NCBI GenBank assembly: GCA_001782045.1
Contig: MFNK01000012.1
Span: 21,753-85,752 of the forward strand
Length of the DNA stretch: 64,000 nucleotides
Origin: Candidatus Levybacteria bacterium RIFCSPHIGHO2_01_FULL_36_15b
GTDB taxonomy: Bacteria; Patescibacteriota; Microgenomatia; Levybacterales; UBA12049
Direction: 5' to 3'
Part shown: piece after piece, positions 1 through 64,000 of the stretch
How the letters are laid out: the number at the start of each line of letters is the position of its first letter
How positions within the stretch are numbered: the stretch's first letter is position 1
The notes under the pieces: model-generated
Seen by the model: only the letters and a program-made list of their open reading frames with translations
Databases searched by the model: none
Told to the model about the DNA's origin: nothing
Translations under genes and position numbers: made by a program

Positions 1-860
1 TGATCTAGCGTAGCTTTAATAAGCTCCGGAAACATATGTGTCATCTCCTCTAGGTTTCTTGAAAACATCCGCACATTTTGTCCGTCTTTGTGGATCTGAA
101 CCCTGAATCCATCGTATTTATACTGAACATCGACCTCTCCCATTTTTTCGATTACTTTTTCGGGGTTGGGAAGTCTTTCGCAAAGCTCGGATCTAATTGG
201 AGAACCAACGCGGACTTCAAGCCGTTCGACTCCGCTCAGGCCCTTTTGCCAAAGGGTTTTTGCAATTAAACCCAAATCTGAGGTTCTATTGTAAGCCCCT
301 TCAAGTTTTTTTCGGTTTAGTTTGTCTCCTAATTTTGCTGTTGCTAGAGCATCCAAAATTGTAGGATCGCCAATTCCCAAACGCGTATTTCCAAGCGGTA
401 TACGCACTAAATGCTTTGCAGAAATAGCATCTAATTTTTTAAGAAGGCCAGAAAGCAGCGCTTGTCTTTTTTCTACTGTTCCCTCACCGCTTGTTTCTGC
501 AATTTGAGTCAAAACTTCAAAAACCTCGCTTACGGATAACTTTGAACTTTGAACTTTGAACTTTGAACTAAACTGCTCTGCAGTTTTTCCCATGTCTCCT
601 AATTTGTTGAAAAGATTTATTACTTTTTCTTTATCCGATCCATATGCGTTTGCTAAAGCCGAAGCAACACTTTTTTCCGCCATTCCCATTTCAACAGGTG
701 CATAAAATGGTGCTATTCTTCCTTGAATTAAATAAACAATTTTTTCGATTTCTTCCTCCGGAGTTTTATTAAAAAGCTCAGATAAAATTTCAATCAAAGA
801 AAGTCTAGAAGATGTTTCCTCAAGCTTTTCTAGATATTTTGCAAGTTCTGTAAATTTCAT
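1..860 (-). CDS. lig: ATP-dependent DNA ligase, N-terminal part (gene runs off the window start)
   Basis: Hand translation of the minus strand from the ATG at 858-860 gives MKFTELAKYLEKLEETSSRLSLIEILSELF..., then ...KYDGFRVQIHKDGQNVRMFSRNLEE, which contains the KxDGxR adenylation motif. There are no stops through to position 1. The plus-strand ORFs at 78..269 and 322..507 lie opposite it and are spurious. Confidence 0.75.
   Translation of the reverse strand, partial: MKFTELAKYLEKLEETSSRLSLIEILSELFNKTPEEEIEKIVYLIQGRIAPFYAPVEMGMAEKSVASALANAYGSDKEKVINLFNKLGDMGKTAEQFSSKFKVQSSKLSVSEVFEVLTQIAETSGEGTVEKRQALLSGLLKKLDAISAKHLVRIPLGNTRLGIGDPTILDALATAKLGDKLNRKKLEGAYNRTSDLGLIAKTLWQKGLSGVERLEVRVGSPIRSELCERLPNPEKVIEKMGEVDVQYKYDGFRVQIHKDGQNVRMFSRNLEEMTHMFPELIKATLD
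541..568. repeat. Tandem heptamer TTTGAAC x4, in-frame inside the ligase gene (encodes SSKFKVQSSK)
   Basis: Direct reading of ...aac tttgaac tttgaac tttgaac tttgaac taaac... Confidence 0.8.
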
Positions 861-861
861 G

Positions 862-1923
862 TTATGACATTATATACTTTGCGCCTTTTGTAACCCCATG
901 TTTTTTAATTATTCCAGCTTTAAGCAGAGCCTTAAGTTCGTTTAGTATTGTATCCTCGGAAATCATAGGAAATAAACCTTCAAAAGCCTGATTTTGCAGA
1001 TATCCTACTTTTTGAATATATTCTATAATTTTTAGCTGCCTCGGAGACAAAAGAATGGGTGCGCCACCTAATTTTTCTTTTAGCCTTGCATCAATAGAGA
1101 TGTTTTCTACTTTTTGTCGTATCTTGGATAGCTCGAAAGACAAACCCAAAGTAAAATATTCAAGCCATTTAGTTAAATCTCCATCGTACTTTTCCACACT
1201 TTGCAAAGCCTCGTAATACTTAAGAGCGTCTTGATCAAAATATTCCTCTAAAGAAAAAAATCGCCTTATATCATATCCTTCTAAAAATAAAATAAGAGTT
1301 GCAAAAGCACGGGCCACTCTTCCGTTTCCGTCTAAGAAAGGATGTATTCTAACAAATTCATAATGAACAATTCCGCTTTCCAAAACGGGGTGAATATCTT
1401 GATTTTTAGAGCTTTCTATAAACTCCAAAAGTTCTTTAATTTGAAAAGGAACGGCAACTGCCATGGGTGGTCTAAAAGAAATCTCACCCGTTAAACTATT
1501 TTTTACAACTACTTGAGTTTTTCTGTAAACACCATTCTGCGCTTCGGGTAAAATTTTATAAACTGTCATCCTGTGGAGCTCTTTAATTAAATCCTGAGTA
1601 ATTTTGAACTCTGAACTCTGAACTCTGAATTGCTCTATGTATTCCAAAACTTTTCTATAATTAATAACCTCCTGTACGTCTCTTTCTCTTGCTGCTATAT
1701 TGTGCCCCATTAAAACTTTTTCAGCCTCTGTTAGGTTTAGCTCGTTACCTTCGATGTGTGTTCCGTAATGGACAGAACGAACAAGAGCGTCTTCTCTAAA
1801 TTCTTTTTCAAAGTAGGGTAAAAGTGGTGCATGATCAATTATTTCTTTAGATGCCTCAATGGAGCCGATGTTTTTAAGGATTTGATTGCTAATGTAGAAT
1901 TTAGGCTTATACATGCGTAACAA
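862..1923 (-). CDS. fic: Fic/Doc family protein (adenylyltransferase-type fold)
   Basis: Fic motif HPFLDGNGRVARAFATL. The 353-aa ORF sits one base from the ligase start. Confidence 0.8.
   Translation of the reverse strand: MLRMYKPKFYISNQILKNIGSIEASKEIIDHAPLLPYFEKEFREDALVRSVHYGTHIEGNELNLTEAEKVLMGHNIAARERDVQEVINYRKVLEYIEQFRVQSSEFKITQDLIKELHRMTVYKILPEAQNGVYRKTQVVVKNSLTGEISFRPPMAVAVPFQIKELLEFIESSKNQDIHPVLESGIVHYEFVRIHPFLDGNGRVARAFATLILFLEGYDIRRFFSLEEYFDQDALKYYEALQSVEKYDGDLTKWLEYFTLGLSFELSKIRQKVENISIDARLKEKLGGAPILLSPRQLKIIEYIQKVGYLQNQAFEGLFPMISEDTILNELKALLKAGIIKKHGVTKGAKYIMS
1604..1630. repeat. Tandem heptamer TTGAACT/CTGAACT x3-4, in-frame inside fic (encodes RVQSSEFK)
   Basis: Direct reading of ttgaact ctgaact ctgaact ctgaat. 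It is related to the repeat at 541-568. Confidence 0.8.
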
Positions 1924-2222
1924 TTAACGCATAATTCCCGAAGAAAGTCAACAATATCAACTAAAAGAAGACTTTAGCTAAACCTAACCCCGTCTTTTGG
2001 GTAGTTTCCCATTATATAGTCTCTCGCCTCTTAATATGTCTCTTGGAGCATAAGACGACCTACTTACTCCTACTTCCGGCAAACGCGCGGCTGACGTATC
2101 AACTTTATGATTATCAATAAAATCTCTGGCGGCAGGACTGAATAATTCCGGTCTTTCTATAATAACTCACCCCATTTCCCTGCTTATTGATATATTAATA
2201 CCTATTTTTATCAAATGTCAAA

Positions 2223-2948
2223 TCAAAGAGTCTTTAAAAACCAGGAAATAATTTTGTTTTGAGAATCTTTTTTTTGTTTTGGCTGAACACTTAATCTATG
2301 TTTTGCTCCTTTTATAACATATTTTTCTTTCTTAGCTACATTTTTTGCCATATCAAAATATAAATCATCCATACCTTCAGGTAACACATCATCGAATTCA
2401 CAAACCTGAACCATTAATTTTCCACGATATTTTTTAATTTCTTTATAAGATTCACTTTCTTCAAATCCTAAATGATCTACCGCGTCTCTCTGTTTATTTA
2501 GCGAAGAGGACGAAAACGAAGCAGGAGCCTCAAGGACTATTGATTTGACATTAAATTTATTAGCTAGCATTGATGCAATATAACCACCAAAGCTTCCTCC
2601 GACAAAACCTAATCTATTTTTATCTAATTCAAGCACTGTAAGAAAAAACCCTACTGCTTCTATGCTATCTTCTATGCCCATTTCTACTGTTTGATCTTCA
2701 AATTTACCCTCGCTCGGACCTGCTCCTCTATAGTTAAAATGCAACGCTAATATCCCTTCTTCTGCCAGCATTTTTGCAGTTTCTAAATGTACAACACCTA
2801 TTCCACCACTCCCATGAAAAAAAATTACTCCTGGAAATGGACCTTTTCCCTCTGGGACAAATAAAGATCCACGGAGTGTTTCTTGCCCTACTTTAAATTC
2901 AACCTGCCTGCCGGCAGGCAGGCTTTCTTTTTTTACTTTTATTTTCAT
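2223..2948 (-). CDS. alpha/beta-hydrolase fold protein (dienelactone hydrolase / peptidase S9-like)
   Basis: GGSFGG nucleophile elbow, HGSGG motif, 241 aa. It overlaps the recF stop. Confidence 0.55.
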   Translation of the reverse strand: MKIKVKKESLPAGRQVEFKVGQETLRGSLFVPEGKGPFPGVIFFHGSGGIGVVHLETAKMLAEEGILALHFNYRGAGPSEGKFEDQTVEMGIEDSIEAVGFFLTVLELDKNRLGFVGGSFGGYIASMLANKFNVKSIVLEAPASFSSSSLNKQRDAVDHLGFEESESYKEIKKYRGKLMVQVCEFDDVLPEGMDDLYFDMAKNVAKKEKYVIKGAKHRLSVQPKQKKDSQNKIISWFLKTL

Positions 2949-3985
2949 AATTTTATCACTTTCATCTTTTTTAGATATTTTGCAGATACGAATTCCTTGT
3001 GGGTTGTGGAAATTATTGTTTGTTGTTTGCCAATCTGTTCTAAAATAAGTTTTATGTGACTGCTGTCGAGTTCGGAAAATATATCATCGAGTATTAAAAG
3101 TGGCTTTTTGCCTAAGACTTTTTCTACGTACTCAAGTTCCAGGCTTTTTAGCTGTAGAATTGCAAGCCTTTGCTGACCGCGGGAGCCGAAATATCTAACG
3201 TCATGCAAATCATGATTCTTCATAAGCAAAGAAAAATCATCTCGGTGAGGCCCAACCAAAGTTACACCCGCTGCAAGCTCTTCCCTTTCGTATTGCAAAA
3301 GCCGCAACTGTGATATTTCGCTTTTATCATAGCTAATTTCAAATTCAAAAATATCTTTGAGAGAGCTATTCACAAACTCTATGAACTCTTCACGTTTCTT
3401 AGTAATTATTTGCCCGTTTTCAATAACCTGATTATCCCAGTATTCAAAATGCTTAGGATTTTTCGTGCCAGAATCGTGGGCATTCTCTAAAAGTGCATTT
3501 CGCTGTCTTAAAGCTTTAACAAAAGAAATATTTGCAATTCTGTAGTCTCTGTCTACTTGTTCTAAAACGTTGTTTAAAAATTCCCTTCTAAGTGTTGGCG
3601 AATCCACAATAATATCTAAGTCTTGAGGTGAAAACAAAACTGCGGGTAAATTTCCTTCAAAATCTACCCTTCGCTTGGCAACCCCATTTATTAAAAATTT
3701 CTTGTACTGTGATTTGTTTCCGCCTAAGTTCCCGTTCGTCAGTACTACTTCAAGCTCCAAATCATCTACTTGGGCCTTAACTCTTCCAATTTCTTTTCCA
3801 AAATGAATCATTTGAGGATCAATACCCGCCCTGTTGCTTTTTCCTGTTGAAATTAAAAAGATTGCCTCGAGCAAATTGCTTTTCCCGGCGGTATTTGGCC
3901 CAACGATAAGAGTCGAATTTTCAGAAAATTCAAAGTCATCCTTTTTATAACTTCGAAAATTTTGGAGAAAAATGCTTTTTAGCAT
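2945..3985 (-). CDS. recF: DNA replication and repair protein RecF
   Basis: N-terminus MLKSIFLQNFRSYKK...GPNTAGKSNLLEAI (Walker A) and C-terminal signature LLILDDIFSELD. Confidence 0.85.
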   Translation of the reverse strand: MLKSIFLQNFRSYKKDDFEFSENSTLIVGPNTAGKSNLLEAIFLISTGKSNRAGIDPQMIHFGKEIGRVKAQVDDLELEVVLTNGNLGGNKSQYKKFLINGVAKRRVDFEGNLPAVLFSPQDLDIIVDSPTLRREFLNNVLEQVDRDYRIANISFVKALRQRNALLENAHDSGTKNPKHFEYWDNQVIENGQIITKKREEFIEFVNSSLKDIFEFEISYDKSEISQLRLLQYEREELAAGVTLVGPHRDDFSLLMKNHDLHDVRYFGSRGQQRLAILQLKSLELEYVEKVLGKKPLLILDDIFSELDSSHIKLILEQIGKQQTIISTTHKEFVSAKYLKKMKVIKL

Positions 3986-4008
3986 GCAGCTATTTTAGCA
4001 CAAGATGA

Positions 4009-4971
4009 TTATTTAAAGGCTATTATTGTTCTAAATTGTATATCAGACAAATTTTGCTCTCTACTATCTAGCCCTTGAGATTGTGCATCCTCAGCTCCTC
4101 TTATAATAACTTTTGCTTCTCTCCCAAACGATTTGTGGTGTGAGGTTGAAGTCCACTCAGGCCATATATTACGTTGTTCCAAGCGATTTAAATACAAATT
4201 AGTCTCCAATGCATTTGGGAGTCTTAATTCTGCTTGTCCTTCTTCAAGTCCTAATACTCCTTGAAGTATAAAATAAGTTCGGTCAGCTAGAATTTGTTGG
4301 ACTTCATGATAAGTTGAGGCTCTTGAATTTATACCTAAATATGTATTAAGTGGTGGTGGAGTTTGATTCCCGTAATAAGCGCCGTTAGGATTATCAGAAT
4401 TTAATTCTATGGCCACCCATTGTCCCGGCATTCGTGGAAGATCTATACTTTTATTTTTTACATTTTCCCAAAATTTATTGTTTATATTCCTATAATTTGC
4501 CCTAACGCCAATTTGCTGCTCTGTTAAATCTTCGTAAGGTTTCCAATTTGGATAATTACTATTTAAATATTGGGGAATCGTTTGACCTTGAGCAAAAAGA
4601 TCTATTACGCTTAAGTTTCCTTCTAGATCCGGCATATAAATTAGCTGCATGTTTAAATTATCTAACTTATCTATTAAACTTTTTGTAATTATTTGGTTTC
4701 CTTTTTCATCAACCGGTAAGGGTTTTATATAAAGACCTGTCCCCAAAATCTGTTTCCAAACCTTTTCTTCACGTTTAATTAAAGTTTTCCATAAATCGTC
4801 CTCTTTTTTTTCTGGAACTTGCCTTGTACGCTTTTTCTCTGTTTTTGGAACTTTTAGCAGCACTTTTGCAGCTTCTTCTTGCGGAGAAGTTCTAACATTG
4901 TACGGATCTAGATCCGCTACCTCGTCTGCTCTTGTAATACCTTCTTCTGATCTTAATTCTTCCATAGGCAC
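4009..4971 (-). CDS. Hypothetical protein, RADEVADLDPY-motif family, large paralog B
   Basis: N-terminal GITRADEVADLDPYNVR. Shares internal blocks with 4985..6037 (YPNWK, MPGQWVAIE, LIYMPDLEGNL). Confidence 0.55.
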   Translation of the reverse strand: MPMEELRSEEGITRADEVADLDPYNVRTSPQEEAAKVLLKVPKTEKKRTRQVPEKKEDDLWKTLIKREEKVWKQILGTGLYIKPLPVDEKGNQIITKSLIDKLDNLNMQLIYMPDLEGNLSVIDLFAQGQTIPQYLNSNYPNWKPYEDLTEQQIGVRANYRNINNKFWENVKNKSIDLPRMPGQWVAIELNSDNPNGAYYGNQTPPPLNTYLGINSRASTYHEVQQILADRTYFILQGVLGLEEGQAELRLPNALETNLYLNRLEQRNIWPEWTSTSHHKSFGREAKVIIRGAEDAQSQGLDSREQNLSDIQFRTIIAFK

Positions 4972-4984
4972 AATTATACCAAAT

Positions 4985-6037
4985 TTAGCCTGATTGAGGC
5001 TTTCTAATGTCTGAAAACCTTCTATCCCGTTTTCTGTTTATTCTCATTTCTTTTATTTTTTCGTTTCCTAATATAATTGGGACTGCAAGCGCTGCAGGAC
5101 CAGTCATAAGAGGAGAAAGCGGGGGAAGCGGTTTGGGTGGTTTTTCCTCTTTATCGAAGACAATCATTAATCGAAAACCCAAATCGTTTGTATCTTCGCT
5201 TACGTTTACAACTAATGCTTCATTTTCATCTGCTACCAAAACAAAGGGTGGTTTTTTATCTCCTATTCTTTGCTTATCCTTCCCAAAGTACGAACTGTCG
5301 GTCCATTCTAACTTGATGCCCTGATCCCAATTTTCTCTTTGGTTTAAAACATTCCATTCGATAAAATCGGGGAGTCTAATATGGGCATCCTTGGCAATTC
5401 CAAGTTCGGCCAACTTTCCTTTTCCCTTAGATTCTAATTCTTGATATATAAAATCCCATGAAACATCTCTCCTGGGTTTATATGGCGCAAAAAAATCTGC
5501 AAATGGCCTTACATCGTAAGGTTGGTCACCTTGTGGTACTTTTACATTTTCAACTGCTACCCACATACCGGGCAAAAATGGAAAATCGATATTTCTTGCT
5601 TTTACTTGCTCCCAATACCATTCTTCAGGTATATTTTTCCAATTGGGATAAACCTCCAAACGGTCATTCATAAAACCCTCAGCGCCTAATCGCTTTAGCC
5701 AGTTTAATCCAGCGAGATTTAAATTCGGAATATATCTTAAATCGAATCCTGCCTTTTCCAATGTTTTAAATGTTTCTTCATCTATCTGATGCGGCAAATC
5801 TTTAATGTCAAAAGCAGCTCCGCCTAAGACTTTTTTCCATTCGTTTTTTTCTCTTTTTATAATTTCTTGAGGGTTAAATTCGGGCTCTGGTTGCGGCTCT
5901 GGTTGCGGCTCTGGTCCAAGTAATTCTTTAGCTGCTTTTTCGTTTCCTTTTTCCCTAACTTTATATGGATCAAGTTCTGCGACTACGTCTGCTCTTGTGA
6001 TACCTTGCTCTAGTTCACTTGATTTTAGTTCGCTCAT
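4985..6037 (-). CDS. Hypothetical protein, RADEVADLDPY-motif family, large paralog A
   Basis: N-terminal GITRADVVAELDPYKVR. Has a PEPQ x3 repeat and the YPNWK and LPGMWVAVE blocks. Its stop overlaps the AAA+ gene upstream. Confidence 0.55.
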   Translation of the reverse strand: MSELKSSELEQGITRADVVAELDPYKVREKGNEKAAKELLGPEPQPEPQPEPEFNPQEIIKREKNEWKKVLGGAAFDIKDLPHQIDEETFKTLEKAGFDLRYIPNLNLAGLNWLKRLGAEGFMNDRLEVYPNWKNIPEEWYWEQVKARNIDFPFLPGMWVAVENVKVPQGDQPYDVRPFADFFAPYKPRRDVSWDFIYQELESKGKGKLAELGIAKDAHIRLPDFIEWNVLNQRENWDQGIKLEWTDSSYFGKDKQRIGDKKPPFVLVADENEALVVNVSEDTNDLGFRLMIVFDKEEKPPKPLPPLSPLMTGPAALAVPIILGNEKIKEMRINRKRDRRFSDIRKPQSG

Positions 6038-7881
6038 GAACTTCCACCGTTCCAGGAATTAAGAGTAGTTTGATTAAGATCTGAAACATTAAACTCTTCA
6101 GCTTTTCGCCCCTTTAAAAACCCTTTGAGGGCAAAAATTTCAACCAAGTAATATCTATCTTCTTCTGGATATGCCCTATTGTTTATAAACTCCATTGCTT
6201 TATCTCCAACATATTCTCTAAAACCCACGCCTTTTGCTTTTGCCGCCTGCCATCCAGCAAGCATTTCAAGCATTCTCCCAGGATCAAGTATTGCTTTTTT
6301 TAAGGAAGCCGTCTCGCCTCTAGTTGCTCCTGCACGAGCTTTAAGAATTTGCTCAGAAGTCCCTGCTCCGCTTACCACAACTTTTTTCCCTTGATATGCT
6401 CTTTGTATCCAATCTGCAGCATCGCACAAATTCTTAAGAACCGTTCCTGATTCTTCTCTTGTTAAAGGAATATTACCTCTCCTATCCATAAGTTGCGCCA
6501 GAGAAAGGTCATATACTTCGTGGGGAGGAATGTAGTCAACATCGATAGGGGCATCAAAAACACGCACTATCGCAGGATCCAAGTCTGTAGCAGTTGTATA
6601 TTTACTGCTTTTAATGTTTGCGGTTGCCGAAACTGCATAATCCGGTCCTGCATTTATTTCTCCGCCCGAATCAGTTTGTATTTTAATTCCCTTTTCTCCC
6701 GGCCTAACATTAAGAAGCGTTTTAATTCCCATTACAGCCTGGTTTGGAGCTCTGTCTATTTCGTCAAAAAGGAAAGGAAGGCCCTTTCCATCTCTACCAT
6801 TCATTGCCCTAATCATAGGAGCTGGCCTAAATTCGTCTCCTACCTGTACTTTAAATCCGGTTTTACCTAAAAGCTCGTAGATACTTAAGTCCTGATGTCC
6901 CGTAACATATTCTGGAGTAACGCCAAATAACGCACGAGAAGCATGTTTTAATAGCTCGGTTTTGCCGGTTCCTGTCTCTCCCGTTGCCAAAACTCTTCTT
7001 CCTTCTGCCCAAGCTTGCTGAATTTGTCTTAAATATCTTTTTCTTGAAGGTGTTTCTGCAAAATGATCACGATGCAGCTGTCTTTTATATTCCATTAACT
7101 CCATCGTTCTGGCTTTTCTGAAAACTTCTGCGTCTGAAAGTAAAACTTTTTTTCTTTCATCCACGTCTTTAACTAATTCTTCATTTTCTTGGATAAATTT
7201 ATTTTCCGCAGATGTTAAACCTCTTCCTGAAATTTGAGCTTCCCTTGCAAGTTTAGTTCGAATAAGATCTATTTGATCTACAAATTTGTCTAGTTTTCTT
7301 ACTTCCCTTGCATCTTTCCTTACCCTTGTTTCGTGTCCAAGTTCCAATAGTACCGCGTCATAAAGCCCGGGAGTTTTAAAAAGCTCTCCAATTCTGTTAT
7401 CAATTTCGACAAGTCTTTTTTGTCTTTCTGCATTCACTTGGGCAAAAGAGGTATTTTCTCCGTCTGAAACAAGAAGGGAATCAATTCTTCCCTGTTTTAT
7501 CAATTCTTTTTTACTATCTAGTGAAGCCTCCTGTTGTCCTTCTTTACTCCCTTCCGCCAACTCTTTTTTTACCTTTGCAGCTAAATCTTCTCTTCTTACT
7601 TTTCTCTCATTTAGTGAAGAACTATTAGGCGTAAGCGGAGTGCCCATTTCCCGCACCAACTTCCTTACAACGTCTGCTTTTAGCTCCTCTTTTTCTGCAA
7701 ACAAATCGTAAGCTTCCTGTTTTAGATCTGTTATGTCTGTGGGCGCAACTTTTTCTTTTACCTTGGAAATAATATTTTTTTCCGGAGCAGATTCTCCAAC
7801 GCCTTTAATTCTAAGCCACCTTTTAGCAGCTTCGGCTGAGTGATCTCCCTGGCTTACTTGTTCTTCTTGTTGATCTGGCAT
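6034..7881 (-). CDS. MoxR/AAA_5-type AAA+ ATPase (CbbQ/NorQ/GvpN-like)
   Basis: Walker A LATGETGTGKTELLK and Walker B LPFLFDEIDRAP. Its ATGA start-stop overlaps the vWA gene, as in MoxR-vWA pairs. Confidence 0.7.
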   Translation of the reverse strand: MPDQQEEQVSQGDHSAEAAKRWLRIKGVGESAPEKNIISKVKEKVAPTDITDLKQEAYDLFAEKEELKADVVRKLVREMGTPLTPNSSSLNERKVRREDLAAKVKKELAEGSKEGQQEASLDSKKELIKQGRIDSLLVSDGENTSFAQVNAERQKRLVEIDNRIGELFKTPGLYDAVLLELGHETRVRKDAREVRKLDKFVDQIDLIRTKLAREAQISGRGLTSAENKFIQENEELVKDVDERKKVLLSDAEVFRKARTMELMEYKRQLHRDHFAETPSRKRYLRQIQQAWAEGRRVLATGETGTGKTELLKHASRALFGVTPEYVTGHQDLSIYELLGKTGFKVQVGDEFRPAPMIRAMNGRDGKGLPFLFDEIDRAPNQAVMGIKTLLNVRPGEKGIKIQTDSGGEINAGPDYAVSATANIKSSKYTTATDLDPAIVRVFDAPIDVDYIPPHEVYDLSLAQLMDRRGNIPLTREESGTVLKNLCDAADWIQRAYQGKKVVVSGAGTSEQILKARAGATRGETASLKKAILDPGRMLEMLAGWQAAKAKGVGFREYVGDKAMEFINNRAYPEEDRYYLVEIFALKGFLKGRKAEEFNVSDLNQTTLNSWNGGSS

Positions 7882-9932
7882 TATTCCTCCTTTACTCTTA
7901 GCATATCATATAGATTTCCAACAGATAAATCGGACAAAAACTCCTCTAATAAATTCTCTACCGTCTGTGGCAGGTCTGATACTTTATAAGCTACTTTTCC
8001 GTCCGGGGCATAGGTTCGAACTACTGCGGCTCCTTCTTGAGAAACTCCGACTCCCACAACTTTTACTCCTTTTCCCCTCAAGCTTTGTAGTCTTTCTGCA
8101 ACTATGCTTGCATCGTTGCTTTCCCCGTCCGACATTATTATTACAATTTCTCTTTTTCTTCCCGACTTTAACTCCTCTGCATATTTTTTGTCTTGCATCA
8201 TTCTTTTATCCATTTCTGTTTCTATTTCTTCTAATGCGTCGTAATCGTTTGTACCTCCGCTGATATTAAGCAATCCTCTAAAATACTCTATTCTTTGTAC
8301 CTCTGTTAATTCTTTGGATAAAGGCTTATAAACTTTCGTTTGTGTATTCGTCGGAGCACCAAAACTTCGAAGTTCTGTTCGTATATCCAAATTTTCAATT
8401 AATTCCTGGCTTACGCTGTCTGAAAAATCTGAAAATTCTTTTAAGGCCTCCATCATAAGTATTGCTGTCCTTCTCTGAAATATGTGCTTATCGTAATCTC
8501 GCATACTTCCGCTTTGATCGGCAACTAAATGAATGGAAAAACTGGCTGGAATATTATCCGGCATCGTGTATCCTTCGAAATCTTTCATAGTTTTTGGATT
8601 TATTGCACCATGTCTAGTTTCTAAATAAGTTTGCGTAACTAGACCCGGGTCTACCATTACGCCTTCCTCTTTCAACGATCCAAGTCTTCTTTTAGGAATA
8701 GTTCGCTCCTGAATTATTCTTCTAAAAACTTTTCTTAAAGGTTCTATATAAGGCTCGATTTTTTGGTATTCACTGTAATACTCTGCTGCTTCTTCTTTGG
8801 TTATTCCATGTTCCTCTTCATATGCTCTATTTTCTCGTCTGGCTGGATCGGCATTTTTAATCGTTTCCCTTATTATTTGATCTAAATCTTTTTCCTTACC
8901 TTGTATTCCTCTGTTATCTTTTTTTTCATCTTCATCCTCAAAAGAGTCTGCCGGCGGCTGTTTTCCGCCTTGATTCTGATCGGAGCCACCTTTTTGCTTT
9001 TTGCTTTGATTTGATTGTTTTTCTTTGTCTTTTTTATCTTTCCCCTTGTCTTCTTTAGTATCGGGATGAGCTTCTTCCCGTTTTGCATATTCCTCTTCAA
9101 AAGGATCGCTAGATGGCTGACTTTGTCCTTCACCTTGTTGAGGCTCACCTTCTCCTTGACCCTGGTTATTTTTATCTTTATTTTTTTCCTCCTCTTTCTT
9201 TTTCTTTTCGTAATCCTCTTTGTCTTTCTGCCAAAGTTTATCAATTATCGGCTCTATATATTTTTCGGACAGTCTTAAGGCTAAATATGGATCCTGATCT
9301 GGATCTGTAGCAAGCTCTATAACATCTTTCCCCTTAATATTTCTAAGTTTCTTTATTTCCTCTTCTATTTCGGGGGAAATTTTTACTTCCTCTCCCGGTA
9401 CCATGGCGCGTCTTATAATTGCGTCCATAAACTGCAAATGCTTATATTGCTTAGTCATGTCTGTAACGGGAAAAAGTTTTTCTTTGTAAAGAGTTTGTGT
9501 TTGCGTAGCAAGGGATGGAGCAATTTTTAAAATAGAGCGGTTTCCTTTAATATCCTGTCTTATATTTTCCCATAGATGAATTCTCTTTTTTTTCTCGCTT
9601 CTTTGTTTTAATCTTTTATTAGCCTTATCTCCTTCAGGTGTAGACAAAAGCTGTGCAGTTTCTACCAAATGGGCTCTTATTTCGTGAAAAGATGCAAACA
9701 ATGCTTGAGATCTTGTGTGTCCTTTATCTTCAAAAAACTTAGGGTCGTAAGTTGCTTCTCCTGTTTCTGGATCTATCGCCCACTGATTTCCCCTTCTAAA
9801 TTTAAAGACCCCACCGCCCGCAATATCGCCTAAAATTCTTTCCTCTCTTGCAAAAAAAGAGGCTTCTGCCTCTCTCTTTTCTAAAACATCTTGTGGTGGT
9901 GCTTCTGTTTCCATATCACCAGTCATTTTCAT
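7881..9932 (-). CDS. von Willebrand factor A (vWA) domain protein with MIDAS motif and a long K/E/Q/G-rich low-complexity insert
   Basis: MIDAS DxSxS appears as HLVADQSGSMRD. The vWA-like C-terminal half ends ...VIIMSDGESNDA. The low-complexity segment maps to roughly 8900-9250. Confidence 0.7.
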   Translation of the reverse strand: MKMTGDMETEAPPQDVLEKREAEASFFAREERILGDIAGGGVFKFRRGNQWAIDPETGEATYDPKFFEDKGHTRSQALFASFHEIRAHLVETAQLLSTPEGDKANKRLKQRSEKKKRIHLWENIRQDIKGNRSILKIAPSLATQTQTLYKEKLFPVTDMTKQYKHLQFMDAIIRRAMVPGEEVKISPEIEEEIKKLRNIKGKDVIELATDPDQDPYLALRLSEKYIEPIIDKLWQKDKEDYEKKKKEEEKNKDKNNQGQGEGEPQQGEGQSQPSSDPFEEEYAKREEAHPDTKEDKGKDKKDKEKQSNQSKKQKGGSDQNQGGKQPPADSFEDEDEKKDNRGIQGKEKDLDQIIRETIKNADPARRENRAYEEEHGITKEEAAEYYSEYQKIEPYIEPLRKVFRRIIQERTIPKRRLGSLKEEGVMVDPGLVTQTYLETRHGAINPKTMKDFEGYTMPDNIPASFSIHLVADQSGSMRDYDKHIFQRRTAILMMEALKEFSDFSDSVSQELIENLDIRTELRSFGAPTNTQTKVYKPLSKELTEVQRIEYFRGLLNISGGTNDYDALEEIETEMDKRMMQDKKYAEELKSGRKREIVIIMSDGESNDASIVAERLQSLRGKGVKVVGVGVSQEGAAVVRTYAPDGKVAYKVSDLPQTVENLLEEFLSDLSVGNLYDMLRVKEE

Positions 9933-10284
9933 TATTTTTTATAGAATTTATCTTCTTTTCGTTAATGTAGTTGCTTTTAAACTCCTTACTTATATGCTCG
10001 TAATTTTTATCAATATGACTCTTCTTAAAAGATTCCATAATTTGTTTTTGGTCTTCTTCTATTTTATTTTTAAAAAAACTTGCATCAAAAGGTTTTGGGA
10101 TCGGTGCATCCCAAGTACCGGGCGGTAATGTATCTTCAGAACCATCTGCTGGAGCCGCAGCAGGTTCTTCGTCTCCATCCAGTAATTCTTCAGCCTGCTG
10201 CTGCACAGGAGGCTTTCTTACACCATAAGGGTCTAAGTCTGCAACTTCGTCTGCCCTCATTACTTCATCGCGTTCATCAGCCAT
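9916..10284 (-). CDS. Small hypothetical protein, RADEVADLDPY-motif family, member C
   Basis: N-terminal MADERDEVMRADEVADLDPYGVRKP. It overlaps the vWA start by 17 bp, so it is the first gene of the operon. Confidence 0.5.
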   Translation of the reverse strand: MADERDEVMRADEVADLDPYGVRKPPVQQQAEELLDGDEEPAAAPADGSEDTLPPGTWDAPIPKPFDASFFKNKIEEDQKQIMESFKKSHIDKNYEHISKEFKSNYINEKKINSIKNNENDW

Positions 10285-10344
10285 AAATGTATTATACTAT
10301 CAGATAAACTTATCTACAAACTCGTTTGACTTTAATTCACCCCT

Positions 10345-10749
10345 TTGATATATTCCCTGTCTATGGGAAATGAGATACAAAATTATAGATTAAGAGCGGA
10401 TGAGGTTGCTGATTTAGACCCGTATGAAAGAAGAAGCAAGAAAAAGACAGAAATAATAGAAGCTCCGGTAGAAGTAAAAGCTATACCAGAAAGTTCTGAA
10501 TTTAAAGAAAACTATATAATTCCGCCTGATTCCAAGAGCGCAGAGAATTCCCATTCAAAAATAATAAAAGGCTTAAGGTTTTTAGAATATTCAAGCGCAG
10601 CGGCTTTAATTTTAGACTTACAATTGTTTGCTTTGACACGCGGAGAAACACCATTTAGATCCGAACAAGCACTTGGAGGCTTATTATGTTTGGCAATTTT
10701 TATATTAACCAAAGCAGGAGCCGATAAATACGAAGACGATCTCAATTGA
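10345..10749 (+). CDS. Small hypothetical membrane-anchored protein, RADEVADLDPY-motif family, member D
   Basis: YRLRADEVADLDPYERR near the N-terminus; the true start may be the Met at 10363. It has a C-terminal hydrophobic helix. It is divergent from the operon. Confidence 0.5.
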   Translation: MIYSLSMGNEIQNYRLRADEVADLDPYERRSKKKTEIIEAPVEVKAIPESSEFKENYIIPPDSKSAENSHSKIIKGLRFLEYSSAAALILDLQLFALTRGETPFRSEQALGGLLCLAIFILTKAGADKYEDDLN

Positions 10750-11174
10750 CTTTTAATTTAACTTATAGTAATATACTCGGCATGGAAAGTGAATATCGTT
10801 ATAGACAAGATACAGAAGCTTTGTTCGATGATGATGAGGTTTATATTGATGACCTTGAAGCATCATTAAAACTTTATCCTGAAACTGAAAGACAATACAA
10901 ACGTGCCCAAAATATTCGTAGGGCTCTTTTTGGTGTTTCTTTACTTACTTTATTCGGAGGTTTGTATGAAGCCCTTATTGCGCAAGCAAACAAAAATAAC
11001 GGGCTAGATTATCTCGGGCACGAACAAAACAGTTGGCTTGCGGTAATTACTGCAGGAGTCCTAATTGCATCTGGGTTAATCATAGATAATATAGCTGTAA
11101 ATCGCATAAGAACTGAGCAATTTGAATTCAAATTAAATGGCTCAAAGGGAAAGTTTACTAAATTAGTTAAATAA
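10746..11174 (+). CDS. Hypothetical membrane protein (2 TM)
   Basis: Overlaps the stop of member D by 4 bp. Two hydrophobic helices. Confidence 0.4.
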   Translation: MTFNLTYSNILGMESEYRYRQDTEALFDDDEVYIDDLEASLKLYPETERQYKRAQNIRRALFGVSLLTLFGGLYEALIAQANKNNGLDYLGHEQNSWLAVITAGVLIASGLIIDNIAVNRIRTEQFEFKLNGSKGKFTKLVK

Positions 11175-12020
11175 TCACTTCTGATGTACTGGGCAGAAGT
11201 AGGTACCGCGGCCTGCTAAGAAATTCTTTTGAATTACTCCACCATCATTTTTAGAACATTTTTCTCCTTGCCTACCATAAGCTAAACTATGATGTTGATA
11301 TTCTCCTTCTTGTCCTAATACATTTACAAAGTTTAATTCCGATGCGCCTCCATATTTCATACTTTTTTCCATTACTTTTAGTATTGAATCGTAAAGAAGT
11401 TTAATTTCGGAAGGGGAAAGATCTTTTGCCCGTCTTTTTGGGTTAATTCCGGCCAAAAAAAGCGCATCATTTGCATAAATATTTCCTATTCCGCCTATTC
11501 TAGTTTGATCCATTAAGAGTGGTTTTATTATAGTTTGTCTACCCGAAATTATCTTTTCAAACAACTCAAGTGTTAAATCTTTGAAAGGCTCTGGTCCCAT
11601 GTTCTTAAAGAATGGCATTTTAAAAACATCTTCTGTTTTTACCACTCTTATCCATCCAAAACGTCTTTTATCGTTGTAGTAAAGAAAAGCTCCCTTATCT
11701 AGTTTGAAAATTACGTGTGTAAATTGATTTGGAATTTTATCCCCTACTTTTTTGGATATTATAAATTTTGAAGTTTTTTCGTCTCTGTAAATTAACTGCC
11801 CTGTAAGTTTTATGTGGATTGCCAAGGAATATTTATTTGATAAATCAATAACCAAACCTTTTCCAAATCGGCGAACATCTTTAACTTTTGCTCCTATAAT
11901 GTCTTTCGATTGTCCTTCAAAAAGCTTTGCAACTTTAACTTCAACATTTTCTATCTTGTGTCCGACAAGATATTTCTGGAGTCCTAATTTTACTGTTTCA
12001 ACTTCTGGAAGTTCCGGCAT
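11175..12020 (-). CDS. mutM: Formamidopyrimidine-DNA glycosylase (Fpg/MutM)
   Basis: N-terminal MPELPEVE and a C-terminal zinc finger CxxC...CxxC. Confidence 0.85.
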   Translation of the reverse strand: MPELPEVETVKLGLQKYLVGHKIENVEVKVAKLFEGQSKDIIGAKVKDVRRFGKGLVIDLSNKYSLAIHIKLTGQLIYRDEKTSKFIISKKVGDKIPNQFTHVIFKLDKGAFLYYNDKRRFGWIRVVKTEDVFKMPFFKNMGPEPFKDLTLELFEKIISGRQTIIKPLLMDQTRIGGIGNIYANDALFLAGINPKRRAKDLSPSEIKLLYDSILKVMEKSMKYGGASELNFVNVLGQEGEYQHHSLAYGRQGEKCSKNDGGVIQKNFLAGRGTYFCPVHQK

Positions 12021-12067
12021 ATGTTAATAAACTATAGACTTTAAATAGCATCTCAAATCTTTTAGAT

Positions 12068-13186
12068 TTAATCTTTAATTTTTGATTTAACGAAGTTTTC
12101 TATTTCTTTCTTAAACCTTTCTTTACTAAATTTTTGTGCATGTTTTATAATTTCGTTTTGATCAAATTCCAATGTTTCAAAAATATGTATTGCCTCTATT
12201 AAACCGGCTAGAGAATATTCATAAAAGAATACCCCCGTCTTTCCCTCAACCACAGTTTCCTTGTAGCCTCCACCGTTAAACGCTATTACCGGCGTTCCGG
12301 CTAGCATGCTTTCAACCGGTGTTATTCCAAAATCTTCATCTTTTGCCAGAGCCAAAAATCCCTTTGCGCCTTTGTAAAGCTTTGAAAGTTCTTCGTCTGT
12401 TACTTGACCCAAGAATTGAACATTTTGTTTAGCTTTTGAGGCTAACTTATCGTATTCAAAATAATAACCCGCAGGTGCTCCTGCAATTTTTAGCTTAAAT
12501 CCCATTTTACTTGCCGCTTCAACTGCCAAATCAAGTCCTTTTGCGCCAACAATTCTGGAAACTATAAAATAATAATCCTTACGGGATTTACTATTTACCA
12601 TCGACGATTTACCAACAGGAAGTGACACTGGAGGATAAATTACTGTTGAATCTCTTCTGTAGAATTTTTGAATCCTTGATTGCACCTCTTTGGAATTTGC
12701 AATAAAAAAATTTACTTTTTGAGCTCTTTTAAAGTCATAAAGTCTTAAAAAATGTCCAACAATTGCAGCATATGCCCTAACTATTGCGAATTTTTGAAAA
12801 TTAACAGAGGTGGTATATCCATAAAGCCATCGCGGAGGCGTATGGCAATAACAAATCTCTATAAATTTTGAATTTGAGCGCTTGAATCCTTTTGTAATAA
12901 ACCAACTGGCAGAACTTATCACAACGTCAAAATCTTTAAAGTTAAAGCTTCCCCAAATAAACGGCGTTAAAAAACGTAAAGGTGAAGCTAATTTTCCCGC
13001 AAAAGGAAGTAAATTGAACCAGGAAGAGACTATTTTTTTATTTTTGAAATGGGAATAAGCACTCGAGTTTTTATCAACAAAGGCTGTATAAATTGCAGCA
13101 TCAGGATAAATTTCGCAAAGCGCTTCTAGTACTCTTTCCGCACCTCCAAATTCCTTAATATAATCATGAACTATCGCAGCTTTCAT
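12068..13186 (-). CDS. Glycosyltransferase family 4 (GT1-fold)
   Basis: EDFGITPVESMLAGTPVIAF motif. Confidence 0.7.
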   Translation of the reverse strand: MKAAIVHDYIKEFGGAERVLEALCEIYPDAAIYTAFVDKNSSAYSHFKNKKIVSSWFNLLPFAGKLASPLRFLTPFIWGSFNFKDFDVVISSASWFITKGFKRSNSKFIEICYCHTPPRWLYGYTTSVNFQKFAIVRAYAAIVGHFLRLYDFKRAQKVNFFIANSKEVQSRIQKFYRRDSTVIYPPVSLPVGKSSMVNSKSRKDYYFIVSRIVGAKGLDLAVEAASKMGFKLKIAGAPAGYYFEYDKLASKAKQNVQFLGQVTDEELSKLYKGAKGFLALAKDEDFGITPVESMLAGTPVIAFNGGGYKETVVEGKTGVFFYEYSLAGLIEAIHIFETLEFDQNEIIKHAQKFSKERFKKEIENFVKSKIKD

Positions 13187-13252
13187 CCCGTTAGAAATAA
13201 ACCGCTCCTTGGACGGTTGTTTTTATTCTTGAATAAAAAATTTCTAACGGGA

Positions 13253-14188
13253 TCATAAAAGTTCTAGTTGATTTTCCTCTTTCTTTTTCAATACAGAAGG
13301 TTTAAATTCTTCTTTTATCTCTGTTATCTCATCTGCCTTTTCCAAATTAAACCTTTGTATTAAACTATTAAATTTAAGCATCTTAAAGTTTTCTAAAATG
13401 CCTTTTTCATTTATATCTGCAGCCTTACATTCCGTATTTTTATATTTAATTGGCGAGTTTACATCTATTGTTGCCAGTTTTTTTGCCAAGGCAGCCTGCT
13501 CTGCATCCGTTGCTAGTTTTTCAGATACTTTTGGAGCAATTTCACCCAGGTTATTATAAAGATTTTCAAGATTTTGAAATCTACTAATTAAATCGCTTGC
13601 TGTTTTTGGCCCGATTCCCATAACCCCGGGGTAATTATCCGAAGCATCCCCCACCAAAGCTTTGTAATCGGGGATTTGCTCGGGCTGTAATCCGTATTTT
13701 TCAACCACTGCTGCCTTGTCGAACAAAATCATTTTAGTAACACCGGTTATTGGAGCTATCATTCTTACATGTCCATTAACCAGCTGCAGTAAGTCTCTAT
13801 CGCCGGAAAGTATTATGACCTCTTCTTTTGCCTGATTTGAAATAGTTCCTATCAAATCGTCTGCTTCAAAACCATCTACTTCGAATATTTTAAATTTAGA
13901 CTGCAGAAGAATATCGTGAATCAAGACAAATTGAGAAGAAAGTTCATCTTCCATCTTTGGTCTTTGTGCCTGATAGCCTACGTACATTTGTTTTCTAAAG
14001 GTCGGGGCTTCTCTATCAAAACAAACAACAATATATGTAGGTTTTAAATCGTTTATAACTTTTAAAACCATTGCAAAGAAACCGTAAACAGCATTTGTAG
14101 GTTTTCCTTTATGGGAATGAAGCGGAGGTAGAGCGTGATAAGCCCTGTGAACTATGGCATTTCCATCTATTAAAAGAAGCTTTTCCAT
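13253..14188 (-). CDS. 5'-3' exonuclease (Pol I N-terminal / FEN-like)
   Basis: LLLIDGNAIVHRAYHAL...VCFD and GIGPKTA motifs. Confidence 0.8.
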   Translation of the reverse strand: MEKLLLIDGNAIVHRAYHALPPLHSHKGKPTNAVYGFFAMVLKVINDLKPTYIVVCFDREAPTFRKQMYVGYQAQRPKMEDELSSQFVLIHDILLQSKFKIFEVDGFEADDLIGTISNQAKEEVIILSGDRDLLQLVNGHVRMIAPITGVTKMILFDKAAVVEKYGLQPEQIPDYKALVGDASDNYPGVMGIGPKTASDLISRFQNLENLYNNLGEIAPKVSEKLATDAEQAALAKKLATIDVNSPIKYKNTECKAADINEKGILENFKMLKFNSLIQRFNLEKADEITEIKEEFKPSVLKKKEENQLELL

Positions 14189-14210
14189 ATCCGCAATTAT
14201 ATCAGGTGGG

Positions 14211-14801
14211 CTACTTTTCAGAAAGCTTGAGGTAAACGTTGGCTTGAGCTAGTGAAGTTAACGGAACGGTTACTAATAACCCGACTATCAAAAGAAAGAA
14301 ACCAAAAATATTTAAAAGCATGCTTACGATTCCAAATCCCAGAAGCGTAAAAAAGTTGTTTTTAGTTAGTTTCCAGCTCCCTTTTATAGCCTCTATTGGG
14401 CCCAATTGTTTTTCAACTATTAAAAACCCAACGAATTGAAGCCTAACGGCAAATACAATACCTGGAATAATAAGGGCCAGGAATCCTAAAAATATTACAA
14501 CTCCAGAAAGAAAATTTCCAATTATTAATTTTAAAACTGATTTATAGTCTTTTAGTCGAGAAGATATTGTTGTTTTCCTTTTGTTAAAAGCGCTTACTGT
14601 AAAAGTGACTATTGCAACCTGTACTAATGCTCCAAAAATCCAAGATTCAATATTTGAAATAATTGAGCCTAGCTGCGAAGATATTGCTAAATTTAAAATC
14701 GAAATTACGCCGATTAAAAGAAAAAATCCTATTATATTTTTAGGATTTTTTTTAAGAGTTTTCCAGGAAGTAGTTATTACTTGTTCTATAGAGAAGTCCA
14801 T
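14211..14801 (-). CDS. Hypothetical polytopic membrane protein
   Basis: Four or five hydrophobic helices and no recognisable motif. Confidence 0.45.
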   Translation of the reverse strand: MDFSIEQVITTSWKTLKKNPKNIIGFFLLIGVISILNLAISSQLGSIISNIESWIFGALVQVAIVTFTVSAFNKRKTTISSRLKDYKSVLKLIIGNFLSGVVIFLGFLALIIPGIVFAVRLQFVGFLIVEKQLGPIEAIKGSWKLTKNNFFTLLGFGIVSMLLNIFGFFLLIVGLLVTVPLTSLAQANVYLKLSEK

Positions 14802-14844
14802 AATTTTATTATTTGTCTAAATTTTTATTCTGTCAATGGGCAAC

Positions 14845-16704
14845 TTAAGCCTTAACAGTAGCGTATGCTGCTTTTTTGGGGCCGATTAATTTTTCAAACT
14901 CTTCAGATTCAATCGTTTCCTTTTTTAGAAGCTCTTCTGCCAGAACATCCAGCTTGTTTCTTAATTTCTTGAGTACTTGATTTGCTTTTATATATGCTTC
15001 GTCTGTAATTTTTTTAACTTGCGAGTCGATTCTTGCAGCCATATCGGGCGAAATATTAGGGCTTTCGTAGGGCATCCTTTTGGCTTCCCCGTCTAAATTT
15101 ATTGGGCCAAGTTCGCTCATTCCATATTCAACAACCATTGTTCGGGCAACTTGAGTTGCTTTTGCAATATCATCAGATGCTCCTGTTGTTAATTCTTTAA
15201 ATACCAAGTTTTCAGCCGCTCTTCCTCCAAGCATTACCGCAATTTCTTCCATTAAATGAGTTTTTGTTTCATGAACTCTATCTATTGGCTCCATCATTGT
15301 GTGACCCAAACTCATTCCTCTTGATACTATAGAAATTCTATGAATCGGGTCCATGTTTGGCATAAACCATGAAACTAAAGCATGCCCGGCTTCGTGATAT
15401 GCTGTCATTTTTCTATCCATGTCTGATTGAAGTCTTTTCTTTTCAGGTCCTAATTTTACTTTGGTTGCTGCTTCTTCCAAATCCTGCATATCAATCTGTT
15501 TTTTAGCAAGTCTTGCTGCTAAAATTGCAGACTCGTTTAACATATTTTCCAAATCAGCTCCTGAGAATCCAACTGTTCTTCTTGCAATTCGACTCCAGTT
15601 AACATTTTTCTCGAAAGGTTTTCCCCGTGCATGGATTTTAAGAATTTCCTGCCTACCATTAACGTCCGGCAGTTCAAGCATTACGGTTCTATCAAATCTT
15701 CCGGGACGGACTAGTGCCGGGTCTAAAACATCGGGTCTGTTTGTTGCTGCCATAACAACTAGCTGCTCATTTGGCGTAAAACCGTCCATTTCAACTAGAA
15801 TTTGGTTAAGCGTCTGCTCTCGCTCGTCATGTCCGCCCATAAAACCTGCGCCGCGTTGTCTTCCAATAGCATCAATTTCATCTATAAAAATAATTGCGGG
15901 CTGTGCTTTTTTTGCGTTATTAAACAAATCCCGAACGCGAGAAGCTCCAACTCCAACTAGCATTTCCATAAATTCACTTCCCGCCATAGAGAAAAAAGCA
16001 ACTTCCGCCTCTCCCGCTGTTGCTCTTGCAAGGAGTGTCTTACCTGTTCCCGCAGGGCCAATCATCAACACGCCTTTTGGAGTTCTTGCTCCCATTGCCT
16101 TGTATTTGCCCGGATTTTTAAGAAAATCTACAACTTCTGTTAATTCCTGCTTTGCTTCATCTACTCCAGCCACATCTTTAAAACTGACTTTTGGAGTATC
16201 TTTGCTGTAAAGCTTTGCAGATGATTTTCCGAAAGAGAAAATGCTCTCCTGAGCTCCTCTTGCCTGCCTGAATATAAACCAGAAAAAAGCGACCATTAAA
16301 ATAATTGGAAGAATTCCTGTTAAAATGCTTATCCAATTATTAAGTGTCGTTTCATCTTTTACAGCCACTTTTGTTTTTCCTAAATCAACTCCTGCGTCTT
16401 TAAAAAGCTGATAAACGCTGGCGTTTGTTTCTTTAAAACTCTCTACTGTTTGATTTTTTTCTTTAGCAACTATTTTATTGGGATAAACCTCAATTGAGCT
16501 TACTTTTCCTCCCTTTACGTCAGAAATTATTGTTGAAAGGGGAACTGTTTTAGATTGCTCAGTTGTTCCACTTCCTGTTGGCTGGGTTATTCCAAAAAAT
16601 AAAAATGCAGTAAAAGCAATTAGAAAAACATAAATGATTATATTTTTCCATGACCATTTCATTTTAAAGTTTTTAAATTTTTTCGGTCTTTTTAGCCTTG
16701 CCAT
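14845..16704 (-). CDS. ftsH: ATP-dependent zinc metalloprotease FtsH
   Basis: Walker A GPAGTGKT, the SRH region, and zinc motif HEAGHAL. Length 619 aa. Confidence 0.9.
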
Positions 16705-16747
16705 AAGTAGGCCAAATTATAACACAGCTTGAACTTGAATAAAAGAC

Positions 16748-17737
16748 TTATACGAGGCTTAGGCTTTCTTTTACTTGGTTGAGTGTTTCCCCAGCAATTC
16801 TTCTTGTCTTCTCTGCACCCTCTTTTAAAATTGCATCTAAATCTTGCGCTTTAAATTCTAATCTTTTCTTTCTTATTGGCTCAAGTAATGAATTAAGAAC
16901 TTCTACCAAAAACTTTTTAACTTCAACATCTCCGACTTCACCTTTTTGGTATCTAGTTTTAAAGTCTTCCACTTTTTTTAAATCGGCCTCGCTTGCAAAA
17001 GTATCAAGATAAACAAAAACGGGATTTCCATCTACAGTCCCAGGGTCGTTGGCATGAATTCTTTTTGGGTCGGTATACATTCCCATTACTTTTTTTTCTA
17101 CTTCTTCTTTTGAATCAGATAAATAAATAGTGTTATTTAGGCTTTTTCCCATTTTTGGATTTCCGTCTGTTCCCACAAGCTTTCCTACTCTTCCAATCAA
17201 GGCTTTGGGTTCTGGGAATAATTCGCTTTTTGCAAATTTATTTATAACTCTTGCGATTTCTCTTGTCTGCTCTAAATGCGCTTCTTGATCTTTTCCAACA
17301 GGCACAAGCTCTGCTTTTACGCACAAAATGTCAGCTGCCTGATAAATTGGATAGTTAATAAAACCTAAGGAGAATAAATCACCTAAGCCTTTAGAAGCAA
17401 TTTCATCTTTAATTGTGGGGTTTCTTAGGGCTCTATTATGCGAAACATACATACTAAAAATAGATGCTAGTTCGTAAATTTCAGCAACGTCTGATTCTTT
17501 AAAGAAAGTAACTTTTTTAGGATCAAGTCCAATAGATAAATTGTCTAAAAGAACTTCTTTTGTATATTCTTTAATTTTTTCAGGAACCTCGGAAAGTGTG
17601 GTTAAGGCATGCGTGTCTGCCAATATAATAAAAACTTCATATTCGTTTTGAAGTTTTACGCGGTTTTCCAATGTTCCTACAAAATGACCCAAATGAAGCC
17701 TTCCTGTAGGAGTATCGCCTGTTAAAATCCTTTTCAT
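16748..17737 (-). CDS. trpS: Tryptophanyl-tRNA synthetase
   Basis: TGDTPTGRLHLGHFVG (HIGH-type) and KMGKS (KMSKS). 329 aa, a size typical of TrpRS rather than TyrRS. Confidence 0.75.
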   Translation of the reverse strand: MKRILTGDTPTGRLHLGHFVGTLENRVKLQNEYEVFIILADTHALTTLSEVPEKIKEYTKEVLLDNLSIGLDPKKVTFFKESDVAEIYELASIFSMYVSHNRALRNPTIKDEIASKGLGDLFSLGFINYPIYQAADILCVKAELVPVGKDQEAHLEQTREIARVINKFAKSELFPEPKALIGRVGKLVGTDGNPKMGKSLNNTIYLSDSKEEVEKKVMGMYTDPKRIHANDPGTVDGNPVFVYLDTFASEADLKKVEDFKTRYQKGEVGDVEVKKFLVEVLNSLLEPIRKKRLEFKAQDLDAILKEGAEKTRRIAGETLNQVKESLSLV

Positions 17738-17751
17738 GACTTAATTATACA

Positions 17752-18951
17752 TTAAAGCCATAATTTTTTGAGGTTTGGAAAATTATTGTTGAGAATTGAT
17801 TCGCGGATTTGACGGGTAAGATTTAGTAAAAAATGTACATTGTGTAGGCTCAATAAGTTATAAGAAAGCAGTTCACGAGAGCGGAATAAATGATGGATAT
17901 ATGCTCTACTAAAGTTTTGGCACGAATAACAGTTGCAGTTTGAATCAAGTGGTTTTGAATCTTTCCGGTATTGCGGCTTATCAATGTCTGTTCTAAATCT
18001 GTTTTTCATGCTACCTTGTGGTGGTGAAATAAAAAAGAAACCTGTTCGTCCAATTCTTGTTGGAATTACGCAGTCAAAAGTATCAACTCCACGCTCTATA
18101 ATTTCAAAAATATCATCTATCTCCCCAATTCCTAGAAGATGTCTGGGTTTTTCTTCGCTTGTATTTTTAACTGTCCAGTCAATTACGTCATAGAGATTTT
18201 TCTTTGATAGATGTGCCCCACCTAACGCAATTGCGTCGAAATTTTTGTCTACAAATTTTGCGCTTTCAGTCCTCAATTCTTTGAATTGTCCACCATGAGT
18301 TACTCCATATAAAAGTTGCGATTTGTTCTTTTGAGACGCTTTTGAGCGCAATTCCCAACGATTTGTGAGCTCCAAGCTCTTCTTTGTTTTCTCGTGATCA
18401 TATTTTGGAGATTCCAAATCATCAAAGCTAACTATTAAATCCGCTCCTAATTTTTCCTGAATTTCAATTGAGGACTCAGGTGTCAATTTATGAGTTGAGC
18501 CGTCTATGTGAGACTGAAATGTCACTCCTTCTTCCGTAATTCGGTTTAACCGTCCTGAGCCTGTCGAAGGATTGTTTTCGTCTGTTATAACATTGTTATA
18601 ACGTATCTCATTTCTTAGAAACTTTACTCCCCCGCCTTCTTTGCCAACTCCAAGTGAAAACACCTGAAATCCTCCGGAATCTGTCATAGTAGGGCTATTC
18701 CAGCTCATCCATTTAGAAAGTCCCCCCATTTTTTTTATCAGGTTTTCTCCCGGCCGAAGATGTAAGTGATAAGTATTTGCCAAAACAATTTGTGCTCCGG
18801 CTTCTTTTAAATCCTTTGGCGAGATTGCTTTCACGCTTCCTTGTGTTCCAACAGGCACAAAAGCAGGCGTTTCAATGTCTCCGTGGGGAGTTTTTATAAT
18901 CCCGGCCCTAGCGGCTTTGCTTTTCTTGATAATTTTGAAAGTGGGTTTCAT
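17752..18951 (-). CDS. tgt: Queuine tRNA-ribosyltransferase
   Basis: N-terminal ARAGIIKTPHGDIETPAFVPVGT and zinc site CNCYSC...H. Confidence 0.85.
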   Translation of the reverse strand: MKPTFKIIKKSKAARAGIIKTPHGDIETPAFVPVGTQGSVKAISPKDLKEAGAQIVLANTYHLHLRPGENLIKKMGGLSKWMSWNSPTMTDSGGFQVFSLGVGKEGGGVKFLRNEIRYNNVITDENNPSTGSGRLNRITEEGVTFQSHIDGSTHKLTPESSIEIQEKLGADLIVSFDDLESPKYDHEKTKKSLELTNRWELRSKASQKNKSQLLYGVTHGGQFKELRTESAKFVDKNFDAIALGGAHLSKKNLYDVIDWTVKNTSEEKPRHLLGIGEIDDIFEIIERGVDTFDCVIPTRIGRTGFFFISPPQGSMKNRFRTDIDKPQYRKDSKPLDSNCNCYSCQNFSRAYIHHLFRSRELLSYNLLSLHNVHFLLNLTRQIRESILNNNFPNLKKLWL

Positions 18952-20273
18952 TTTTTGAGGGCATTTACTTCTTTTCTAAACTGTTCGCCTCTGTCTTTAT
19001 AGTTCTTAAACATATCATAACTTTTGCACGCCGGGGACAAAAGAACAATGTCGCCGCTTTTTGCAATTTTCGAAGCTGCTAAAACTATTTTTTCCATACT
19101 ATCTGCCCCTTCAACGAGAATTAGATTTGATTTTTGATATTTGATTTTTGATTTAATTTTCGGCCAATCTCTTCCGATCCCTATAATTGCTTTTATAGTT
19201 TCGTTCTTTGAAATTATACCTCCGAGTTCTATGAAGTCGCTCCCCTCGCTTAAACCACCCAAAATAAGAATTTTAGGCTGGTTAAAAGCCGCAATCGCAG
19301 CCATTGCGCTCTCGGGATTTGTAGCAATCGAATCGTCATAATATTTAACTCCACCAACTTCTATAACAAGCTCAAGTCTATGCGGAAGTCCTTTAAAATC
19401 GTGGATCGCAGCTTTCATTACCTCGATTGAGACACCAGATAAATATGCTGCTACAGAAGCTGCTGCTATGTTTTCAAAATTGTGAGCTCCGGGAATAATA
19501 ATATCTTTTGTATCGATTACTTTCCTATCGTTTCCAGCAATTCTCAGCCATATTGCTTCATCTTTAACAAAAGCGCCTTCATCTACATCCCTTTCACGCG
19601 AGAAAAAATAGATTTTTCCATCTGTGTGAATATCCGATTCACTGCTTGCAGGATAGTCTCTATTTATAATTGCAAAATCAGAAGAATTTTGAAAACGTAT
19701 CAAATTTCTTTTTGCATCAATATATTCGTCTAAATCTTTATGGAAATTTTTCTGCCACTTAGAAGGTATAAGATGTTCTGATGTAACCATTAACATTACT
19801 GCAATATGGGGGCTTTTATGTAAGTCTTGCAACTGAAAACTGGAAAGTTCTAACACCACAATTGATGAACTGTTTAGTTGTTCAATAAAGTCCAATGGGG
19901 GCTTTCCGATATTGCCGCCTAAATACACATCTTTTCCACTTTTTTTCAACATTTCCTGTATTAGTGAGGATGTCGTTCCCTTTCCTTTTGTTCCGGTTAC
20001 TCCAATAATGGGACACGGACATAAATCGAAAAAGAGTTTTGTTTGGGATGTTACTTTTTCCTGAGGAACATTTTTTAGAAGTTCTAATTTAATTCCCGGA
20101 CTTCTAACAACTAGATCATATTTCTCTAAGTTATCTAAATAATTACTCCCCTGTTTTTGATCAAGTATTGTAACTTCTGCATCTTGTTTTTCAAGAAACT
20201 TTGCGCTCGATAATCCCTCTATTCCCTCTCCGATTACGGCGATTTTTTTATTCTTAAAATTCATGTAGGCCAA
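18948..20273 (-). CDS. murD: UDP-N-acetylmuramoylalanine--D-glutamate ligase
   Basis: Mur-ligase P-loop GVTGTKGKGTT plus N-terminal Rossmann IAVIGEGIEG. Confidence 0.8.
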   Translation of the reverse strand: MAYMNFKNKKIAVIGEGIEGLSSAKFLEKQDAEVTILDQKQGSNYLDNLEKYDLVVRSPGIKLELLKNVPQEKVTSQTKLFFDLCPCPIIGVTGTKGKGTTSSLIQEMLKKSGKDVYLGGNIGKPPLDFIEQLNSSSIVVLELSSFQLQDLHKSPHIAVMLMVTSEHLIPSKWQKNFHKDLDEYIDAKRNLIRFQNSSDFAIINRDYPASSESDIHTDGKIYFFSRERDVDEGAFVKDEAIWLRIAGNDRKVIDTKDIIIPGAHNFENIAAASVAAYLSGVSIEVMKAAIHDFKGLPHRLELVIEVGGVKYYDDSIATNPESAMAAIAAFNQPKILILGGLSEGSDFIELGGIISKNETIKAIIGIGRDWPKIKSKIKYQKSNLILVEGADSMEKIVLAASKIAKSGDIVLLSPACKSYDMFKNYKDRGEQFRKEVNALKK

Positions 20274-20443
20274 TTATACTAAAAAGCTCACTTCCAAAGA
20301 AGCGAGCGATTTGTTGCGGGGCTAGGAGTTGCGCCTAGCCTGTGAGATTATGAGCCTCACGTGCACTGTACACTACCCCGCACGTGCGTAATATTATAAC
20401 AGAAATTTGCCTCAATTAGAAGATAATGTTAAAATATCTCAGC

Positions 20444-20517
20444 GCCAGGGTAGCTCAGTCGGTTAGAGCACAGGATTCATATCCCTGAGGTCGTGGGTTC
20501 GATCCCCACCCCTGGTA
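20444..20517 (+). tRNA. tRNA-Met (anticodon CAU)
   Basis: Manual cloverleaf: acceptor GCCAGGG/CCCTGGT, D-arm GCTC-AGTCGGTTA-GAGC, anticodon loop TTCATAT, T-arm GTGGG-TTCGATC-CCCAC, discriminator A. Confidence 0.8.
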
Positions 20518-20531
20518 CTAAAAAAATAGGT

Positions 20532-21134
20532 TTATCCACTGTTGCCATGCATATCTTTATCTATTAATTTCCTCAAATAATCTGATTTTGAAAGATTGAA
20601 ATGTTTGGCCGCACTATCCAAATGCTGCCTTTCTTTGTCGGAAATGAATAAATTGAACCTGTTTCTAAGTCTAAACTGGCGAATATGACGCAGGAATTTC
20701 TCAATTTCGTCAGGTAAAGTAAACTCCGTATATTTTGCTCCGAAAAAATTCGGCTGATCAATTAAGTTACCATAGTTTCTATCCTTAGATAAAACAAGTA
20801 CTGGTTTCTGAGCAGACAACGCAAAAAACGCTTCAAAACCAAGACGAAAACTTGGATAACTCGCTTCTATTACTAGTCCGTCTGCTCTAAGAATCGCTGC
20901 TCTAACTGCTTTGTCGTGAATATAACGATATTCCTTTTCCGAAACACTAAGGTTTAAAATCTGTTTTAGTTTAGGAGTTTTATCTAAATGAGTTTTAACA
21001 ATAGTGGCCTCTACATTTGCACCTTGATCTTGAATTTCTTTTAAAACTTGTAGATAAGTTTCTTTATACTCCCCCATTCCTGTTTTGGAACAAGTGAAAA
21101 ATATTCTCATACGTATATATGTATATTCTATCAA
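20532..21134 (-). CDS. Nucleoside 2-deoxyribosyltransferase-like domain fused to a C-terminal ribbon-helix-helix (CopG/Arc-type) DNA-binding domain
   Basis: The N-terminal part resembles the NDT Rossmann fold (ADGLVIEASYPSFRLGFEAFFALSAQKPVLVL). The C-terminus SDKERQHLDSAAKHFNLSKSDYLRKLI is RHH-like. The true start may be an internal Met. Confidence 0.45.
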   Translation of the reverse strand: MIEYTYIRMRIFFTCSKTGMGEYKETYLQVLKEIQDQGANVEATIVKTHLDKTPKLKQILNLSVSEKEYRYIHDKAVRAAILRADGLVIEASYPSFRLGFEAFFALSAQKPVLVLSKDRNYGNLIDQPNFFGAKYTEFTLPDEIEKFLRHIRQFRLRNRFNLFISDKERQHLDSAAKHFNLSKSDYLRKLIDKDMHGNSG

Positions 21135-21190
21135 AAATTGTCCAGCTTTTATAGTATAAATCCAATTTATCGGTTAGGAGTTATGTATAA

Positions 21191-21565
21191 ATGGGTAAAA
21201 TTGAGGTTAGAGATAGATCAATTCGGGGAAGAATTAAAAGGGATAAGTTTGTGATGCCCCAAGGTTCACTTCGTAAACTTTCTGTTTCTAGAACAAATGT
21301 TTTTGAAGGAGATGTTGTTTTAGGCGAAGCAGATATATTCAATCGCTACGACGACGAAAATGTCAACGTGCGTGTCTGGAGAGGAGAACAAAATGTTTTC
21401 TCAGATGAACCAGCAAAAGAATATAGAAATAAAGTCGTTATTTCTGACAGTGAATTACAAAAGGGAGTAAGACTTCCCTCTCCTTTTGAGTATTTAGAAG
21501 TAAGGAATGCGCGCAAAGGCGCTTTTTCAAGACTCAGAAGAAAATTAAGCAGGAGGAGTCAATAA
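21191..21565 (+). CDS. Hypothetical protein, IEVRDRGI-family paralog 1
   Basis: The N-terminus MGKIEVRDRSIRGRI is shared with 21565..21909 and 24162..24473. Confidence 0.4.
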   Translation: MGKIEVRDRSIRGRIKRDKFVMPQGSLRKLSVSRTNVFEGDVVLGEADIFNRYDDENVNVRVWRGEQNVFSDEPAKEYRNKVVISDSELQKGVRLPSPFEYLEVRNARKGAFSRLRRKLSRRSQ

Positions 21566-21909
21566 TGGGAATCGAATTCAGAGACACTGGAATAATTGGA
21601 CGATTTATTCGAAGGCCGAGAGAAATTACTCAGGATAGTACTTTTTATTTAAAAAGGGCAAATAATCGTTACGATCTTGAAGACGATCAGACCATATTAA
21701 GCCGTAGGTCCACGTATTCATCTTATTCTCTACAGGAAGATGGATCAGTAATAGAAACCGACTATGCTAATGTTTTTCATCTTGTAGATTTACTGGAGTA
21801 TAGCCCTCGTCCATGCCAAGTAGTTGTCTTCCAAAGAACTCTTCCTAAAGAAGAGTTAGCAAGTGGTTATAAAATACCTCACTCTCATTGGAGAATTATC
21901 AAAACATAA
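21565..21909 (+). CDS. Hypothetical protein, IEVRDRGI-family paralog 2
   Basis: N-terminus MGIEFRDTGIIGRFI. ATGA overlap with the upstream gene. Confidence 0.4.
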   Translation: MGIEFRDTGIIGRFIRRPREITQDSTFYLKRANNRYDLEDDQTILSRRSTYSSYSLQEDGSVIETDYANVFHLVDLLEYSPRPCQVVVFQRTLPKEELASGYKIPHSHWRIIKT

Positions 21910-21910
21910 T

Positions 21911-22366
21911 ATGTCAGCTGAGCAAGAGAAATCAAAAAAGCAAGAATCTCAACCTTTAAATCCCTGGCCGTTCTCTATCTTAAAGGATCCTATGATTTAT
22001 CCTATTGAACAACCATATTTTTACCAAGAGTATAGGAATGCGTCTCATACTCAAATTGCATGTTTAGAGGCAAGAGAAGGTTTGGATGTGACAGAAAGTC
22101 TAATTACAGCTGAACGCGATGAAGGGTTACCTTTTTGGCGGATATATCAAATTAAAGCGGTTTCTCATTTTAGAAGGGCGGAAAGATACCTTAAGGAAGC
22201 AAGGAAGTCTGAAGATGTCCAGTCTATTCAGAGATCGATTGATGGCTGGAATAATCAACTTTCACGTGGTCATGCTGAAATTTGGGCGATAATTCAACCA
22301 ACTCGAGACCTCCATTTAACACGAGATCAAATTATGGAAATATTAGATATTGTGCCAAGAGCCTAA
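21911..22366 (+). CDS. Hypothetical protein (start taken at MSAEQEK)
   Basis: The ORF shares a CLEAREG / CLFAREG block with 22417..22899. The upstream extension of the 21863 ORF overlaps the previous gene. Confidence 0.4.
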   Translation: MSAEQEKSKKQESQPLNPWPFSILKDPMIYPIEQPYFYQEYRNASHTQIACLEAREGLDVTESLITAERDEGLPFWRIYQIKAVSHFRRAERYLKEARKSEDVQSIQRSIDGWNNQLSRGHAEIWAIIQPTRDLHLTRDQIMEILDIVPRA

Positions 22367-22416
22367 AATCCGAAAACTCTGATGAAGGAGAATTCACAAA
22401 TTTAATCTAAAATAAA

Positions 22417-22899
22417 ATGTCACCTGAAAGAAAACAAAAAGGAAATGAAAAGAAAAAAACTGTTGATTATGTTGCGATTTTAGATCAGCCAACTTATTAT
22501 GCAACTGGTCTTTTAGACAGTGACTCTCTAGAAGCTCGTATCCCCAATTTTGAAAAAGAGGTGGAAGGAGCAAAATCTGATACTGAAAAAACTTGTCTAT
22601 TTGCTCGAGAAGGAATGGTTGGGAGAATGAGACAACAGTATCTTCAAGCAGCATATAACGAGAAATTAAATTTAAATATGGAACTTGCCTATCAAATATT
22701 GATAACAGGCTATGCAAGAGCTTCTAAAAACTTTTTATACCTTTATAACGCTTATTCGTATGCAGATCCAGAGCGACTAAAAGCGCTTGTCAGAAGCCTC
22801 GAGCTTTACACTAATGCAATTGAAAATGGCTTAGCGGCAGAAACGAATGGAACACTAACATTAGCAAGAGTAGATAAAATACTTGGTCTACAAAAATAG
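22417..22899 (+). CDS. Hypothetical protein, possible paralog of 21911..22366
   Basis: 160-aa ORF with a TCLFAREGM block. Confidence 0.4.
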   Translation: MSPERKQKGNEKKKTVDYVAILDQPTYYATGLLDSDSLEARIPNFEKEVEGAKSDTEKTCLFAREGMVGRMRQQYLQAAYNEKLNLNMELAYQILITGYARASKNFLYLYNAYSYADPERLKALVRSLELYTNAIENGLAAETNGTLTLARVDKILGLQK

Positions 22900-23226
22900 A
22901 TTTACCCACTGTTTCCAGTAAGGATCCTGCTTAATGGCTTTAATTTCATTGTCTTTTGGCAGCAAATCTTCCGGAATAAGCACGTTTTGCTCCCCTTCTT
23001 TTACCCAAAAGAGCTTATTTCTTGCCTCCTTCTCCACAAAATCTTGTTTCTGCGCAAGTGTGTATTCTGCTTTTAGTTTTGCGTTTTTTGCCTTTTCTTG
23101 CTCTAGCTTTCTTTGTGCTTCTTTTACTACGTCCTGCTTGCTCCAAAGATCGAAAATAGAGCCGATAAGGCCGTTAATAACAAGAAGTAAACCCACAACT
23201 GCAATAATATAAGCGGCTTTTTTCAT
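22888..23226 (-). CDS. FtsB/DivIC-like septum formation initiator (single TM + coiled coil)
   Basis: MKKAAYIIAVVGLLLVINGL is a TM helix, followed by a K/E-rich coiled coil. I chose the start at the internal Met because the longer ORF overlaps the recombinase gene. Confidence 0.45.
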   Translation of the reverse strand: MKKAAYIIAVVGLLLVINGLIGSIFDLWSKQDVVKEAQRKLEQEKAKNAKLKAEYTLAQKQDFVEKEARNKLFWVKEGEQNVLIPEDLLPKDNEIKAIKQDPYWKQWVNLFL

Positions 23227-23299
23227 ATTACTATAGTAACATAATTTTAAAATTCCTAGTTGACTAACTGCATTTTTAATGATATTATAGGCCATAACA

Positions 23300-24160
23300 A
23301 TGAAATCGATTACCCTCCGTTCTGCCCTCGAGGAGTTCAAAAATTTTCTTAAAAATAATCAGAAAAGCAACTCTACAATAGTTGCATATGGCAAGGATAT
23401 TGACCAGCTTTTAACCTTTTTAGAAGGTTTGGAAAGAGGAGAAATAAGCCATGTGTTAAAAGAAGACTTAGATTCTTTTTTGGCAAAACTTTCCAAAGAA
23501 GGATATACTCCTAAGTCGGTTTCGCGAAAGATTAACTCAATTAGAACTTTTTATAGATTCCTTAAAGTTTCCGAATACATAGAAGAAGACCCTTCCCTTT
23601 TGGTGGTTCATCCTAAATACGAACTAGCACCACCCAGAATTTTAACTCCAACAGAATACAGAGCTTTGCGTGATGCTGCAAGGGGAGACGGCAGAATGTT
23701 TGCAATAATTGAGCTTTTACTTCAAACAGGAATTAGAATCGGAGAACTTGCCAATTTAAGGTTATCTGATGTTGGAAAAGATACTTTGCACATTTTGCCT
23801 TTTGAAAAACATGAAGAAAGAACAATTGCATTAAATAAAAGGGCACAGGAAGCGTTGCAAAGATATATGACAGTTCGGCCAAAGGTAGAAGACGATCATT
23901 TGTTTGTTACAAAAAGCGGAAAACCATTCTTGATTCGAAATATAAGAACTGCAGTAGAAAGGTATTTTAGACTTGCAGAAATTCAAGCTGCCAAAGTAAA
24001 TGATTTAAGGCACACTTTTGTAGCACACCACTTAAAACACGGTGTATCGTTACAGGTGTTGAGTAAAACACTAGGACACAAAAGACTTTCCACAACGGAG
24101 CGATATCTTCAATACGTGCCCGAACGCGGCAAAGACACCTCAGTACTTACGGAACTTTAA
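23300..24160 (+). CDS. Tyrosine site-specific recombinase, XerC/XerD-like
   Basis: N-terminal SAM-like core-binding domain. Catalytic R...HxxR...Y appears as ARGDGRM, LRHTFVAHHL and RYLQY. 286 aa. Confidence 0.75.
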   Translation: MKSITLRSALEEFKNFLKNNQKSNSTIVAYGKDIDQLLTFLEGLERGEISHVLKEDLDSFLAKLSKEGYTPKSVSRKINSIRTFYRFLKVSEYIEEDPSLLVVHPKYELAPPRILTPTEYRALRDAARGDGRMFAIIELLLQTGIRIGELANLRLSDVGKDTLHILPFEKHEERTIALNKRAQEALQRYMTVRPKVEDDHLFVTKSGKPFLIRNIRTAVERYFRLAEIQAAKVNDLRHTFVAHHLKHGVSLQVLSKTLGHKRLSTTERYLQYVPERGKDTSVLTEL

Positions 24161-24161
24161 T

Positions 24162-24473
24162 ATGACAATAGAAGTTAAAGACAGAGGAATAAAAGGTCTT
24201 TTTACAAAAACCAAATCTTATCAAGTAGGAGAACCCGTAAATATTCCATACAAGCAGATTCTCGATGATGACAGCCTAATTCACGGCAGAGATTTACTTA
24301 CTGAATTACCAAATGGAAGAATAAGCATTGAAAGTATGATTGATTTTCATCCTATTGAATTTATGACTGTTCTGCGTGGAGATGAAAGCTTAGAGGTTCC
24401 AGCAAGAGAGATTGGAAAGTATGATTTGGGATTTAGAGCAGGAAAAAAAGTAGTTTGGAAACCCTCTAAATAG
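24162..24473 (+). CDS. Hypothetical protein, IEVRDRGI-family paralog 3
   Basis: N-terminus MTIEVKDRGIKGLF. It is immediately downstream of the recombinase. Confidence 0.4.
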   Translation: MTIEVKDRGIKGLFTKTKSYQVGEPVNIPYKQILDDDSLIHGRDLLTELPNGRISIESMIDFHPIEFMTVLRGDESLEVPAREIGKYDLGFRAGKKVVWKPSK

Positions 24474-24545
24474 TGCTCCCGCTTGGATTCGAACCAAGGA
24501 CATCTACTTTATAAGAGTAGCGCTCTACCACTGAGCTACAGGAGC
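24474..24545 (-). tRNA. tRNA-Ile (anticodon read as UAU)
   Basis: Manual fold of the reverse complement: GCTCCTG-TA-GCTC-AGTGGTA-GAGC-G-CTACT-CTTATAA-AGTAG-ATGTC-CTTGG-TTCGAAT-CCAAG-CGGGAGC-A. Confidence 0.7.
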
Positions 24546-24560
24546 TTGTAACGTATTTTA

Positions 24561-26933
24561 TCAGAGGCGGGCGCGTTGGGCAATAATTGGCTCGAGTTTA
24601 TTAACCGGCACTCCGTATTTTACTCTAGATAATTCCCTAATTAACTCGGCAACTCTTTTGTTTTCCACTTGCTTTTCCTTGGTCATATCTCTTGTTAAAT
24701 CCATAGAAAATGAAGTTACAGGCTCGTTATTTACAATGGTTTTAACATAGGCGTTATAAACATCTACATTAATTAAATCTGCCTCTGTAAAAGTCGGCTG
24801 AAACTCGTGTTGTAGGTAGCTCGCATCCGTTACCCCTACTCTAAACGCTGCCAAAGTACCAACGTTTCCGAAAATTGCATTTTTAACCTCTTCATCCATT
24901 TGTCCTATAAACTGGTTTGCAACAATTAAATTGAGCCTGTATTTTCGGGCTTCTGACAAAATCTGTGCAAAATCAGGTGTTGCAAAGTTTTGAAACTCAT
25001 CTACATATAAATAAAAGTCTCGTCTTGATTCTTCTGGTATATCCTGCCTGCTCATTGCTGCAACCAAAATCTTAGGAACCAAAACTAAACCTAAGAAGCT
25101 AGCGTTTTCTTCTCCTATTTTTCCTTTGGATAAAGAGACGAGAAGAATTTTACCCTCATCCATTGCCTTTCTAAAATCAAATGCGCTCTTGCTTTGCCCA
25201 ATTATGTTTCTCATCATCTTATTTGTGACAAACCGGCCAAATTTGGAAACAATATAATCTAAGGTTTCTGATTTATGGAAATCGGAAGTCTGTGCAATTT
25301 GGTCTGTCCAATAACGTCTAATAATTGGATCCTGGACTTTAGGAAGCAGCTCCTGAACAAAATTTGAATCAGTAAGAGCACGTACAACTTCTATAAAAGT
25401 GCTTCCCGGCTCGCTCATTACGGTTAACATTGCGTTTCTTATAGCATGCTCAAAACGGGGGCCAATAATTCCGGTTTTATTGGGGTCGTAAAGCTTGTAC
25501 ATGAGCCCTACAATTGAGCTTACAATATAGTGTTTTTCCTGCTCGGTTTGGGCCTCTAACATGTTTAGTCCAAGAGGCATTTCCGTGTCTGATGGATCAA
25601 ATAAAATTACATCTTCTGCCCGCTCCGGCGGAATTAAAGGTAAAAGTTTATCTATTGTGTCGTGGGGATCGATAAAGCAAACCCCTTCCCCATTTCTTAT
25701 GTCCTGCAAAATCATGTCTTTAAGAAATTCGGATTTTCCCGTTCCAGTTTTTCCAATTACATACATATGTCTTCGTCTGTCATCTTTTTGAATATATACA
25801 GGTTTTGCCATACCCCTGTATGTACTCATTCCAAGATAAAGTCCTGTACTTGGAATTTGAACGGGTGCGGGCGCTTTTTTGGCATTAAGCCAGAAAATAT
25901 GAGGCGTTTGTATGGTTTTATTTGGAAAATGATAAACTCCGGCAAGCTCTTCGCTTGTTAAAACCGAAAAGTTTCCGGTTGCCGGGAAGTAGCGATAAAT
26001 AAAATCTGTTATAAAATTTCCTTTTAAAAACTGCTTCTGTTTTGTAAATTCATTAAATGACGCAAACTGATCGAATGCATTTTCCAAATTGTTAAGATGG
26101 GCCTCTGCTGCTTCCTTAGTAGAGGATGAAACAACCAATCTTACTACTGTATAAAAGCCGGGTTTTCCTATTTTTTGCTCAACAGCTTCAAGTTCTTTAG
26201 GGTCTGAAGAATACTTTGCAGTTTCCGGGTTTGATTCTCTTTTTTTAGTATCTGCGATGTGTTTTCTACCCATCTTAGACCATTTTGAATCTGCACCAGA
26301 AATTAAAATTTGAATTGCTGCGCCCTCTCCTTCCCCCATTTTGGCAAGGACAGAAGTTATTGAGGATATTGGATCAACTGCAAATTCTTTATAAACTTTT
26401 AAGGATTTGTAATTACTGTCTTTAAGTTTCAAGGTTTTGAATGCAACGCTACCATTTTCAGAAAATATATTATATTCATTGCCTAAAATGTAGCCTTCCT
26501 TTGAGTATCTCGAATTACCTTCTTCTACGACTCGTATTTCGGCATCCGGGTAAGAAGCGTTAATCTGCTTTTCAACCATGTCTTTATATTTATTAGGTGT
26601 GTATATGAAAAACCGAATGTCGCCAGGCATTCCTACTATTTCAAAAGATATATGAGGTCTGTATTTTAAAAACTGCAGGCGACCGCTTGATTTTATCCCT
26701 GCAAAAGCGCTAAAAAGCTGTTCTGCGGCGTCAATTTTTATTTCGTTGTCTCTTGGAAGCGCAATTTGCAAAAGAGTCGAGTCTAAGGAATGCTTTTCGC
26801 GTTCTCTATTTCTGTACCAAACCATCCAAACATATCCAAGCCCAACCACTACAGCAGCCATTAAGATAAGAATTCCTACTGTAACAAATAGCGATATTAG
26901 TAACTGAGTTAGAGCTGTTAAAGAATTTATCAT
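24561..26933 (-). CDS. VirB4/TrbE/CagE-family type IV secretion ATPase with N-terminal TM segment
   Basis: Walker A VIGKTGTGKSEFLKDM and Walker B LYVDEFQNFAT. 790 aa with an N-terminal hydrophobic helix. Confidence 0.8.
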   Translation of the reverse strand: MINSLTALTQLLISLFVTVGILILMAAVVVGLGYVWMVWYRNREREKHSLDSTLLQIALPRDNEIKIDAAEQLFSAFAGIKSSGRLQFLKYRPHISFEIVGMPGDIRFFIYTPNKYKDMVEKQINASYPDAEIRVVEEGNSRYSKEGYILGNEYNIFSENGSVAFKTLKLKDSNYKSLKVYKEFAVDPISSITSVLAKMGEGEGAAIQILISGADSKWSKMGRKHIADTKKRESNPETAKYSSDPKELEAVEQKIGKPGFYTVVRLVVSSSTKEAAEAHLNNLENAFDQFASFNEFTKQKQFLKGNFITDFIYRYFPATGNFSVLTSEELAGVYHFPNKTIQTPHIFWLNAKKAPAPVQIPSTGLYLGMSTYRGMAKPVYIQKDDRRRHMYVIGKTGTGKSEFLKDMILQDIRNGEGVCFIDPHDTIDKLLPLIPPERAEDVILFDPSDTEMPLGLNMLEAQTEQEKHYIVSSIVGLMYKLYDPNKTGIIGPRFEHAIRNAMLTVMSEPGSTFIEVVRALTDSNFVQELLPKVQDPIIRRYWTDQIAQTSDFHKSETLDYIVSKFGRFVTNKMMRNIIGQSKSAFDFRKAMDEGKILLVSLSKGKIGEENASFLGLVLVPKILVAAMSRQDIPEESRRDFYLYVDEFQNFATPDFAQILSEARKYRLNLIVANQFIGQMDEEVKNAIFGNVGTLAAFRVGVTDASYLQHEFQPTFTEADLINVDVYNAYVKTIVNNEPVTSFSMDLTRDMTKEKQVENKRVAELIRELSRVKYGVPVNKLEPIIAQRARL

Positions 26934-27397
26934 GTAGTTTGCCTTTTTCTTATTCTAAAAAAATCTAAAAATTTGTTTATCTTATCTACTAAAGTTGCCA
27001 GACCCAATTTTGAGGGAACAACGTATGCATCATGTTCACCGTGTTCTCCTATATCGTAGGTAACTTTGTTTTCGTACTGTTTCATTACGCCTTGCGCTTC
27101 TTCTTCAGTCATCGGAAGCTGAACCGTACCAATTGAATCGGTATTGACAGGAGTATCAACGGGGGCGTGAGCTATTCCGATTCTCTCATGAGTTTTATCA
27201 AGTTCAATTTTATCCGTGCGTGCTTCAACTCCTATGTCTTTTAGCTCTTGTTCTACTTGTGGCTGGGTTTCAGAAGTTACAGATTCATTAACATATGAAG
27301 AAACTGGTCTTTCAACCTCTTTTGCAACACTTCCTGCTTGAGGAACTGGTGCTTGATTGTTTTGATTTGGATTTGGATTATTTTGAACGTCTACCAC
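26930..27397 (-). CDS. Hypothetical protein, translationally coupled upstream of the VirB4-like ATPase
   Basis: 4-bp overlap with the VirB4 start. N/Q/P-rich N-terminus. Confidence 0.4.
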   Translation of the reverse strand: MVDVQNNPNPNQNNQAPVPQAGSVAKEVERPVSSYVNESVTSETQPQVEQELKDIGVEARTDKIELDKTHERIGIAHAPVDTPVNTDSIGTVQLPMTEEEAQGVMKQYENKVTYDIGEHGEHDAYVVPSKLGLATLVDKINKFLDFFRIRKRQTT

Positions 27398-27440
27398 ATT
27401 ATAATTCTATCACAAAACTTAATTTAATCTTTATAATAAC

Positions 27441-27501
27441 CTGACAATTTACCCTGTTAAATGGCTTTGCCAATTTGTTTAATCAAATTATTTAACAGGG
27501 T
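27441..27501 (-). promoter_or_regulatory. Palindromic operator-like element (ACCCTGTTAAAT-N27-ATTTAACAGGGT) plus an adjacent TTGTCA box, upstream of the VirB4 operon
   Basis: Perfect 12-bp inverted repeat at 27451-27462 and 27490-27501. The same element recurs at 53423-53481. Confidence 0.5.
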
Positions 27502-27531
27502 GAAAATTAAACTCACAAAATCTTAACAAAA

Positions 27532-27672
27532 CTATCCCTTAAGAGATCCGCAGACTGGACAAGTTGTTAATTTACCATTTACTACCATCTGAAATTCTAT
27601 ATCACTTGGTTCCCAACCGCAGTTTCTGCATATAATTTTGTAACAAACCTCGCAATCTTTTTCTCTTTCCAT
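27532..27672 (-). CDS. Small zinc-ribbon protein (46 aa), not in the ORF track
   Basis: Hand translation MEREKDCEVCYKIICRNCGWEPSDIEFQMVVNGKLTTCPVCGSLKG shows two CxxC pairs. Confidence 0.35.
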   Translation of the reverse strand: MEREKDCEVCYKIICRNCGWEPSDIEFQMVVNGKLTTCPVCGSLKG

Positions 27673-27673
27673 G

Positions 27674-28834
27674 TTAGTTTAGTTTTGAATAAGGTGCAGA
27701 TTTTCCACACTCAGGGCAACTTATTCTTCCTCCTCCTATTGCTGCTTCAACCTGCCTTTGGCAAAAAGGGCATTTACAACAAAGTGTGGTTTGTTCGGTT
27801 TTTTTCTGACCGAATTGGGCCACGCTATAAGGATTATTTATATTCTCGGCACTTGCCAAATTGAACCCTGCGGAAACACCTGGACAAGGACCCCCTGCTA
27901 CTCTGGGTGTGAACATTCCCATCGTGGCGGCCTTTCTCTCTACTTGCTCGTCTGGAGCAAAGGCAGCCCAATATTCTAGTTTTTTAATAAATTCGTTATC
28001 GTTATTAACGATAGCAGATAGGGTTTCGTCTGTTTGGTTTAAGACAGAGTTAAACTTTAGACGGTGGGTAAAGAAGTCATACGGATTTTTAATCAAAGAG
28101 TTTATGTAGCTCACCGTCAAACGTGCATTAATTTTGTTAATGAGCTCAAGTTTTTCTTCATCTAGAGCTACTGCGTCTTTATTTAAGTATTTTTGGACAT
28201 CATCTGAGGACTCGAAAACATCTACGTTTATGGGCTCTTTTAGAAAATCGGATGCCCTTTCGTAACTTTGGCAGTTAGTAAATGGTTTGAGTTTTTCTTT
28301 ATACTGCTCTAAAGTTAGGGTAGATAAATACCTGTTTAACTCTACGTATCTTTTCCCATTCTCATCCTCTTTCAGCTCATAAACGTCGAAAAAATTGTTT
28401 GTATAGTCGGAGCCTTTTTCTCCCCTTGACGAAACCGAGAGCCTTTTTGCCCCCACTTTAGAATCTTTGACAGTTAGCTCGGCTTGAGTTTTTACTGCCC
28501 CCAAAAGCTCTGCATCTTCGCGATCGAAATCCAACGGGTTACCATATTTTCTTCTGTATTCAACTCCTTTTCTTACCATGTCCTCCATTGATTGATTTAC
28601 CCCGTCAGCCACCATTTTCTCCTCAACGATCTCAAAGCGGGTTGTCGACCTTATAGCACTTACCCTTTCTCCTATGTATGTTTCTAGCTGTCTTCTGGTA
28701 TAAGTTTTTAACCTTTGTTGCTCGGAGAATGTAAGTTGATGAAAGCTTCTGTAGTCTCTTTCGTCAAAAGAAGGATTGTATACAAGCTTTCTTTCCTCCT
28801 CAAAATTCGGTGTGTAAGTTTGTCTTTCTATCAT
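27674..28834 (-). CDS. Hypothetical protein with C-terminal Cys-rich zinc-ribbon
   Basis: 386 aa ending CCKCPFCQ...CPECG. Confidence 0.45.
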   Translation of the reverse strand: MIERQTYTPNFEEERKLVYNPSFDERDYRSFHQLTFSEQQRLKTYTRRQLETYIGERVSAIRSTTRFEIVEEKMVADGVNQSMEDMVRKGVEYRRKYGNPLDFDREDAELLGAVKTQAELTVKDSKVGAKRLSVSSRGEKGSDYTNNFFDVYELKEDENGKRYVELNRYLSTLTLEQYKEKLKPFTNCQSYERASDFLKEPINVDVFESSDDVQKYLNKDAVALDEEKLELINKINARLTVSYINSLIKNPYDFFTHRLKFNSVLNQTDETLSAIVNNDNEFIKKLEYWAAFAPDEQVERKAATMGMFTPRVAGGPCPGVSAGFNLASAENINNPYSVAQFGQKKTEQTTLCCKCPFCQRQVEAAIGGGRISCPECGKSAPYSKLN

Positions 28835-28900
28835 CTGGTTTTTTTATCCACCTTGATTCGCAGCATGAGGCGTGTTCGAATAGAACAGAAAAGCCGAATG

Positions 28901-29449
28901 CTAAGATCTGGTGGACCAAATTACTTCTTTCTTTTTATCTTTTTTGTTAATAAATCGGGCATACACAAATAAAACGTCAGAAAGTCTATTGAGATAAATC
29001 AGTGTTTGAGGATTAACTTTTTCTTTTTCAGAAAGCTCTACAGTTTTTCTTTCAGCTCTTCTTGCAAGGGTACGGGCGTAATGTAGGTGGGATCCCGAGA
29101 CCGATCCTCCGGGAAGAATAAAGTTTTCTAGTTCTGGCAATTTTTTTGAGAGGTTATCGATTTGATATTCGAACTCTTCTGTTCTTTTAAACAAATATTT
29201 TCCCATTTCTTTAAATTTGCCAGTCGATGGGTTAGCAAGAAACGCTCCTATTTCAAAAAGATCATTCTGGATTCTTATTAGTTCTTTTTTAATTTCTTGA
29301 GGAAGTTTGTAGGAAAGCACAATGCCTAAATAACTATTGAGCTCGTCTAAGGTGCCGTATGTATTGACCCTAAGACTTGCTTTAGAAACGGTTTTACCTC
29401 CGTACAGAGATGTTTTTCCTTTGTCTCCAAATTTTGTATAAATTGACAT
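28901..29449 (-). CDS. PduO-type ATP:cob(I)alamin adenosyltransferase (start taken at MSIYTKFGDKG)
   Basis: MSIYTKFGDKGKTSLYGGKTVSKASLRVNTYGTLDELNS is the canonical PduO/MMAB N-terminus. The 41-codon upstream extension of the ORF is probably not translated. Confidence 0.7.
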   Translation of the reverse strand: MSIYTKFGDKGKTSLYGGKTVSKASLRVNTYGTLDELNSYLGIVLSYKLPQEIKKELIRIQNDLFEIGAFLANPSTGKFKEMGKYLFKRTEEFEYQIDNLSKKLPELENFILPGGSVSGSHLHYARTLARRAERKTVELSEKEKVNPQTLIYLNRLSDVLFVYARFINKKDKKKEVIWSTRS

Positions 29450-29473
29450 AATTTCCAAATAAAAAAGTCCTCT
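29443..29473 (-). terminator. Intrinsic-terminator-like hairpin (AGTCCTCT-ACG-AGAGGACT) followed by a T-run, immediately 5' of the adenosyltransferase ATG
   Basis: Read directly from the sequence. On the minus strand it reads ...GCAGTCCTCTCGTAGAGGACTTTTTTATTTGGAAATTATG. Confidence 0.5.
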
Positions 29474-29649
29474 ACGAGAGGACTGCGGCTGCCCTGCTCG
29501 GAGCTTAAATTTTGTATCGTTTTCTGGATATACAGTACCGGCAGTTCCGCCGACTTTCACGGCGATTTCCAATACAAAGTTTTAAATTTTATTTAATTAG
29601 GACATTCGGCTGAGCTCAGTCGAAGCCAAAGTTGGACAAGTCATATTTA

Positions 29650-32094
29650 TTAACACTCTGAATAGCCACAGGCATAACATTTTTTACAACCTTCTTCATA
29701 TGCCAGAGATGCTGCACCGCAATCAGGACAAATATCATAAAGTCCGGTTGAAGCTGCAGACGTTGAAAGCTCATTTGATGGAGTAGGAGCAAGAGTAAGC
29801 TGCTCCAGTTTTACTACATCATCTTTTACTTCTACTATAATATCCGCAGCTTTTGGAAGGTGTGAATTTGCTTTCCCGTTTAGAGCCCCATTTCCGTTTG
29901 AATGCCCATTAGAAAGCCCATTTGTAATAATTTTTTTATCCTCTACAATTCCGTTAACTCTAAATTCGAAATGCCTGGATAGTATTTTTGCAACCGCATC
30001 AGGAAGAGAGCGCACCCTATTTTCTCCGAAACCAACACTTCTTGCTCCCCCAATTCCTATTAATTGCGCAACAACTTGTCTAATTCGCTCGCGTGGCGCC
30101 AGCATTCCATTTAGCCTTAAGTTTAACGAGATCATTCTTCCCAATGCGTCTGCCATTGCTGCAACATCACTTCCTGATTTTCCTACCGTTATAAATACTT
30201 CGAAAGGCTCTTTACTTGTATCGTGGTTAATTGTTATGTAAGTTTTGCCAACAGGTGTCTCTGTTCCGTATGTTACTCCCTCAACCACCATTGGTCTTGG
30301 AATAACCGGAACTTGGGGTATTTGAACTATTTCTTCTTTTTTATCCTCTTTCTTGTCTTCTTTTCGCGATAGAACGCCCTCACGAGAACCATCTCTCATA
30401 TATGTTATTCCCTTTAATCCTGCATCATATGCCATACTATAGAGCCTTTTTACATCTTCGACGGTATGTGAATTGGGAGCATTAACAGTTTTTGATATTG
30501 AAGAATCTATATAATCTTGCGCTACAGCTTGAACTTTAACATGATCCTCGGGAGATAAATCGTTTGCAGACACAAAATAATCGGGTTTTTCCGCTTTTGG
30601 ATTTTCTTTTTTCCACTCTTCAAATAGAGGATGGTACATCATGTGTTCGCCAAGCCTATCTCGTCTTATAAACTCAAACTCATAAACCGGCTCGACTCCG
30701 GAGGAAACTCCAGAAATAAGCGATGTAGTTCCTGTTGGCGCAATAGTTAAGAGCACCGCATTTCTAATTCCCTGTTTTGCAATTTTCTTTTTTATATCTT
30801 CGGGTAGTTTTTGTATGTGAAATCCTTTTTGATATTTTTCTTTGTTATACTTTGGGAAACTTCCTTTCTCTAATGCTATGTCCGAGGAAGCAATATAAGC
30901 GTTATCTCTTAATGTTTTAAATATTTTCTCTATTACCGGCAGACTTTCTTCAGAACCATATCGTACTTTCATTTTTATCAAAGCGTCTGCAAGTCCAAGA
31001 ATTCCCAAACCGGTTCTTCTTATGTTTTTTGCAACCTTCTCATTTTCTTTATAAAAGTAATATGTTTCATCTATAACATTGTCCAAAAATCTCATTGCGA
31101 CTCTTACGTCTTTTCCAAAATTATCATAGTCAAATTCTCCTCTTTTGTTTACGTAAGCAGATAGATTCATCGCACCTAAATTACAAACTGCCCAGGGAGA
31201 AAGTGGCTGCTCGCCGCACGGATTAGTTGCTGAAAGTCTCTCAAAATACCAAGTATTACTCCTTTTGTTTGACCTATCCAAGAAGTGAAGCCCCGGCTCT
31301 GCGCTTTTCCATGCTGCCGTGCAAATCAAATCCCATAGATACCTTGCTTTTATGGTTTTATAAACCTTTAATTTCCCCCCCAATTTCTTCCATTCTTCGA
31401 TATCGCCCTTCCATTTTTTATCGTATTTTTTATCATCCAAATCAGGAAAAACTAAATCCCAATTCCCATCTTTTTTAACTGCCTCCATAAATGCGTCAGA
31501 CACGCAAACAGAAAGATTAGCGCCATTTATTTTATTTAAATCTTCTTTTACTGTTATAAACTCTTCTATGTCCGGATGCCAATCATGAAGCATTAACATC
31601 AAGGCGCCTCTTCTGCTTCCACCCTGCTGTACAATGTCTTTTGTTGCCAGGGAGTAAAGCTCTGCCCAGTTCATTGGACCCGAAGAGAATCCATTTACTT
31701 TTTTAACTCTTGCTCCTCTTGGCCGAAGCGAAGATAGATTAACTCCAACTCCTCCTGCTCTTGCCATAATTTCAATCATCTGGGTTAGATTTTCCATTAT
31801 TCCGCCCCTTGAGTCTGGGGGATTGGGAATAACAAAACAGTTAAAATAACTTACTTCAAAGCCGGTGCCTGCGCCTGATAATATTCTTCCGCCCGGTAAA
31901 AACTTGAAGTCGTACATTGCGTCATAAAATTTTTTCTCCCATTTTTTTCGGTCTTTTGGTTTTTCAACGCTGGCAATTGCCTTAGCTACTCTTTTCCACA
32001 TTTCATCGGGAGTTTTTTCCAGAGCGTTACCCGCTTGGTCTTTTAATGAATATCTATCTAAAAATACTTTTTGTCTTACACCGTCTAATTTCAT
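29650..32094 (-). CDS. nrdJ: Class II (adenosylcobalamin-dependent) ribonucleotide reductase
   Basis: 814 aa. The N-terminus ...VFLDRYSLKD... is NrdJ-like, and the C-terminal Cys cluster CPDCG...CKKCYACG is typical of monomeric class II RNR. Confidence 0.75.
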   Translation of the reverse strand: MKLDGVRQKVFLDRYSLKDQAGNALEKTPDEMWKRVAKAIASVEKPKDRKKWEKKFYDAMYDFKFLPGGRILSGAGTGFEVSYFNCFVIPNPPDSRGGIMENLTQMIEIMARAGGVGVNLSSLRPRGARVKKVNGFSSGPMNWAELYSLATKDIVQQGGSRRGALMLMLHDWHPDIEEFITVKEDLNKINGANLSVCVSDAFMEAVKKDGNWDLVFPDLDDKKYDKKWKGDIEEWKKLGGKLKVYKTIKARYLWDLICTAAWKSAEPGLHFLDRSNKRSNTWYFERLSATNPCGEQPLSPWAVCNLGAMNLSAYVNKRGEFDYDNFGKDVRVAMRFLDNVIDETYYFYKENEKVAKNIRRTGLGILGLADALIKMKVRYGSEESLPVIEKIFKTLRDNAYIASSDIALEKGSFPKYNKEKYQKGFHIQKLPEDIKKKIAKQGIRNAVLLTIAPTGTTSLISGVSSGVEPVYEFEFIRRDRLGEHMMYHPLFEEWKKENPKAEKPDYFVSANDLSPEDHVKVQAVAQDYIDSSISKTVNAPNSHTVEDVKRLYSMAYDAGLKGITYMRDGSREGVLSRKEDKKEDKKEEIVQIPQVPVIPRPMVVEGVTYGTETPVGKTYITINHDTSKEPFEVFITVGKSGSDVAAMADALGRMISLNLRLNGMLAPRERIRQVVAQLIGIGGARSVGFGENRVRSLPDAVAKILSRHFEFRVNGIVEDKKIITNGLSNGHSNGNGALNGKANSHLPKAADIIVEVKDDVVKLEQLTLAPTPSNELSTSAASTGLYDICPDCGAASLAYEEGCKKCYACGYSEC

Positions 32095-32098
32095 AGTA

Positions 32099-32548
32099 TT
32101 AATTAATTAGTCTTTTTACTTCTTTTTCAAAATCTTCAACATCTACAAAATTTTTAAAGACGCTTGAAAATCTTATATATGCTACTTTGTCCAGTTTTTT
32201 AAGTTTACCTGCTACCATATTTCCGATTTTCTTGCTTTCTACTTCTACTCCTGTTTCCCCTCTTAAGTCTCTTTCAATATCCGTAACTATTGCTTCTATT
32301 ACTTCAAGAGGAACTTTTGTCTTCTCGCAAGATCTTATTATTCCTCTTTTTAATTTATCTCTGTCAAACTGCTCTCTTCTTCCGTCTTTCTTAATTACTA
32401 TTAAATTTATGTTTTCAATTCGCTCGTATGTCGTAAACCTTTTAGTACAATGCCCACACTCTCTCCTTCTTCTTATGGTTTCCTCAGTATCGCTGTCTCT
32501 GGTTTCAACTACTTCTGTATCTGTTAATCCGCAATATGGACATTTCAT
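32099..32548 (-). CDS. nrdR: Transcriptional repressor NrdR
   Basis: N-terminal zinc ribbon MKCPYCG...CGHC followed by an ATP-cone. 149 aa. Confidence 0.85.
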   Translation of the reverse strand: MKCPYCGLTDTEVVETRDSDTEETIRRRRECGHCTKRFTTYERIENINLIVIKKDGRREQFDRDKLKRGIIRSCEKTKVPLEVIEAIVTDIERDLRGETGVEVESKKIGNMVAGKLKKLDKVAYIRFSSVFKNFVDVEDFEKEVKRLIN

Positions 32549-32757
32549 TTTTTAATCACTAGATATAGCGTTAGAAAAAGCATATGGCACTACATTTGCC
32601 CTGTCAACTATTAATATCTATATCAAATAATGTCAGTTTAATTTTTAGCCTCAAATTTTTATGTAAGAAAAACATTTTGCTAAAATAGCCGATTTTTTGT
32701 GGACAGTTTAAAATTGGGCGGATAAAAAAAATGTTCTAAAGAGGCAGTTTATACCAA

Positions 32758-33306
32758 TTAGTCAGACTTTATAATTTCCAGTCTTTCTTGAAAATCATGA
32801 GCTCTTGCTTCCTGAAATCTTAAATTTAAAAGCGAATCGCCTTTTTGTCCTTTTTGCATTTCCCTTATTACTAACTGGTGTTTTATCGATGAGGTAATCA
32901 TTCTATCTAAAAGTTGGTCTACCTTTTCCCCTTGTTTTTTCGCTTTAAAAATATTTGCAATTGCATCGTCAAAATAATTTCCGCTTTTTGAAAGAGTTGT
33001 AATACATAAATCATAATTTCCTTTCTTTAAAAGGGCATATGAGGCTCCAAGTCTTTTATCAGATTGCAGTAAATCAAATTCTGCTTTTTTCATTGGGTCT
33101 CTAATTAGAAATTTTAAAATGTTGTCTCTTATTGCTTTAAGATAATAAAGAGGATTGTCGGGCAAAAGTCCTGGATATGGCAGCTCGTATTCCACTTTGG
33201 GTATTGCAGAAGATGTTGAAATATTTTGTGCAAATGAGAAAGATGGAGCAAGTATTGTAAGAAGAACAATAAATAGAATTAAAACTGCGGTTCTCATTGA
33301 GGGCAT
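32758..33306 (-). CDS. Secreted hypothetical protein (signal peptide)
   Basis: N-terminus MRTAVLILFIVLLTILAPSFSFAQ. Confidence 0.45.
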   Translation of the reverse strand: MPSMRTAVLILFIVLLTILAPSFSFAQNISTSSAIPKVEYELPYPGLLPDNPLYYLKAIRDNILKFLIRDPMKKAEFDLLQSDKRLGASYALLKKGNYDLCITTLSKSGNYFDDAIANIFKAKKQGEKVDQLLDRMITSSIKHQLVIREMQKGQKGDSLLNLRFQEARAHDFQERLEIIKSD

Positions 33307-34382
33307 TATACACCCGAGGAATATTTTTTGCCAAGCATTAATACTTCCTCAACTAATCTGTTTGCATATCCATATTCGTTGTCATACCAAGCTATAACTT
33401 TTACCATATTTCCTATAACTTGCGTTAAAGATAAATCAACTATAGATGAATAGGGACTCCCGATAATATCGCTTGAGACTATTGGATCGTCTGTTACTGT
33501 TAGAATTCCTTCAAATGCTGCAAGTTTTGATGCATTTCGAAGCGCGCTGTTTACTTCTTCCTTTGTGGTTTCTTTTTTTAATATGAACGTGAAATCCGAA
33601 AGAGAGCCAACTGCAACGGGAACTCTTATTGCTAAACCATTAAATAAACCTTTAAGTTCCGGCAAAGCTTGCGTTGCTGCAATTGTTGCACCCGTTGATG
33701 TCGGGACTATATTTTGCGCTGCAGCACGTGAGCGTCTGTAATCTTTATGTCCTCCATCTTGCAACTCTTGATCTGAAGTATATCCATGAATTGTTGTCAT
33801 CATAGCCTTCTCTACTCCGAAAGTATCTACCATAACCTTAGCAACGGGTGTAATACAGTTTGTCGTGCAAGACGCATTGCTAATTGCATTTTCACCTTTA
33901 TAATCTTTGTCATTTACCGAAAGAACATATGTTGGGATGTTTCCTTCTTTAATTGGAGCTGATAAAACTACAGATTTAGCCCCTGCTCCTAAGTGTTTTT
34001 TTAAACCTTCCTCATCTGTAAAATGTCCTGTTGATTCAATTACTACATCTACATTTAAATCGCGCCAAGGCAAAAGGGTCGGGTCTTTCTGCGAAAAAAC
34101 AGGTATTTTTTTGCTATCCAAAAGTAAATAGCCAATTAAATCTTGATGGGGAGAATTTTCTCCTGCCTGCGCAGGCGGGTCTTTTTCCTGGTAAGAGACG
34201 TCCAGGGCATAAATGGGGCCATATGAAGTATCATACTTTAATAAATACATCCATCCTTTAATATCGGTTGAGTGCCCTGCATTAATTGCAACAACATCTA
34301 TTTTGTCGGAGTATTTTTCAAGTATTACTCTATGCGCTACTCTTCCTATTCTTCCATAGCCATTAATTGCTAACCGAATCAT
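33306..34382 (-). CDS. gap: Glyceraldehyde-3-phosphate dehydrogenase
   Basis: INGYGRIGR Rossmann motif and active-site ASCTTNC. Confidence 0.9.
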   Translation of the reverse strand: MIRLAINGYGRIGRVAHRVILEKYSDKIDVVAINAGHSTDIKGWMYLLKYDTSYGPIYALDVSYQEKDPPAQAGENSPHQDLIGYLLLDSKKIPVFSQKDPTLLPWRDLNVDVVIESTGHFTDEEGLKKHLGAGAKSVVLSAPIKEGNIPTYVLSVNDKDYKGENAISNASCTTNCITPVAKVMVDTFGVEKAMMTTIHGYTSDQELQDGGHKDYRRSRAAAQNIVPTSTGATIAATQALPELKGLFNGLAIRVPVAVGSLSDFTFILKKETTKEEVNSALRNASKLAAFEGILTVTDDPIVSSDIIGSPYSSIVDLSLTQVIGNMVKVIAWYDNEYGYANRLVEEVLMLGKKYSSGV

Positions 34383-34422
34383 ACAAATAGTATAACGAGA
34401 TTAAAAATTTGGAACAAGAGGA

Positions 34423-34851
34423 CTAACTATTATCTAATGTTGCCAATCTGTAACAAAGAGCAATCAGCTGTTCATTTTTTCTTACTGCCTGCTTTATGGA
34501 AAGAACTCTTAATCCATCAACCTTAATTGGAAACTCTTCAAGTCTAAATACTTCTTGTTCTTGCGGATCAATTGAAGTGTAAAGCCTTGGCCACCTTTCA
34601 TTTGGATTATCATGCAAAGACCAATGCTCATGAAGAAATAAGTCCATTGCATTTTCCACATTGCCTAAGTCTACCCTTCTAAATTTCTTTGGTAGAATCT
34701 TTAATTCTCCATTTCTTTTGGAAGTATCTGCGTAGAATAACAGCTTTGATCTATCAATTGATTTCTCTGTTTGCCTGATTGATGATTTAATCTCCAAATC
34801 AACCTGAATATTAAGAAGTTCTAAATTCATTTCGACTATTATACCGCCCAA
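34423..34851 (-). CDS. Hypothetical protein
   Basis: 142-aa ORF between gap and pgk, no recognised motif. Confidence 0.35.
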   Translation of the reverse strand: MGGIIVEMNLELLNIQVDLEIKSSIRQTEKSIDRSKLLFYADTSKRNGELKILPKKFRRVDLGNVENAMDLFLHEHWSLHDNPNERWPRLYTSIDPQEQEVFRLEEFPIKVDGLRVLSIKQAVRKNEQLIALCYRLATLDNS

Positions 34852-34868
34852 ACAGAAGATGTCAAATG

Positions 34869-35228
34869 TTATAAACGGCTAAGATATTCTTTATCTTGCA
34901 CGAAATACTTTATAGATTTTCTTTCTTCATCTTGTTCAAAAGTAAATATTAATTCAGGAAACCTTTTATTTACCAAAAATGCCGTTTTGAATAATCCTTC
35001 AATTAAATCTCCGCCATCGCGATTATGTTCTAAAATTAAACGGTAGAAGAAAGATTTTACTATTCTATTTGTTTCCGTTGGCAGAAAATTTGTTCTTTGG
35101 ATTGATTTAAGAACTACTGTCTCTGAAAATATGCCATTTGCTTTAGTAATTCTTTCTTTTAAATTTTGGCCTGCAATAGATAAATCTCTTTCTCTTTCAA
35201 TTTTTCTTGGGTCATATTCCTTATTCAT
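34869..35228 (-). CDS. Hypothetical protein
   Basis: 119-aa ORF between gap and pgk. Confidence 0.35.
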   Translation of the reverse strand: MNKEYDPRKIERERDLSIAGQNLKERITKANGIFSETVVLKSIQRTNFLPTETNRIVKSFFYRLILEHNRDGGDLIEGLFKTAFLVNKRFPELIFTFEQDEERKSIKYFVQDKEYLSRL

Positions 35229-35291
35229 GAGGAAATTGTAAACAAAAACTAAATAAAGATCTTTATATGTTTTTTATAGAATGTTTACAAT

Positions 35292-36362
35292 TTATACTGA
35301 AATAGCTTCTAGGCCTGGGAGTTTGGAGCCGGATAAAAATTCTAGCATTGCTCCGCCTCCTGTTGAAACAAAGGAGAATTTATCGAGAAGTCCTTCTTTT
35401 TTGCAAAACTCAATGGTTTCTCCTCCTCCAACTATTGTATATGCGTTTGAATTGGCTACTGCTTTTGCAATTTCTTTTGTACCCTTATCGAATCCTTTTT
35501 CAAATTCTCCCATTGGGCCGTTCCAAACAATTGTTTTTGAATTATTAATTACTTGAATAAAATTTTGTATTGAAACTTCGCTAATATCTTCGTTGTCCGA
35601 AGTTAAATCCGCAACAAGAAGAATTGATTTTTTATTCTCGAGTTTATCGTGTGCAACTTTTGCAAGCTCCCTTACGTGTTCTGCAATTTCTCCTCCTACC
35701 AAAACGTAATCTGCAAAGAAATGCATTTTTTCAACCAAAGGAAGTTTTGTTTCTATTTTAGCACCTCCTATTATAATAGTAAGCGGACGGTCTGGATTTT
35801 CTAAAATTTTTGAAAGCTCTTCCACTTCTTTTTGGAGCCTTAACCCGGCGAAGGAGGGAATAAATTTGGGTATTCCAACAATGGAGGCGTGTGGACGGTG
35901 AGATACAGCAAAAGCATCATTTACATAAATATCTGCAAGAGATGAGAGCTTCTTTGAAAATTCTTGTCCTGAGCTTGTCGAAGGATCCTCTTCCTCTTTA
36001 TAGAATCTTAAATTTTCAAGAAGTATTATTTTGTCCCCTATCTCGAATGCATCAAAATCTCCAACATTTATTTCTTTGAGTTCTGTTTCGAAATGTTTTG
36101 AGAACCATTCGGCAATAGGTTTTAAACTAAATTTTTCATCTTTTCCTTCCGGCCTTCCCAAGTGCCCAATGATTATAATTTTCTGAGCTTTGGTAAGAAG
36201 CAGATTTAAAGTTTCTAATGAACTTTCGAGTCTTGAGTCATCTATAATCTCCCCTTCTTCAACCGGAGTATCCAAATCTAGCCTAAGAAGAACTTTTTTT
36301 CCTTCTAAGTCCGCATCTTGAATTTTTTTTAAATTAATCATTAATCTGAAAATTCCTGACAA
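35292..36362 (-). CDS. pgk: Phosphoglycerate kinase
   Basis: Motifs IIGHLGRPEG, LENLRFYKEEE and STGGGA. Confidence 0.85.
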   Translation of the reverse strand: MSGIFRLMINLKKIQDADLEGKKVLLRLDLDTPVEEGEIIDDSRLESSLETLNLLLTKAQKIIIIGHLGRPEGKDEKFSLKPIAEWFSKHFETELKEINVGDFDAFEIGDKIILLENLRFYKEEEDPSTSSGQEFSKKLSSLADIYVNDAFAVSHRPHASIVGIPKFIPSFAGLRLQKEVEELSKILENPDRPLTIIIGGAKIETKLPLVEKMHFFADYVLVGGEIAEHVRELAKVAHDKLENKKSILLVADLTSDNEDISEVSIQNFIQVINNSKTIVWNGPMGEFEKGFDKGTKEIAKAVANSNAYTIVGGGETIEFCKKEGLLDKFSFVSTGGGAMLEFLSGSKLPGLEAISV

Positions 36363-37339
36363 AACATTTCTCCGTAAATTCCACCATCTATAACTCCAAT
36401 CCCCACTTTTCCAAAGTCCTTCCCTAAAATATTTGCTTTGTGACCTGGAGACTGCATTAATCCTTTCATTGCCAAATCCGTATTAGGAGCCAACGCCAGA
36501 TTTTCTCCCGCGTAGTTAAATTCGACATTCGCAGCAACCATTCTGTCAAAGGGCGAAAGCCCTTCCAGCGTATAATGGGAAAAGTATCCTCTTATAAACA
36601 TATCGCTGCAATGTGCACGCCCTACTTTTGCCAATTCCTCTGAAAAAGAGAGGGTAGAAAGCCCACTTGAGGCTCTTTCTGCATTTACTTTCGCAAACAT
36701 ATCCTGTTCAGCCGCATTATCTACACTTATATTGCTGGTTTTAAAATTTAGGCCAACAGTTTGGTTTGATTGGGGCTCAACTGTTAAAAAAGAAAGCGTA
36801 TCGTTAACTGCACCGCCAAAGACTTGATTAAGGCTTCGGGAGAAAACTTGAGTATTGGCAACTAAAACGCTACCAATTCTTGACTCTGTAACGCTTTTCT
36901 TTAAGTAAACTGAAAAAGGAAGCGCAATAATAAGGCTTAAAATAAAAGCGGACAAAACTAAACCCGAAAGTATTCCAGGAATAAGACCGAGTATTTTTTC
37001 AAGCGGTAATAATTGCTGGAATTTGGGATTTGATTTCATAAAAAGAGGCAGTGTATAAAAAATTTTCTTAAAAATAACACTAAAGATAATTTCAAAAATT
37101 ATTGCTGCTGCCAAAAATCCTACTGCGTTTGAAAATCCTTGCGGCATGCTAAATATTTGGACAAGGAGTGCAGCAATTTTACTATAAATTGCAAGTCCGA
37201 AAACAAAAGAAAGTACAAAACTCATAAAGTCAACTAGTGCTGCAAAAAAACCCAAGAAGTAACCCTCTACCATATAAATCGTTACTATAATAAGTAAAAT
37301 AAAGTCGATCCAATTGAGGCCAAATAAATTAATGTCCAC
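36341..37339 (-). CDS. CvpA-like membrane domain fused to a CAP/SCP (PR-1-like) extracellular domain
   Basis: N-terminal polytopic TM region. The C-terminal block HCSDMFIRGYFSHYT...GHKANIL is CAP-domain-like. Confidence 0.5.
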   Translation of the reverse strand: MDINLFGLNWIDFILLIIVTIYMVEGYFLGFFAALVDFMSFVLSFVFGLAIYSKIAALLVQIFSMPQGFSNAVGFLAAAIIFEIIFSVIFKKIFYTLPLFMKSNPKFQQLLPLEKILGLIPGILSGLVLSAFILSLIIALPFSVYLKKSVTESRIGSVLVANTQVFSRSLNQVFGGAVNDTLSFLTVEPQSNQTVGLNFKTSNISVDNAAEQDMFAKVNAERASSGLSTLSFSEELAKVGRAHCSDMFIRGYFSHYTLEGLSPFDRMVAANVEFNYAGENLALAPNTDLAMKGLMQSPGHKANILGKDFGKVGIGVIDGGIYGEMFCQEFSD

Positions 37340-37398
37340 ATAAAGATTATATTAAATCCGAACGATTTATTAAAGATTAATATGATATTATTGTAGAA

Positions 37399-39606
37399 GT
37401 GAAAAACAACCAAAATTTTAAAAATTTTATTAGTAAATTAAGAAAACTTTCAAGAATTAGAGTTGTAGCACTTGTAATTTTAATATTCTTTTTTGCGGCT
37501 TTCTATTTCTTTATCCTAAAGGACCTTCCACTTCCAACCAAGCTTTCTTCATCTTCTAACCCGGAAACAAGCGTAGTGTATGACAGAAATGGAAAGCTTT
37601 TGTATCAGATTTACGATAAAAGAAACCAAATATCAATTCCTATTTCAAACATTCCGGAAAATCTGAAAGAAGCAACAATTGCAATTGAGGATAAAAACTT
37701 TTATCACCATGGCGCGATAGACTTAAGAGGAATGACAAGAGCTGTCGTTTCAATCTTATTCAAGCAGCAAATTCAAGGAGGCTCAACCCTAACACAACAA
37801 CTTGTAAAAAATAGTCTTCTTACCCAAGAAAGAACTATTCCAAGAAAAATTAAAGAAATAATTCTTTCTTTCGCAACTGAATTTCTATATTCCAAAAACC
37901 AAATTTTGGAAATGTATCTTAATCAGACTCCATATGGCGGCCCTGCATACGGAGTTGAAGCAGCTTCTGAGGCTTATTTCGGAAAACATGCCAAAGATTT
38001 AACACTGGCAGAAGCTGCGCTTCTTGCCGGACTACCTCAGTCTCCAACCCGCTATTCACCTTTTGGCGCCCATCCCGAATTTGCCAAAAAAAGACAAGTA
38101 GAAGTTCTAAAAAATATGCAAGAAGCAGGTTACATAACAGAAAAAGAAAGAGAAAAAGCGCAGGAAGAAAAACTTAAGTATAAAACCATTGCTACACAAA
38201 TAAATGCACCTCATTTTGTTTTGTATATAAAAGATTTATTAATTGAAAAATACGGGGAAAAAGCAGTTGAGGAAGGTGGACTTAAGGTGACGACAACCCT
38301 CGATTTAAATGTTCAAGAGGCTGCAGAAGCATCTGTTGCCGCTGAGATAGAAAGCCTACCAAAATATTATCATGTAACTAACGGCGCTGCTTTGGTTACA
38401 GATCCCTCTACTGGAGAAATTCTTGCGATGGTTGGGAGCAAAAATTATTTCGATACTTCAATTGATGGAAACGTAAACTTAACAACTTCTCTTCGCCAGC
38501 CGGGTTCCTCTATTAAACCTATAAACTATGCAGCAGGACTTGCTAATAATTACAACGCTGCTACGGCTTTCGTAGATCAGCCGACTTGTTTTGCAAATCA
38601 AGGAGGAAGAAATTATTGTCCGCAAAACTATGATAATAAGTGGCATGGTTTGGTACAAATGAGAGATGCACTAGGCAATTCTTTTAATATACCTGCAGTA
38701 AAAATGCTAAAAGCCAATGGAATATCGACAATGATTGCAACAGCATCTGCAATGGGAATAACTACTTTTAAAGACCCAGTCAATTACGGCCTTTCTCTAA
38801 CCCTGGGAGGGGGAGAAGTAAAAATGACAGAAATGGCTACCGCGTTTGGGGTTTTTGCCAATGGTGGATATAGGATTAATTTGCATCCTATCTTAAAAAT
38901 AGTAGACAAAAAAGGGAAAGTCTTAGAAGAATACTCTGCTCCTAAAAGTCCAATATTCGGAAAAAGAGTGTTAGACAACGGAGTTGCATTTATAATTTCC
39001 GATATTTTGTCAGATAACGGCGCAAGAACACAAGCATTTGGGTCTAATTCAGAACTTAGAATTGATAACAAGGTAGTTTCTGTAAAAACAGGAACCACTA
39101 ATGATTATAGGGATAACTGGACAATAGGATATACGCCTTCTGTATTAGTCGCTACTTGGGTAGGAAATAATGACAATACCAGAATGAGCGGTGTCGTTTC
39201 AGGCGTAACGGGAGCTGCGCCAATTTGGAATGATATTATGTCATTTCTTTTGAAAGACAAGCCTTCGCAGCCACCATCAAGGCCTGCTTCGGTCGTGCAA
39301 AAAAAGGTGTGTGTTGATACGGGAGTAATAGCGTCTTTAGAAAACGGAGTGGGTTGTCAAACAAGACTGGAATACTTTATTAAGGGTACGGAATCAAAAA
39401 CAGGCTCCATCGCTTCAAGAGATATATGGATTAAAAAAAATTCCGATGACTTACCGCAACCCGATGATACTCAAGATGTAGAGCTCAAAAGCTCCAGAGT
39501 TTATATAGATCCTGTTGGCGATTTATACTGCCTAGACTGCAAAAAACCATCTGGAGTTCCAACTGTCAAATCGTCTCCAACCCCTTCCCCAACTTCTACA
39601 CCTTAA
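37399..39606 (+). CDS. Class A penicillin-binding protein (bifunctional transglycosylase/transpeptidase), copy 1
   Basis: GT51 motifs IAIEDKNFYHHGAID and GGSTLTQQL. Transpeptidase motifs SSIKP (SxxK), SFN and KTGTT. Confidence 0.85.
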   Translation: MKNNQNFKNFISKLRKLSRIRVVALVILIFFFAAFYFFILKDLPLPTKLSSSSNPETSVVYDRNGKLLYQIYDKRNQISIPISNIPENLKEATIAIEDKNFYHHGAIDLRGMTRAVVSILFKQQIQGGSTLTQQLVKNSLLTQERTIPRKIKEIILSFATEFLYSKNQILEMYLNQTPYGGPAYGVEAASEAYFGKHAKDLTLAEAALLAGLPQSPTRYSPFGAHPEFAKKRQVEVLKNMQEAGYITEKEREKAQEEKLKYKTIATQINAPHFVLYIKDLLIEKYGEKAVEEGGLKVTTTLDLNVQEAAEASVAAEIESLPKYYHVTNGAALVTDPSTGEILAMVGSKNYFDTSIDGNVNLTTSLRQPGSSIKPINYAAGLANNYNAATAFVDQPTCFANQGGRNYCPQNYDNKWHGLVQMRDALGNSFNIPAVKMLKANGISTMIATASAMGITTFKDPVNYGLSLTLGGGEVKMTEMATAFGVFANGGYRINLHPILKIVDKKGKVLEEYSAPKSPIFGKRVLDNGVAFIISDILSDNGARTQAFGSNSELRIDNKVVSVKTGTTNDYRDNWTIGYTPSVLVATWVGNNDNTRMSGVVSGVTGAAPIWNDIMSFLLKDKPSQPPSRPASVVQKKVCVDTGVIASLENGVGCQTRLEYFIKGTESKTGSIASRDIWIKKNSDDLPQPDDTQDVELKSSRVYIDPVGDLYCLDCKKPSGVPTVKSSPTPSPTSTP

Positions 39607-39646
39607 TTTTGCCCCTTTTCAAAAAAGTATACCTATAGTATAATCC

Positions 39647-41926
39647 GTGCAACTCCTTCTTGGTATGAAATTTTTAATAATTTTTATTAATGATTTACTA
39701 TATATTCTGTCCTCAATCGGAGATCTTGTACTCTTCTATTTAAAGCTTGTCTTTTGGCTAATAAGAAAGTTATTTGAACCATTATCTAATAAAATTTTAC
39801 AAGCTGGCCTATTTTTTAAAAACACCAAAGACAATATTGATAAAAAAGCTAAGCTTGCCGCTTTTAGATTTTTCTTATCCTATAAGTCTTTGAGGTCTAA
39901 ATTGTTTAAAAGCTCCAAGAGGGTAAAAGCTAAAAAAAAGGAAAAGCAAATAACTATTTACCCAGCTCCCCGAAATATTTTACTAAAATTAAGGTTTTTT
40001 ATCTTCGGGTTTCTAGTCTGTTTTGTATTTATAATGATTCCGCTTTCGTTATATCTTTTAGTTAATAGTCTTCCCAATCCAAAGAGTCTTTCAAACAGAG
40101 AAATTCCTCAAACAACAAAAATTTATGACAGAAACGGAAAGCTTTTGTATCAAATTTACGCAAATGAAAACAGAACTCTGGTGCCACTCTCACAAATTCC
40201 CAAAAACTTAATAAATGCAACTATTTCAATAGAAGATAAGGACTTTTATAAAAATCCTGGATTTGATGTTGCTGGCATAACAAGAGCAGCAATTGCTGAT
40301 CTTTCCGGAAAACCCATTCAAGGAGGCTCCACAATTACTCAGCAGTTAATTAAATCTACTCTTTTGACCCCCGAGGTAAGTATTACAAGAAAAGTTAAGG
40401 AAATAATACTAGCTTTCTGGGCTGAGCGAATTTACAAAAAAAACGAGATATTGGAAATGTATTTTAATCAGGTGCCTTATGGCGGAACAGCTTGGGGCGT
40501 AGAAGCAGCATCGGAAACTTATTTTGGGAAAAACGTCAGGGAACTTAGCCTAGCAGAAAGCGCATTTTTAGCCGGAATGCCACAAGCTCCTACTACCTAT
40601 TCTCCATACGGACAAAATCCTAATTTATGGAAAAAGCGCCAAATTGATGTTTTATCAAAAATGAAAAACTTAAAATATATATCAGAGGAAAATATGCAGG
40701 AAGCATTAACAGAAGAGCTTGTTTTCCAATCCCCAAGAACTCCTATTTACGCTCCTCATTTTGTAATGTATGTGAAAGATTTACTAATTCAAAAGTATGG
40801 ACTTCCTATGGTAGAAAAAGGAGGCTTAAATGTAATTACTACTCTCGATTTAAATACGCAGAATATGGCGCAAGAAGTAGTAACTACAGAAGTTGACAAT
40901 AACTGGTACCTTAATTTAACAAATGGCTCGGCTTTGGTTACAAATCCTAAAAACGGTGATATTTTGGCAATGGTAGGAAGCAGAGACTACAACGATCCTA
41001 ATGGCGGAAATGTAAATCTAACTACCGCACTGCGGCAACCTGGTTCATCTATAAAAGTTGTCACGTATGCAGCAGCGTTATCTAATGGTTTTACTGCAGC
41101 AACAGTGCTTGATGATTCTCCAGTCGTCTATCAAATTCCGGGCTCTGTTCCATATGCTCCGGTTAATTATGACGGAGGATTTCATGGAAAAGTGCCTTTA
41201 AGAATTGCTTTTGCAAACTCTTTCAATATTCCCGCAGTAAAAACCCTTGCTAAAATTGGGGTTCCCACAATGGTTGAAACAGCCAAAAAAATGGGAATTA
41301 CAACATGGAAATCTGCTGATAATTATGGCCTTTCGATAACGCTGGGAGCCGCAGAAGTTAAGATGACAGAACTTGCAACAGTTTATGGAACCGTTGCAAA
41401 CTTAGGAGAAAAAGTAGAATTAAACCCTTTTTTAAAAATAACAAATAAGGGCGGAGACGTATTTTATCAAAAAGAAAATGTAACGGGTAAGAAAGTTATA
41501 GATCCCGGAGTTGCATATATTATTTCGAACATTCTCTCTGATAATGGAGCTCGTTCAATAGAATTTGGAACTAGTTCGCCGCTTAACATTCCCGGACGTG
41601 TAGTTTCGGTTAAAACAGGTACAACTGATAACAAAAGAGATAACTGGACGGTTGGTTTTACTCCTGACTTATTAGTCGCTGTTTGGGTTGGAAATAATGA
41701 TAATTCTCCAATGAGTCCTTCTCTTGCATCCGGAATTACTGGAGCAGCACCAATTTGGAATAAAATTCTCACTAATTTAATAGCAAAGGAAAAAAGCGTA
41801 TTAGTTTCTACTCCACCTAATATAGTTTTAAAAAAATGCGGAAGCCGAATGGAATATTTTATAAAAGGGACAGAAAATCTTGCAAGTTGCTATTCAATAG
41901 CAACTCCTAGTGGAAAACCTATTTAG
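39647..41926 (+). CDS. Class A penicillin-binding protein, copy 2 (tandem paralog)
   Basis: The same motif set: ISIEDKDFYKNPGFD, GGSTITQQL, SSIKV, KTGTT. Confidence 0.85.
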   Translation: MQLLLGMKFLIIFINDLLYILSSIGDLVLFYLKLVFWLIRKLFEPLSNKILQAGLFFKNTKDNIDKKAKLAAFRFFLSYKSLRSKLFKSSKRVKAKKKEKQITIYPAPRNILLKLRFFIFGFLVCFVFIMIPLSLYLLVNSLPNPKSLSNREIPQTTKIYDRNGKLLYQIYANENRTLVPLSQIPKNLINATISIEDKDFYKNPGFDVAGITRAAIADLSGKPIQGGSTITQQLIKSTLLTPEVSITRKVKEIILAFWAERIYKKNEILEMYFNQVPYGGTAWGVEAASETYFGKNVRELSLAESAFLAGMPQAPTTYSPYGQNPNLWKKRQIDVLSKMKNLKYISEENMQEALTEELVFQSPRTPIYAPHFVMYVKDLLIQKYGLPMVEKGGLNVITTLDLNTQNMAQEVVTTEVDNNWYLNLTNGSALVTNPKNGDILAMVGSRDYNDPNGGNVNLTTALRQPGSSIKVVTYAAALSNGFTAATVLDDSPVVYQIPGSVPYAPVNYDGGFHGKVPLRIAFANSFNIPAVKTLAKIGVPTMVETAKKMGITTWKSADNYGLSITLGAAEVKMTELATVYGTVANLGEKVELNPFLKITNKGGDVFYQKENVTGKKVIDPGVAYIISNILSDNGARSIEFGTSSPLNIPGRVVSVKTGTTDNKRDNWTVGFTPDLLVAVWVGNNDNSPMSPSLASGITGAAPIWNKILTNLIAKEKSVLVSTPPNIVLKKCGSRMEYFIKGTENLASCYSIATPSGKPI

Positions 41927-42563
41927 AGTAGTCCACTAAATTGACAAGTTTTTTAAAGGACTCGAGAGGGTTTCCTGAGAACAGAAAACTTGTAGAAACA
42001 AACCTATCCGCGCCCATCTTTTGAAGCTCAACTATATTTGAATCATTTATTCCTCCATCGATTTCGATGGGAATAAAAGTTTTGGACTTAAGAGCTTGTA
42101 ATTTTCCAAACACCCTAGTTTGCATTTGTTGTCCCGATTCTCCAGCTTTTACTCCCATAAGAAGAAGACAATCTAAGTCTTCCAGATTAATTTTTAAGTC
42201 CGCTGGATTTGTGTCAATATCCAAAGCCAATCCTACTTCCCCAAGAAGCTGACCCTTTGCAACAAATTCTGCGATATCTGGCATTTTTTCAACATGTCCC
42301 AAAAATCTTTTAAAGCCGGCGTCTGCAAAAGGTTCTAAAAACTTAAGAGGATTATCAACCATAAAGTGAGCCTCAAAGAATATCTCATTTGAGTATTTTG
42401 AAAAAGGTTTGGGATCTAAAAATGTCTGATTTTTTGCAAAAACTCCGTCAATTATATCTATGTGGATTGTTTTAGATAATATTTTTGCGGTTTCTATTTT
42501 TTTTTCAATGTCTTCCCATTTTGTTTCCAAAATTCCGGGAATAATCTTATTCATTGCTCTCAA
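41919..42563 (-). CDS. rpe: Ribulose-phosphate 3-epimerase-like TIM-barrel protein
   Basis: IIPGILETKWED...HIDIIDGVF and GADRFV motifs. 214 aa. Confidence 0.65.
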   Translation of the reverse strand: MRAMNKIIPGILETKWEDIEKKIETAKILSKTIHIDIIDGVFAKNQTFLDPKPFSKYSNEIFFEAHFMVDNPLKFLEPFADAGFKRFLGHVEKMPDIAEFVAKGQLLGEVGLALDIDTNPADLKINLEDLDCLLLMGVKAGESGQQMQTRVFGKLQALKSKTFIPIEIDGGINDSNIVELQKMGADRFVSTSFLFSGNPLESFKKLVNLVDYSK

Positions 42564-42993
42564 ATTCTTTTATTTTGTCTATCCTTCTTTGATGGTTTTC
42601 AGAATTTATATATTGAGTATCCAAAAACGCATCTGCTAGTTCTTTAGCTTTTTCAAAATCTGTAAAATCTGAGGCAATAGCAAGTACATTAATATCGTCT
42701 GCCTCTCTTGCTTTTTGAACTTGCTCTTTTGATTGTCCAAGGCTGCACCTTATGCCCTTTACCTTATTAGAGGCTACTTCAACTCCCGCTCCCGAACCAC
42801 AAATAACTATCCCTTTGTCTTGCATGTTTTGGGAAATTTTTTTTCCTACATCAACTGCATAATCAACAAAATCGTCATTGTCTATAAATTGGGTTGCGCC
42901 CAAATCTTCTGTCTCATGTTTTTGAGACAAATAATTAACTAGTTTATTTTTTAACTCAAAACCTCTGTGATCTGCCGCAAGATAAATCTTCAT
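42547..42993 (-). CDS. rpiB: Ribose-5-phosphate isomerase B
   Basis: MKIYLAADHRGFELK...GIVICGSGAGVEVASNK. Confidence 0.8.
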   Translation of the reverse strand: MKIYLAADHRGFELKNKLVNYLSQKHETEDLGATQFIDNDDFVDYAVDVGKKISQNMQDKGIVICGSGAGVEVASNKVKGIRCSLGQSKEQVQKAREADDINVLAIASDFTDFEKAKELADAFLDTQYINSENHQRRIDKIKEFESNE

Positions 42994-43565
42994 TACTTAC
43001 CTATTATAACAAGAGCGTTGGAGGAAAAACTATTAGAAAGGTTTGAGGACGCGCTACCAACGGTATATGTAAAACCCAAATCTTTTTTCAAAAGATTTAA
43101 ATAGTCAGTCTTTGCCGATTTAACTTGTATAGATACATTTTGGTATTCGAAATTATCGGCATTTCCTGTTCCAACAACATTATATCCGAGGTTTTTTAAC
43201 GTATCTGAGCCTTTTGAAGCCGCCCCTGCTTCACCGCTTCCGTTTTGAACAGTGACGGAAAGCTCGCTTCTATCAAGACCTGATTGTGTATCCACAGGGT
43301 TTATTGTGGGCTTGGGAGTTGGGGTGTTTGTTGAGGAAGGAGTTGGAGAATCACTTGGGGAAGGAATTGATATTTCTGTAGGAAAAACTGTGGGGGTTAA
43401 AACTTGCGGTTTATCATTTACGCTTTCGTTTGTTGAACCCAGGATTTTAAAAGTAAAAAATATTAATAAAGCGAAAACGGCAAGAGCTAAGTAGATAAAT
43501 TTTTTATTTATCTTTCTTTTGGGCTGGGAAAATGTTGGAACCGACTCAAGCGGTGCTTCTTCCAT
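42993..43565 (-). CDS. LytR_C-domain (LCP-associated) membrane protein with P/T/S-rich linker (start taken at MEEAPLES)
   Basis: One TM helix, then a PTPS-rich linker, then a C-terminal block LSVTVQNGSGEAGAASKGSDTLKNLGYNV typical of the LytR C-terminal domain. Confidence 0.5.
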   Translation of the reverse strand: MEEAPLESVPTFSQPKRKINKKFIYLALAVFALLIFFTFKILGSTNESVNDKPQVLTPTVFPTEISIPSPSDSPTPSSTNTPTPKPTINPVDTQSGLDRSELSVTVQNGSGEAGAASKGSDTLKNLGYNVVGTGNADNFEYQNVSIQVKSAKTDYLNLLKKDLGFTYTVGSASSNLSNSFSSNALVIIGK

Positions 43566-43650
43566 ATCCTGCCTTTCAAGCGCAAGAGTATCAAAATTTT
43601 TTTTATTTTGCAAGGTGCTATTTAAGATTGTTTGGTATAATAAGAACTCA

Positions 43651-45297
43651 ATGAAAAAAATACTTGCCCTAGCATTTCTGACTCTTTTTACTTTTCTTTT
43701 TTCTGTTATAAACGTTCCCCAAGGTTTAACAGATGAACTTGACGATATCACTAAGCAAATAAATGACCTTACTAATGCGCTAAATATGTCAATAAGCGCA
43801 ACAAAACCACTGGAAACCGAGGTAAACTCAATAAAAAATAGAGTTACTGTAATAGAGAAGGATTTGATAGTTAAGGAAAAAAATATAGAAGACGGGTATA
43901 AAAATCTTGAAAAGGAATATCAAATTCTAAATGAAACAATAAGAGACTACTATATAAAAAGCTACTATAATTCTCCCCTTCTTATACTGCTTAGTTCAAA
44001 TTCGGCATCCGAACTTACTCAGATTTTGGGATATCAAAGGGCAACTGCAGATAGAGATAAGGCAATAATAACAAACATCGTGCTTTCTATATCATCCCTT
44101 GAAGAAAGAAAAAAAGAGCTAGAAAGCGAAAAAGGAAGAATCGTAGTTATCAAGGATAAACTATCTAAAATTATAGGCGAAGCAAAGACTTATCAGGCAG
44201 ATCTTTCCGGTAAAATTGCAGACCTTTCCGCACGACAACAAGAAATTATTAACTCCAGGTCGGGAAGTTTTACAGCAACAATAGGAGACAGTAATCTTGC
44301 CGATGATTATAACGCTTCTATTAACGGTTTTAGGGCATCTGCTCCGAGTGGATATTTTGCTGCGTTCTCATTTGGTGCCTTCACCCATAGAAAGGGCATG
44401 AGTCAGTATGGAGCAAGAGGAAGAGCAATGAATGGACAAAGCGCAAATCAAATACTTTCAAAGTACTATGGCAAAGAACCTGTAAACAAGGACACGGGTG
44501 GAGATATCAGTGTTTCGGGTTTTGGATCTATGAATTTTGAAGATAGATACTTAATGGGCATAGCTGAAATGCCTTCAACTTGGCACCCGGAAGCATTAAA
44601 AGCCCAGGCTATTGCAGCAAGAACCTATGCTTACAGATATAAGGTCGAAGGAAAAGAGATATGCACAACCGAGGCATGCCAAGTTTTCTCATCCAGCAAG
44701 GCTGACAACCCGCCACAGGCTTGGCGCGACGCTGTAAATTCTACCCGAGGACAAGTACTTGAAGACGTGGTTACATATTATGCTTCAACTCATGGAGGCT
44801 TTACCACAACCTCCGGTTGGGATACAACCGATGGATCTGGGGGCTCAAGCTTTACAGATAAGGCGTGGGACGGAAAGGGCGGATCGCCATGGCTTTATAA
44901 AGCATGGTATACACAGGGCTACAGCACCGGGTCGGATAAATGTGGAAGGTCAAATCCCTGGCTTTCGCCGGAAGAAATGGCGGATATTGTAAACGCTGCA
45001 ATAGCTCTTAAGACAGGCGGCATTGATACTTCAAGAATTACACCAGTTACCACTTCCTGCTGGGGAGGAAATCCTTATTCTATGGATGAGTTACGAAACC
45101 TAGTTTCCGGAAATGGAGGGATATCCTCAGCCACATCTGTTTCTGTTTCGCAAGGCGACGGAACTACAAATAATGTGACAATAAATGGAATAAGTTTTAG
45201 TGGTTCTGAGTTTAAAAAAGCGTTTAATTTAAGGGCTCCAGGTCGACTTTCTATTCCTCAGTCAGGATTTGCTTTCTTTAATATAGAGAAAAAATAG
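43651..45297 (+). CDS. SpoIID/LytB-domain protein with N-terminal coiled coil (start taken at MKKILALAF)
   Basis: Signal/TM segment, a long coiled coil, then GMSQYGARGRA...AARTYAYRY (SpoIID/LytB amidase-enhancer domain). Confidence 0.65.
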   Translation: MKKILALAFLTLFTFLFSVINVPQGLTDELDDITKQINDLTNALNMSISATKPLETEVNSIKNRVTVIEKDLIVKEKNIEDGYKNLEKEYQILNETIRDYYIKSYYNSPLLILLSSNSASELTQILGYQRATADRDKAIITNIVLSISSLEERKKELESEKGRIVVIKDKLSKIIGEAKTYQADLSGKIADLSARQQEIINSRSGSFTATIGDSNLADDYNASINGFRASAPSGYFAAFSFGAFTHRKGMSQYGARGRAMNGQSANQILSKYYGKEPVNKDTGGDISVSGFGSMNFEDRYLMGIAEMPSTWHPEALKAQAIAARTYAYRYKVEGKEICTTEACQVFSSSKADNPPQAWRDAVNSTRGQVLEDVVTYYASTHGGFTTTSGWDTTDGSGGSSFTDKAWDGKGGSPWLYKAWYTQGYSTGSDKCGRSNPWLSPEEMADIVNAAIALKTGGIDTSRITPVTTSCWGGNPYSMDELRNLVSGNGGISSATSVSVSQGDGTTNNVTINGISFSGSEFKKAFNLRAPGRLSIPQSGFAFFNIEKK

Positions 45298-45394
45298 ATG
45301 GATTATTATTACTTTTATTGACAAGCCTTGTTATACTATAAGAAGATAATGATGCGTTCGACCTGCTCAGCATCATATTGAGTATAATCAAAAT

Positions 45395-47149
45395 ATGACG
45401 AGTGCAAATCTTACTTTTGCCAAAGTTGTAGCTAATCCAACATCCATGGGTTGGTCGCAAGTTTATAGCGCCGGAAAGCTTTTTTCTGCAATTTCCCTTG
45501 AAAAAGGACAGGAGACAGAAGAAAAAGACTATCTGAATATTTTGGGTAAAGAGATTCTAAATACTCTAGAGCAGGAATTTTTCACCCTAGAAACTAAAGA
45601 TCAGGAATCAATCCGCAAAGCAGTGCTCTCCACTTCTCAGAAAATACCAGAAGAAGTAAAAGTATCTTTTGTCACAGGAGCTGTCGTTGGAAACGTTTTA
45701 TACCTTTTTATAATGGGAAGCGGAAAAGTAGATATTAAAAGAGGCCAAACACTAGGCACTCTTTTAGAGGCAAAAGAAGAAGAGGGAAAAGATCTAAAAG
45801 AAGCATCGGGTTTCTTACAAGACCAGGATATAATAATACTTGAGACAAAAGCATTTAGCGATGAAATTTCAGAATCTACTCTTTTGGAATTTTTAGAAAA
45901 GCCCTCAATTGATGAAGCTGCAGAAAACCTTGCGCCGCTTGTGCACGAGAAAGAAAATTCTTTAGTTTCATCTATTCTTGTTTCCTATAAAGAGGCGGAA
46001 GAAGTAGATGAAGAAGAGGCAGTTGTTGCGCCTGTTAGCGATGAAGCTGCAGAAGAAAAGATGGAAGACAAAAAAGAGGTTGAAAAAGAAGAAGCTCCGT
46101 CTTCCCCATCGGTTTTCCCAAATTTAAAAAGACCTAATTTTAGACGTCCGTTAAGATTAAGAGGAACAAGAAATTTAATTGTTCTTTTAATCATTGCTGT
46201 AATTGTTGTTTTTGCAATAAGCATTATATTTGCAGTCAAAAAACAGGAGAATGATAAATTAATTGCTGCATTTAATTCTGTATATCCGGCTGCAGAAAAA
46301 AAATATAATGAAGGAGAAAGTCTGGTCGATTTAAATCAGGCTTTAGCAAGAGACAGTTTTCTAGAAGCAAAAAAAATTCTTGATGACTCAAAAGATAAAT
46401 TTCCAAAAGATTCAAGTCAGCAAAAACAAATAGAAGGCTTGTCAACAAAGGTAGATTCTGCCCTAAAAGATACTGCAAAAGCAAGTGAAAAAGAAGCAAA
46501 AGAGGTAAGCAAAAGCGAAAGTCCTTATTTATCTGCTATTTTAGACACAAAAGCACTGTCTTTTGCAAAAGACGAAAAAAATGTATATTACGTAACTTCA
46601 AACGGATTATTTTCCCTGGCAAACGGATCTAAATCGGAAAAATCGTTAGTAGAAAATAATGATGACTGGACAAGCGTCGGAGGACTAGCAACATATAATA
46701 CAAATTTATACGTAGTTGAAAAAAGCGACAATCAAATTCTAAAATTTGTTAACACAGGAAGCGCATATGAAAAAACCGGATACTTCCCAACAAGCGTAAA
46801 AGTTGATTTTTCAAAAGCAGTTTCTGCAACGATTGATAATAATATCTATGTACTTTTTTCTGACGGAACTGTTTCTAAATATTTCAAAGGCGTTAGAGTT
46901 GATTTTTCAATTAAGGGACTTGATAAATCCCTTAGTAATCCAACCAGAGTTTACTCGAATGCCGACTTTGACAATATTTATATTTTAGACAAGGGAAATA
47001 GTAGAATTGTAGTTATCGATAAAACCGGCAGTTTTAAAGCGCAATATCGGTCTAAAGTTATTTCAAACGCGGTTGATTTTGATGTATTAGAAGCTGATAA
47101 AAAAATCTATATCCTCTCGGGCGGAAAAATCTACGAAATAGAAATTTAA
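45395..47149 (+). CDS. Hypothetical membrane protein (central TM; C-terminal beta-rich repeat region)
   Basis: 584 aa with a TM at LIVLLIIAVIVVFAISIIFAV. No catalytic motif recognised. Confidence 0.4.
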   Translation: MTSANLTFAKVVANPTSMGWSQVYSAGKLFSAISLEKGQETEEKDYLNILGKEILNTLEQEFFTLETKDQESIRKAVLSTSQKIPEEVKVSFVTGAVVGNVLYLFIMGSGKVDIKRGQTLGTLLEAKEEEGKDLKEASGFLQDQDIIILETKAFSDEISESTLLEFLEKPSIDEAAENLAPLVHEKENSLVSSILVSYKEAEEVDEEEAVVAPVSDEAAEEKMEDKKEVEKEEAPSSPSVFPNLKRPNFRRPLRLRGTRNLIVLLIIAVIVVFAISIIFAVKKQENDKLIAAFNSVYPAAEKKYNEGESLVDLNQALARDSFLEAKKILDDSKDKFPKDSSQQKQIEGLSTKVDSALKDTAKASEKEAKEVSKSESPYLSAILDTKALSFAKDEKNVYYVTSNGLFSLANGSKSEKSLVENNDDWTSVGGLATYNTNLYVVEKSDNQILKFVNTGSAYEKTGYFPTSVKVDFSKAVSATIDNNIYVLFSDGTVSKYFKGVRVDFSIKGLDKSLSNPTRVYSNADFDNIYILDKGNSRIVVIDKTGSFKAQYRSKVISNAVDFDVLEADKKIYILSGGKIYEIEI

Positions 47150-47215
47150 TTTACAATTCGTCGGATTTCAATTATCATTGAGCTTAAGAAGTACATTTAG
47201 TGAGCCTTTCGAACC

Positions 47216-47647
47216 ATGAAAATTACAAACAGAAAAGCGTTTTTTGAATACGAAATCCTGGAAACCTTTGAAGCAGGGATTAATTTATATGGTCATGAAG
47301 TTAAATCAGCACGCTTAGGCAAGGCAGATTTGGCTGGGTCGTTTGTAAGAATTTTGGGAAGTGAAATATATCTTGTTAATGCAAAGATTTGGGAGTATCA
47401 ACCCGGACAAATAGAGGGATACGATGAGGGAAGAACAAGAAAACTCCTTTTGCACAAAAAACAGATTATTTCGCTTAAATCAAAAACAGAGGGTTCAAAC
47501 TTATCTTTGGTTCCAATTTCGATGTATTTAAAAAACGGGTTTATTAAAGTGGAGGTAGGACTAGGCCGTGGTAAGAAAAAGTACGAAAAAAGACAGGCTA
47601 TAAAAAAGAGAGATTTACAAAGAGATTTAGAAAGGGAGTTAGGTTAG
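47216..47647 (+). CDS. smpB: SsrA-binding protein
   Basis: N-terminus NRKAFFEYEILETFEAGI...GHEVKS and C-terminal K/R-rich tail. Confidence 0.9.
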   Translation: MKITNRKAFFEYEILETFEAGINLYGHEVKSARLGKADLAGSFVRILGSEIYLVNAKIWEYQPGQIEGYDEGRTRKLLLHKKQIISLKSKTEGSNLSLVPISMYLKNGFIKVEVGLGRGKKKYEKRQAIKKRDLQRDLERELG

Positions 47648-47926
47648 GCTCTTGCCCCCAAAAGAATAAGGAACTATTGCAAAAAGGGCGAAAGCGCAAG
47701 CAATAAACATATTTGTCATTGCATTTGATATGTTTCCCATTCCGTTTATTAAAAAACTAAACAAGCCTCCAAAAACTGCTGCTGCGGCCACAATCGTAAC
47801 AAATTTTCTTGTTGGTATGTTCTTCAGCTTTTTCCAGTCTTTCTGCACAAAATAAGCAATTAGAGTTCCAATCATTATAAATCCCAAAAGATTTGCTAAG
47901 TTGAATAATATATATAACCAGTCCAT
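47639..47926 (-). CDS. Small hypothetical membrane protein
   Basis: 95 aa with three hydrophobic helices. Confidence 0.35.
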   Translation of the reverse strand: MDWLYILFNLANLLGFIMIGTLIAYFVQKDWKKLKNIPTRKFVTIVAAAAVFGGLFSFLINGMGNISNAMTNMFIACAFALFAIVPYSFGGKSLT

Positions 47927-47977
47927 ATCTTTAAAACGTATTTTTACTAATTTTTATACAAATTAGTAAAATTTATA

Positions 47978-48003
47978 ATAAAAAACCCCGCGGTTAAGCA
48001 GGG
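47978..48003 (-). terminator. Hairpin CCCTGC-TTAACC-GCGGGG followed by a T-run, just 3' of the tmRNA
   Basis: Read on the minus strand immediately after the tmRNA 3' end. Confidence 0.4.
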
Positions 48004-48010
48004 TTTATTT

Positions 48011-48373
48011 GTGGAGATGTCGGGAAGTGATCCCGAGTCCAAGAAAGTGATTTTAAAAACTTCTACAAGCTTATTTTGTTATTTTTTTGATCGCCTTACT
48101 CTTTGAAAACAAACATCCATAAGTAAGGTCAAGGTTATAAATTCAAAAGAGCTCTAACCAGTTTCTCTTTAGATTTCTCGACTAAGTTTATGCCCAAAAT
48201 GTCTCATCGAGAAAAGACATTAAGGACAGCTCAACTAGTTAAGCAAAAGCAAAACGAGGCTGAGCGAATGAAGAGTTTCCTCTATCATTTATAGTTTTGA
48301 CCTGTTTTACGACTTAGATCATTGTCGGCTTGCAGTTTTTAAAGAACTATCCTGTCGATGCATTTGCATCCCC
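48011..48373 (-). ncRNA. ssrA: tmRNA (transfer-messenger RNA)
   Basis: No ORF in any frame. The minus-strand 5' end GGGGATGCAAATGCATCGACAGG resembles the canonical tmRNA 5' end (GGGGAcG...GATTCGACAGG). The 3' end GGAC-TCGGG-ATCACTT-CCCGA-CATCTCC-A is a tRNA-like T-arm plus acceptor that pairs with the 5' GGGGATG. An internal tag-like reading frame reads ...NDRGNSSFAQPRFAFA-TAA. The gene lies next to smpB. Confidence 0.7.
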
Positions 48374-48412
48374 AGTACCGGCATTCTAGCACTTCGAGGC
48401 AAAAAAGTCAAC

Positions 48413-49105
48413 TTAATCCCTTGCTAAAGTAAGGCCGAACACGACTTTTGCGCCGGCTCGCTTGAGCACATTTGCAGCTTCTTTTAGGGTAGAACCGGTT
48501 GTAACAACATCATCCACAAGAAATATATTTCTGGCTTCCAGTTTCAAGCTTCTATCATCTAACTCGAATGCTTCTTTAATATTTTCTTTCCTCTCTTCTT
48601 TTGTAAGTTTAAACTGGCTTTTTGTATCTTTTAATCTTACAAGCAAGTTTTGAACGGGAATATTTAATTTTTTTGAAAGAGCAATAGATAAAATTTCTGC
48701 CTGATTATATCCTCTTTTACGAAGTTTGGAACCGTATAAAGGAACAGGAGCCATAAGCCATTCGCCATTAGCTATAAGCTTCATGAACTGCTCATTTTGA
48801 ATAATACTTTCTACAAAAAGTTCTGACAAAAAAGTTTTTAAATCTGAAAGATATGGCTTATATTTAAAATTAAAAATTAGCTTTCTTGCGATTTTGTTAT
48901 AAGAAATTGCGCTAAAACAGCCATCTATTGAATACCTACTTTTGCATTTGGGATGAGTAAGACTATTGTAAGTTGGTTTGTCGCAAACCAAACAAAGATT
49001 CTTTACATCAAACGAGATAAATGGAAGACAGTTTGCACAAACATAATCCCCTGATTTTGCACAATTAACACATTTTTTTGGGAAAATTAAATCAATTAAG
49101 TTCAT
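48413..49105 (-). CDS. comF: ComF family protein (phosphoribosyltransferase domain, N-terminal zinc finger)
   Basis: CVNCAKSGDYVCANC zinc finger and the PRTase motif LVDDVVTTGSTL. Confidence 0.75.
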   Translation of the reverse strand: MNLIDLIFPKKCVNCAKSGDYVCANCLPFISFDVKNLCLVCDKPTYNSLTHPKCKSRYSIDGCFSAISYNKIARKLIFNFKYKPYLSDLKTFLSELFVESIIQNEQFMKLIANGEWLMAPVPLYGSKLRKRGYNQAEILSIALSKKLNIPVQNLLVRLKDTKSQFKLTKEERKENIKEAFELDDRSLKLEARNIFLVDDVVTTGSTLKEAANVLKRAGAKVVFGLTLARD

Positions 49106-49146
49106 TGATAAGTTAAATAGTAAATGGTAAATTGTAATTAGTAAAT

Positions 49147-49704
49147 ATGGTCAAGATTTTTATATTCCGCCACGGAGAAACCTACGATAATAAACACCAC
49201 GACTTTTCAGGATGGAGAAATGTAGATTTGGATGAAGCTGGAATCATTGAAGCACAAAAAATAAGAGATGCGCTGCAAAACGAACACGTGTCAAAAGCTT
49301 ATCAATCAGACTTACTACGCTCCCAAAGAACTCTTGAAATTGTTTTAGAAGATCATGAAAGTGTTGATGTGATAACAGACTCACGGATTAAAGAAAGAGA
49401 CTACGGAGATTTAACCTCTATGTCAAAAGACGCTCTTAAACAAAAAGACCCCGAAGATTTTGAGCTTTGGCACAGAAGCTATGAAGTCGCACCTCCAAAT
49501 GGAGAAAGCATTAAAGACGTAGAAAAAAGAGTTTTGGAGTTTCTTAATGATGAAATTCCTAAGTGGAAAGCGGGTGATGTAATTTTTATATCAGCTCATG
49601 CAAATTCAATAAGACCCCTAAGAAGATATTTTGAAAAGATTTCAATTGAAGAGATGTGCAGTTACGAAAATATCCCCGGCAAAATCTACGAATACCAAAT
49701 TTAG
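49147..49704 (+). CDS. Histidine phosphatase superfamily (phosphoglycerate-mutase-like) protein
   Basis: RHGETYDN catalytic motif and a downstream SAHANSIR. Confidence 0.75.
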   Translation: MVKIFIFRHGETYDNKHHDFSGWRNVDLDEAGIIEAQKIRDALQNEHVSKAYQSDLLRSQRTLEIVLEDHESVDVITDSRIKERDYGDLTSMSKDALKQKDPEDFELWHRSYEVAPPNGESIKDVEKRVLEFLNDEIPKWKAGDVIFISAHANSIRPLRRYFEKISIEEMCSYENIPGKIYEYQI

Positions 49705-49792
49705 CGGAGAAGGTGAGATTCGAACTCACGCGAGCTTATTCAGCTCAAGGGTTTAGCAAACCCTCGCAATGGACCATGCTATGCGACTTCTC
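49705..49792 (-). tRNA. tRNA-Ser (anticodon GCU)
   Basis: Manual fold of the reverse complement: GGAGAAG...AGGGT-TTGCTAA-ACCCT, long variable arm, GTGAG-TTCGAAT-CTCAC, CTTCTCC-G. Confidence 0.8.
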
Positions 49793-49833
49793 CTTGAAAG
49801 TATTATAATTCAGTAGGAAGCTAAAATCCAGTT

Positions 49834-50547
49834 ATGGAAAATCACCCGGAACCCAAATATCATATTCAAAGCCACGAATCAAAACTTAATTGGTTAAGAG
49901 CTGCCGTTTTAGGCGCAAATGACGGTATTGTCTCAATTGCAGGCTTAGTTGTTGGAGTAGCAGGCGCAACTCAATCATCTGTGGTAATTTTAACCGCCGG
50001 AATTGCAGGAATTATTGCAGGTGCAATATCAATGGCAGCCGGTGAATATGTTTCCGTATCAAGCTCAAAAGACACAGAAAAGGCTTTGCTTGTTAAAGAA
50101 CGCTTTGAACTTGAACATTATCCAAAAGAGGAAATGGAAGAATTAAAAAATATTTATAAACACAAAGGGCTGTCGGAAAATACCGCAGCACAAGTTGCAA
50201 AAGAGCTGACAGAAAAAGATCCGATGGCTGCACACTTTGATGCCGAACTTAGAATTGATCCTGACAATTTGATAAACCCATGGCATGCTGCAATAGCCTC
50301 TGCTGCTTCTTTTTTCCTGGGCTCTATGATTCCGCTTTTTGCAATCGCCTTACCTCCGCAGGAATTAAGAGTTCAAGTTGCATTTGTTTCTGTAATATTT
50401 GCTCTATTTTTAACAGGGACTTTAAGTGCAAAAATTGGAGGGGCAAGTATAACAAGAGCAGTTTTAAGAGTGGTAACAGGTGGAATTTTGGCTATGGCCG
50501 TAACTTATGCAATAGGAAGAGCCTTCGGTGTATCTGGAATTATTTAG
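49834..50547 (+). CDS. VIT1/CCC1-family (DUF125) membrane transporter
   Basis: LRAAVLGANDGIVSIAGLVVGVAGA...GEYVSVSS is typical of the VIT family. Confidence 0.7.
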   Translation: MENHPEPKYHIQSHESKLNWLRAAVLGANDGIVSIAGLVVGVAGATQSSVVILTAGIAGIIAGAISMAAGEYVSVSSSKDTEKALLVKERFELEHYPKEEMEELKNIYKHKGLSENTAAQVAKELTEKDPMAAHFDAELRIDPDNLINPWHAAIASAASFFLGSMIPLFAIALPPQELRVQVAFVSVIFALFLTGTLSAKIGGASITRAVLRVVTGGILAMAVTYAIGRAFGVSGII

Positions 50548-50600
50548 TACTTCCCGCTTATCTTTGGAAATACTCATTTTTGAGTTATAATATCAACCAA

Positions 50601-50688
50601 GGAGAGGTCGCATAGTTGGTCTAGTGCGTTCGCTTGGAAAGCGGATATTGTCGTAAGGCAATCGCGGGTTCGAATCCCGCCCTCTCCG
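50601..50688 (+). tRNA. tRNA-Ser (anticodon GGA)
   Basis: GGAGAGG-TC...anticodon loop TTGGAAA, long variable arm, GCGGG-TTCGAAT-CCCGC, CCTCTCC-G. Confidence 0.8.
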
Positions 50689-50689
50689 C

Positions 50690-51121
50690 ATGAGATATGA
50701 GTTTTCCGCAGGTGGCGTAGTCTACAAAAAAGTCCGTTCGACAAGCTCAGGATTTAAATATCTTATTCTTATTGGGCAACACTCTGGCCACAAAGGATGG
50801 GTTTTTCCAAAAGGCCTTATAGGAGACCACAAAAAGAAAGAGGGAAAAGAAGATACTGCAATAAGGGAAGTTAAAGAAGAAACAGGAGTTGAAGCAAATA
50901 TAGAAAAAGCATTAACGCCTATTACCTATTGGTACGTTTGGGAAGAGGAAAAAAGAAGGAAAACAGTTTACTATTTTATAATGAAGGCAACGGGCGGAAA
51001 AATAGAAAATCATGACTGGGAAATGAGCGATGTTAAATGGGTAAACGTTGAAAAAGTCGAAGACACACTAACTTATCCCTCCGATAAAAAAGTCTGGGAA
51101 GAAGCCCGAAAACTGCTATAA
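50690..51121 (+). CDS. NUDIX hydrolase
   Basis: Nudix box GDHKKKEGKEDTAIREVKEETGV. Confidence 0.8.
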   Translation: MRYEFSAGGVVYKKVRSTSSGFKYLILIGQHSGHKGWVFPKGLIGDHKKKEGKEDTAIREVKEETGVEANIEKALTPITYWYVWEEEKRRKTVYYFIMKATGGKIENHDWEMSDVKWVNVEKVEDTLTYPSDKKVWEEARKLL

Positions 51122-51130
51122 TAAGCACGA

Positions 51131-51214
51131 GGAAGGTTGGCCGAGCGGTTCATGGCGCTGGTTTTGAAAACCAGTGAGCGAAAGCTCTCAGAGGTTCGAA
51201 TCCTCTACCTTCCG
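51131..51214 (+). tRNA. tRNA-Ser (anticodon UGA)
   Basis: GGAAGGT...CTGGT-TTTGAAA-ACCAG, long variable arm, AGAGG-TTCGAAT-CCTCT, ACCTTCC-G. Confidence 0.8.
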
Positions 51215-51257
51215 CAGGTTTCTTGACTTATTCTTCAATCTCTCTTAAAGTTAAGTT

Positions 51258-51776
51258 ATGCCCGAACACCATAAAACTCATAACGTTAACGATGTAAAAA
51301 CACTTTTCGAATGGAAATCCCCCGGTCGGCCATTTAAGAAAAGGGGGAAACAATATTATCTAACTGCACTTTTAATTATGCTTTTTGTAGAGGTAATTCT
51401 TTTTCTTTTTTCCCAGTATCTTTTAATGGTGGTAGTTGTAGCTTTGGTTTTTGTCGCTTTTGCGCTTGCTTATGTTCCCCCAAAAAATTTCTATTATAAA
51501 ATTTCATCAGAGGGAGTAATGGTAGAAGATAGATTTTTCTTATGGAAAGAGCTTTATGATTTTTATTTTAGAGAAAGTGAAAATCTGGAAACTTTGCATA
51601 TAAGAACCGAGTCTTTTATTCCCGGAGAGCTGATTTTAACTTTTCATGAAAGCGACAAAGATAAAATTAAGCAAGCACTTCTTCCATATCTTGAATTTAG
51701 GGAATATATTAAACCGACCTTTGTAGACAAAGCAGCAAACTGGTTAACTAAAAACTTCCCTCTTGAGAATAAGTAA
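51258..51776 (+). CDS. Hypothetical membrane protein (2 TM)
   Basis: 172-aa ORF with the hydrophobic pair LTALLIMLFVEVILFLF / LLMVVVVALVFVAFALAYV. Confidence 0.4.
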   Translation: MPEHHKTHNVNDVKTLFEWKSPGRPFKKRGKQYYLTALLIMLFVEVILFLFSQYLLMVVVVALVFVAFALAYVPPKNFYYKISSEGVMVEDRFFLWKELYDFYFRESENLETLHIRTESFIPGELILTFHESDKDKIKQALLPYLEFREYIKPTFVDKAANWLTKNFPLENK

Positions 51777-51809
51777 ATTTGGCCTCAATTTGCTATAATT
51801 ACTCAGCGA

Positions 51810-51882
51810 GTGCCCGTAGTTCAATGGATAGAACGCCCGGTTGCGGACCAGGTGGTTGGAGGTTCGATTCCTCTCGGGCACG
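51810..51882 (+). tRNA. tRNA-Arg (anticodon read as GCG; tentative)
   Basis: GTGCCCG-TA-GTTC-AATGGATA-GAAC-G-CCCGG-TTGCGGA-CCAGG-TGGTT-GGAGG-TTCGATT-CCTCT-CGGGCAC-G. One mismatch in the anticodon stem. Confidence 0.6.
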
Positions 51883-51886
51883 CAAA

Positions 51887-51971
51887 GGAGGGTTCGCATA
51901 GCGGCCAATTGCACGAGTTTCGAAAACTCGAGGGAGCAATCCCTGCGCAGGTTCAAATCCTGCACCCTCCG
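51887..51971 (+). tRNA. tRNA-Ser (anticodon CGA), CCA encoded
   Basis: GGAGGGT...CGAGT-TTCGAAA-ACTCG, long variable arm, GCAGG-TTCAAAT-CCTGC, ACCCTCC-G-CCA. Confidence 0.8.
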
Positions 51972-52015
51972 CCACAATTCTTGACTTCTTAGAAATTTAA
52001 GGTATTATTCTTTCA

Positions 52016-53422
52016 ATGGAAAAAGAAGGGAGACGAAGCCACAAAAAACTCAGAGGAATTTCTGCCACAATAGCTTCTCTTCTTGTTGCCGCCTGTGCGC
52101 CTTCTGGCGGAAGTATTCCACGGCCATCAGGCGAAGTTTTGGGAACCTCAGATCAAAATACAATTGAAATGGGATGGCCAATAGACAGAACAAAACCCCA
52201 AAGGCTAAATGGAGCCGCTCATAATTATAATAAAGCTCCACAGATAGATATGACAGCTTTTCCGGACATAATAAGAAACGAGCTGGATCTAAGCAATCTA
52301 AATCCTGTAAGTTGTATAGATAATCCAAATGCAACAATGGATTTTGACACCATTGCATCAAGAAGTGGTACGGTAGTTTCAGTTGGAGGAGATTTTAGTA
52401 TTATTAAAATAAAAGACGATCTAGGCTTTTTTGAACAATATACTCACTTAGACGGTATAGGTGTTGAAAAGAATAAACACGTAGATCAAGGCGACGTAAT
52501 CGCACGAAAACTCAAATGTACTCCAAATGACACAGGGCTTCATATGGACTTTGCGGTTTCAGATGCAACCGGAACGGGAGTAGATATGGAAAGAGTTGTA
52601 TTTGTTGACGCTTTAGGAGGAAGGACAAGAAATACTAAAGCTCCAACAAATTATGATGGAACAATGATTCTGCCCGACAATACAATTGTTACGGCGGACA
52701 AAAGGGTTTGTCAGACAAGTGCAGATTGCAAAGGAATAATAAATATCATTCCTCCTTTAAGTGGTACTGCAATAGAAACCCAAGCGCCGGAAACGACCGA
52801 AGAATTGATGGACATATATCTCAAGCCTGAAAATTTTAGTGATATTAATCAGCAATTTATGGTTAGAGGTTTTAGATTTTGGCTGGAAACATATACGGCT
52901 AAAAAGGGGGAAACAGAGTTAGCAGAGCCTGACCCAGACTATGATTATAAAGGTAGTTACGTTCAGATTGAAACTAACGCAGATGAATGGATCAAAGATG
53001 CATCTAGAGTTTTATCGGCACCTCTTCTGCAACCAGACGGTTGGGGAATCACAACTGCAGAAGATATAGATACTGTCTTCAAAGCTCACTGTACATGGAG
53101 TGGGCAAGAGGAAAAAGAAACATGGGTAGAGATGAAGGGATTCCAACCTCGAACCTGGGCTATTACTGATTTTACAGCTGCTCAAATAGAAAATGGTTTG
53201 GAAAGACTACAATCTTTCCACTTTACCGCCATATATAGATTTAGGGAAAACGATGAAGAGTGGTCTGAGTGGAAAGAATACGAAGGCGAATATAGGCCTT
53301 ACCAATGGAGAATAAAAAACGGAGAGTTAATCATGGAAACATCAGATAACGACAGCCAAATGGGACTATCCCACCCACAAAACGAATATAATGACCCCGC
53401 CAAAGAAGAACCATTCTGCTAA
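52016..53422 (+). CDS. Lipoprotein with degenerate LytM/peptidase-M23-like domain
   Basis: Lipobox LLVAAC. YTHLDGIGVEKNKHVDQGDVIARK...TGLHMDFAV matches the M23 architecture, but HLH is replaced by HMD. Confidence 0.45.
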   Translation: MEKEGRRSHKKLRGISATIASLLVAACAPSGGSIPRPSGEVLGTSDQNTIEMGWPIDRTKPQRLNGAAHNYNKAPQIDMTAFPDIIRNELDLSNLNPVSCIDNPNATMDFDTIASRSGTVVSVGGDFSIIKIKDDLGFFEQYTHLDGIGVEKNKHVDQGDVIARKLKCTPNDTGLHMDFAVSDATGTGVDMERVVFVDALGGRTRNTKAPTNYDGTMILPDNTIVTADKRVCQTSADCKGIINIIPPLSGTAIETQAPETTEELMDIYLKPENFSDINQQFMVRGFRFWLETYTAKKGETELAEPDPDYDYKGSYVQIETNADEWIKDASRVLSAPLLQPDGWGITTAEDIDTVFKAHCTWSGQEEKETWVEMKGFQPRTWAITDFTAAQIENGLERLQSFHFTAIYRFRENDEEWSEWKEYEGEYRPYQWRIKNGELIMETSDNDSQMGLSHPQNEYNDPAKEEPFC

Positions 53423-53481
53423 ACCCTGTAAAATAATTTGCTCACAAATTGCCTTAAGCATTTAACAGGGTAAACTTGACA
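53423..53481 (+). promoter_or_regulatory. Palindromic operator-like element (ACCCTGTAAAAT-N25-ATTTAACAGGGT) followed by TTGACA, upstream of the VirB6-like gene
   Basis: Arms at 53423-53434 and 53460-53471, with TTGACA at 53476-53481. Same architecture and orientation (relative to the downstream operon) as 27441-27501. Confidence 0.5.
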
Positions 53482-53512
53482 GGAGACTGAATTTATCTCA
53501 AACTGATACTAG

Positions 53513-55303
53513 ATGAGAAAAATCCTGTCCGCCTTATTGCTTGTCTTCTCTTTATTTTTGCTTTTATCGGTTAAGCCCTCTTTTGCCCAGTATCAGCAAA
53601 ATTATACAGCTCCAAATGTAAACTCCGATGTTGTCCAAAACCAGCATACTTGGGTGCAAAGCATAATGCTTGAATCTATGTCTGCACTTTCCTGCCAATT
53701 AACCGGGGTGGATCCATTAAGTGCAAATAATAAATGCTTGGGATTCGATACCAAAACAGGAAAATTAGGATACGTTGATGGAAACGGCGGGCTTGTTGGT
53801 TTTGCAAGCAGCGCTATTGGACAACTGTATATCATGCCTGTTCATACTGCAGATTATGTAAGACATTTGGCAGGAAACTTCGGTTTTGCAAAAAATAGTT
53901 ATGCTGCTAATGCAGATTTGGGATTCGATAGTTTAACACCATTGCAACCTTTATGGTCAACGTTTAGAAATTTTGTTTACGCCGCGTTTATTGTTATTTT
54001 CCTTATTCTTGGCGTTGCGATAATGTTTAGGGTAAAAATTGACCCTAGAACTGTAATGACTCTGCAAAATCAAATACCAAGAATCATTATTGGTATAATT
54101 TTAGTTACCTTCTCTCTTGCAATAGCAGGACTTCTAATAGATTTAATGTATGTATCTTGTTATCTTGCAGTTAATATATTTATGCAAGCCGAGCCGGGGC
54201 TTTTCAAAGAAACCGCTGGAACAATTGTCGGTTCAACCAATCCGTTCGATGGGTTATATAATACTTTAAGCTCAACGTATGCCTTACCAGATATCACACA
54301 AAATGCAGCGGGAACCATAGGAGGACATCTGGGAGATTTGTTTGATAATGTAATGGGTAGAGGCATCGTGGGCTTGCTCGGTGGGATATTTGGAATAATA
54401 ATTGGTGGAACAGTAGGAAATTTGCAAGTTTTTGGTACAGGGGGCGCCGGAATTGGCGCTCTTATTGGTGGGGCTGCAGGATCTATATTTGGAGCAGCAT
54501 TCGCGCCCCAAGTAATGGGAACGGTAATTTCTATGATAGCTTTTCTTGTAATTGCAGTTGCAGTCATTGCTTCTTTGTTTAGGCTCTGGTTTCAACTTAT
54601 ATTAGCCTACATAGGAATATTAATAGATATCGTCTTTGCTCCATTTTGGATTGTCGCGGGACTTATTCCGGGAAGTAAAATTAACTTTAGTTCGTGGATA
54701 AGAAATTTAGCAGCAAACCTTGCAGCATTTCCGGCTGTACTTATTTTATTTATGCTGGCAAAAATATTTATTTATGAATTCGGCAAGGGTGACTCAGCTA
54801 CATATTTTACGCCCCCTCTAATTGGAAATCCTGCAAATTCAATCCAGTTGGGATCAATTATTGCCTTGGGTCTTATTCTTATTTCACCTTCTGTTGTTAA
54901 AATGATGAAAACAGTTTTCGGCGCACCGCAAGCTGGTTTTGGACCAGTGTTTGAAGGTTTAACTACTGGATTTGGAATTATCGCAACGCCTACCAGAAAA
55001 CTTACGGGGTCGTTATTTGGCAAAAATCCATATACGGGTGCCCCTAGGGCTGGAAGTCGAATTCTGGGTACGTTTATGCGAACTAAAGTTGGAGGCGCAG
55101 CGGGAGCATGGGCACAATTACTTACTGGTGGAGGAAGACAAGGTGCAGGACATTTAACGCCACAGAGACTTAGAAATTGGAGGACTGCAAGAAGAAACAG
55201 GGGTGGAGCCGCAAATCAACAACCACCTGCTCCTCAAAATAATATACCTGATAATACCGCGACCATCCAGGGTCAGGACGACACCGAGGGAACAACTAGC
55301 TAG
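53513..55303 (+). CDS. VirB6/TrbL-like polytopic membrane protein with Gly-rich helices
   Basis: Signal peptide, then at least seven hydrophobic helices rich in G/A/I (GIVGLLGGIFGIIIGGTVG...), and a hydrophilic Q/P-rich tail. Confidence 0.55.
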   Translation: MRKILSALLLVFSLFLLLSVKPSFAQYQQNYTAPNVNSDVVQNQHTWVQSIMLESMSALSCQLTGVDPLSANNKCLGFDTKTGKLGYVDGNGGLVGFASSAIGQLYIMPVHTADYVRHLAGNFGFAKNSYAANADLGFDSLTPLQPLWSTFRNFVYAAFIVIFLILGVAIMFRVKIDPRTVMTLQNQIPRIIIGIILVTFSLAIAGLLIDLMYVSCYLAVNIFMQAEPGLFKETAGTIVGSTNPFDGLYNTLSSTYALPDITQNAAGTIGGHLGDLFDNVMGRGIVGLLGGIFGIIIGGTVGNLQVFGTGGAGIGALIGGAAGSIFGAAFAPQVMGTVISMIAFLVIAVAVIASLFRLWFQLILAYIGILIDIVFAPFWIVAGLIPGSKINFSSWIRNLAANLAAFPAVLILFMLAKIFIYEFGKGDSATYFTPPLIGNPANSIQLGSIIALGLILISPSVVKMMKTVFGAPQAGFGPVFEGLTTGFGIIATPTRKLTGSLFGKNPYTGAPRAGSRILGTFMRTKVGGAAGAWAQLLTGGGRQGAGHLTPQRLRNWRTARRNRGGAANQQPPAPQNNIPDNTATIQGQDDTEGTTS

Positions 55304-58300
55304 GCTTTAATAGTATATTGCATTGTTCTTGCTAAAATTTCTAATAAACTAGACAAAGCAGGTCCACCCATTTCTACACCTAGATCCTCAACCAACAATT
55401 TCCAGGGTTTACTATCGGAATTGTTTCTCATTAGTTTAATAAGGTCTTCATCAAAAAACCTCATAGGTTTGCCATCTGGTCCTAGTCTTACCCTTGTTCG
55501 TCCTGGATGATCTGGATCTGGTTCTAATTCCTCCATATGATTAAGTAGCGAGAAAAATGCCTCTGTTCTTACATATCCCCATTTTGCACCTGGTCCTCCA
55601 AAATGCCTGTGATGTCGCAGTTCTGCAGCAACATTTAAAGCTATTCCAAACTTAACCATGTCCATTCTTCCTGAAACTATTTCCCCTGAATCAATTTGCA
55701 CTGCGCCGTCCAAGTATTTTTTTTGCTTGTCTGTTAGGTTTCTAAAATCCATTTCTTCGCCGTTGTGTTCTTTTGCCCATTTTTCCTTAACCAGATTTAT
55801 AACTTCCGGCCCGTAAGAAGCTTCTGCCAAAGTCACGTCTTCGTATACCGGAACTGCATCATTTGCAAGATTATTAGTAGCAACAACGTCTAATCTTCTC
55901 ACCTTGCTTGAGAACTTCATTCCTCCGTTTGTATTACCAAAATATCTTGCAGGCTTAATAAAACCATCATTAAAGTTCTCTTCAACGTATCCTAAATCAA
56001 CTAATGCACCTTGAATTGCGTCATAAGTTACCATTTTGTTTATATCCAATCTCTCTCCTCCTGTTTGTGCATGGAAAATCTGGAACCCTCTCATCTTTAC
56101 ATTTCCTGCGATATCTCTTTCGGCATTTTGGTTAAATTTAAGCTTCTCAATCCATTCTTTTATCTCATCTTTTCGCCTGTCTTCTAGTAATTTTGACTTG
56201 TCTTCATTTGATAAGCTTTTTATTTCCTCTTGTTTTATTCTGCCGCTTCCAAGATATCTATCAAGAAGCCACTCATGGGGAATGTTTTCAACTCCTCTTA
56301 TTTCATTGAAAATTTCCATCGGACTCATTTTCCCCTCTGTTTTTAATGCCGACCACATATCAGGTATTATATTTCTGTAAATTCCAATTGCTTCTCTAAC
56401 TCCAGTTGGCCCTGCTCTAACAGCTTCAGATTGCCTTATTGAATAATCCTCTAGGTTTCCTTTTGTCGATGCGTCATACCCTCTTCTATTTACGTCGTTT
56501 CTTGCTCCTCCTCCATATGCCCTTTGAAAATGCTCACCTATGTTTTCTGCGAAGGATATATTAACCCGTTCAGCGTAACGTTCGATATCAAGCAGTTTTC
56601 TGTTAGCAGCTGAGGTAGCTTGCTCTTCGGTTCTGCCCAGCGACAATTGTGCTCGTACAATACTTTCCCATTCTTTTCTTTTCTCGCTTTTAGCAGTTTC
56701 TGTTCTTGCTATTCCGGGATTTAATCCGTATTTTTCAGCTGCTTTTAGCCGAACCAGTTCCTTAGCAAGTTCAAACATACTCTGCGGGGCATTAGCATAA
56801 TTGTAAAAATTCATTACTTTTGCAAAATTTTTAACATTAAATTTATCTCCTTCAAAAAGACTATATTTAATTCCCGAATAAGGGTCTGTACAGTAAAACT
56901 CATCTGAGTTAGCTGAATCGAAATACCCTTCAAAGCTATCGATATCTTCCCAGTCTTTCTTTTTTTGAATAATTCTTATAGCATCTCTAAAATCATCTTT
57001 TGTAAACATAAATCCGCTTTGCTCCTTAGGTAAATCTTTTAAGCGAGATTGAAATGTTTCTTGATTAATCCTGCCTTCCCTAAGATCTGCTTCAAGCTGT
57101 GCTTTTCCTTTTTGAATTTCACTCCCTCTGACAATTTCAGTCAATTTTTCCCAGTCCGAAAGATTGTAATAAAATTCATTAGCAAACATTACAGCTCTTC
57201 CCTCGTTTATTTCTCCACTGCCAAACTCACCCGACATTTTTAATATATCTCTTAAGTTGGTACTTCTTGTAATATCGCTTCTTGAATGAATCTGGCCTAC
57301 AACTTCCGGTAGTTTTTTATCCTCATTCATGGTCTGTCTATAAACAAGGTCCGAATTTCTAACAACTCCAAATAGCCAAGTATCATATAACAGAGCGTTT
57401 GCTAAATCTTCCATTATTTCCCCTGTTTTTTCGTCCCTAAAATATCTCTGCTTATTTATAAGTGTCATTTCTATTAGCGAGACATCCCTAAAGCCGGTGT
57501 TAATATGAATTGAGCCTAGAGGACTTATTTGGTCATTCGGATTGCTAAGATGTAATAACACTGATTGTTCTCTTCCCCATTTAAGCAAGTTCTCCGGATG
57601 AAATTTTCCTTCTCTGTCGATAAGAGGAAAAACCCCATCCACCCCCCAATACTCAGCATTTTGAGAAGTGACTAAATATCTAGATAGCTCCTGAACTGAA
57701 TTTACGGGGTTGTATTGGTCGGGATTTTTTGGAGTCTGGTATTCTAGGAAACGTTTAGTTACTGAATTTACTATTTCTGCCAATCTTTCTTTTTTTTGTT
57801 CGGCTGTTAAATTTGTGGCATCCCTTATTGATTCTATGTTTAGTCTAGCTCTTCTTATTTCGTCCATATTTCCACCTGAGGAAGCAGCCACCATGTTTAT
57901 CAGCGTTCCATTTGCATAGAGAAACTCATCAAAAACGGCGTTAGAAGCATCATCGGAGGCGCCAAAGGTTTCTACTATGTTTATGAGTCTCCCTCTTTCA
58001 ATTTCCATATCAGCTTCGAAGCCGGATACCATTTCTTCTATCATTTCCTCTCTTGTTCGTGCCGCTGTTTCTTTATCCGCCAGTTCTTCCATGAGGCCTC
58101 TCATTTGGCTTGCAATAATTTTATCTTTATCCTTGAAAACGCTTTCCATATCTTGAAGTATTAAAATAAGTTGTGCTTTTTGTTCAGATTTATCAAGCTT
58201 GAGGACATTTACTAGTTTTTCTCGATACTTTGCTTTTTCTTCTCTAGATAATTCTTTTACTGTATTTCGAATGTCTTTAATTATTTCTGGCAGCTCCATT

Positions 58301-59046
58301 TTTCTATAATCTTTGGCTTCTACTTTCATACTCTCATCCACTTTAAGAGCTTTTGTTCTTTGGCTTGCAACAGCTCTTACTAACTTTTGAAGCTCAAGCC
58401 TTGCAATGTGAGGAGGTAAAGATTTAATTTCCGTAAATCTTTTTCTATACTTACTCATTAATTCGGCGGAAAATTTATTACCTACTTGTCTTTCGGTTTC
58501 GTTTAAGTAAAGGTCAACCAAATTATCTGTATCTTCCTTAAGAATAGACTCTAAATCTTTTTCTCGCAGAGATTCGACTGCCTTAGTGAGCATTTTTGCA
58601 AAACCTGCTGGATCATCTTGCAAAGCTACGTAAAGCTTGTCTCTTAGTGCCTGCTGTTCAGGGGTTAAATTTTTTCCTTCAAAAAGGCTTACAAATTCTT
58701 TTGCCTGTTCCGGACTTAGGTGGCCTTCTTTAATGTAAAATGCGATAGTCCCATCCGGCTTAACCACTGTATATTCAGGTTTTTCGCTTGGGACTTCCTT
58801 TGGTTCTGTATCAGAGGCTCCCGCAACGGGAAGTATGCCTCTTTCAATAAGCATTTCCTGCGTTCTTCGCTCGCTCACAGAAAGTGTTCTTCCTCTATTA
58901 ACTTTTTCCCAAGCTGACCTAACTTCGGTAGGTTCTTGTATGGTTGACTCTAACTCGCTTTGTCCTGGCTCCGGCATAAATTGCTCTCCTACCTCAAGTT
59001 TAGAATTTACAGATTTTATTGTCAATTGAACTTCTTTTTCTTTCAT
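55300..59046 (-). CDS. Giant hypothetical protein (1248 aa), no TM or signal peptide, coiled-coil-rich N-terminal third
   Basis: Single uninterrupted ORF, convergent with the VirB6-like gene with stops overlapping. No recognisable catalytic motif. Confidence 0.5.
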   Translation of the reverse strand: MKEKEVQLTIKSVNSKLEVGEQFMPEPGQSELESTIQEPTEVRSAWEKVNRGRTLSVSERRTQEMLIERGILPVAGASDTEPKEVPSEKPEYTVVKPDGTIAFYIKEGHLSPEQAKEFVSLFEGKNLTPEQQALRDKLYVALQDDPAGFAKMLTKAVESLREKDLESILKEDTDNLVDLYLNETERQVGNKFSAELMSKYRKRFTEIKSLPPHIARLELQKLVRAVASQRTKALKVDESMKVEAKDYRKMELPEIIKDIRNTVKELSREEKAKYREKLVNVLKLDKSEQKAQLILILQDMESVFKDKDKIIASQMRGLMEELADKETAARTREEMIEEMVSGFEADMEIERGRLINIVETFGASDDASNAVFDEFLYANGTLINMVAASSGGNMDEIRRARLNIESIRDATNLTAEQKKERLAEIVNSVTKRFLEYQTPKNPDQYNPVNSVQELSRYLVTSQNAEYWGVDGVFPLIDREGKFHPENLLKWGREQSVLLHLSNPNDQISPLGSIHINTGFRDVSLIEMTLINKQRYFRDEKTGEIMEDLANALLYDTWLFGVVRNSDLVYRQTMNEDKKLPEVVGQIHSRSDITRSTNLRDILKMSGEFGSGEINEGRAVMFANEFYYNLSDWEKLTEIVRGSEIQKGKAQLEADLREGRINQETFQSRLKDLPKEQSGFMFTKDDFRDAIRIIQKKKDWEDIDSFEGYFDSANSDEFYCTDPYSGIKYSLFEGDKFNVKNFAKVMNFYNYANAPQSMFELAKELVRLKAAEKYGLNPGIARTETAKSEKRKEWESIVRAQLSLGRTEEQATSAANRKLLDIERYAERVNISFAENIGEHFQRAYGGGARNDVNRRGYDASTKGNLEDYSIRQSEAVRAGPTGVREAIGIYRNIIPDMWSALKTEGKMSPMEIFNEIRGVENIPHEWLLDRYLGSGRIKQEEIKSLSNEDKSKLLEDRRKDEIKEWIEKLKFNQNAERDIAGNVKMRGFQIFHAQTGGERLDINKMVTYDAIQGALVDLGYVEENFNDGFIKPARYFGNTNGGMKFSSKVRRLDVVATNNLANDAVPVYEDVTLAEASYGPEVINLVKEKWAKEHNGEEMDFRNLTDKQKKYLDGAVQIDSGEIVSGRMDMVKFGIALNVAAELRHHRHFGGPGAKWGYVRTEAFFSLLNHMEELEPDPDHPGRTRVRLGPDGKPMRFFDEDLIKLMRNNSDSKPWKLLVEDLGVEMGGPALSSLLEILARTMQYTIKA

Positions 59047-59101
59047 ACCCCGTAGTTTATACGCAGCAAAGTCAAAGTACTTGATACTAACCTTACAAAT
59101 T

Positions 59102-59121
59102 CTTTACAGTTCGCTGTAAAG
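59102..59121. promoter_or_regulatory. Perfect inverted repeat CTTTACAG-TTCG-CTGTAAAG in the divergent intergenic region
   Basis: Read directly. It lies between the start of the giant gene and the four-helix-bundle gene. Confidence 0.35.
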
Positions 59122-59148
59122 AGATTTATGATATATGAGAGATGATTT

Positions 59149-59529
59149 ATGAATAAAATCAAAAGCTTCACAGATTTAAATGTTTGGAATGAAGGTCATA
59201 AGCTAGCAGTATTAATTTATTCGATAACTAAAACATTTCCGAAGGAAGAAACCTATTCATTAGTAGACCAAATGCGAAGAGCTGCGGCTTCTGTAACCGC
59301 AAATATCGCAGAGGGGTTTGGAAGACAAACCTATAAAGAAAAACTTCAATTTTATTACATGGCGCAAGGCTCTCTAACTGAGTTGAAAAATTTTATTCTT
59401 ATTGCAAAAGACGTGGGTTATTTGAAGGAAAAAGATTTCAAATCTTTAGTAGAGCGATCTAACTTAACTCATAAATTACTTCAAGGATTAATAACAAAAA
59501 CAAAAACATTCTTAAATCCTAAATCATAA
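59149..59529 (+). CDS. Four-helix-bundle protein (23S rRNA intervening-sequence protein family / Avd-like fold)
   Basis: The N-terminus FTDLNVWNEGHKLAVLIYSITKTFPKEE...QMRRAAASVTANIAEG is typical of this family. Confidence 0.7.
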   Translation: MNKIKSFTDLNVWNEGHKLAVLIYSITKTFPKEETYSLVDQMRRAAASVTANIAEGFGRQTYKEKLQFYYMAQGSLTELKNFILIAKDVGYLKEKDFKSLVERSNLTHKLLQGLITKTKTFLNPKS

Positions 59530-59547
59530 TTCTTAAATCTTTTAAGT

Positions 59548-60855
59548 TTATGGAATAAACTTAAAGCCTCGGCCTTTTATTGTTTGTATGTGCGTTGGGG
59601 AATTTGGATTTTCTTCTATTTTTTTTCTTAGCCTAAAAATAAGCTGGTCAAGTGCTTGATCGGTTACTCCTAAAACTGTTTTTTGCTCTCCCCAAACTGC
59701 ATTTATTATTTCCTCTTTTTCTACAATTCTTTCTTTATTCTCAAGCAAAAATTTAAGTAGCCTATACTCAAGAGCGGTTAGTTTTTCGGATAATACATTT
59801 AAATCTAGTGCGTCTTCTTTTAAATCAGAAGCTTTTTCTTTTGCGTAGTCACCAAAAAGCGGGATCGAAAGTAATTTGTCTTTTATCAAACCTACTTTTT
59901 CTAAAAAGGGGGAGATGTTAAAATTTCCTCCTGCCTGCGCAGGCAGGTTTACAATCAGTTTTTGTTCTTGTGGTGTTAAAAAGTTCCAAATTGCAAAAAG
60001 AGCGCTTCGAACGGGTTTTTGTGTAAGAAAATATTTTCTTAAAAGCTGTTTATTGTCAAGCAACTCTGTGCCTGCAAGAAAGCTTTCTGCACATAGTCGA
60101 ACAAGGTTGGTGTGTCCTCCAGTGAGCTCGAAAATCTGTGAAAGTAATGTTTTATCTAATTTTTTATTCGTAATTTTTTCTAAATATGAAACCCTAAAAT
60201 CTAAACCTGCTTCATCCGAAATAGGTAAATAAACTACTTTTCCTGCAACCGTTTCGTAAAAATCTGCAAAAAAAGTTGGGTCAAAAGTATCCTCAAGCGG
60301 CCTATTTAAAGAAAAAACGACTGAAAATTTATACTTTGCCCTGTTTCTTAAAATCTTTAGGTTTGCAAAAAATTCACTTGTTATAGTTGGGGCATATTCT
60401 TCAAACCTATCGAAAAGCAAAACAACATTTAAGTCTTTTTCCAAAGACAAATAATCTATTGCTTTTTTTAATCCTGAAAATATAACCATTTCGTCTTTAA
60501 GGCTTATACTTTCTTTAAAAATCTTATTTACAACTTCGTATCTTTTAGAAAATCCTCTGTCTTTTAAAGAATCTATAACTCCAATAAAGATGAACTTGAA
60601 TACGTCTGAAAGGGGCTTTTTTCTTATTTCTGAAAAGTTTAAATATACAAAGTGGTAATTTTTTTGAGAATCTCCTAGGTGTTTTTCGCGGACTTTTTTG
60701 TTATAAGCTAAGAGTCCCAAAAAATTAGATCTTCCAACTCCGGGAATTGAAACGAGTTGCACCGAATTGCCTTCTTTAACAAAAGACAAAACTTTTTCTA
60801 TTTCTTCAAATCTTGTATTTTCCGGATAAAGATATTCAAAATGCTTATCTTCCAT
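59548..60855 (-). CDS. Putative transcriptional regulator: N-terminal P-loop ATPase-like domain and C-terminal OmpR/PhoB-type winged-helix DNA-binding domain
   Basis: The C-terminus LEYRLLKFLLENKERIVEKEEIINAVWGE...TIKGRGFKF is trans_reg_C-like. The N-terminal GVGRSNF is loop-like. Confidence 0.5.
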   Translation of the reverse strand: MEDKHFEYLYPENTRFEEIEKVLSFVKEGNSVQLVSIPGVGRSNFLGLLAYNKKVREKHLGDSQKNYHFVYLNFSEIRKKPLSDVFKFIFIGVIDSLKDRGFSKRYEVVNKIFKESISLKDEMVIFSGLKKAIDYLSLEKDLNVVLLFDRFEEYAPTITSEFFANLKILRNRAKYKFSVVFSLNRPLEDTFDPTFFADFYETVAGKVVYLPISDEAGLDFRVSYLEKITNKKLDKTLLSQIFELTGGHTNLVRLCAESFLAGTELLDNKQLLRKYFLTQKPVRSALFAIWNFLTPQEQKLIVNLPAQAGGNFNISPFLEKVGLIKDKLLSIPLFGDYAKEKASDLKEDALDLNVLSEKLTALEYRLLKFLLENKERIVEKEEIINAVWGEQKTVLGVTDQALDQLIFRLRKKIEENPNSPTHIQTIKGRGFKFIP

Positions 60856-60921
60856 ATTTTAATTATAACTTATGGCTTACTAAACTTGCATTTTTATTTA
60901 ATATTGAGATACGATAAGCTT

Positions 60922-62286
60922 GTGATTAAAAAACTGCTCACCATTTCAATAGCATGTTTGTTTTTTTCGTTTTTATCTCTAGCATACCCCAGCGCGTCTT
61001 TGGCAGATAACTGTGTTATTACCTCAGAAACTTCCACCCCTTATGTAACAGGGGCAACTCAAGCAACAATTAAAATAAATCCGAGTGGCCTATCTCCAAA
61101 TACAACTTTTTGGGTGGGTTTAAGAAATACAAGCGATAGTTGTTACCGATATAGAGATCCCCATCCCTCTTGTTTTACCGATTGGGAGCAATTTCCCTCA
61201 GGCACTTCGACAAGCGAGATTCCTTTAAACTTCGAATTTCCAAAGGCTTTGCAAACTGGACGCGTAGGAATTATCGTCAACCGAGAACAAAATTATGATA
61301 ATATATCTACCAGACAATGTTCTACGTCAATTGATGTTATTCCTTCTAATCCGGGTTCAAGCAATAAATGCCTACTCAGGGTCTGGAGCGATAATAACAA
61401 CAGATTTACTACGGCTGATAAGATATATGTAACTTTTGCTGAGGGATCACTTAAAGAGGCTCGAGACTCATTTGCACTCAAGATATTTAGAAGGGATGCA
61501 ACTGGTGATTATAAAATCATTGATAATAGCGATCAGGACTTAACACTGTCTCAGCTTTCAGAACTAACTGCTCCAACTACAAATACTCCACCTCTGCATT
61601 ATGGGACATCTAATCAGACTACTTTTGATGAGGGAGAATATCAAATAAAATTGTTCTCTAAAGATTGGTTTAATGAAAAACAATGGTGCCCTACTGCTAC
61701 ATTTCCAATAAGCCAAGAAGGCACAGAAACTCCTGGGCCGATAACCGGAGGCGGGTCTTGTAAATTCTGTCCTCCAACAAGCAGATATGAACCGGATACT
61801 AATCCGTTGGTGTGCAAAGACACATCAGGGAATACCTTGCCGGACAATCAACTGTTGTCAGCAAATTGCGAGGAGGATAAAGCTTGTAGTCCAATTTTTG
61901 GCTGCGTTGATAAAATTTCAGGAAGCCCATTTGGAGATGAAACAATTGATACGGGAAGGGCTCCGCCTTGCTCCGTGCCATTAGATGAAAATGGCTTTTG
62001 TCCTGAAATATTTACTGGTTTAGGAATTAGTTTTCCCACTACAATTGGGGGATTCACTTCTGCCCTACTTGGTGTGATGCTTAGCCTAATAGGAGGTATT
62101 GCTTTAATACTAATAATAATATCCGGATATAGGATAATGGCTTCTCAGGGAAATCCTGAAGCCTTGCAAGCAGCCCGGGAACAGTTAACCGCTGCAATTG
62201 TCGGACTTTTGTTTGTAATATTTTCGCTTGTAGTTCTTGAGGTAATTGGAGTTGATATATTAAAGTTGCCTGGATTAACAAGATAA
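60922..62286 (+). CDS. Secreted Cys-rich protein with C-terminal TrbC/VirB2-like T4SS pilin module (start taken at GTG 60922)
   Basis: Signal peptide KKLLTISIACLFFSFLSLAYPSASLA, multiple Cys pairs, and a C-terminus ...LIGGIALILIIISGYRIMASQGNPEALQAAREQLTAAIVGLLFVIFSLVV matching the downstream pilin paralogs. Confidence 0.5.
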   Translation: MIKKLLTISIACLFFSFLSLAYPSASLADNCVITSETSTPYVTGATQATIKINPSGLSPNTTFWVGLRNTSDSCYRYRDPHPSCFTDWEQFPSGTSTSEIPLNFEFPKALQTGRVGIIVNREQNYDNISTRQCSTSIDVIPSNPGSSNKCLLRVWSDNNNRFTTADKIYVTFAEGSLKEARDSFALKIFRRDATGDYKIIDNSDQDLTLSQLSELTAPTTNTPPLHYGTSNQTTFDEGEYQIKLFSKDWFNEKQWCPTATFPISQEGTETPGPITGGGSCKFCPPTSRYEPDTNPLVCKDTSGNTLPDNQLLSANCEEDKACSPIFGCVDKISGSPFGDETIDTGRAPPCSVPLDENGFCPEIFTGLGISFPTTIGGFTSALLGVMLSLIGGIALILIIISGYRIMASQGNPEALQAAREQLTAAIVGLLFVIFSLVVLEVIGVDILKLPGLTR

Positions 62287-62289
62287 TTA

Positions 62290-62616
62290 ATGATAGAAAT
62301 CGCATTAAATTTAGACGGCGAAACTATTCAAGCTCCACCCGGCGTACCAACCGGTGGGCTTAATAAACTGGTTGAGATAGTACGACTTTCGATTGAACTT
62401 GCATTTATATTTGCAATACTACTCTGTCTTTATGTGCTTATATTTTCCGGTTTCCAATGGGTGTTTTCCGGTGGCGATAAACAAAAGTTGCAAACTGCAA
62501 GACAGCGACTTACTTATGCAGTTGTTGGCTTAAGTCTTGTATTCTTGTCCTTGCTTATAATGAGCGTTCTTTCAAAAGTTGCAGGCGTTAACCTTTTGGA
62601 TATTCCAACGCCTTGA
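62290..62616 (+). CDS. T4SS pilin-like protein (two TM helices flanking an SGGDK...AR loop), paralog 2
   Basis: VFSGGDKQKLQTARQRLTYAVVGLSLVFLSLLIM. Confidence 0.55.
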   Translation: MIEIALNLDGETIQAPPGVPTGGLNKLVEIVRLSIELAFIFAILLCLYVLIFSGFQWVFSGGDKQKLQTARQRLTYAVVGLSLVFLSLLIMSVLSKVAGVNLLDIPTP

Positions 62617-62651
62617 CATAGATTTTCCTGATGTTAATATTGATTTGAACG

Positions 62652-63176
62652 GTGAAAATAATCTTAACGCTACTATTTTCTGCTACTTTCTTCTTTTTTA
62701 CGGGTAAAGCATTTGCGGATAGCATTTGCCCAAGAACTGCAAGTTTTGGTGGCCTTTGTCTTGGATCGGATGATTTAGGAAGAGTAGTTGGAACGGGAAC
62801 TGAGTATCTTTTTGTTATAGCGATTATTATCGCACTTTTGTATCTGGTCTGGGGAGGTTTAAAATGGCTTACGTCCGGCGGAGATAAAACCGCACTTCAG
62901 GCAGCTCGCGAGCACATAGTTGCTGCGGTAGTTGGATTAATAATAGTTTTCTTATCATATTTCATACTCGCATTTTTAATAAAGTTCTTTATTCCGGATT
63001 TTGATATTACCGAATTTGATTTGCCAACTGTTGGAACATCCGGTGGTTCGGGCAGCAGCGGTTCAGAATGCAGCGCAATAACTGATGGGTACTGTGTTAG
63101 AGCTCAAGCTTGTCCAGATACAAAAAGGCATGGCCAAAAGGATTGTGGTATAGGACAAGTTTGCTGCACATATTAA
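62652..63176 (+). CDS. T4SS pilin-like protein, paralog 3 (signal peptide, Cys-rich C-terminal extension)
   Basis: LVWGGLKWLTSGGDKTALQAAREHIVAAVVGLIIVFLSYFIL. Confidence 0.55.
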   Translation: MKIILTLLFSATFFFFTGKAFADSICPRTASFGGLCLGSDDLGRVVGTGTEYLFVIAIIIALLYLVWGGLKWLTSGGDKTALQAAREHIVAAVVGLIIVFLSYFILAFLIKFFIPDFDITEFDLPTVGTSGGSGSSGSECSAITDGYCVRAQACPDTKRHGQKDCGIGQVCCTY

Positions 63177-63231
63177 GATTATTAAGAAGGGACTTGACAA
63201 ACTGTAAAAAGATGTCTAGCATAAATTATAG

Positions 63232-63636
63232 ATGAGAAAAATAGTTGCTTTTTCTTCAACCCTTGGAGCTTATCTTGTAAGTGCTAGTTCTGCTTTTGCC
63301 CAGCTAGATACGACAGACGTAACGCTTTGCCCAAAAGAAGGATCAAACTTTATAAATCTTTGTGGCTTACAAATTAGCGATTTAATCGGCCCTGCAATAA
63401 ACTTCCTATTCATTATTGCTGTAATTATTACTCTCTTTTATCTTGTCTGGGGAGGCTTAAAATGGCTTACATCAGGCGGGGACAAAACTGCTGTTCAGGC
63501 AGCTCGCGAGCACATTGTAGCAGCAGTAGTTGGGTTAGTAATAATTTTCTTATCATATTTCATACTTAACTTTATACTGGTATTCTTCCTTGGACAAGAA
63601 TTTGGTATTTCAAGCTTCTCCATTCCTCATCTTTAA
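63232..63636 (+). CDS. T4SS pilin-like protein, paralog 4
   Basis: LVWGGLKWLTSGGDKTAVQAAREHIVAAVVGLVIIFLSYFIL, near-identical in the core to paralog 3. Confidence 0.55.
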   Translation: MRKIVAFSSTLGAYLVSASSAFAQLDTTDVTLCPKEGSNFINLCGLQISDLIGPAINFLFIIAVIITLFYLVWGGLKWLTSGGDKTAVQAAREHIVAAVVGLVIIFLSYFILNFILVFFLGQEFGISSFSIPHL

Positions 63637-63680
63637 ATCTACTTGAACTAAAACAATTAGTCTGATACTCTGAATTTAAT

Positions 63681-64000
63681 ATGTTTTCAATGCCGTTAAA
63701 TGGCGACGAATGGGAATGCGCTGTCGAAGGCGTAGCTACTCTTTCGTGTATTCCCGATATTTTAAAAGTGGTAATCTTTTGGGCTTTAGTTTTTGCAGGA
63801 ACCGTTGCCTTGTTTTTAATGATTTTTGCAGGAATTAGGTTTATAAATTCCGGTGGAGACCCAAAAGCAGCAGACACTGCACGAAAAACTTTTACCTACA
63901 CAATTCTTGGGCTTTTAGTAATTATTTTATCTTTCTTTATTCTAAATTTAATTTCAACAATCACAAACGTTCCTTGCATTCTCAAATTTGGAGAGCTGGG
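63681..64000 (+). CDS. T4SS pilin-like protein, paralog 5 (partial; runs off the window end)
   Basis: Hand translation MFSMPLNGDEWECAVEGVATLSCIPDILKVVIFWALVFAGTVALFLMIFAGIRFINSGGDPKAADTARKTFTYTILGLLVIILSFFILN... Confidence 0.5.
   Translation, partial: MFSMPLNGDEWECAVEGVATLSCIPDILKVVIFWALVFAGTVALFLMIFAGIRFINSGGDPKAADTARKTFTYTILGLLVIILSFFILNLISTITNVPCILKFGEL

Follow-up and report, generated by a model that had tools for sequence, protein, structure and literature searches.

The Fic-ligase locus and its heptamer arrays

The window, i.e. the whole stretch of 64,000 nt analysed here, opens on the minus strand with an ATP-dependent DNA ligase gene, which runs past the window start (the full-length ligase has 577 aa in L161, L numbers being our own handles), and a Fic/DOC family gene, the ligase start lying 2 nt beyond the Fic stop codon. 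This synteny is found in 76 of 79 species loci, and the Fic protein of the window is identical to OGH10708.1 / OGH34083.1 from Candidatus Levybacteria MAGs. Both genes bear a short tandem array of heptamers, and a third array, which is imperfect, lies in a MurD-like gene (Pfam Mur_ligase_M/_C), giving a total of three heptamer arrays per 64 kb. The features are as follows:

1..860, minus strand: ATP-dependent DNA ligase gene, 5' part (Pfam DNA_ligase_A_N and _M; PDB 2hiv, 1.5e-62)
538..569, minus strand: ligase heptamer mini-array, AGTTCAA x4.6, 32 nt, perfect (TRF, sequence, translation)
862..1914, minus strand: Fic/DOC family gene, 350 aa (Pfam PF02661, 4e-20; PDB homologues; cluster look-up)
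1600..1630, minus strand: Fic heptamer mini-array, ATTCAGA GTTCAGA GTTCAGA GTTCAAA ATT, 31 nt (TRF, sequence, ORF translation)
19126..19154, minus strand: third array, imperfect, AAATCAA x4.1, in the MurD-like Mur ligase gene (TRF, separate scan)

TRF reported period 7 with a 100% match both at 538-569 (4.6 copies) and at 1605-1629 (3.6 copies), the latter being the perfect core of the Fic array, whose unit as a consensus over 1600-1630 is [A/G]TTCA[G/A]A x4.4. Both arrays are on the minus strand, which is the coding strand, and their reading frames are open; TRF and translation thereby confirmed the original prediction of heptamer repeats lying in frame and on the same strand inside the ligase and Fic ORFs. 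Minus-strand translation of 538-569 gives FSSKFKVQSSKL, and the array product, (F)SSKFKVQSSK(L), belongs to the N-terminal DNA-binding domain of the ligase, while 1630..1600 gives FRVQSSEFKI. The third array (91% match) is also in frame and encodes KIKSKIKYQKSN. The likeness of the ligase and Fic peptides is nothing beyond the likeness of the two DNA tracts: it is uninformative, since three copies of any heptamer run through every reading frame, and the product is always one and the same cycle of seven residues. Loop peptides such as FKVQSSK are, by this reading in three frames, a by-product of the DNA repeat. In addition, selection at the protein level for a repeated peptide could be ruled out, the periodicity being exact in the DNA across three frames and the units differing between species.

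Over the whole 64-kb window, perfect tandem repeats of at least three copies and period 4-15 comprise the ligase and Fic arrays plus a trivial ATTA x3, and at period 5-15 the two arrays only. The pattern GTTCARAGTTCARA, with at most one mismatch, has six matches, all of them within these two tracts, against 0.22 expected. That the two tracts belong to one repeat class is borne out. A closer relationship between the two units is not, since the Fic-ligase likeness within a genome is not significantly above that between genomes (permutation p 0.07-0.14, n=7), which leaves gene conversion or a common origin of the window's two units without statistical support. L005 carries identical units in Fic and ligase, and L025 nearly identical 28-nt arrays in both.

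Period, size and location across Levybacteria

The census covered 1.017 Mb of non-redundant Levybacteria DNA, where perfect arrays of at least three copies were counted and the expectation was taken from Markov-1 shuffles. Perfect period-7 arrays numbered 51 against 0.2 expected, and periods 3, 4, 5, 6 and 8 in the same DNA gave counts at expectation, with no enrichment. The length distribution of the perfect period-7 runs has its peak at 30-34 nt, with a mode of 32 and a maximum of 35, and almost none measures 21-29 nt; when imperfect arrays are included, the 89 arrays are 28-41 nt long, again with a mode of 32. Nearly all of them (85/89, 96%) fall within ORFs of 100 aa or more, the A-rich strand being the coding strand in 80 of these 85. 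The 89 arrays are built from 39 distinct units, which have in common only their A-richness and a TCAAA core in 40 of the 89. Most sampled arrays are concentrated in three loops within a single gene neighbourhood, and the base for genome-wide generality consists of about eight gene families plus the three arrays in the 64 kb of the window. The host genes encode the ATP-dependent DNA ligase, Fic, the MurD-like ligase and a YjeF-like protein, i.e. housekeeping enzymes, with no surface or restriction-modification genes among them.

Avoidance of in-frame stops

Nineteen arrays have a consensus unit that would give an in-frame stop, and each of these bears exactly the mismatch that abolishes it. Mismatches occupy 19 of the 57 would-be-stop positions (33%) compared with about 3% of other positions and, in many of the 19 stop-prone arrays, the stop-removing mismatch is the sole imperfection. 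This pattern shows selection for read-through, opposing what would be a stepwise drive. The imperfect arrays that recur as KLKVKSEKLKV and KLKIKNEKLK had also been considered as members of a mobile family, which was ruled out; they reflect convergence under selection, because the G variant that they share is exactly the change removing an in-frame TAA.

Recurrence, unit change and overwriting at orthologous loops

Orthologous loops were collected for both genes, the 125 of the ligase set by a tblastn/MAFFT-based extraction and the Fic set comprising 142. Arrays occur in 23 of the 142 Fic loops, with units other than the window's, and related heptamer units occur at the same loop in 25 of the 125 ligase orthologues; many orthologues have no array at the same site and are otherwise unchanged. 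Across species, Fic and ligase loops carry different units (AATTCAA, ATCTCAA, AGTTCAC, AACTCAA, AAATCAA, AAGTCAA and AGCAACA, for example), every copy in an array having changed together, a behaviour that reads as concerted evolution. Moreover, ligases of distant Levybacteria also contain the peptide SSKFKVQSSK. In L073 the same loop holds a perfect array of AGTTCAA identical to that of the window, the two ligases being only 45% identical, an identity which needs either convergence in a narrow unit space or selection on the DNA itself.

The peptides had been taken for inserts at positions where homologues lack residues, a view that does not hold, the loops of homologues being equal or longer at both sites, within 1-3 residues at Fic against PDB. 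At the ligase site, PDB homologues have 3-12 more residues than the window, whose loop exceeds that of its nearest sampled relatives, L080 and L001, by only two codons; at the Fic site they are only 1-3 residues shorter, and loop length is identical in most of the 120 closest homologues. At both sites the loop is already present in homologues, and the array would re-write its sequence rather than be inserted. The Fic tract coincides with a segment of about 10 positions lacking any majority residue, the only one of its kind in the protein. PDB homologues have linkers of variable length at both the ligase and Fic sites, and the AF2 model of Fic, which is of low confidence (pLDDT 45.5), shows the tract as a coil flanked by two helices. 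The arrays occupy structurally tolerant loops of conserved proteins.

A second ligase site illustrates how an array can replace unique sequence. There, the conserved EIHKRADKIKVDHKPA is replaced by AIKVQSSKFKVQSKPA in L023, by EIKIKSEKLKVKNKPA in L024 and by similar sequences, and the closest relative of both, L018 (86-90% aa identity), retains the ancestral sequence. The arrays at this site overwrite about 33-36 nt and leave the length unchanged. This absence of length change is not universal, because the YjeF-like upstream protein has arrays that are genuinely inserted, adding 13-15 aa relative to array-less homologues. Furthermore, one clear length difference between related species was found, L030 and L153 differing by exactly 42 nt, i.e. 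six units, in frame, a change in unit number of the slippage type.

Alternative explanations

The near-fixed size of about 32 nt could be a functional footprint, the arrays being a selected cis-acting element made of heptad-repeat binding sites on DNA or mRNA, for example for a ribbon-helix-helix protein or for an OB-fold/cold-shock-type protein of which each protomer would occupy one heptamer. The persistence of arrays at the same loops over deep divergence, of which the window and L073 are the clearest pair, would agree with such a function, as would arrays that are A-rich on the mRNA strand and for which RNA structure prediction returned no structure. A precedent for the binding of heptamer direct repeats also exists in CspB, which is reported to bind them with weak sequence specificity (PMC4679880). 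This explanation is nevertheless unlikely, given the variety of the units and the little that they share, the many orthologues that do without an array with no other change, and the location of the arrays in unrelated housekeeping genes, in protein-tolerant loops with no consistent placement relative to gene starts or ends. In addition, no candidate binding factor was found.

A different origin is suggested by GC-rich palindromes (such as CCTGCCTGCCGGCAGGCAGG), which are often inserted into the arrays with units on either side. They split the Fic-loop arrays of L016, L029, L054 and L078 and the ligase-loop arrays of L016, L011, L023, L031, L032, L057 and L076; one and the same 30-nt palindrome is present in both the Fic and ligase arrays of L016, and L023 and L031 share a 24-nt insert located between 2 and 2.6 units of different heptamers. 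The arrays might thus be footprints or landing pads of mobile elements, palindromic mini-elements that either duplicate a 7-nt target in repeated rounds of insertion and excision or target the arrays specifically. Against this, most arrays are without a palindrome, and only about 6 of 70 perfect-stem GC hairpins lie in or beside arrays. The overwriting at the second ligase site without length change is impossible by target duplication, the stop avoidance indicates stepwise conversion and not duplication, and the comparison of L018 with L023 and L024 already suggests the birth of an array with no trace of a palindrome. Moreover, co-occurrence is also expected if both arrays and palindromes merely survive in the same permissive loops. 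All this makes an origin from mobile elements rather improbable.

The original prediction had pointed to phase variation, in which slipped-strand mispairing would add or remove one heptamer and the shifted frame would reversibly toggle Fic and ligase. A unit length which is not a multiple of three, tracts inside ORFs and a class able to change its unit number between related species (the 42 nt of L030 and L153) are what such contingency loci would display. However, no frameshift was found in any of the 142 Fic and 125 ligase loops, 48 arrays included, and the loops that could not be recovered all end at contig ends. Five other assemblies of the same organism (99.9-100% identity, 1-4 SNPs) show an identical 32-nt ligase array, free of indels, the ligase array being the only unbiased test here since these assemblies were found by an exact Fic-protein look-up; copy number was also identical in other near-identical contig pairs. 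All of these are consensus sequences, in which a low-frequency OFF subpopulation could escape. A metagenome contig scan for strains of the window organism returned nothing closer than 90% aa identity. The expectation of a hypervariable slipped-strand tract stands between species, where units differ and unit number can change, and fails among the five same-organism assemblies, where copy number is constant. At consensus-sequence level, copy number is invariant and homologues carry equivalent residues, both of which speak against the original prediction. Furthermore, the sole length change seen is a multiple of three units, each array has only 4-5 units, the hosts are housekeeping genes, and the stop avoidance shows selection for read-through. 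The tracts are not evidence of a phase-variable Fic or ligase and are not on/off switches, and phase variation as their explanation is very improbable.

Chance, compositional bias or assembly artefact can be practically dismissed: an AT-rich genome (36% GC) raises the background of short repeats, but not to the observed numbers of arrays and pattern matches, and arrays which always preserve the frame, which recur at orthologous sites in MAGs of many studies and assemblers, and which are identical in five assemblies are not what faulty assembly produces.

Proposed mechanism and its implications

Period-7 specificity, near-fixed size, intact frames, stop avoidance, overwriting and recurrence at orthologous loops are observed. 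The two tracts of the window are probably members of a lineage-wide class of intragenic heptamer mini-arrays, of about 4.6 units or 32 nt, in loops that are re-written under a lag-7 drive combined with purifying selection. A DNA-level process with a 7-nt register would generate the arrays and keep their copies uniform, possibly when a slipped strand or a template switch briefly puts the copies out of line by one unit and a short patch is then copied, with position i converted to match i+/-7, usually without net length change. Purifying selection on the protein would then act as a filter, with survivors only in permissive loops, free of in-frame stops and frameshifts, and a net gain or loss of units would be tolerated only in multiples of three. 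What we infer in this scheme is how the lag-7 conversion works at the molecular level and why the size is about 32 nt. Ordinary slippage does not obviously predict the sharp 32-nt mode or the length-neutral overwriting of unique flanking sequence, and a dedicated process could hide behind the same pattern.

A bolder version of this proposal, which we put forward tentatively as a possibility, is that a 7-nt-register process, dedicated or at least highly idiosyncratic, operates in Levybacteria and perhaps in other CPR bacteria, writing arrays of about 32 nt into genes, overwriting conserved coding sequence with no change in length and keeping the arrays uniform against point mutation. This would amount to an intragenic molecular drive, a selfish 'repeat painting', whose arrays would be preferred landing sites for the GC-rich palindromic mini-elements, and it would differ from ordinary microsatellite slippage, as a mutational signature and a source of protein loop diversity that are both new.

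If the drive proposed here is real, mutation in a fixed 7-nt register can shape the sequence of essential proteins across a whole candidate phylum, re-writing the same surface loops repeatedly while selection only vetoes stops and frameshifts. The arrays would then offer a clean natural system for studying how repeats evolve in concert and how template switching mutates coding DNA, and possibly a handle on the replication and repair peculiarities of uncultivated bacteria with reduced genomes. They would also call for caution in CPR protein annotation and phylogenetics, the loop peptides being DNA by-products and not homologous characters.

Comparison with known systems

Heptanucleotide simple sequence repeats are over-represented in prokaryotes according to Mrazek, Guo & Shah 2007, as cited in PMC4679880 and PMC4692102. 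The heptamers named in these two articles include the cyanobacterial STRR, GGGAATC in Xanthomonas and TAACTGA in Beggiatoaceae, and the origin that they put forward is polymerase slippage tied to a 7-nt contact length (PMC4679880, PMC4692102). As far as these accounts go, such repeats and the Levybacteria arrays are alike in that both are tandem heptamers much more frequent than chance predicts, 7 nt being the favoured unit. The former are there described as mainly intergenic, often with one dominant unit per genome and a widely variable copy number, whereas the Levybacteria arrays are 96% in ORFs and in frame, have 39 units and a near-fixed length of about 32 nt, turn up in the same protein loops of different species and are able to overwrite coding DNA length-neutrally. 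No report linking heptamer repeats to Patescibacteria/CPR was found in the literature, nor was an earlier description of the Levybacteria class of in-frame heptamer arrays of about 32 nt.

Phase variation mediated by simple sequence repeats is known from the contingency loci of Haemophilus, Neisseria, Campylobacter and Mycoplasma, usually in genes for surface structures, restriction-modification or host interaction. The Levybacteria arrays share with these loci a unit in an ORF that is not a multiple of three, a one-unit change shifting the frame in principle. They differ in that no OFF alleles were found, in their invariance among assemblies, in having 4-5 units and housekeeping hosts, and in that read-through is favoured.

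Another parallel is the 'cryptic simplicity' that Tautz, Trick and Dover reportedly described in 1986, namely simple sequence generated by slippage in coding regions, together with the concerted evolution of tandem repeats. In both cases DNA turnover makes low-complexity peptides in tolerant parts of proteins and the units evolve in concert, but the Levybacteria arrays have one period (7 nt), are out of codon register (three frames) and come in a discrete size.

Finally, Rickettsia palindromic elements and the small dispersed repeats of Nostoc are in-frame, intragenic palindromic mini-elements; the latter, the subject of work by Elhai and co-workers in 2008, are said to be associated with heptamer repeats. 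The GC-rich palindromes of Levybacteria resemble both, being short, mobile-looking palindromes in frame in conserved genes. The heptamer arrays themselves, in contrast, are direct, non-palindromic repeats whose sequences differ from site to site and which are probably not copies of one element.

The two heptamer tracts and their genes

The heptamer repeats proposed originally for two adjoining genes, encoding an ATP-dependent DNA ligase and a Fic protein, were confirmed by TRF. The tracts and genes are the following:

538-569, coding strand minus: ligase tract, period 7, 4.6 copies, 100% match
1605-1629, coding strand minus: Fic tract, period 7, 3.6 copies, 100% match
860 to beyond the window start, minus: ligase gene, Pfam DNA_ligase_A_N/_M, top PDB match 2hiv (1.5e-62)
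1914..862, minus: Fic gene, Pfam PF02661

On the coding strand, the ligase tract reads AGTTCAA x4.6 and encodes the peptide FSSKFKVQSSKL, while the Fic tract, ATTCAGA GTTCAGA GTTCAGA GTTCAAA ATT, encodes FRVQSSEFKI. Both are far beyond chance, being the sole perfect tandem repeats (period 5-15, at least 3 copies) in the 64-kb window and containing all 6 matches to their common pattern, with 0.22 expected. The likeness of the two peptides is no independent evidence, since a heptamer repeated three times, read in all frames, gives one 7-residue cycle. A gap of 2 nt separates the stop codon of Fic from the ligase start (858-866), and this gene order, with the ATP-dependent DNA ligase following Fic, is conserved across 76 of the 79 species loci (L001-L079). 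DNA ligase uses a lysyl-AMP intermediate and Fic is an AMP-transferase, an adjacency which suggests a functional link between them.

A period-7 class of arrays in Levybacteria

For comparison, regions surrounding Fic homologues were taken from species-level genomes (79 loci) and from metagenomes (80 loci); array statistics were obtained on 1.017 Mb of non-redundant sequence, made up of the window and 143 loci.

Perfect arrays (at least 3 copies) per period; expectation from Markov-1
Period 3: observed 8, expected 6.2
Period 4: observed 23, expected 26.8
Period 5: observed 1, expected 2.8
Period 6: observed 0, expected 0.6
Period 7: observed 51, expected 0.2
Period 8: observed 1, expected 0

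The lengths of perfect period-7 runs were bimodal: the main peak spanned 30-34 nt, with its mode at 32 nt and no run above 35 nt, the range of 21-29 nt was nearly empty, and another group, of 16-20 nt, was formed by fragments of imperfect arrays. In an extended set of 89 arrays (at least 28 nt, at least 84% identity between positions 7 nt apart), 85 lay inside ORFs of at least 100 aa, the coding strand being the A-rich one in 80 of these; the 39 distinct units had a mean GC of 23%, and a TCAAA core was present in 40 of the 89.

By a strict criterion, 23/142 Fic loops and 25/125 ligase loops bear arrays, in many species with units that differ at the DNA level (e.g. AATTCAA, ATCTCAA, AGTTCAC, AGTTAAA and GAATTAA in Fic; AATTCAA, AATCTCA, AAGTCAA, AACTCAA, AAATCAA and AGCAACA in the ligase). 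Whichever of the two loops is considered, when its unit differs between species, every copy in that array is altered together. Arrays also recur at ligase sites 2 and 3, in one loop of the YjeF-like protein encoded upstream and in several further proteins, and a third, imperfect array is present in the window:

19126-19154, minus: AAATCAA x4.1, in frame, within the region encoding the C-terminal domain of a MurD-like Mur ligase (gene 18948..20273, minus)

Weaker period-7 TRF matches (73-81%), some apparently intergenic, were also seen in the window at 49114-49147, 59510-59541, 48749-48779 and 59123-59152, and are possibly decayed arrays. In the YjeF-like gene, the loop after the ILTPHxxEF motif holds heptamer arrays in some species and long MITE-like in-frame inserts in others (peptides such as VIPNLFRD...MLKQVQHD); examples of this loop are L016 (396-1346), L017, L062, L077, L056 and L061.

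In this context, the proposal that both tracts form one repeat family holds in that they belong to one class of array, but a common origin or exchange is not compelling from their likeness: Fic and ligase units were not significantly closer within than between genomes (p 0.07-0.14, n=7 genomes with both arrays). The range of possible units is narrow, as they are rich in A, lack stops in all three frames and often take the form NNTCAAA. Exchange between Fic and ligase arrays may nonetheless have taken place now and then. The unit is identical in both genes of L005, L025 has near-identical 28-nt arrays in both, and L016 carries one 30-nt palindrome, TCCGCCAGAGGCGGATCCGCCTCTGG[A/C]GGA, within both arrays (4296-4317, 5980-6009).

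Position of the tracts in the proteins

The tracts had also been taken for inserts at positions where homologues lack extra residues. In HMMER alignments with solved structures, both fall in variable-length linkers: at the ligase site the Pyrococcus enzyme has 3 and the Sulfolobus enzyme 12 additional residues, and at the Fic site 8uqu has 3 fewer and FICD 1 fewer. Moreover, at the level of consensus sequences, homologues do carry equivalent residues. The Fic loop, identical in length in most of the 120 closest homologues (Candidatus Levybacteria, 74-99% identity), is, across 40 aligned sequences, the sole run of about 10 positions lacking a majority residue; in the ligase, many other species have SSKFKVQSSK(L) or a close variant of it (NSKFKIQNSKL, SSKFKLQSSKL, SLKFKVQSSKL), among them L073, whose ligase shares only 45% identity with that of the window. 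The ligase loop of the window has 2 codons more than that of L080 and L001, its nearest sampled relatives (76% nt identity), and a different sequence. Judged by these alignments, the two tracts are not insertions.

Overwriting, stop avoidance and a possible mechanism

At ligase site 2, a recurrent array site distinct from the window's tract, more than 30 species have the sequence EIHKRADKIKVDHKPA, which is replaced in identical register by AIKVQSSKFKVQSKPA in L023 and EIKIKSEKLKVKNKPA in L024, with L017, L029 and L071 similar. L018, the closest relative of L023 and L024 (86-90% aa identity), retains the ancestral sequence, and therefore some 33-36 nt were rewritten in the L023/L024 lineage; the rewriting in the L029/L071 clade is independent. 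Arrays can thus replace sequence at unchanged length. The arrays of the YjeF-like protein, on the other hand, are true insertions of 13-15 aa. The only clear unit-number change is in the Fic loop of L153 and L030, two species whose Fic genes are 91% identical at the nt level: the array of L153 is longer by 42 nt, precisely 6 GAGTCAG units, and stays in frame (at about 4302 of L030); a long GAGTCAG array is also found in the Fic loop of L041.

An in-frame stop would result from the consensus unit in 19 arrays, each of which has a mismatch abolishing it, typically TAA to GAA and often the sole imperfection. Mismatches affect 19 of 57 would-be-stop positions (33%) and about 3% of positions elsewhere. 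The arrays are thus as perfect as the frame permits. The excess shows that the genes are translated through the arrays, and it points to an ongoing, stepwise homogenising pressure opposed by purifying selection. No significant mRNA structure was predicted at the arrays.

It can be stated with high confidence that the arrays are a period-7-specific, size-limited, in-frame class, recurrent at orthologous loops and evolving in concert. The best-supported explanation, which we consider probable, is a conversion process that acts on the DNA in a 7-nt register and whose products are filtered by selection. With moderate confidence, an array would misalign transiently by one unit during replication or repair, short-patch copying followed by realignment would carry out the conversion, and selection would eliminate stops and frameshifts as well as any array lying outside a tolerant loop. 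Replication slippage in bacteria has previously been suggested to favour heptamers (Mrazek et al. 2007, as cited in PMC4679880 and PMC4692102). That the arrays are instead a selected binding element is unlikely.

GC-rich palindromes

Loops with arrays often hold in-frame GC-rich palindromic inserts of 16-45 nt which split the array, as with the family CCATTCG[GA]CAAGCTCAGGAC (peptide HSASSGQ) or the common 24-nt insert lying between different heptamers in L023 and L031. This splitting of Fic and ligase arrays would fit arrays that are footprints or targets of such palindromes, an explanation made rather improbable by the majority of these hairpins lying outside arrays; for the same reason, the association may reflect common permissive sites and not a mechanistic link. 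The window itself has two perfect GC-rich palindromes, the chance expectation being 0 in this 36%-GC genome:

2903-2922, gene strand minus: 20-nt palindrome CCTGCCTGCCGGCAGGCAGG, in frame (SLPAGRQVE) in an alpha/beta-hydrolase gene (2223..2948, minus)
59930-59947, gene strand minus: variant CCTGCCTGCGCAGGCAGG, in frame (NLPAQAGGN) in ORF 59548..60855 (minus), Trans_reg_C domain

A copy of the 20-mer occupies the orthologous site of the hydrolase gene in L040, and further copies lie elsewhere in at least 8 more Levybacteria; the sequence resembles a small mobile element, palindromic and in frame. Between L011 and L012 (about 90% nt identity), several intragenic GC-rich insertion/deletion differences were observed (e.g. 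L011 at about 2080 and 8155), including CCTTCGGCAGGCTCAGGACAAGC and about 50 nt inserted into the C-terminal part of the ligase.

Phase variation

The original prediction saw in the tracts a switch toggling ligase and Fic by frameshift, which is very improbable. No frameshifted loop was found among all the orthologous loops covered by a contig (142/142 Fic and 125/125 ligase loops in frame), those missing from the count being all truncated by contig ends. The window's Fic protein, identical to OGH10708.1 / OGH34083.1 from Candidatus Levybacteria MAGs, is present on 15 contigs. Five assemblies from different samples are 99.9-100% identical to the window, with 0-4 SNPs and no indels, and each has both the ligase array of 32 nt and the window's Fic array. 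Copy number is thus invariant at the level of their consensus sequences, which would not reveal low-frequency switching within populations; the assemblies were chosen by exact Fic protein look-up, and the ligase array alone provides an unbiased test. Arrays are also identical between other near-identical contig pairs. Finally, chance or artefact can be practically dismissed, with 51 period-7 arrays against 0.2 expected.

Other features of the window

24561..26933, minus: 790-aa protein, weak matches to TrwB/TraG-type coupling-protein and FtsK/HerA-type ATPase domains
29509-29588, minus: AdoCbl-II (B12) riboswitch, just downstream of the ribonucleotide reductase gene and upstream of ORF 28901..29572 (minus)
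29650..32094, minus: ribonucleotide reductase gene with TSCPD domain
48009-48373 and 49705-51971: tmRNA gene and six-tRNA cluster

The cumulative GC skew has its minimum at about 40-44 kb, a possible replication origin or terminus.

Comparison with known systems

The over-representation of heptamer SSRs in bacteria was already known (Mrazek et al. 2007, as cited in PMC4679880 and PMC4692102), and no account of arrays such as these was found in the literature searched for Patescibacteria. The specific heptamer families known, namely cyanobacterial STRR, Xanthomonas GGGAATC and Beggiatoaceae TAACTGA, are intergenic, whereas the Levybacteria arrays are intragenic and in frame. This location is new, as are the discrete size of about 32 nt, the recurrence, with changing units, in orthologous loops of the proteins, the overwriting at constant length in some arrays, and the stop-avoidance signature.

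Follow-up and report, generated by a model that had tools for sequence, protein, structure and literature searches.

Why should four genes clustered around a MoxR-class ATPase and its vWA partner encode nearly the same short peptide at their N-termini? We examined this question in the window, that is, the whole 64-kb stretch of Candidatus Levybacteria (CPR) DNA analysed here, which is also the stretch covered by the searches of this locus for DGRs, repeats and neighbouring genes. The initial annotation had described five minus-strand genes in the order C, vWA, AAA_5, A and B, with gene D divergent from them, and the open reading frames match this description. The "handle" mentioned in the following list is the short module that carries the shared peptide.

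9916-10284, minus strand: gene C, 122 aa; handle at residues 8-35, with an acidic/low-complexity tail behind it
7881-9932, minus strand: vWA partner, 683 aa; Pfam VWA E=1.6e-07, VWA_CoxE 8.7e-06
6034-7881, minus strand: MoxR-class AAA+ ATPase, "split" form, 615 aa; Pfam AAA_5 E=1.1e-12
4985-6037, minus strand: gene A, 350 aa; handle, C-type-lectin-like domain and basic C-terminal tail
5153-5872, minus strand: CLec/FGE-like domain within gene A, from about residue 56 to 295; its last residues are GFRLMIVF
4009-4971, minus strand: gene B, 320 aa; handle and CLec-like domain; paralogue of A
10345-10749, plus strand: gene D, 134 aa; N-terminal handle, hydrophobic C-terminal half
10746-11174, plus strand: gene E, 142 aa; two TM-like segments, no handle

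The C and vWA genes overlap by 17 nt, the vWA and AAA genes by 1 nt, and the ATPase stop and the start of A by 4 nt; 13 nt separate A from B, and 60 nt lie between the divergent genes C and D. The neighbours of the locus are recF, an alpha/beta-hydrolase-like ORF, fpg, a glycosyltransferase gene, a 5'-3' exonuclease gene and ftsH. When the seven proteins were compared with Pfam, NCBIfam and PADLOC, no family was matched besides AAA_5 and VWA, and C in particular had no Pfam match. Gene E is missing from the syntenic locus L001, and its membership in the system is therefore doubtful. D has a TM-like segment at residues 108-127 (Kyte-Doolittle) and a conserved hydrophobic stretch at residues 78-100, and is probably membrane-anchored.

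The six-frame translation of the window contains exactly four copies of the pattern RAD[EV]VA[DE]LDPY, and the back-translated degenerate DNA pattern gave 4 matches, against 0.00 expected from 100 dinucleotide-preserving shuffles. The grouping of four motif genes around the AAA_5/vWA pair is thus real, as first annotated, and chance would produce none. B and C share an identical motif peptide with 9 of its 11 codons differing, and the codon differences between the copies are overwhelmingly synonymous. This supports the earlier view that selection acts on the peptide and not on the DNA; because the motif codons differ synonymously, a shufflon or another DNA-level recombination site at the motif was ruled out. 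The shared N-terminal unit had been delimited as 15-17 residues. It is indeed shared, but these limits are too short: the conserved unit spans about 30 aa, with the consensus h-R-A-x-E-V-A-D-L-D-P-Y-x-V-R-x-x-P-x4-A-x-E-L-L. The four handles, with the motif copies located by the six-frame peptide search, are as follows.

10180-10263, minus strand: handle module of C, VMRADEVADLDPYGVRKPPVQQQAEELL; motif copy at 10225-10257, minus strand
5918-6001, minus strand: handle module of A, ITRADVVAELDPYKVREKGNEKAAKELL; motif copy at 5963-5995, minus strand
4852-4938, minus strand: handle module of B, ITRADEVADLDPYNVRTSPQEEAAKVLLK; motif copy at 4900-4932, minus strand
10387-10440, plus strand: handle core of D, RLRADEVADLDPYERRSK; motif copy at 10393-10425, plus strand

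The second half of the module, A-x-ELL, is not kept in D, and across all classes the Asp of LDP[YF] is the sole invariant acidic residue. A Sec, Tat or lipoprotein signal was ruled out, because no hydrophobic segment was found in A, B or C or in the first 75 residues of D; moreover, the N-termini of the motif proteins are acidic, and the motif is found elsewhere at internal and C-terminal positions. None of the components of the system has a signal peptide.

The origin of the handle is found in the homologues of the ATPase (n=65, mostly about 870 aa). Fused members of this family consist of a helical N-extension followed by AAA_5, a flexible linker, a junction module of about 30 aa (...VA-x-LDP(Y/F)-x-(V/R)-R...A-x-ELL), an acidic linker and a domain of C-type-lectin/FGE fold. 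Those with an A/B-type domain are 50-60% identical to the window ATPase. The latter, whose own helical N-extension measures about 260 aa, aligns with residues 4-587 of the 903-aa homologue P0027, whereas A and B align with residues 603-866 of the same protein (E=2e-27 and 4e-22). The window ATPase ends in the linker which, in the fused homologues, precedes the handle. Indeed, V..LDP[YF] is present at about residues 590-620 in 46 of the 54 homologues of at least 700 aa, with near-variants in six more. On these alignments we regard it as established that the shared motif is the conserved AAA/CLec junction of a longer ancestral-type protein, and A and B are split-off copies of the C-type-lectin-like domain with which the ATPase itself ends in those homologues. 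The notion of an N-terminal tag is consequently not supported, since the motif is an ancestral inter-domain junction that lies elsewhere in mid-protein and at extreme C-termini. The motif proteins had also been presented as clients of the ATPase. Their tie to it holds, through a Rosetta-stone fusion, but A and B are detached ATPase domains and not independent clients; since they share homology with one of the ATPase's own domains, they are to be read as subunits and not as substrates.

A and B are 30% identical (E=6e-25). A protein search with A alone returned itself and one orthologue, and an exhaustive HMMER search reached 232 family representatives. The AF2 model of A (pLDDT 80, above 90 in the core and 62-69 at the motif) points to the C-type-lectin (FGE-type) ligand-binding fold class for its domain; a Foldseek comparison of this model with the PDB gave no significant match. 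In the AF2 model of the fused homologue P0028, the motif block at residues 591-600 has a pLDDT of 83 and the flanking linkers fall below 50. The block is modelled as a short helix-turn, which does not establish docking.

The window is not alone in having a split ATPase. L001, L005/L006 and L122 show the same kind of split, surrounded by 2-5 handle-bearing genes; in L122, a 574-aa ATPase is followed by three tandem handle-CLec paralogues. A more distant split form is present in L117. Wherever a split was seen, the handle is on the attached domain, or payload, and never on the ATPase; by these comparisons, the split is stable and recurrent. Between the window and L001, identity reaches 80-94% for housekeeping proteins, 90% for the vWA protein and 89% for the AAA protein, against 53-55% for A, B and D and 68% for C. 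The first 40 residues or so of A, B, C and D are nearly identical in the two loci (in C, the N-terminal 35 aa are nearly invariant). By these identities, the module is nearly invariant while its payloads diverge fast.

The module does not depend on the lectin domain either: besides C and D, it is carried by an unrelated repeated domain in L012 and by other payloads in L095. Elsewhere it can be N-terminal, internal or at the extreme C-terminus, as in L012, L058 and L107, where ...LDPYGVRK-stop places it 4-5 residues from the end. L012 contains an array of up to 11 handle-bearing genes, and no AAA_5 or vWA gene was found within 9-14 kb of the handle arrays in L012, L095, L031 and L034. Docking to a motor of this kind encoded in cis can therefore not be a strict requirement. 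Such arrays go part of the way to what the initial annotation had expected to speak against its proposal; the other observation that it had named, a match of the motif to a generic secretion or lipidation signal, was not made. Apparent AAA matches in L012 and L013 were discarded, as they were caused by lectin-domain residues in the query and there is no AAA there. Conversely, AAA_5-CLec fusions with vWA partners exist that have no motif (L118-L120), which means that cooperation between AAA and vWA proteins does not in general require it. Wider searches returned little. A profile of eight N-terminal modules gave nothing at E<=10 against an index of 5.8 billion proteins, a size for which the module is too short, and the strict back-translated motif had 0 matches in the GTDB species representatives. 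A genome scan with the ATPase alignment was dominated by the generic Walker-A pattern and yielded only L007 and L008, which are irrelevant.

What kind of motor could the handle serve? The relevant elements of the two core proteins are the following.

7956-8534, minus strand: vWA domain, residues 467-659 (Pfam and orthologue alignment)
8505-8519, minus strand: MIDAS DQSGS of the vWA domain
8244-8258, minus strand: MIDAS GGTND of the vWA domain
8118-8132, minus strand: MIDAS SDGES of the vWA domain
6700-6993, minus strand: AAA_5 core of the ATPase, residues 297-394 (Pfam)
6955-6981, minus strand: Walker A GETGTGKTE of the ATPase, invariant in family alignments
6754-6771, minus strand: Walker B LFDEID of the ATPase, invariant in family alignments

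The vWA protein is made of a conserved N-terminal alpha domain (about residues 1-245), a K/E/Q-rich disordered linker and the C-terminal vWA domain, whose MIDAS residues (DQSGS/GGTND/SDGES) are conserved in 8 orthologues. Its gene lies directly upstream of the ATPase gene in L001, L002, L004, L005, L009, L010, L011 and L122. The top Foldseek matches of the AF2 model of P0028 were NorQ, NorQ-NorD and CbbQ (E 7.5e-10 to 1e-7, TM(target) 0.71-0.78), the modelled protein being a homologue and not the window ATPase itself; by sequence, no significant PDB relative was found for the AAA, vWA or A/B proteins. The pairing of a MoxR-class AAA+ protein with a MIDAS-bearing vWA protein, proposed at the outset, is thus borne out by the Pfam matches, the intact MIDAS and the NorQ/CbbQ-like fold of the homologue. 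The mechanism of MoxR/vWA pairs has been described (PMC13036017). A cognate client (cNOR, Rubisco, CODH or LdcI) was found neither in the window nor in about 12 related loci. In L002, L004 and L010, the module adjoins a VirD4-like ATPase, a conserved neighbour of 261-275 aa (with a weak, sub-threshold Replic_Relax match in L010) and a serine recombinase. An obligatory role as part of a conjugative element was ruled out, since the modules of L009, L011 and the window sit among housekeeping genes.

In relatives, the lectin domain is a DGR target. The last 115 nt or so of the fused gene in L010 and L004 match an inverted repeat beside RVT_1, and in L010 bAvd is also beside the repeat. TR/VR mismatches fall at template adenines in 19/19 cases in L010 and 20/21 in L004; both pairs were found by blastn-short, a general repeat search having missed them. 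Fused genes flanked by RT genes likewise occur in L033, L043, L060 and L115. The GFRLMIVF end of the lectin domain of A lies where relatives have their DGR variable repeat. However, the 64-kb window holds no second copy of the 3' parts of A or B, and so no VR/TR pair; no RT or Avd was detected in the window, L001 or L005 by tblastn with the L010 and L004 RT and the L010 Avd, and the few population variants found display no hypervariation. A DGR located elsewhere in the genome, beyond these 64 kb, may act in trans. According to Paul et al. 2017, as reported in PMC10907252, the AAA ATPase-CLec protein is the commonest DGR target in CPR bacteria, and the CPR "UVR4" DGR targets match Midasin-type AAA (PMC5758913). 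The arrangement, once taken not to be a described system, belongs to the AAA-CLec class of Paul et al. 2017, as covered in PMC10907252 (compare PMC5758913). The window proteins are of the same family as these CPR proteins, among which the L010 and L004 homologues are demonstrable DGR targets; they differ in that ATPase and lectin are separate genes, the lectin gene is duplicated, RT, Avd, TR and hypervariation are missing from the 64 kb, and proteins other than lectins have acquired the junction module.

We consider it probable that the locus is a split MoxR ATPase-lectin module with duplicated payloads, in which the former junction is reused as a portable docking handle to the AAA+/vWA motor. 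The break in the ATPase gene would have fallen in the linker, immediately before the junction module, and the lectin part would then have been duplicated to give A and B; the junction module alone would also have been placed at the head of the soluble C and the membrane-anchored D. The most likely role of the handle is to tether interchangeable binding modules to the motor; the docking itself, the receptor site and its identity, and the biological ligand are what we infer. Acting in trans, the handle would hold the separated payloads to the AAA+/vWA motor or to one another, and therefore one conserved motor would serve several interchangeable, fast-evolving binding or anchoring subunits. Paralogue divergence would replace DGR hypermutation as the source of diversity. 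The motor would probably be NorQ/NorD- and CbbQ/CbbO-like: a finger of the vWA protein would reach into the pore of the hexamer, and ATP would drive the pulling or twisting of that protein. Because no component has a signal peptide, the lectin domains would recognise their ligands in the cytoplasm, or at the inner face of the membrane via D. We further speculate, in terms that fall short of likely, that the LDP(Y/F) module is an undescribed portable CPR docking handle and that the system forms a cytoplasmic "receptor panel" by paralogue swapping on one MoxR-vWA motor. As tentatively, the payloads of such a panel would be lectin-fold domains, at least two other families and a membrane anchor, and the L012 arrays would be subunit libraries.

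A different and rather unlikely explanation is that the motif is a client tag: the metal of the vWA MIDAS would coordinate the LDPY Asp, and the AAA+ protein would remodel, load or unload the tagged proteins. The MIDAS residues are intact and conserved, that Asp is the only invariant acidic residue available in the module, and the module lies in or beside flexible segments and at either terminus, as a tag would. Integrin I-domains bind L/I-D/E-x-P-type motifs. MoxR/vWA systems use the MIDAS to contact acidic residues on the surface of their targets (discussed in PMC13036017). However, the homology of A and B to the ATPase's own domain makes them subunits, and there are both AAA_5-CLec/vWA families without the motif and motif arrays without a nearby vWA gene. 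By analogy with the effector-associated domains (EADs) of MoxR-vWA/NTPase conflict systems, the module could also be a homotypic adaptor, handle binding handle in hetero-oligomers with or without the ATPase, which we find improbable. Its independence of position, the arrays remote from AAA/vWA genes (up to 11 genes in L012) and the single copy on the core component in fused proteins, as for EADs (concept in PMC7159879), are compatible with such a role, but neither the AAA nor the vWA protein bears a handle in the split Levybacteria system, so that homotypic binding alone would not link the payloads to the motor, and the module is short, about 30 aa in two short helices. The likeness to EADs and docking domains, a short conserved module common to a core component and variable proteins, is one of analogy only, and the handle has no sequence relation to those described (no Pfam or NCBIfam match). 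It is most improbable that the motif has no function of its own, as an inherited N-terminal lectin cap, a fission relic or an Asp-Pro processing site: its origin at the AAA/CLec junction is established and Asp-Pro bonds can be labile, but proteins with no lectin domain also bear the module (C, D and the payloads of L012 and L095), its conservation far exceeds that of the attached domains, it is kept through synonymous codon turnover, and cleavage 4-5 residues from the C-terminus (L012, L058, L107) would be senseless.

The locus can also be set beside two other kinds of known systems. Like the remodelling pairs NorQ/NorD, CbbQ/CbbO, RavA/ViaA, CoxD/CoxE and CobS/CobT, it has an AAA_5 ATPase, the modelled homologue being nearest to NorQ and CbbQ, and, in the same operon, a vWA protein whose MIDAS is intact and whose linker is long; in sister AAA-CLec families, the vWA partners match CobT_C. 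Unlike these pairs, it has no metalloenzyme or Rubisco client genes nearby, and its ATPase carries the helical extension of about 260 aa at the N-terminus and ancestrally ended in a lectin-fold domain. The MoxR-vWA ternary conflict systems (Kaur et al. 2020, PMC7159879; Dore et al. 2024, PMC10907252) also cluster a MoxR ATPase, a vWA protein and CLec/FGS; their proposed logic couples a hypervariable (DGR-diversified) FGS sensor to an NTPase, and their main hosts are multicellular cyanobacteria, actinobacteria and proteobacteria and not CPR bacteria. There, the FGS is fused to the vWA protein and a third component, VMAP (vWA-MoxR-associated protein), is present, whereas the lectin of the window family belongs to the ATPase or stands alone. 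Pfam holds VMAP models, and comparison of the seven window proteins with Pfam, NCBIfam and PADLOC revealed neither a VMAP nor a peptidase, TIR or other effector domain.

If the handle were merely a structural relic, the locus would be an ordinary degenerate member of a known family. Across the locus and its split relatives, the ATPase is always accompanied by a MIDAS-vWA partner, and the lectin domain is separable and joined by a strongly conserved element of about 30 aa, which has turned into an independent handle on fast-evolving proteins of several kinds. Through short peptides and small soluble proteins, sensor-motor coupling thus becomes testable, and the system suggests that panels of paralogues may be an alternative to retroelement hypermutation for receptor diversity in tiny genomes.

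The motif RAD[EV]VA[DE]LDPY occurs exactly four times in a six-frame search of the window, a Candidatus Levybacteria (CPR) sequence, and its degenerate DNA form gives 4 matches against 0.00 expected. The genes that carry it (A, B, C and D) are grouped with those of an AAA_5 ATPase and a vWA protein:

9916-10284, minus strand: gene C, overlapping the vWA gene by 17 nt
7881-9932, minus strand: vWA protein (Pfam VWA, E=1.6e-07), overlapping the ATPase gene by 1 nt
6034-7881, minus strand: AAA_5 ATPase (Pfam AAA_5, E=1.1e-12), overlapping A by 4 nt
4985-6037, minus strand: gene A, separated from B by 13 nt
4009-4971, minus strand: gene B, separated from A by 13 nt
10345-10749, divergent from the minus-strand cluster: gene D, followed by gene E

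Searches of Pfam, NCBIfam and PADLOC matched the cluster proteins to AAA_5 and VWA alone. A is a paralogue of B (E=6e-25), the tail of C is disordered, and D ends in a hydrophobic, membrane-type C-terminal half. Identical motif peptides differ in up to 9 of 11 codons and every change is synonymous; selection therefore acts on the peptide and not on a nucleotide repeat, as the initial annotation had held. The true conserved unit spans about 30 residues, with P-x4-A-x-E-L-L as its second half. We refer to this unit as the handle or junction module, and to the rest of each protein as its payload.

Sixty-five homologues of the window ATPase were detectable, most of them 800-940 aa long versus 615 in the window. 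The window ATPase spans just residues ~4-587 of the long homologues (BLASTP), A and B align with their C-terminal ~260 residues (for example residues 603-866 of the fused homologue P0027, E=2e-27), and V..LDP[YF] stands at the seam, near residue 600, in 46 of 54 long homologues, with near-variants in six more. The junction consensus of the fused proteins reads Y-L-x3-R-V-A-x-L-D-P-Y-R-R-F-K-R-P-V-S-A-E-A-E-E-L-L. Since the window ATPase, A/B and the motif map onto consecutive parts of the long homologues, the Levybacteria genes appear, from these alignments, to be the product of fission of a single ancestral architecture, the predicted cut being in the variable linker immediately upstream of the motif. 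The same split is found at the related loci L001 (ATPase 88% identical), L005/L006 (61%) and L122 (49%), and at the more distant L117, and this recurrence rules out an assembly artefact. The motif is on the payload side in every split locus; at L122, a 574-aa ATPase is followed by three tandem handle-bearing paralogues. We consider this identification and its evolutionary reading well supported and very probably correct. At L005 3986-4006 and L006 1924-1944, an in-frame stop directly follows the motif in a handle-like ORF (GVVAGLDPYGRRN*IQQAREMLLEE) that precedes a called gene of 191 aa; pseudogenisation, a sequencing error or recoding may explain the interruption.

We next turned to the payload domain. 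With A, B and an orthologue as query, exhaustive HMMER searching matched 232 cluster representatives. Many of them stand alone at ~270 aa, and some of these carry the motif at the N-terminus; in others the domain is joined to an AAA_5 ATPase from a different subfamily or to a ClpB-D2-like AAA_2. The domain scores are modest, one family member matching Lcl_C in Pfam, which does not cover the family, and Foldseek gave no significant PDB match. Independent confirmation that the domain is of the C-type-lectin-like (CLec) class comes from the diversity-generating retroelement (DGR) context of its relatives. RVT_1 and bAvd come after the fused gene at L010, an RVT_1 gene lies ahead of the vWA gene at L004, and at both loci an inverted copy of the last ~115 nt of the fused gene adjoins the reverse transcriptase (RT). 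These copies differ at 19 (L010) and 21 (L004) positions, of which 19 and 20, respectively, are template adenines, a pattern that is the hallmark of mutagenic retrohoming by a DGR. In four metagenome loci, too, fused genes occur together with RT genes. DGR targeting of these relatives matches the published CPR targets, among which the 'UVR4' targets match Midasin-type AAA (PMC5758913). No RT, Avd or template repeat was found in the 64-kb window, L001 or L005, and the cluster members that other samples hold for A, B and C carry 1-2 residue differences, which form no variable-repeat-type pattern. At L002, a degenerate DGR reverse transcriptase fragment (12704-12926) lies directly downstream of the fused AAA-CLec gene, with no detectable template/variable repeat pair; it may represent an intermediate stage in DGR loss.

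The handle evolves differently from what it carries. Between the window and L001, identity is 80-94% for housekeeping neighbours, 90% for the vWA protein and 89% for the ATPase; it is just 53-55% for A, B and D and 68% for C, and the first ~40 residues of A to D are almost unchanged. The four proteins follow a pattern of constant handle and variable payload. The lectin fold does not include the junction module, which is also present on C, on D and on proteins of other build at L012, L058, L107 and L095. Indeed, L012 (655-9453) holds a tandem array of 11 consecutive translationally coupled genes, every one with an LDPY module, which is N-terminal on five lectin-type or related payloads and internal or extreme C-terminal (...LDPYGVRK*) in six proteins of an unrelated ~150-aa repeated domain (...LAEIL..RG...); no AAA_5 or vWA gene is found in this 12-kb locus. 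The C-terminal form recurs at L058 and L107, and L095 has four handle genes with yet other payloads. A metagenome scan with the degenerate pattern EVAxLDP[YF]x[V]R returned 105 loci. Some 31 of these are genuine, and they fall into three classes: fused, N-terminal and C-terminal. In an AF2 model of a fused protein, the motif block reaches pLDDT 83 while the linkers on either side stay below 50, a profile consistent with a docked element or with one that folds on its own. The motif strings were absent from the papers of the literature library searched.

As for the motor, NorQ, NorQ-NorD complexes and CbbQ are the best matches to the fused homologue P0028 as modelled by AF2 (pLDDT 82). Walker A and Walker B are invariant in the ATPase family, the order vWA then ATPase is kept in all related loci, and the vWA partner combines a strongly conserved domain at its N-terminus with a low-complexity linker and a vWA domain whose MIDAS residues are conserved. 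By analogy with NorQD (PMC13036017), the window motor would insert a vWA 'finger' into the pore of the hexamer and use ATP to twist the vWA linker. Within the N-terminal domain of the vWA partner (window 7881-9932), residues ~60-100 form a nearly invariant block, TGEATYDPKFFE.KGY..SQ.LF..FHE[IL][KR].H, which holds HExxxH and not the zincin HExxH.

The initial annotation saw the motif as a client tag whose acidic residue is bound by the vWA MIDAS. The fusion gives strong support to a functional tie between the motif proteins and the ATPase. As subunits that became detached from the machine, A and B should not be called its clients. Binding of the Asp of LDP[YF] by the MIDAS metal is an unlikely, minority possibility: this Asp is the sole invariant acidic residue of the module and the MIDAS of the partner is intact, but no such motif occurs in the sister AAA_5-CLec families of L118-L120, which have CobT_C-like vWA partners as well as Avd/RT, and the handle arrays of L012, L095, L031 and L034 have no AAA or vWA gene within 9-14 kb, which together weaken it as a general rule. 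A cleavage site is unlikely given the C-terminal instances, and a DNA recombination site and an export signal are excluded, by the synonymous differences and by the lack of a hydrophobic segment, respectively.

Genes of mobile-element and secretion type are also present in the window:

23300-24160: tyrosine recombinase (Phage_integrase, E=1.4e-28)
24474-24545, minus strand: tRNA gene, between the recombinase and the VirD4/TraG-like gene
24561-26933, minus strand: VirD4/TraG-like coupling ATPase of 790 aa (TrwB_AAD_bind and TraG-D_C matches)
60757-63636: four consecutive T4SS_pilin (TrbC/VirB2-like) genes by domain match, one of 509 aa

The segment 23300-26933 could be a mobile element integrated at the tRNA, and the pilin and VirD4-like genes suggest a type-IV-secretion or conjugation-like apparatus in this Levybacteria genome. 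The VirD4/TraG-like ATPase is 30% identical to DUF8128 proteins adjoining the DGR/AAA-vWA modules of L002 and L004. At L002 2199-9998, L004 911-18669 and L010 12739-20781, vWA and AAA-CLec genes (with or without a DGR) have as neighbours a large serine recombinase, a VirD4-like ATPase (DUF8128) and a conserved protein of 261-275 aa, whose L010 copy matches Replic_Relax weakly and below threshold; genes for VirB4-like, TrbC pilin and M23 peptidase proteins are also found at L004. In some genomes the vWA/AAA-CLec system travels as cargo on an integrative conjugative or mobilisable element. Elsewhere in the window, an AdoCbl-II (cobalamin) riboswitch match (29509-29588, minus strand; 42.1 bits, gathering score 36.5), unusual for a reduced CPR genome, lies upstream of ORFs without Pfam match (27674-28834); a 1248-aa ORF (55300-59046, minus strand) matches nothing in Pfam at E<=0.01; and a 353-aa ORF (862-1923) contains, as read from its translation, HPFLDGNGRVAR, a putative Fic/DOC active-site signature HxFx(D/E)GNGR.

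Altogether, the window locus belongs to the known AAA-CLec/vWA system of CPR bacteria, as a split variant that apparently lacks a DGR. Docking through the handle is a plausible mechanism that we put forward tentatively, and one may ask whether the system is a sensor of foreign or host molecules. What is new here is the conserved junction module as a portable handle, together with recurrent fission and paralogue expansion.

Follow-up and report, generated by a model that had tools for sequence, protein, structure and literature searches.

Between a tRNA-Met and a tRNA-Ile gene of a groundwater Candidatus Levybacteria (CPR) genome lie 4.3 kb that hold a tyrosine recombinase gene and several small genes, and the question is whether this interval is an integrated element or ordinary chromosome. 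A sequence-only reading of the 64-kb window (the whole stretch of DNA analysed) had proposed a tRNA-bracketed mobile islet, with a chromosomal Xer gene beside FtsB as the alternative. Our comparison with 80 related species indicates that the interval is probably a recombination hot spot around two core genes, ftsB and xer, rather than a single island, and that these genes sit between two fast-changing slots, one of which in this species holds an integrase-less 2.4-kb insertion.

Nearly all of the 80 species share the gene order tgt-murD-[variable]-ftsB/xer-[variable]-VirD4-like gene, and the tRNA-Met genes and tRNA-Ile(UAU) are usually retained. In Levybacteria the conserved frame of the locus is made up of the divergently oriented ftsB and xer together with tRNA-Ile(UAU) and the tRNA-Met genes, which in the window are:

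20313..20382, minus strand: atypical 70-nt initiator-type tRNA (CAU) called by ARAGORN, with a short D-loop and T-loop CGCAACU
20444..20518, plus strand: tRNA-Met(CAU), conserved left anchor of slot B (ARAGORN; Rfam 66.6 bits)
22888..23295, minus strand: ftsB/divIC-like septum gene, core, 135 aa (Pfam DivIC E 7e-13)
23300..24160, plus strand: Xer-type tyrosine recombinase gene, core, 286 aa (Phage_integrase E 1e-28 and a SAM-like N domain)
24473..24545, minus strand: tRNA-Ile(UAU), conserved right anchor of slot C (ARAGORN; Rfam 75.2 bits)

Slot B runs from tRNA-Met to the ftsB 3' end and slot C from the xer 3' end to tRNA-Ile. ARAGORN and Rfam bear out the tRNA-Met and tRNA-Ile flanks of the sequence-only reading, which had overlooked the initiator-type tRNA at 20313-20382(-). 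The latter has no Rfam tRNA match at E ≤ 1; relatives carry 42 copies of it in 19 variants with compensatory T-stem changes, and their 5' (C/U)GCGGGG...CCCCGCAA ends are typical of tRNAfMet. The tRNA-Met pair and tRNA-Ile are inverted in many relatives.

The start codons of xer and ftsB lie 4 bp apart, and the divergent pair recurs in the same neighbourhood in 80/80 relatives, with Xer identities of 68–94%; Xer is therefore a core gene and not the integrase of an element, as the chromosomal alternative had it. Its identification as a Xer-like recombinase stands (PF00589 E 1.4e-28, PF02899 E 7e-16), and the best PDB matches are XerA 5hxy and XerD 1a0p at ∼88 bits. Scores fall below the NCBIfam equivalog cut-offs for XerC (164/330 bits), XerD (161/335), and XerA (152/220), and we describe the protein as Xer-like, outside any assignment to the XerC, XerD, or XerA subfamily. 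Aligned to XerD and XerA, it keeps R (GIRIGEL), R (LRH), H (LGHKRL), and Y (ERY); Asn (KVNDLRH) replaces the first His (XerD H244), here and in the Xer proteins of three relatives' loci (L007, L049, and L080). Neither the window nor the relatives' loci contain a second Xer copy, and the locus contains no dif-like palindrome.

The gene content of both slots differs from species to species and consists mostly of unique genes, in slots of 0–8 kb: slot B contains 139 ORFs that form 83 clusters (71 singletons), and slot C 68 ORFs in 49 clusters (40 singletons). The two slots of the window are occupied by the following features:

20518..20547, no strand: left repeat copy, the displaced ftsB 3' end (WQQWINLFF* on the minus strand)
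20532..21110, minus strand: p200, 192 aa, DNPH1/NDT-like N-terminal domain and predicted C-terminal ribbon-helix-helix (RHH)
21111..21190, no strand: control region from which p200 and the small-gene operon diverge, as read from the sequence
21191..21565, plus strand: p124, small ORFan, N-terminus MGKIEVRDRSIRG (AGGAG ribosome-binding site; coding score 0.215 per codon)
21565..21909, plus strand: p114, small ORFan, N-terminus MGIEFRDTGIIG (GGAGGAG ribosome-binding site; 0.176 per codon)
21911..22366, plus strand: p167, helical member of the 'ACxxAREG' family (151 aa from ATG 21911)
22417..22899, plus strand: p160, second 'ACxxAREG' paralogue (0.249 per codon)
22888..22917, no strand: right repeat copy, the present ftsB 3' end (WKQWVNLFL*)
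24162..24473, plus strand: p103, ORFan, N-terminus MTIEVKDRGIKG (0.241 per codon)

All six cargo genes (p200, p124, p114, p167, p160, and p103) are missing at the same locus in the 80 related species, including the relative with a 94%-identical Xer. The deviation in composition that might have marked an islet is lacking: GC stays at 0.33–0.41 across the interval, codon usage does not deviate, and the cargo ORFs have host-like coding scores of 0.15–0.25 per codon (calibration: true genes 0.207 ± 0.083, spurious ORFs <0). The insertion is therefore either old or derived from a close relative.

In the window, slot B is filled by a block of 2,370 bp with an imperfect direct repeat of 30 bp at its ends. 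The two copies agree at 26/30 positions, against a background of 16–21/30 over ∼9 kb from 78 other loci. What was originally the 3'-terminal 30 nt of ftsB is stranded against tRNA-Met at 20518-20547, and the present gene ends in the second copy, which closes the block on its far side at 22888-22917. In 10/60 relatives the tRNA-Met counterpart lies 3–58 bp from the ftsB stop codon, and we take these as empty sites; the left copy occupies the position where ftsB ends in them. Read in the ftsB frame it carries the LFF* ending of the relatives within a 12-codon open frame, and in another frame it supplies the last five codons of p200; the stop codon of p160 falls within the right copy. Because the overlapping genes read the two copies in different frames, protein homology does not explain the repeat. 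Of the integrated-element proposal, the absence of the cargo from relatives and an att-like repeat hold, and the single tRNA-to-tRNA islet does not. The block is present in 17/17 contigs of the species, among which we found neither an empty-site allele nor a circular junction, and a comparison of ftsB with its L007 counterpart revealed no sharp identity breakpoint. The block (20548-22887) holds no recombinase, and no integrase remnant was detected in it or nearby.

Similar scars occur in two relatives. In L049 a one-gene insert of 970 bp is enclosed by an exact 25-nt repeat of the ftsB end, and in L080 a one-gene insert of 520 bp by a 96-nt, ∼85% identical repeat of the xer end, so that the duplicated length varies by event (25, 30, and 96 nt). 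Since a clear duplicated anchor is found in only 2 of ∼60 slot-B loci and 1 slot-C locus, most turnover is scarless. None of the slots of the 80 loci contains a recombinase in its inserts.

These observations suggest that a stretch resembling the ftsB 3' end was part of the incoming DNA and was where it recombined, either in one crossover of a circular intermediate or in a crossover anchored in ftsB homology combined with an illegitimate join, in which case the DNA would come from a related donor. We slightly favour such core-gene-anchored recombination over a dedicated site-specific integrase, because the block lacks a recombinase, dif-like sites are missing, and the length of the duplication changes from one event to the next. 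Homology-facilitated illegitimate recombination during natural transformation, reportedly described by de Vries and Wackernagel in 2002, likewise combines anchoring on one side within a conserved gene, the joining of foreign DNA alongside, and variable junctions; at this CPR locus it is inferred from the scars, and we know of no demonstration of it in CPR bacteria. The locus also resembles the integration hot spots that lie between core genes or tRNAs on chromosomes, a concept reportedly put forward by Oliveira et al. in 2017, in its conserved flanking core genes and tRNAs, its very high turnover of unrelated accessory genes, and the many inserts without recognisable mobility genes. It differs from them in that its two tiny slots (0–8 kb) adjoin precisely the 3' ends of the divergent genes ftsB and xer of a CPR lineage, and in that three inserts left duplicated gene-3' ends.

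A decayed integrative element that used the ftsB 3' end as attB, with its own or an in-trans integrase (CIME-like), and later lost its recombination module is an improbable alternative that nevertheless accounts for several features. As in tRNA/tmRNA islands and CIMEs, the insert is bounded by imperfect direct repeats, and the target stays intact because a new 3' end is supplied and the original one displaced, as expected of gene-3'-end integrators; circularisation of the compact block would bring its convergent gene ends together in one 30-mer. The target here is protein-coding ftsB rather than the neighbouring tRNA, however, neither the element nor any of the slots at the 80 loci contains an integrase, and the events share no fixed att core. 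Among the marks of a tRNA island, an att-like repeat and ten empty-site genomes are present, and an own integrase, a tRNA repeat, and a compositional deviation are absent. The 2.37-kb block leaves no space for a lost integrase unless the deletion was exact, and the cargo proteins match no PHROG family, p200 has no match among PLSDB plasmids, and IMG/VR contigs match only its RHH part.

Capture by the core Xer, inserting integrase-less cassettes at the ftsB and xer 3' ends in an IMEX-like or integron-like manner, is somewhat less probable again. The invariant ftsB-xer pair has an insertion point at either end, the three scars (window, L049, and L080) are independent, the inserts lack a recombinase and adjoin the host Xer as IMEX and pdif modules adjoin or depend on it, in the window, L007, and L080 the slot-C cassettes start 0–2 nt from the xer stop, and the inverted tRNA genes of many relatives would also fit. 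Yet inverted-arm (dif-like) sites and other palindromes are missing from both block junctions, what was duplicated is a gene end of variable length and register rather than a 28–31-bp Xer site, and the conserved W..W...FF* peptide accounts for the DNA conservation at the ftsB 3' end. A tyrosine recombinase gene beside a position that gathers single, mostly promoterless ORFs recalls integron cassettes, but the 286-aa Xer scores 62 bits with the integron-integrase model TIGR02249, for which the cut-off is 265, it lacks the IntI extra domain, and insertion takes place at gene 3' ends to either side of the recombinase. Short inverted repeats, as candidate attC-like hairpins, were looked for at the three junction regions and not found.

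We give little credence to the view that nothing was inserted and that the loci diverged by gene loss and gain, with a repeat that matches by chance or as a shared regulatory or terminator motif. Host-like composition and the scarless state of most filled slots in relatives agree with it, but a 26/30 match exceeds the maximum of 21/30 in the 78 control loci, the left copy is an ftsB C-terminus with LFF* exactly where ftsB ends in empty-site genomes, and the use of different frames argues against protein homology. Least credible of all is a single 4.3-kb element from tRNA-Met to tRNA-Ile with the 23300-24160 recombinase as its integrase: tRNA genes on both sides, a tyrosine recombinase inside, and cargo missing in relatives had made it attractive, but the recombinase lies outside the repeat-bounded block and adjacent to ftsB in all 80 species, composition does not deviate, and the expected repeats of tRNA 3' ends are lacking, no tRNA fragment of ≥14 nt being repeated elsewhere in the 64 kb.

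The cargo of the block is probably a portable regulatory module that pairs p200 with a divergent operon of four small proteins. The fusion of a nucleoside-2-deoxyribosyltransferase-like domain to an RHH domain, noted from the sequence alone, was confirmed by family-profile and Pfam matches. With its start at ATG 21110 the protein has 192 aa (the ORF has 200), and the family profile aligns residues 3–109 with Rcl/DNPH1 (E 7e-5, 107 columns) and residues 149–189 with CopG-type RHH proteins. The Gly-x-Glu catalytic position is kept (GFE aligned with GYE) and near-invariant in the family, and Pfam Nuc_deoxyrib_tr (PF05014) matches 4/22 members; the N-terminal domain groups with the NDT/DNPH1 superfamily, with a putative enzyme activity. 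Pfam NikA-like RHH matches 16/22 members (best E 1.2e-5; 25.8 bits, just below the 27-bit cut-off) and CopG gives E 0.08–0.3, a weak yet consistent match that points to a C-terminal RHH domain. Unlike DNPH1/Rcl and CopG/NikA-type proteins, p200 joins both domains in one protein of ∼190 aa, and we know of no characterised example of such a fusion. A type II toxin-antitoxin module was rejected: the VapB-like match of the RHH domain reaches only 18.8 bits, and no toxin family matched any neighbour of p200.

Among the small genes, p124 has no homologues among 5.8e9 clusters, and the start of p114 overlaps its stop. The CL(E/F)AREG pair at 21911 and 22417 proved to be true paralogues over their full length (p167 vs p160, BLASTP E 8e-5, 27–29% identity), and the predicted structure of p167 is all helix (pLDDT 65). 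The three proposed IE(V/F) paralogues share an N-terminal motif and no significant wider similarity. Translated in six frames, the 64 kb contain IE[VF][RK]D..I at residues 3–4 of exactly three ORFs (21191, 21565, and 24162) and at a single further place; past the N-terminus, BLASTP shows no significant resemblance (E 0.003, 1.8, and none), and p103 lies in the separate slot across ftsB-xer, which it fills exactly from the xer stop to tRNA-Ile.

The p200 family (107 homologue clusters, 50–74% identity) is conserved across Microgenomates. Other 'ACxxAREG' members also lie in an operon divergent from p200 homologues (L092, L095/96, and L088/89/94), and in Woesebacteria-type loci (L090, L106, L108, and L109) the p200 homologue is divergent from a Glycos_transf_3 nucleoside-phosphorylase-type gene. 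The 80 bp at 21111-21190, which contain the 8-nt TATGTATA at 21118-21125 and again at 21182-21189, are a putative operator: a dimer or tetramer of the p200 RHH domain may bind this divergent control region, and p200 would then tune the small-gene operon and its own gene in response to a deoxynucleotide-type ligand at the DNPH1-like domain.

The interval between tRNA-Met and tRNA-Ile has a conserved frame and, within it, two variable stretches: slot B, from tRNA-Met to the 3′ end of ftsB, and slot C, from the 3′ end of xer to tRNA-Ile. The ORF listing agrees with the ORFs that the sequence-only reading had described between the two tRNAs.

20313-20382, minus strand: 70-nt initiator-type tRNA (CAU), from ARAGORN; absent from the sequence-only reading
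20444-20518, plus strand: tRNA-Met(CAU), from ARAGORN; Rfam agrees
slot B, minus strand: p200, a 200-aa ORF; real start ATG 21110, giving 192 aa
slot B, plus strand: p124 and p114, small cargo ORFs
slot B, plus strand: p167 (151 aa from ATG 21911) and p160, small cargo ORFs
minus strand: ftsB, a DivIC/FtsB gene (E 7e-13)
plus strand: xer, a 286-aa tyrosine recombinase with a SAM-like N domain (E 1e-28)
slot C: p103, small cargo ORF, also between tRNA-Met and tRNA-Ile
24473-24545, minus strand: tRNA-Ile(UAU), from ARAGORN; Rfam agrees

A recombinase-based scan yielded 80 related loci, one per species, with Xer identities of 68-94% and lineage labels that, where present, are nearly all Candidatus Levybacteria/Levyibacteriota or Patescibacteria; contigs identical across the locus come from groundwater metagenomes. 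Searches of these loci with the window proteins (tblastn) recovered the order tgt-murD-variable segment-ftsB(-)/xer(+)-variable segment-VirD4-like gene in nearly all of them and the divergent ftsB-xer pair in 80/80. Most loci also retain the tRNA-Met genes and tRNA-Ile(UAU), whereas p200, p124, p114, p167, p160, and p103 are confined to same-species contigs and are missing even from L007, a relative with 94% Xer identity. This places the recombinase among the core genes. Its proposed role as an island integrase falls away, and the alternative offered with it, a chromosomal Xer beside an FtsB-like gene, stands. No dif-like pattern and no palindromic site appeared at the junctions. Directly past tRNA-Ile lies a 790-aa VirD4/TraG/TrwB-like coupling ATPase with DUF8128 (24561-26933, minus strand); most relatives have it with 65-93% identity, and it thus belongs to the core rather than to a conjugative element.

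The window recombinase is Xer-like but scores under every equivalog cut-off. The first catalytic histidine, XerD His244, is replaced by Asn near 'KVNDLRH', as it is in the Xer of L007, L049, and L080, the relatives whose sequences were read; the remaining catalytic residues are retained. Only 4 bp separate the divergently oriented starts of ftsB and xer (23295-23300), and a promoter-like site for xer, a good match (TTGACT-17-TATTAT, 23260-23288), lies within the ftsB coding region. Literature searches on Xer/dif and islands in CPR bacteria yielded nothing specific.

Both slots differ widely in length and hold mostly unique genes. Slot B spans 3-8,427 bp (≤60 bp in 10/60 loci) and contains 139 ORFs that fall into 83 clusters (71 singletons); slot C reaches 2,691 bp (≤60 bp in 13/71 loci), with 68 ORFs in 49 clusters and 40 singletons. 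In the window, p103 occupies slot C exactly, starting 1 nt past the xer stop and ending at the tRNA, and slot C of L007 holds an unrelated 125-aa ORF with equally tight borders.

A search for att-like repeats of the tRNA 3′ ends, proposed with the islet reading, gave a different result: neither a tRNA fragment nor the xer end is duplicated in the window, but a 30-bp direct repeat (20518-20547 and 22888-22917, 26/30 identical) involves the end of ftsB. The right copy is the current ftsB 3′ end, encoding WKQWVNLFL*. The left copy begins at the final base of tRNA-Met, the position of the ftsB end in the empty-site loci L011, L012, and L070, and its minus strand, translated in the ftsB frame, gives WQQWINLFF*. 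This is an ftsB C-terminus that carries the LFF* ending usual among relatives, in a frame open for only 12 codons. As a control, the final 30 nt of ftsB were searched for in as much as 9 kb of upstream sequence, both strands, at 78 other loci; with one exception, no locus exceeded the range of 16-21/30. The left copy also encodes the five C-terminal codons of p200 and the right copy holds the stop of p160, both in non-ftsB frames, so the similarity is at the DNA level. Together, the repeat and the stranded ftsB end identify the 2,370 bp between the copies as an insertion into the end of ftsB.

Two relatives carry scars of the same kind. At L049, 25 nt of the ftsB end are repeated exactly on either side of a 970-bp insert with one 296-aa gene; at L080, 96 nt of the xer 3′ end recur (∼85% identical) around a 520-bp insert with one 115-aa gene that starts 2 nt past the xer stop. 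A 13-nt ftsB-end match at L058, sitting within a RadC gene, was judged a chance match.

The inserted block would have brought, or created, a replacement ftsB end and left the old one stranded. Incoming DNA with an ftsB-3′-like stretch may have recombined across that stretch, either by a single crossover of a circle or by a homologous crossover combined with an illegitimate join from a related donor. Because the scars in the window, L049, and L080 vary in both length and register and share no recombinase-like site, recombination anchored on a conserved gene is slightly favoured over a dedicated site-specific reaction. When identity to L007 was followed along ftsB-xer, no donor/recipient breakpoint emerged, with none visible inside ftsB. 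The block contains no recombinase, and its composition is host-like: GC does not deviate and cargo codon usage resembles that of the host, so the compositional signature expected of a mobile islet did not appear. That the Levybacteria Xer itself catalyses capture, swapping, and inversion of integrase-less cassettes at the ftsB and xer 3′ ends is improbable; if true, CPR bacteria would have a new kind of cassette system that depends on Xer and differs from both integrons and dif-based IMEX elements.

With its flanking core genes, its tRNAs, and its rapid turnover, the locus resembles the integration hot spots of other bacteria. The block itself is similar to CIME-like att-flanked elements without an integrase and, more loosely, to IMEX elements and integron cassettes, but most of the defining features of these three classes were not found when checked on it. 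L002 (JGI Ga0209541_10000629) is a mosaic with a breakpoint near locus position 11168: up to tRNA-Ile, its tgt-to-p103 proteins are identical to the window lineage, and past tRNA-Ile its DNA is 99.99% identical to the L007 lineage. This may reflect natural recombination between lineages at the locus or, equally, a chimeric assembly in which the tRNA common to both lineages served as the join.

In codon usage, p200 and the five small ORFs, the six cargo ORFs, resemble genuine host genes (0.15-0.25 per codon, compared with 0.207 +/- 0.083 for true genes in the window and below 0 for spurious overlapping ORFs). The motif IE[VF][RK]D..I occurs at residues 3-4 of exactly three small ORFs, p124, p114, and p103, and once elsewhere in the six frames of the 64 kb. 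Its residues use different synonymous codons across the three genes, so the peptide is the conserved entity; the N-terminus proposed as common to the three is confirmed, but similarity past the first ∼16 residues is not significant. The suggested kinship of p167 and p160 is borne out over their full length (E 8e-5, 27% identity). Profiles of the trio and of this pair retrieved only the queries from 5.8e9 clusters, as did the pair's profile from 1.84e9 representatives, and the five small ORFs matched nothing in PHROGs, NCBIfam, or PADLOC. The trio thus finds only itself, as the absence of recognisable matches had suggested, but local tblastn and HMM searches place p167 and p160 in a small family with the block (K/I)(A/T)C(I/L)xAREG. 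AlphaFold models were of no use for p124 (pLDDT 33) and helical for p167 (pLDDT 65), with no PDB fold match for the latter.

In L092, L095/96, and L088/89/94, which have the closest p200 homologues, other members of the AREG family lie in the operon that diverges from the homologue. The pairing of p200 with a divergent operon of small proteins therefore recurs as a module, in differing accessory contexts that include toxin-antitoxin-rich regions and positions between GIY-YIG genes. Proteins of 133-144 aa beginning 'MISVEV...' that adjoin p200 homologues were considered as relatives of the trio, a relationship unsupported by hhalign.

The proposed fusion of a nucleoside-2-deoxyribosyltransferase-like domain to a ribbon-helix-helix (RHH) domain in p200 is upheld, with the start corrected. 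Its profile matches Rcl/DNPH1 (2′-deoxynucleoside 5′-phosphate N-hydrolase, NDT superfamily; E 7e-5), with the catalytic Gly-x-Glu position retained, and its C-terminus matches CopG-type RHH proteins. At least 107 clusters make up the family, with proteins of ∼190 aa that are 50-74% identical and come from Patescibacteria, Woesebacteria among them; no full-length relatives were found in IMG/VR viral contigs or PLSDB plasmids, and literature searches found nothing on a DNPH1-like-RHH fusion. Neighbours of the homologues differ between loci. In L090, L106, L108, and L109 (Woesebacteria type), the divergent neighbour is a Glycos_transf_3 protein of the nucleoside/AMP phosphorylase family, which fits a nucleotide-linked regulator. 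Homologues are often found in accessory regions where toxin-antitoxin pairs abound (PIN/PhdYeFM, ParE, Fic, and HicAB; L087 at 2875-3723 and neighbouring genes, and the flanks of L088 and L095); that of L087 adjoins a Replic_Relax protein, and the genome's own tRNA-Met-ftsB-xer set is only 2.4 kb away. The 8-nt sequence TATGTATA occurs at 21118-21125 and 21182-21189, once just upstream of each divergent start (p200 and p124), possibly as an RHH operator or as a chance match in AT-rich DNA. We infer that p200 may be an RHH repressor that responds to a ligand and acts on the divergent control region of 80 bp.

The 70-nt tRNA had no match to the Rfam tRNA model at E≤1. It has ends (U/C)GCGGGG...CCCCGCAA, a D-loop of ∼5 nt without GG, and a T-loop CGCAACU without TTC. 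Related loci contain 42 copies in 19 variants with compensatory T-stem changes, and the window copy has U1:A72 where a C1xA72 mismatch would otherwise stand; this copy is followed by a terminator-like hairpin (20307-20286). tRNA-Ile with anticodon UAU is kept beside xer in 71/80 loci across Levybacteria, and its conservation would imply AUA decoding without lysidine, as described in Mycoplasma mobile (PMC3575796).

The two-tRNA-Met unit (20313-20518) is inverted as a block relative to L007 (8599-8803), either orientation being common among the 80 loci, and the single tRNA-Ile is on the opposite strand in ∼11 (L017, L018, L026, L039, L046, L050, L066, L070, L078, L083, and L084). These flips are repeated small inversions directly beside xer. 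Partial duplications of tRNA-Ile adjoin the gene in L048, L081, and L083.

These results leave a testable set comprising a conserved DNPH1-like-RHH regulator family in Microgenomates, its recurrent partner family 'ACxxAREG', and a structurally reduced initiator tRNA, none of which upsets current views. They also correct an annotation trap, in which a tyrosine recombinase between tRNA genes resembles an island integrase and is here a core gene. The window block is a good, well-delimited case of gene gain in a CPR genome, and the Levybacteria locus offers a concrete, datable case of ORFan gain in ultra-small CPR genomes, at two precise slots beside core genes and with duplicated gene ends as scars.
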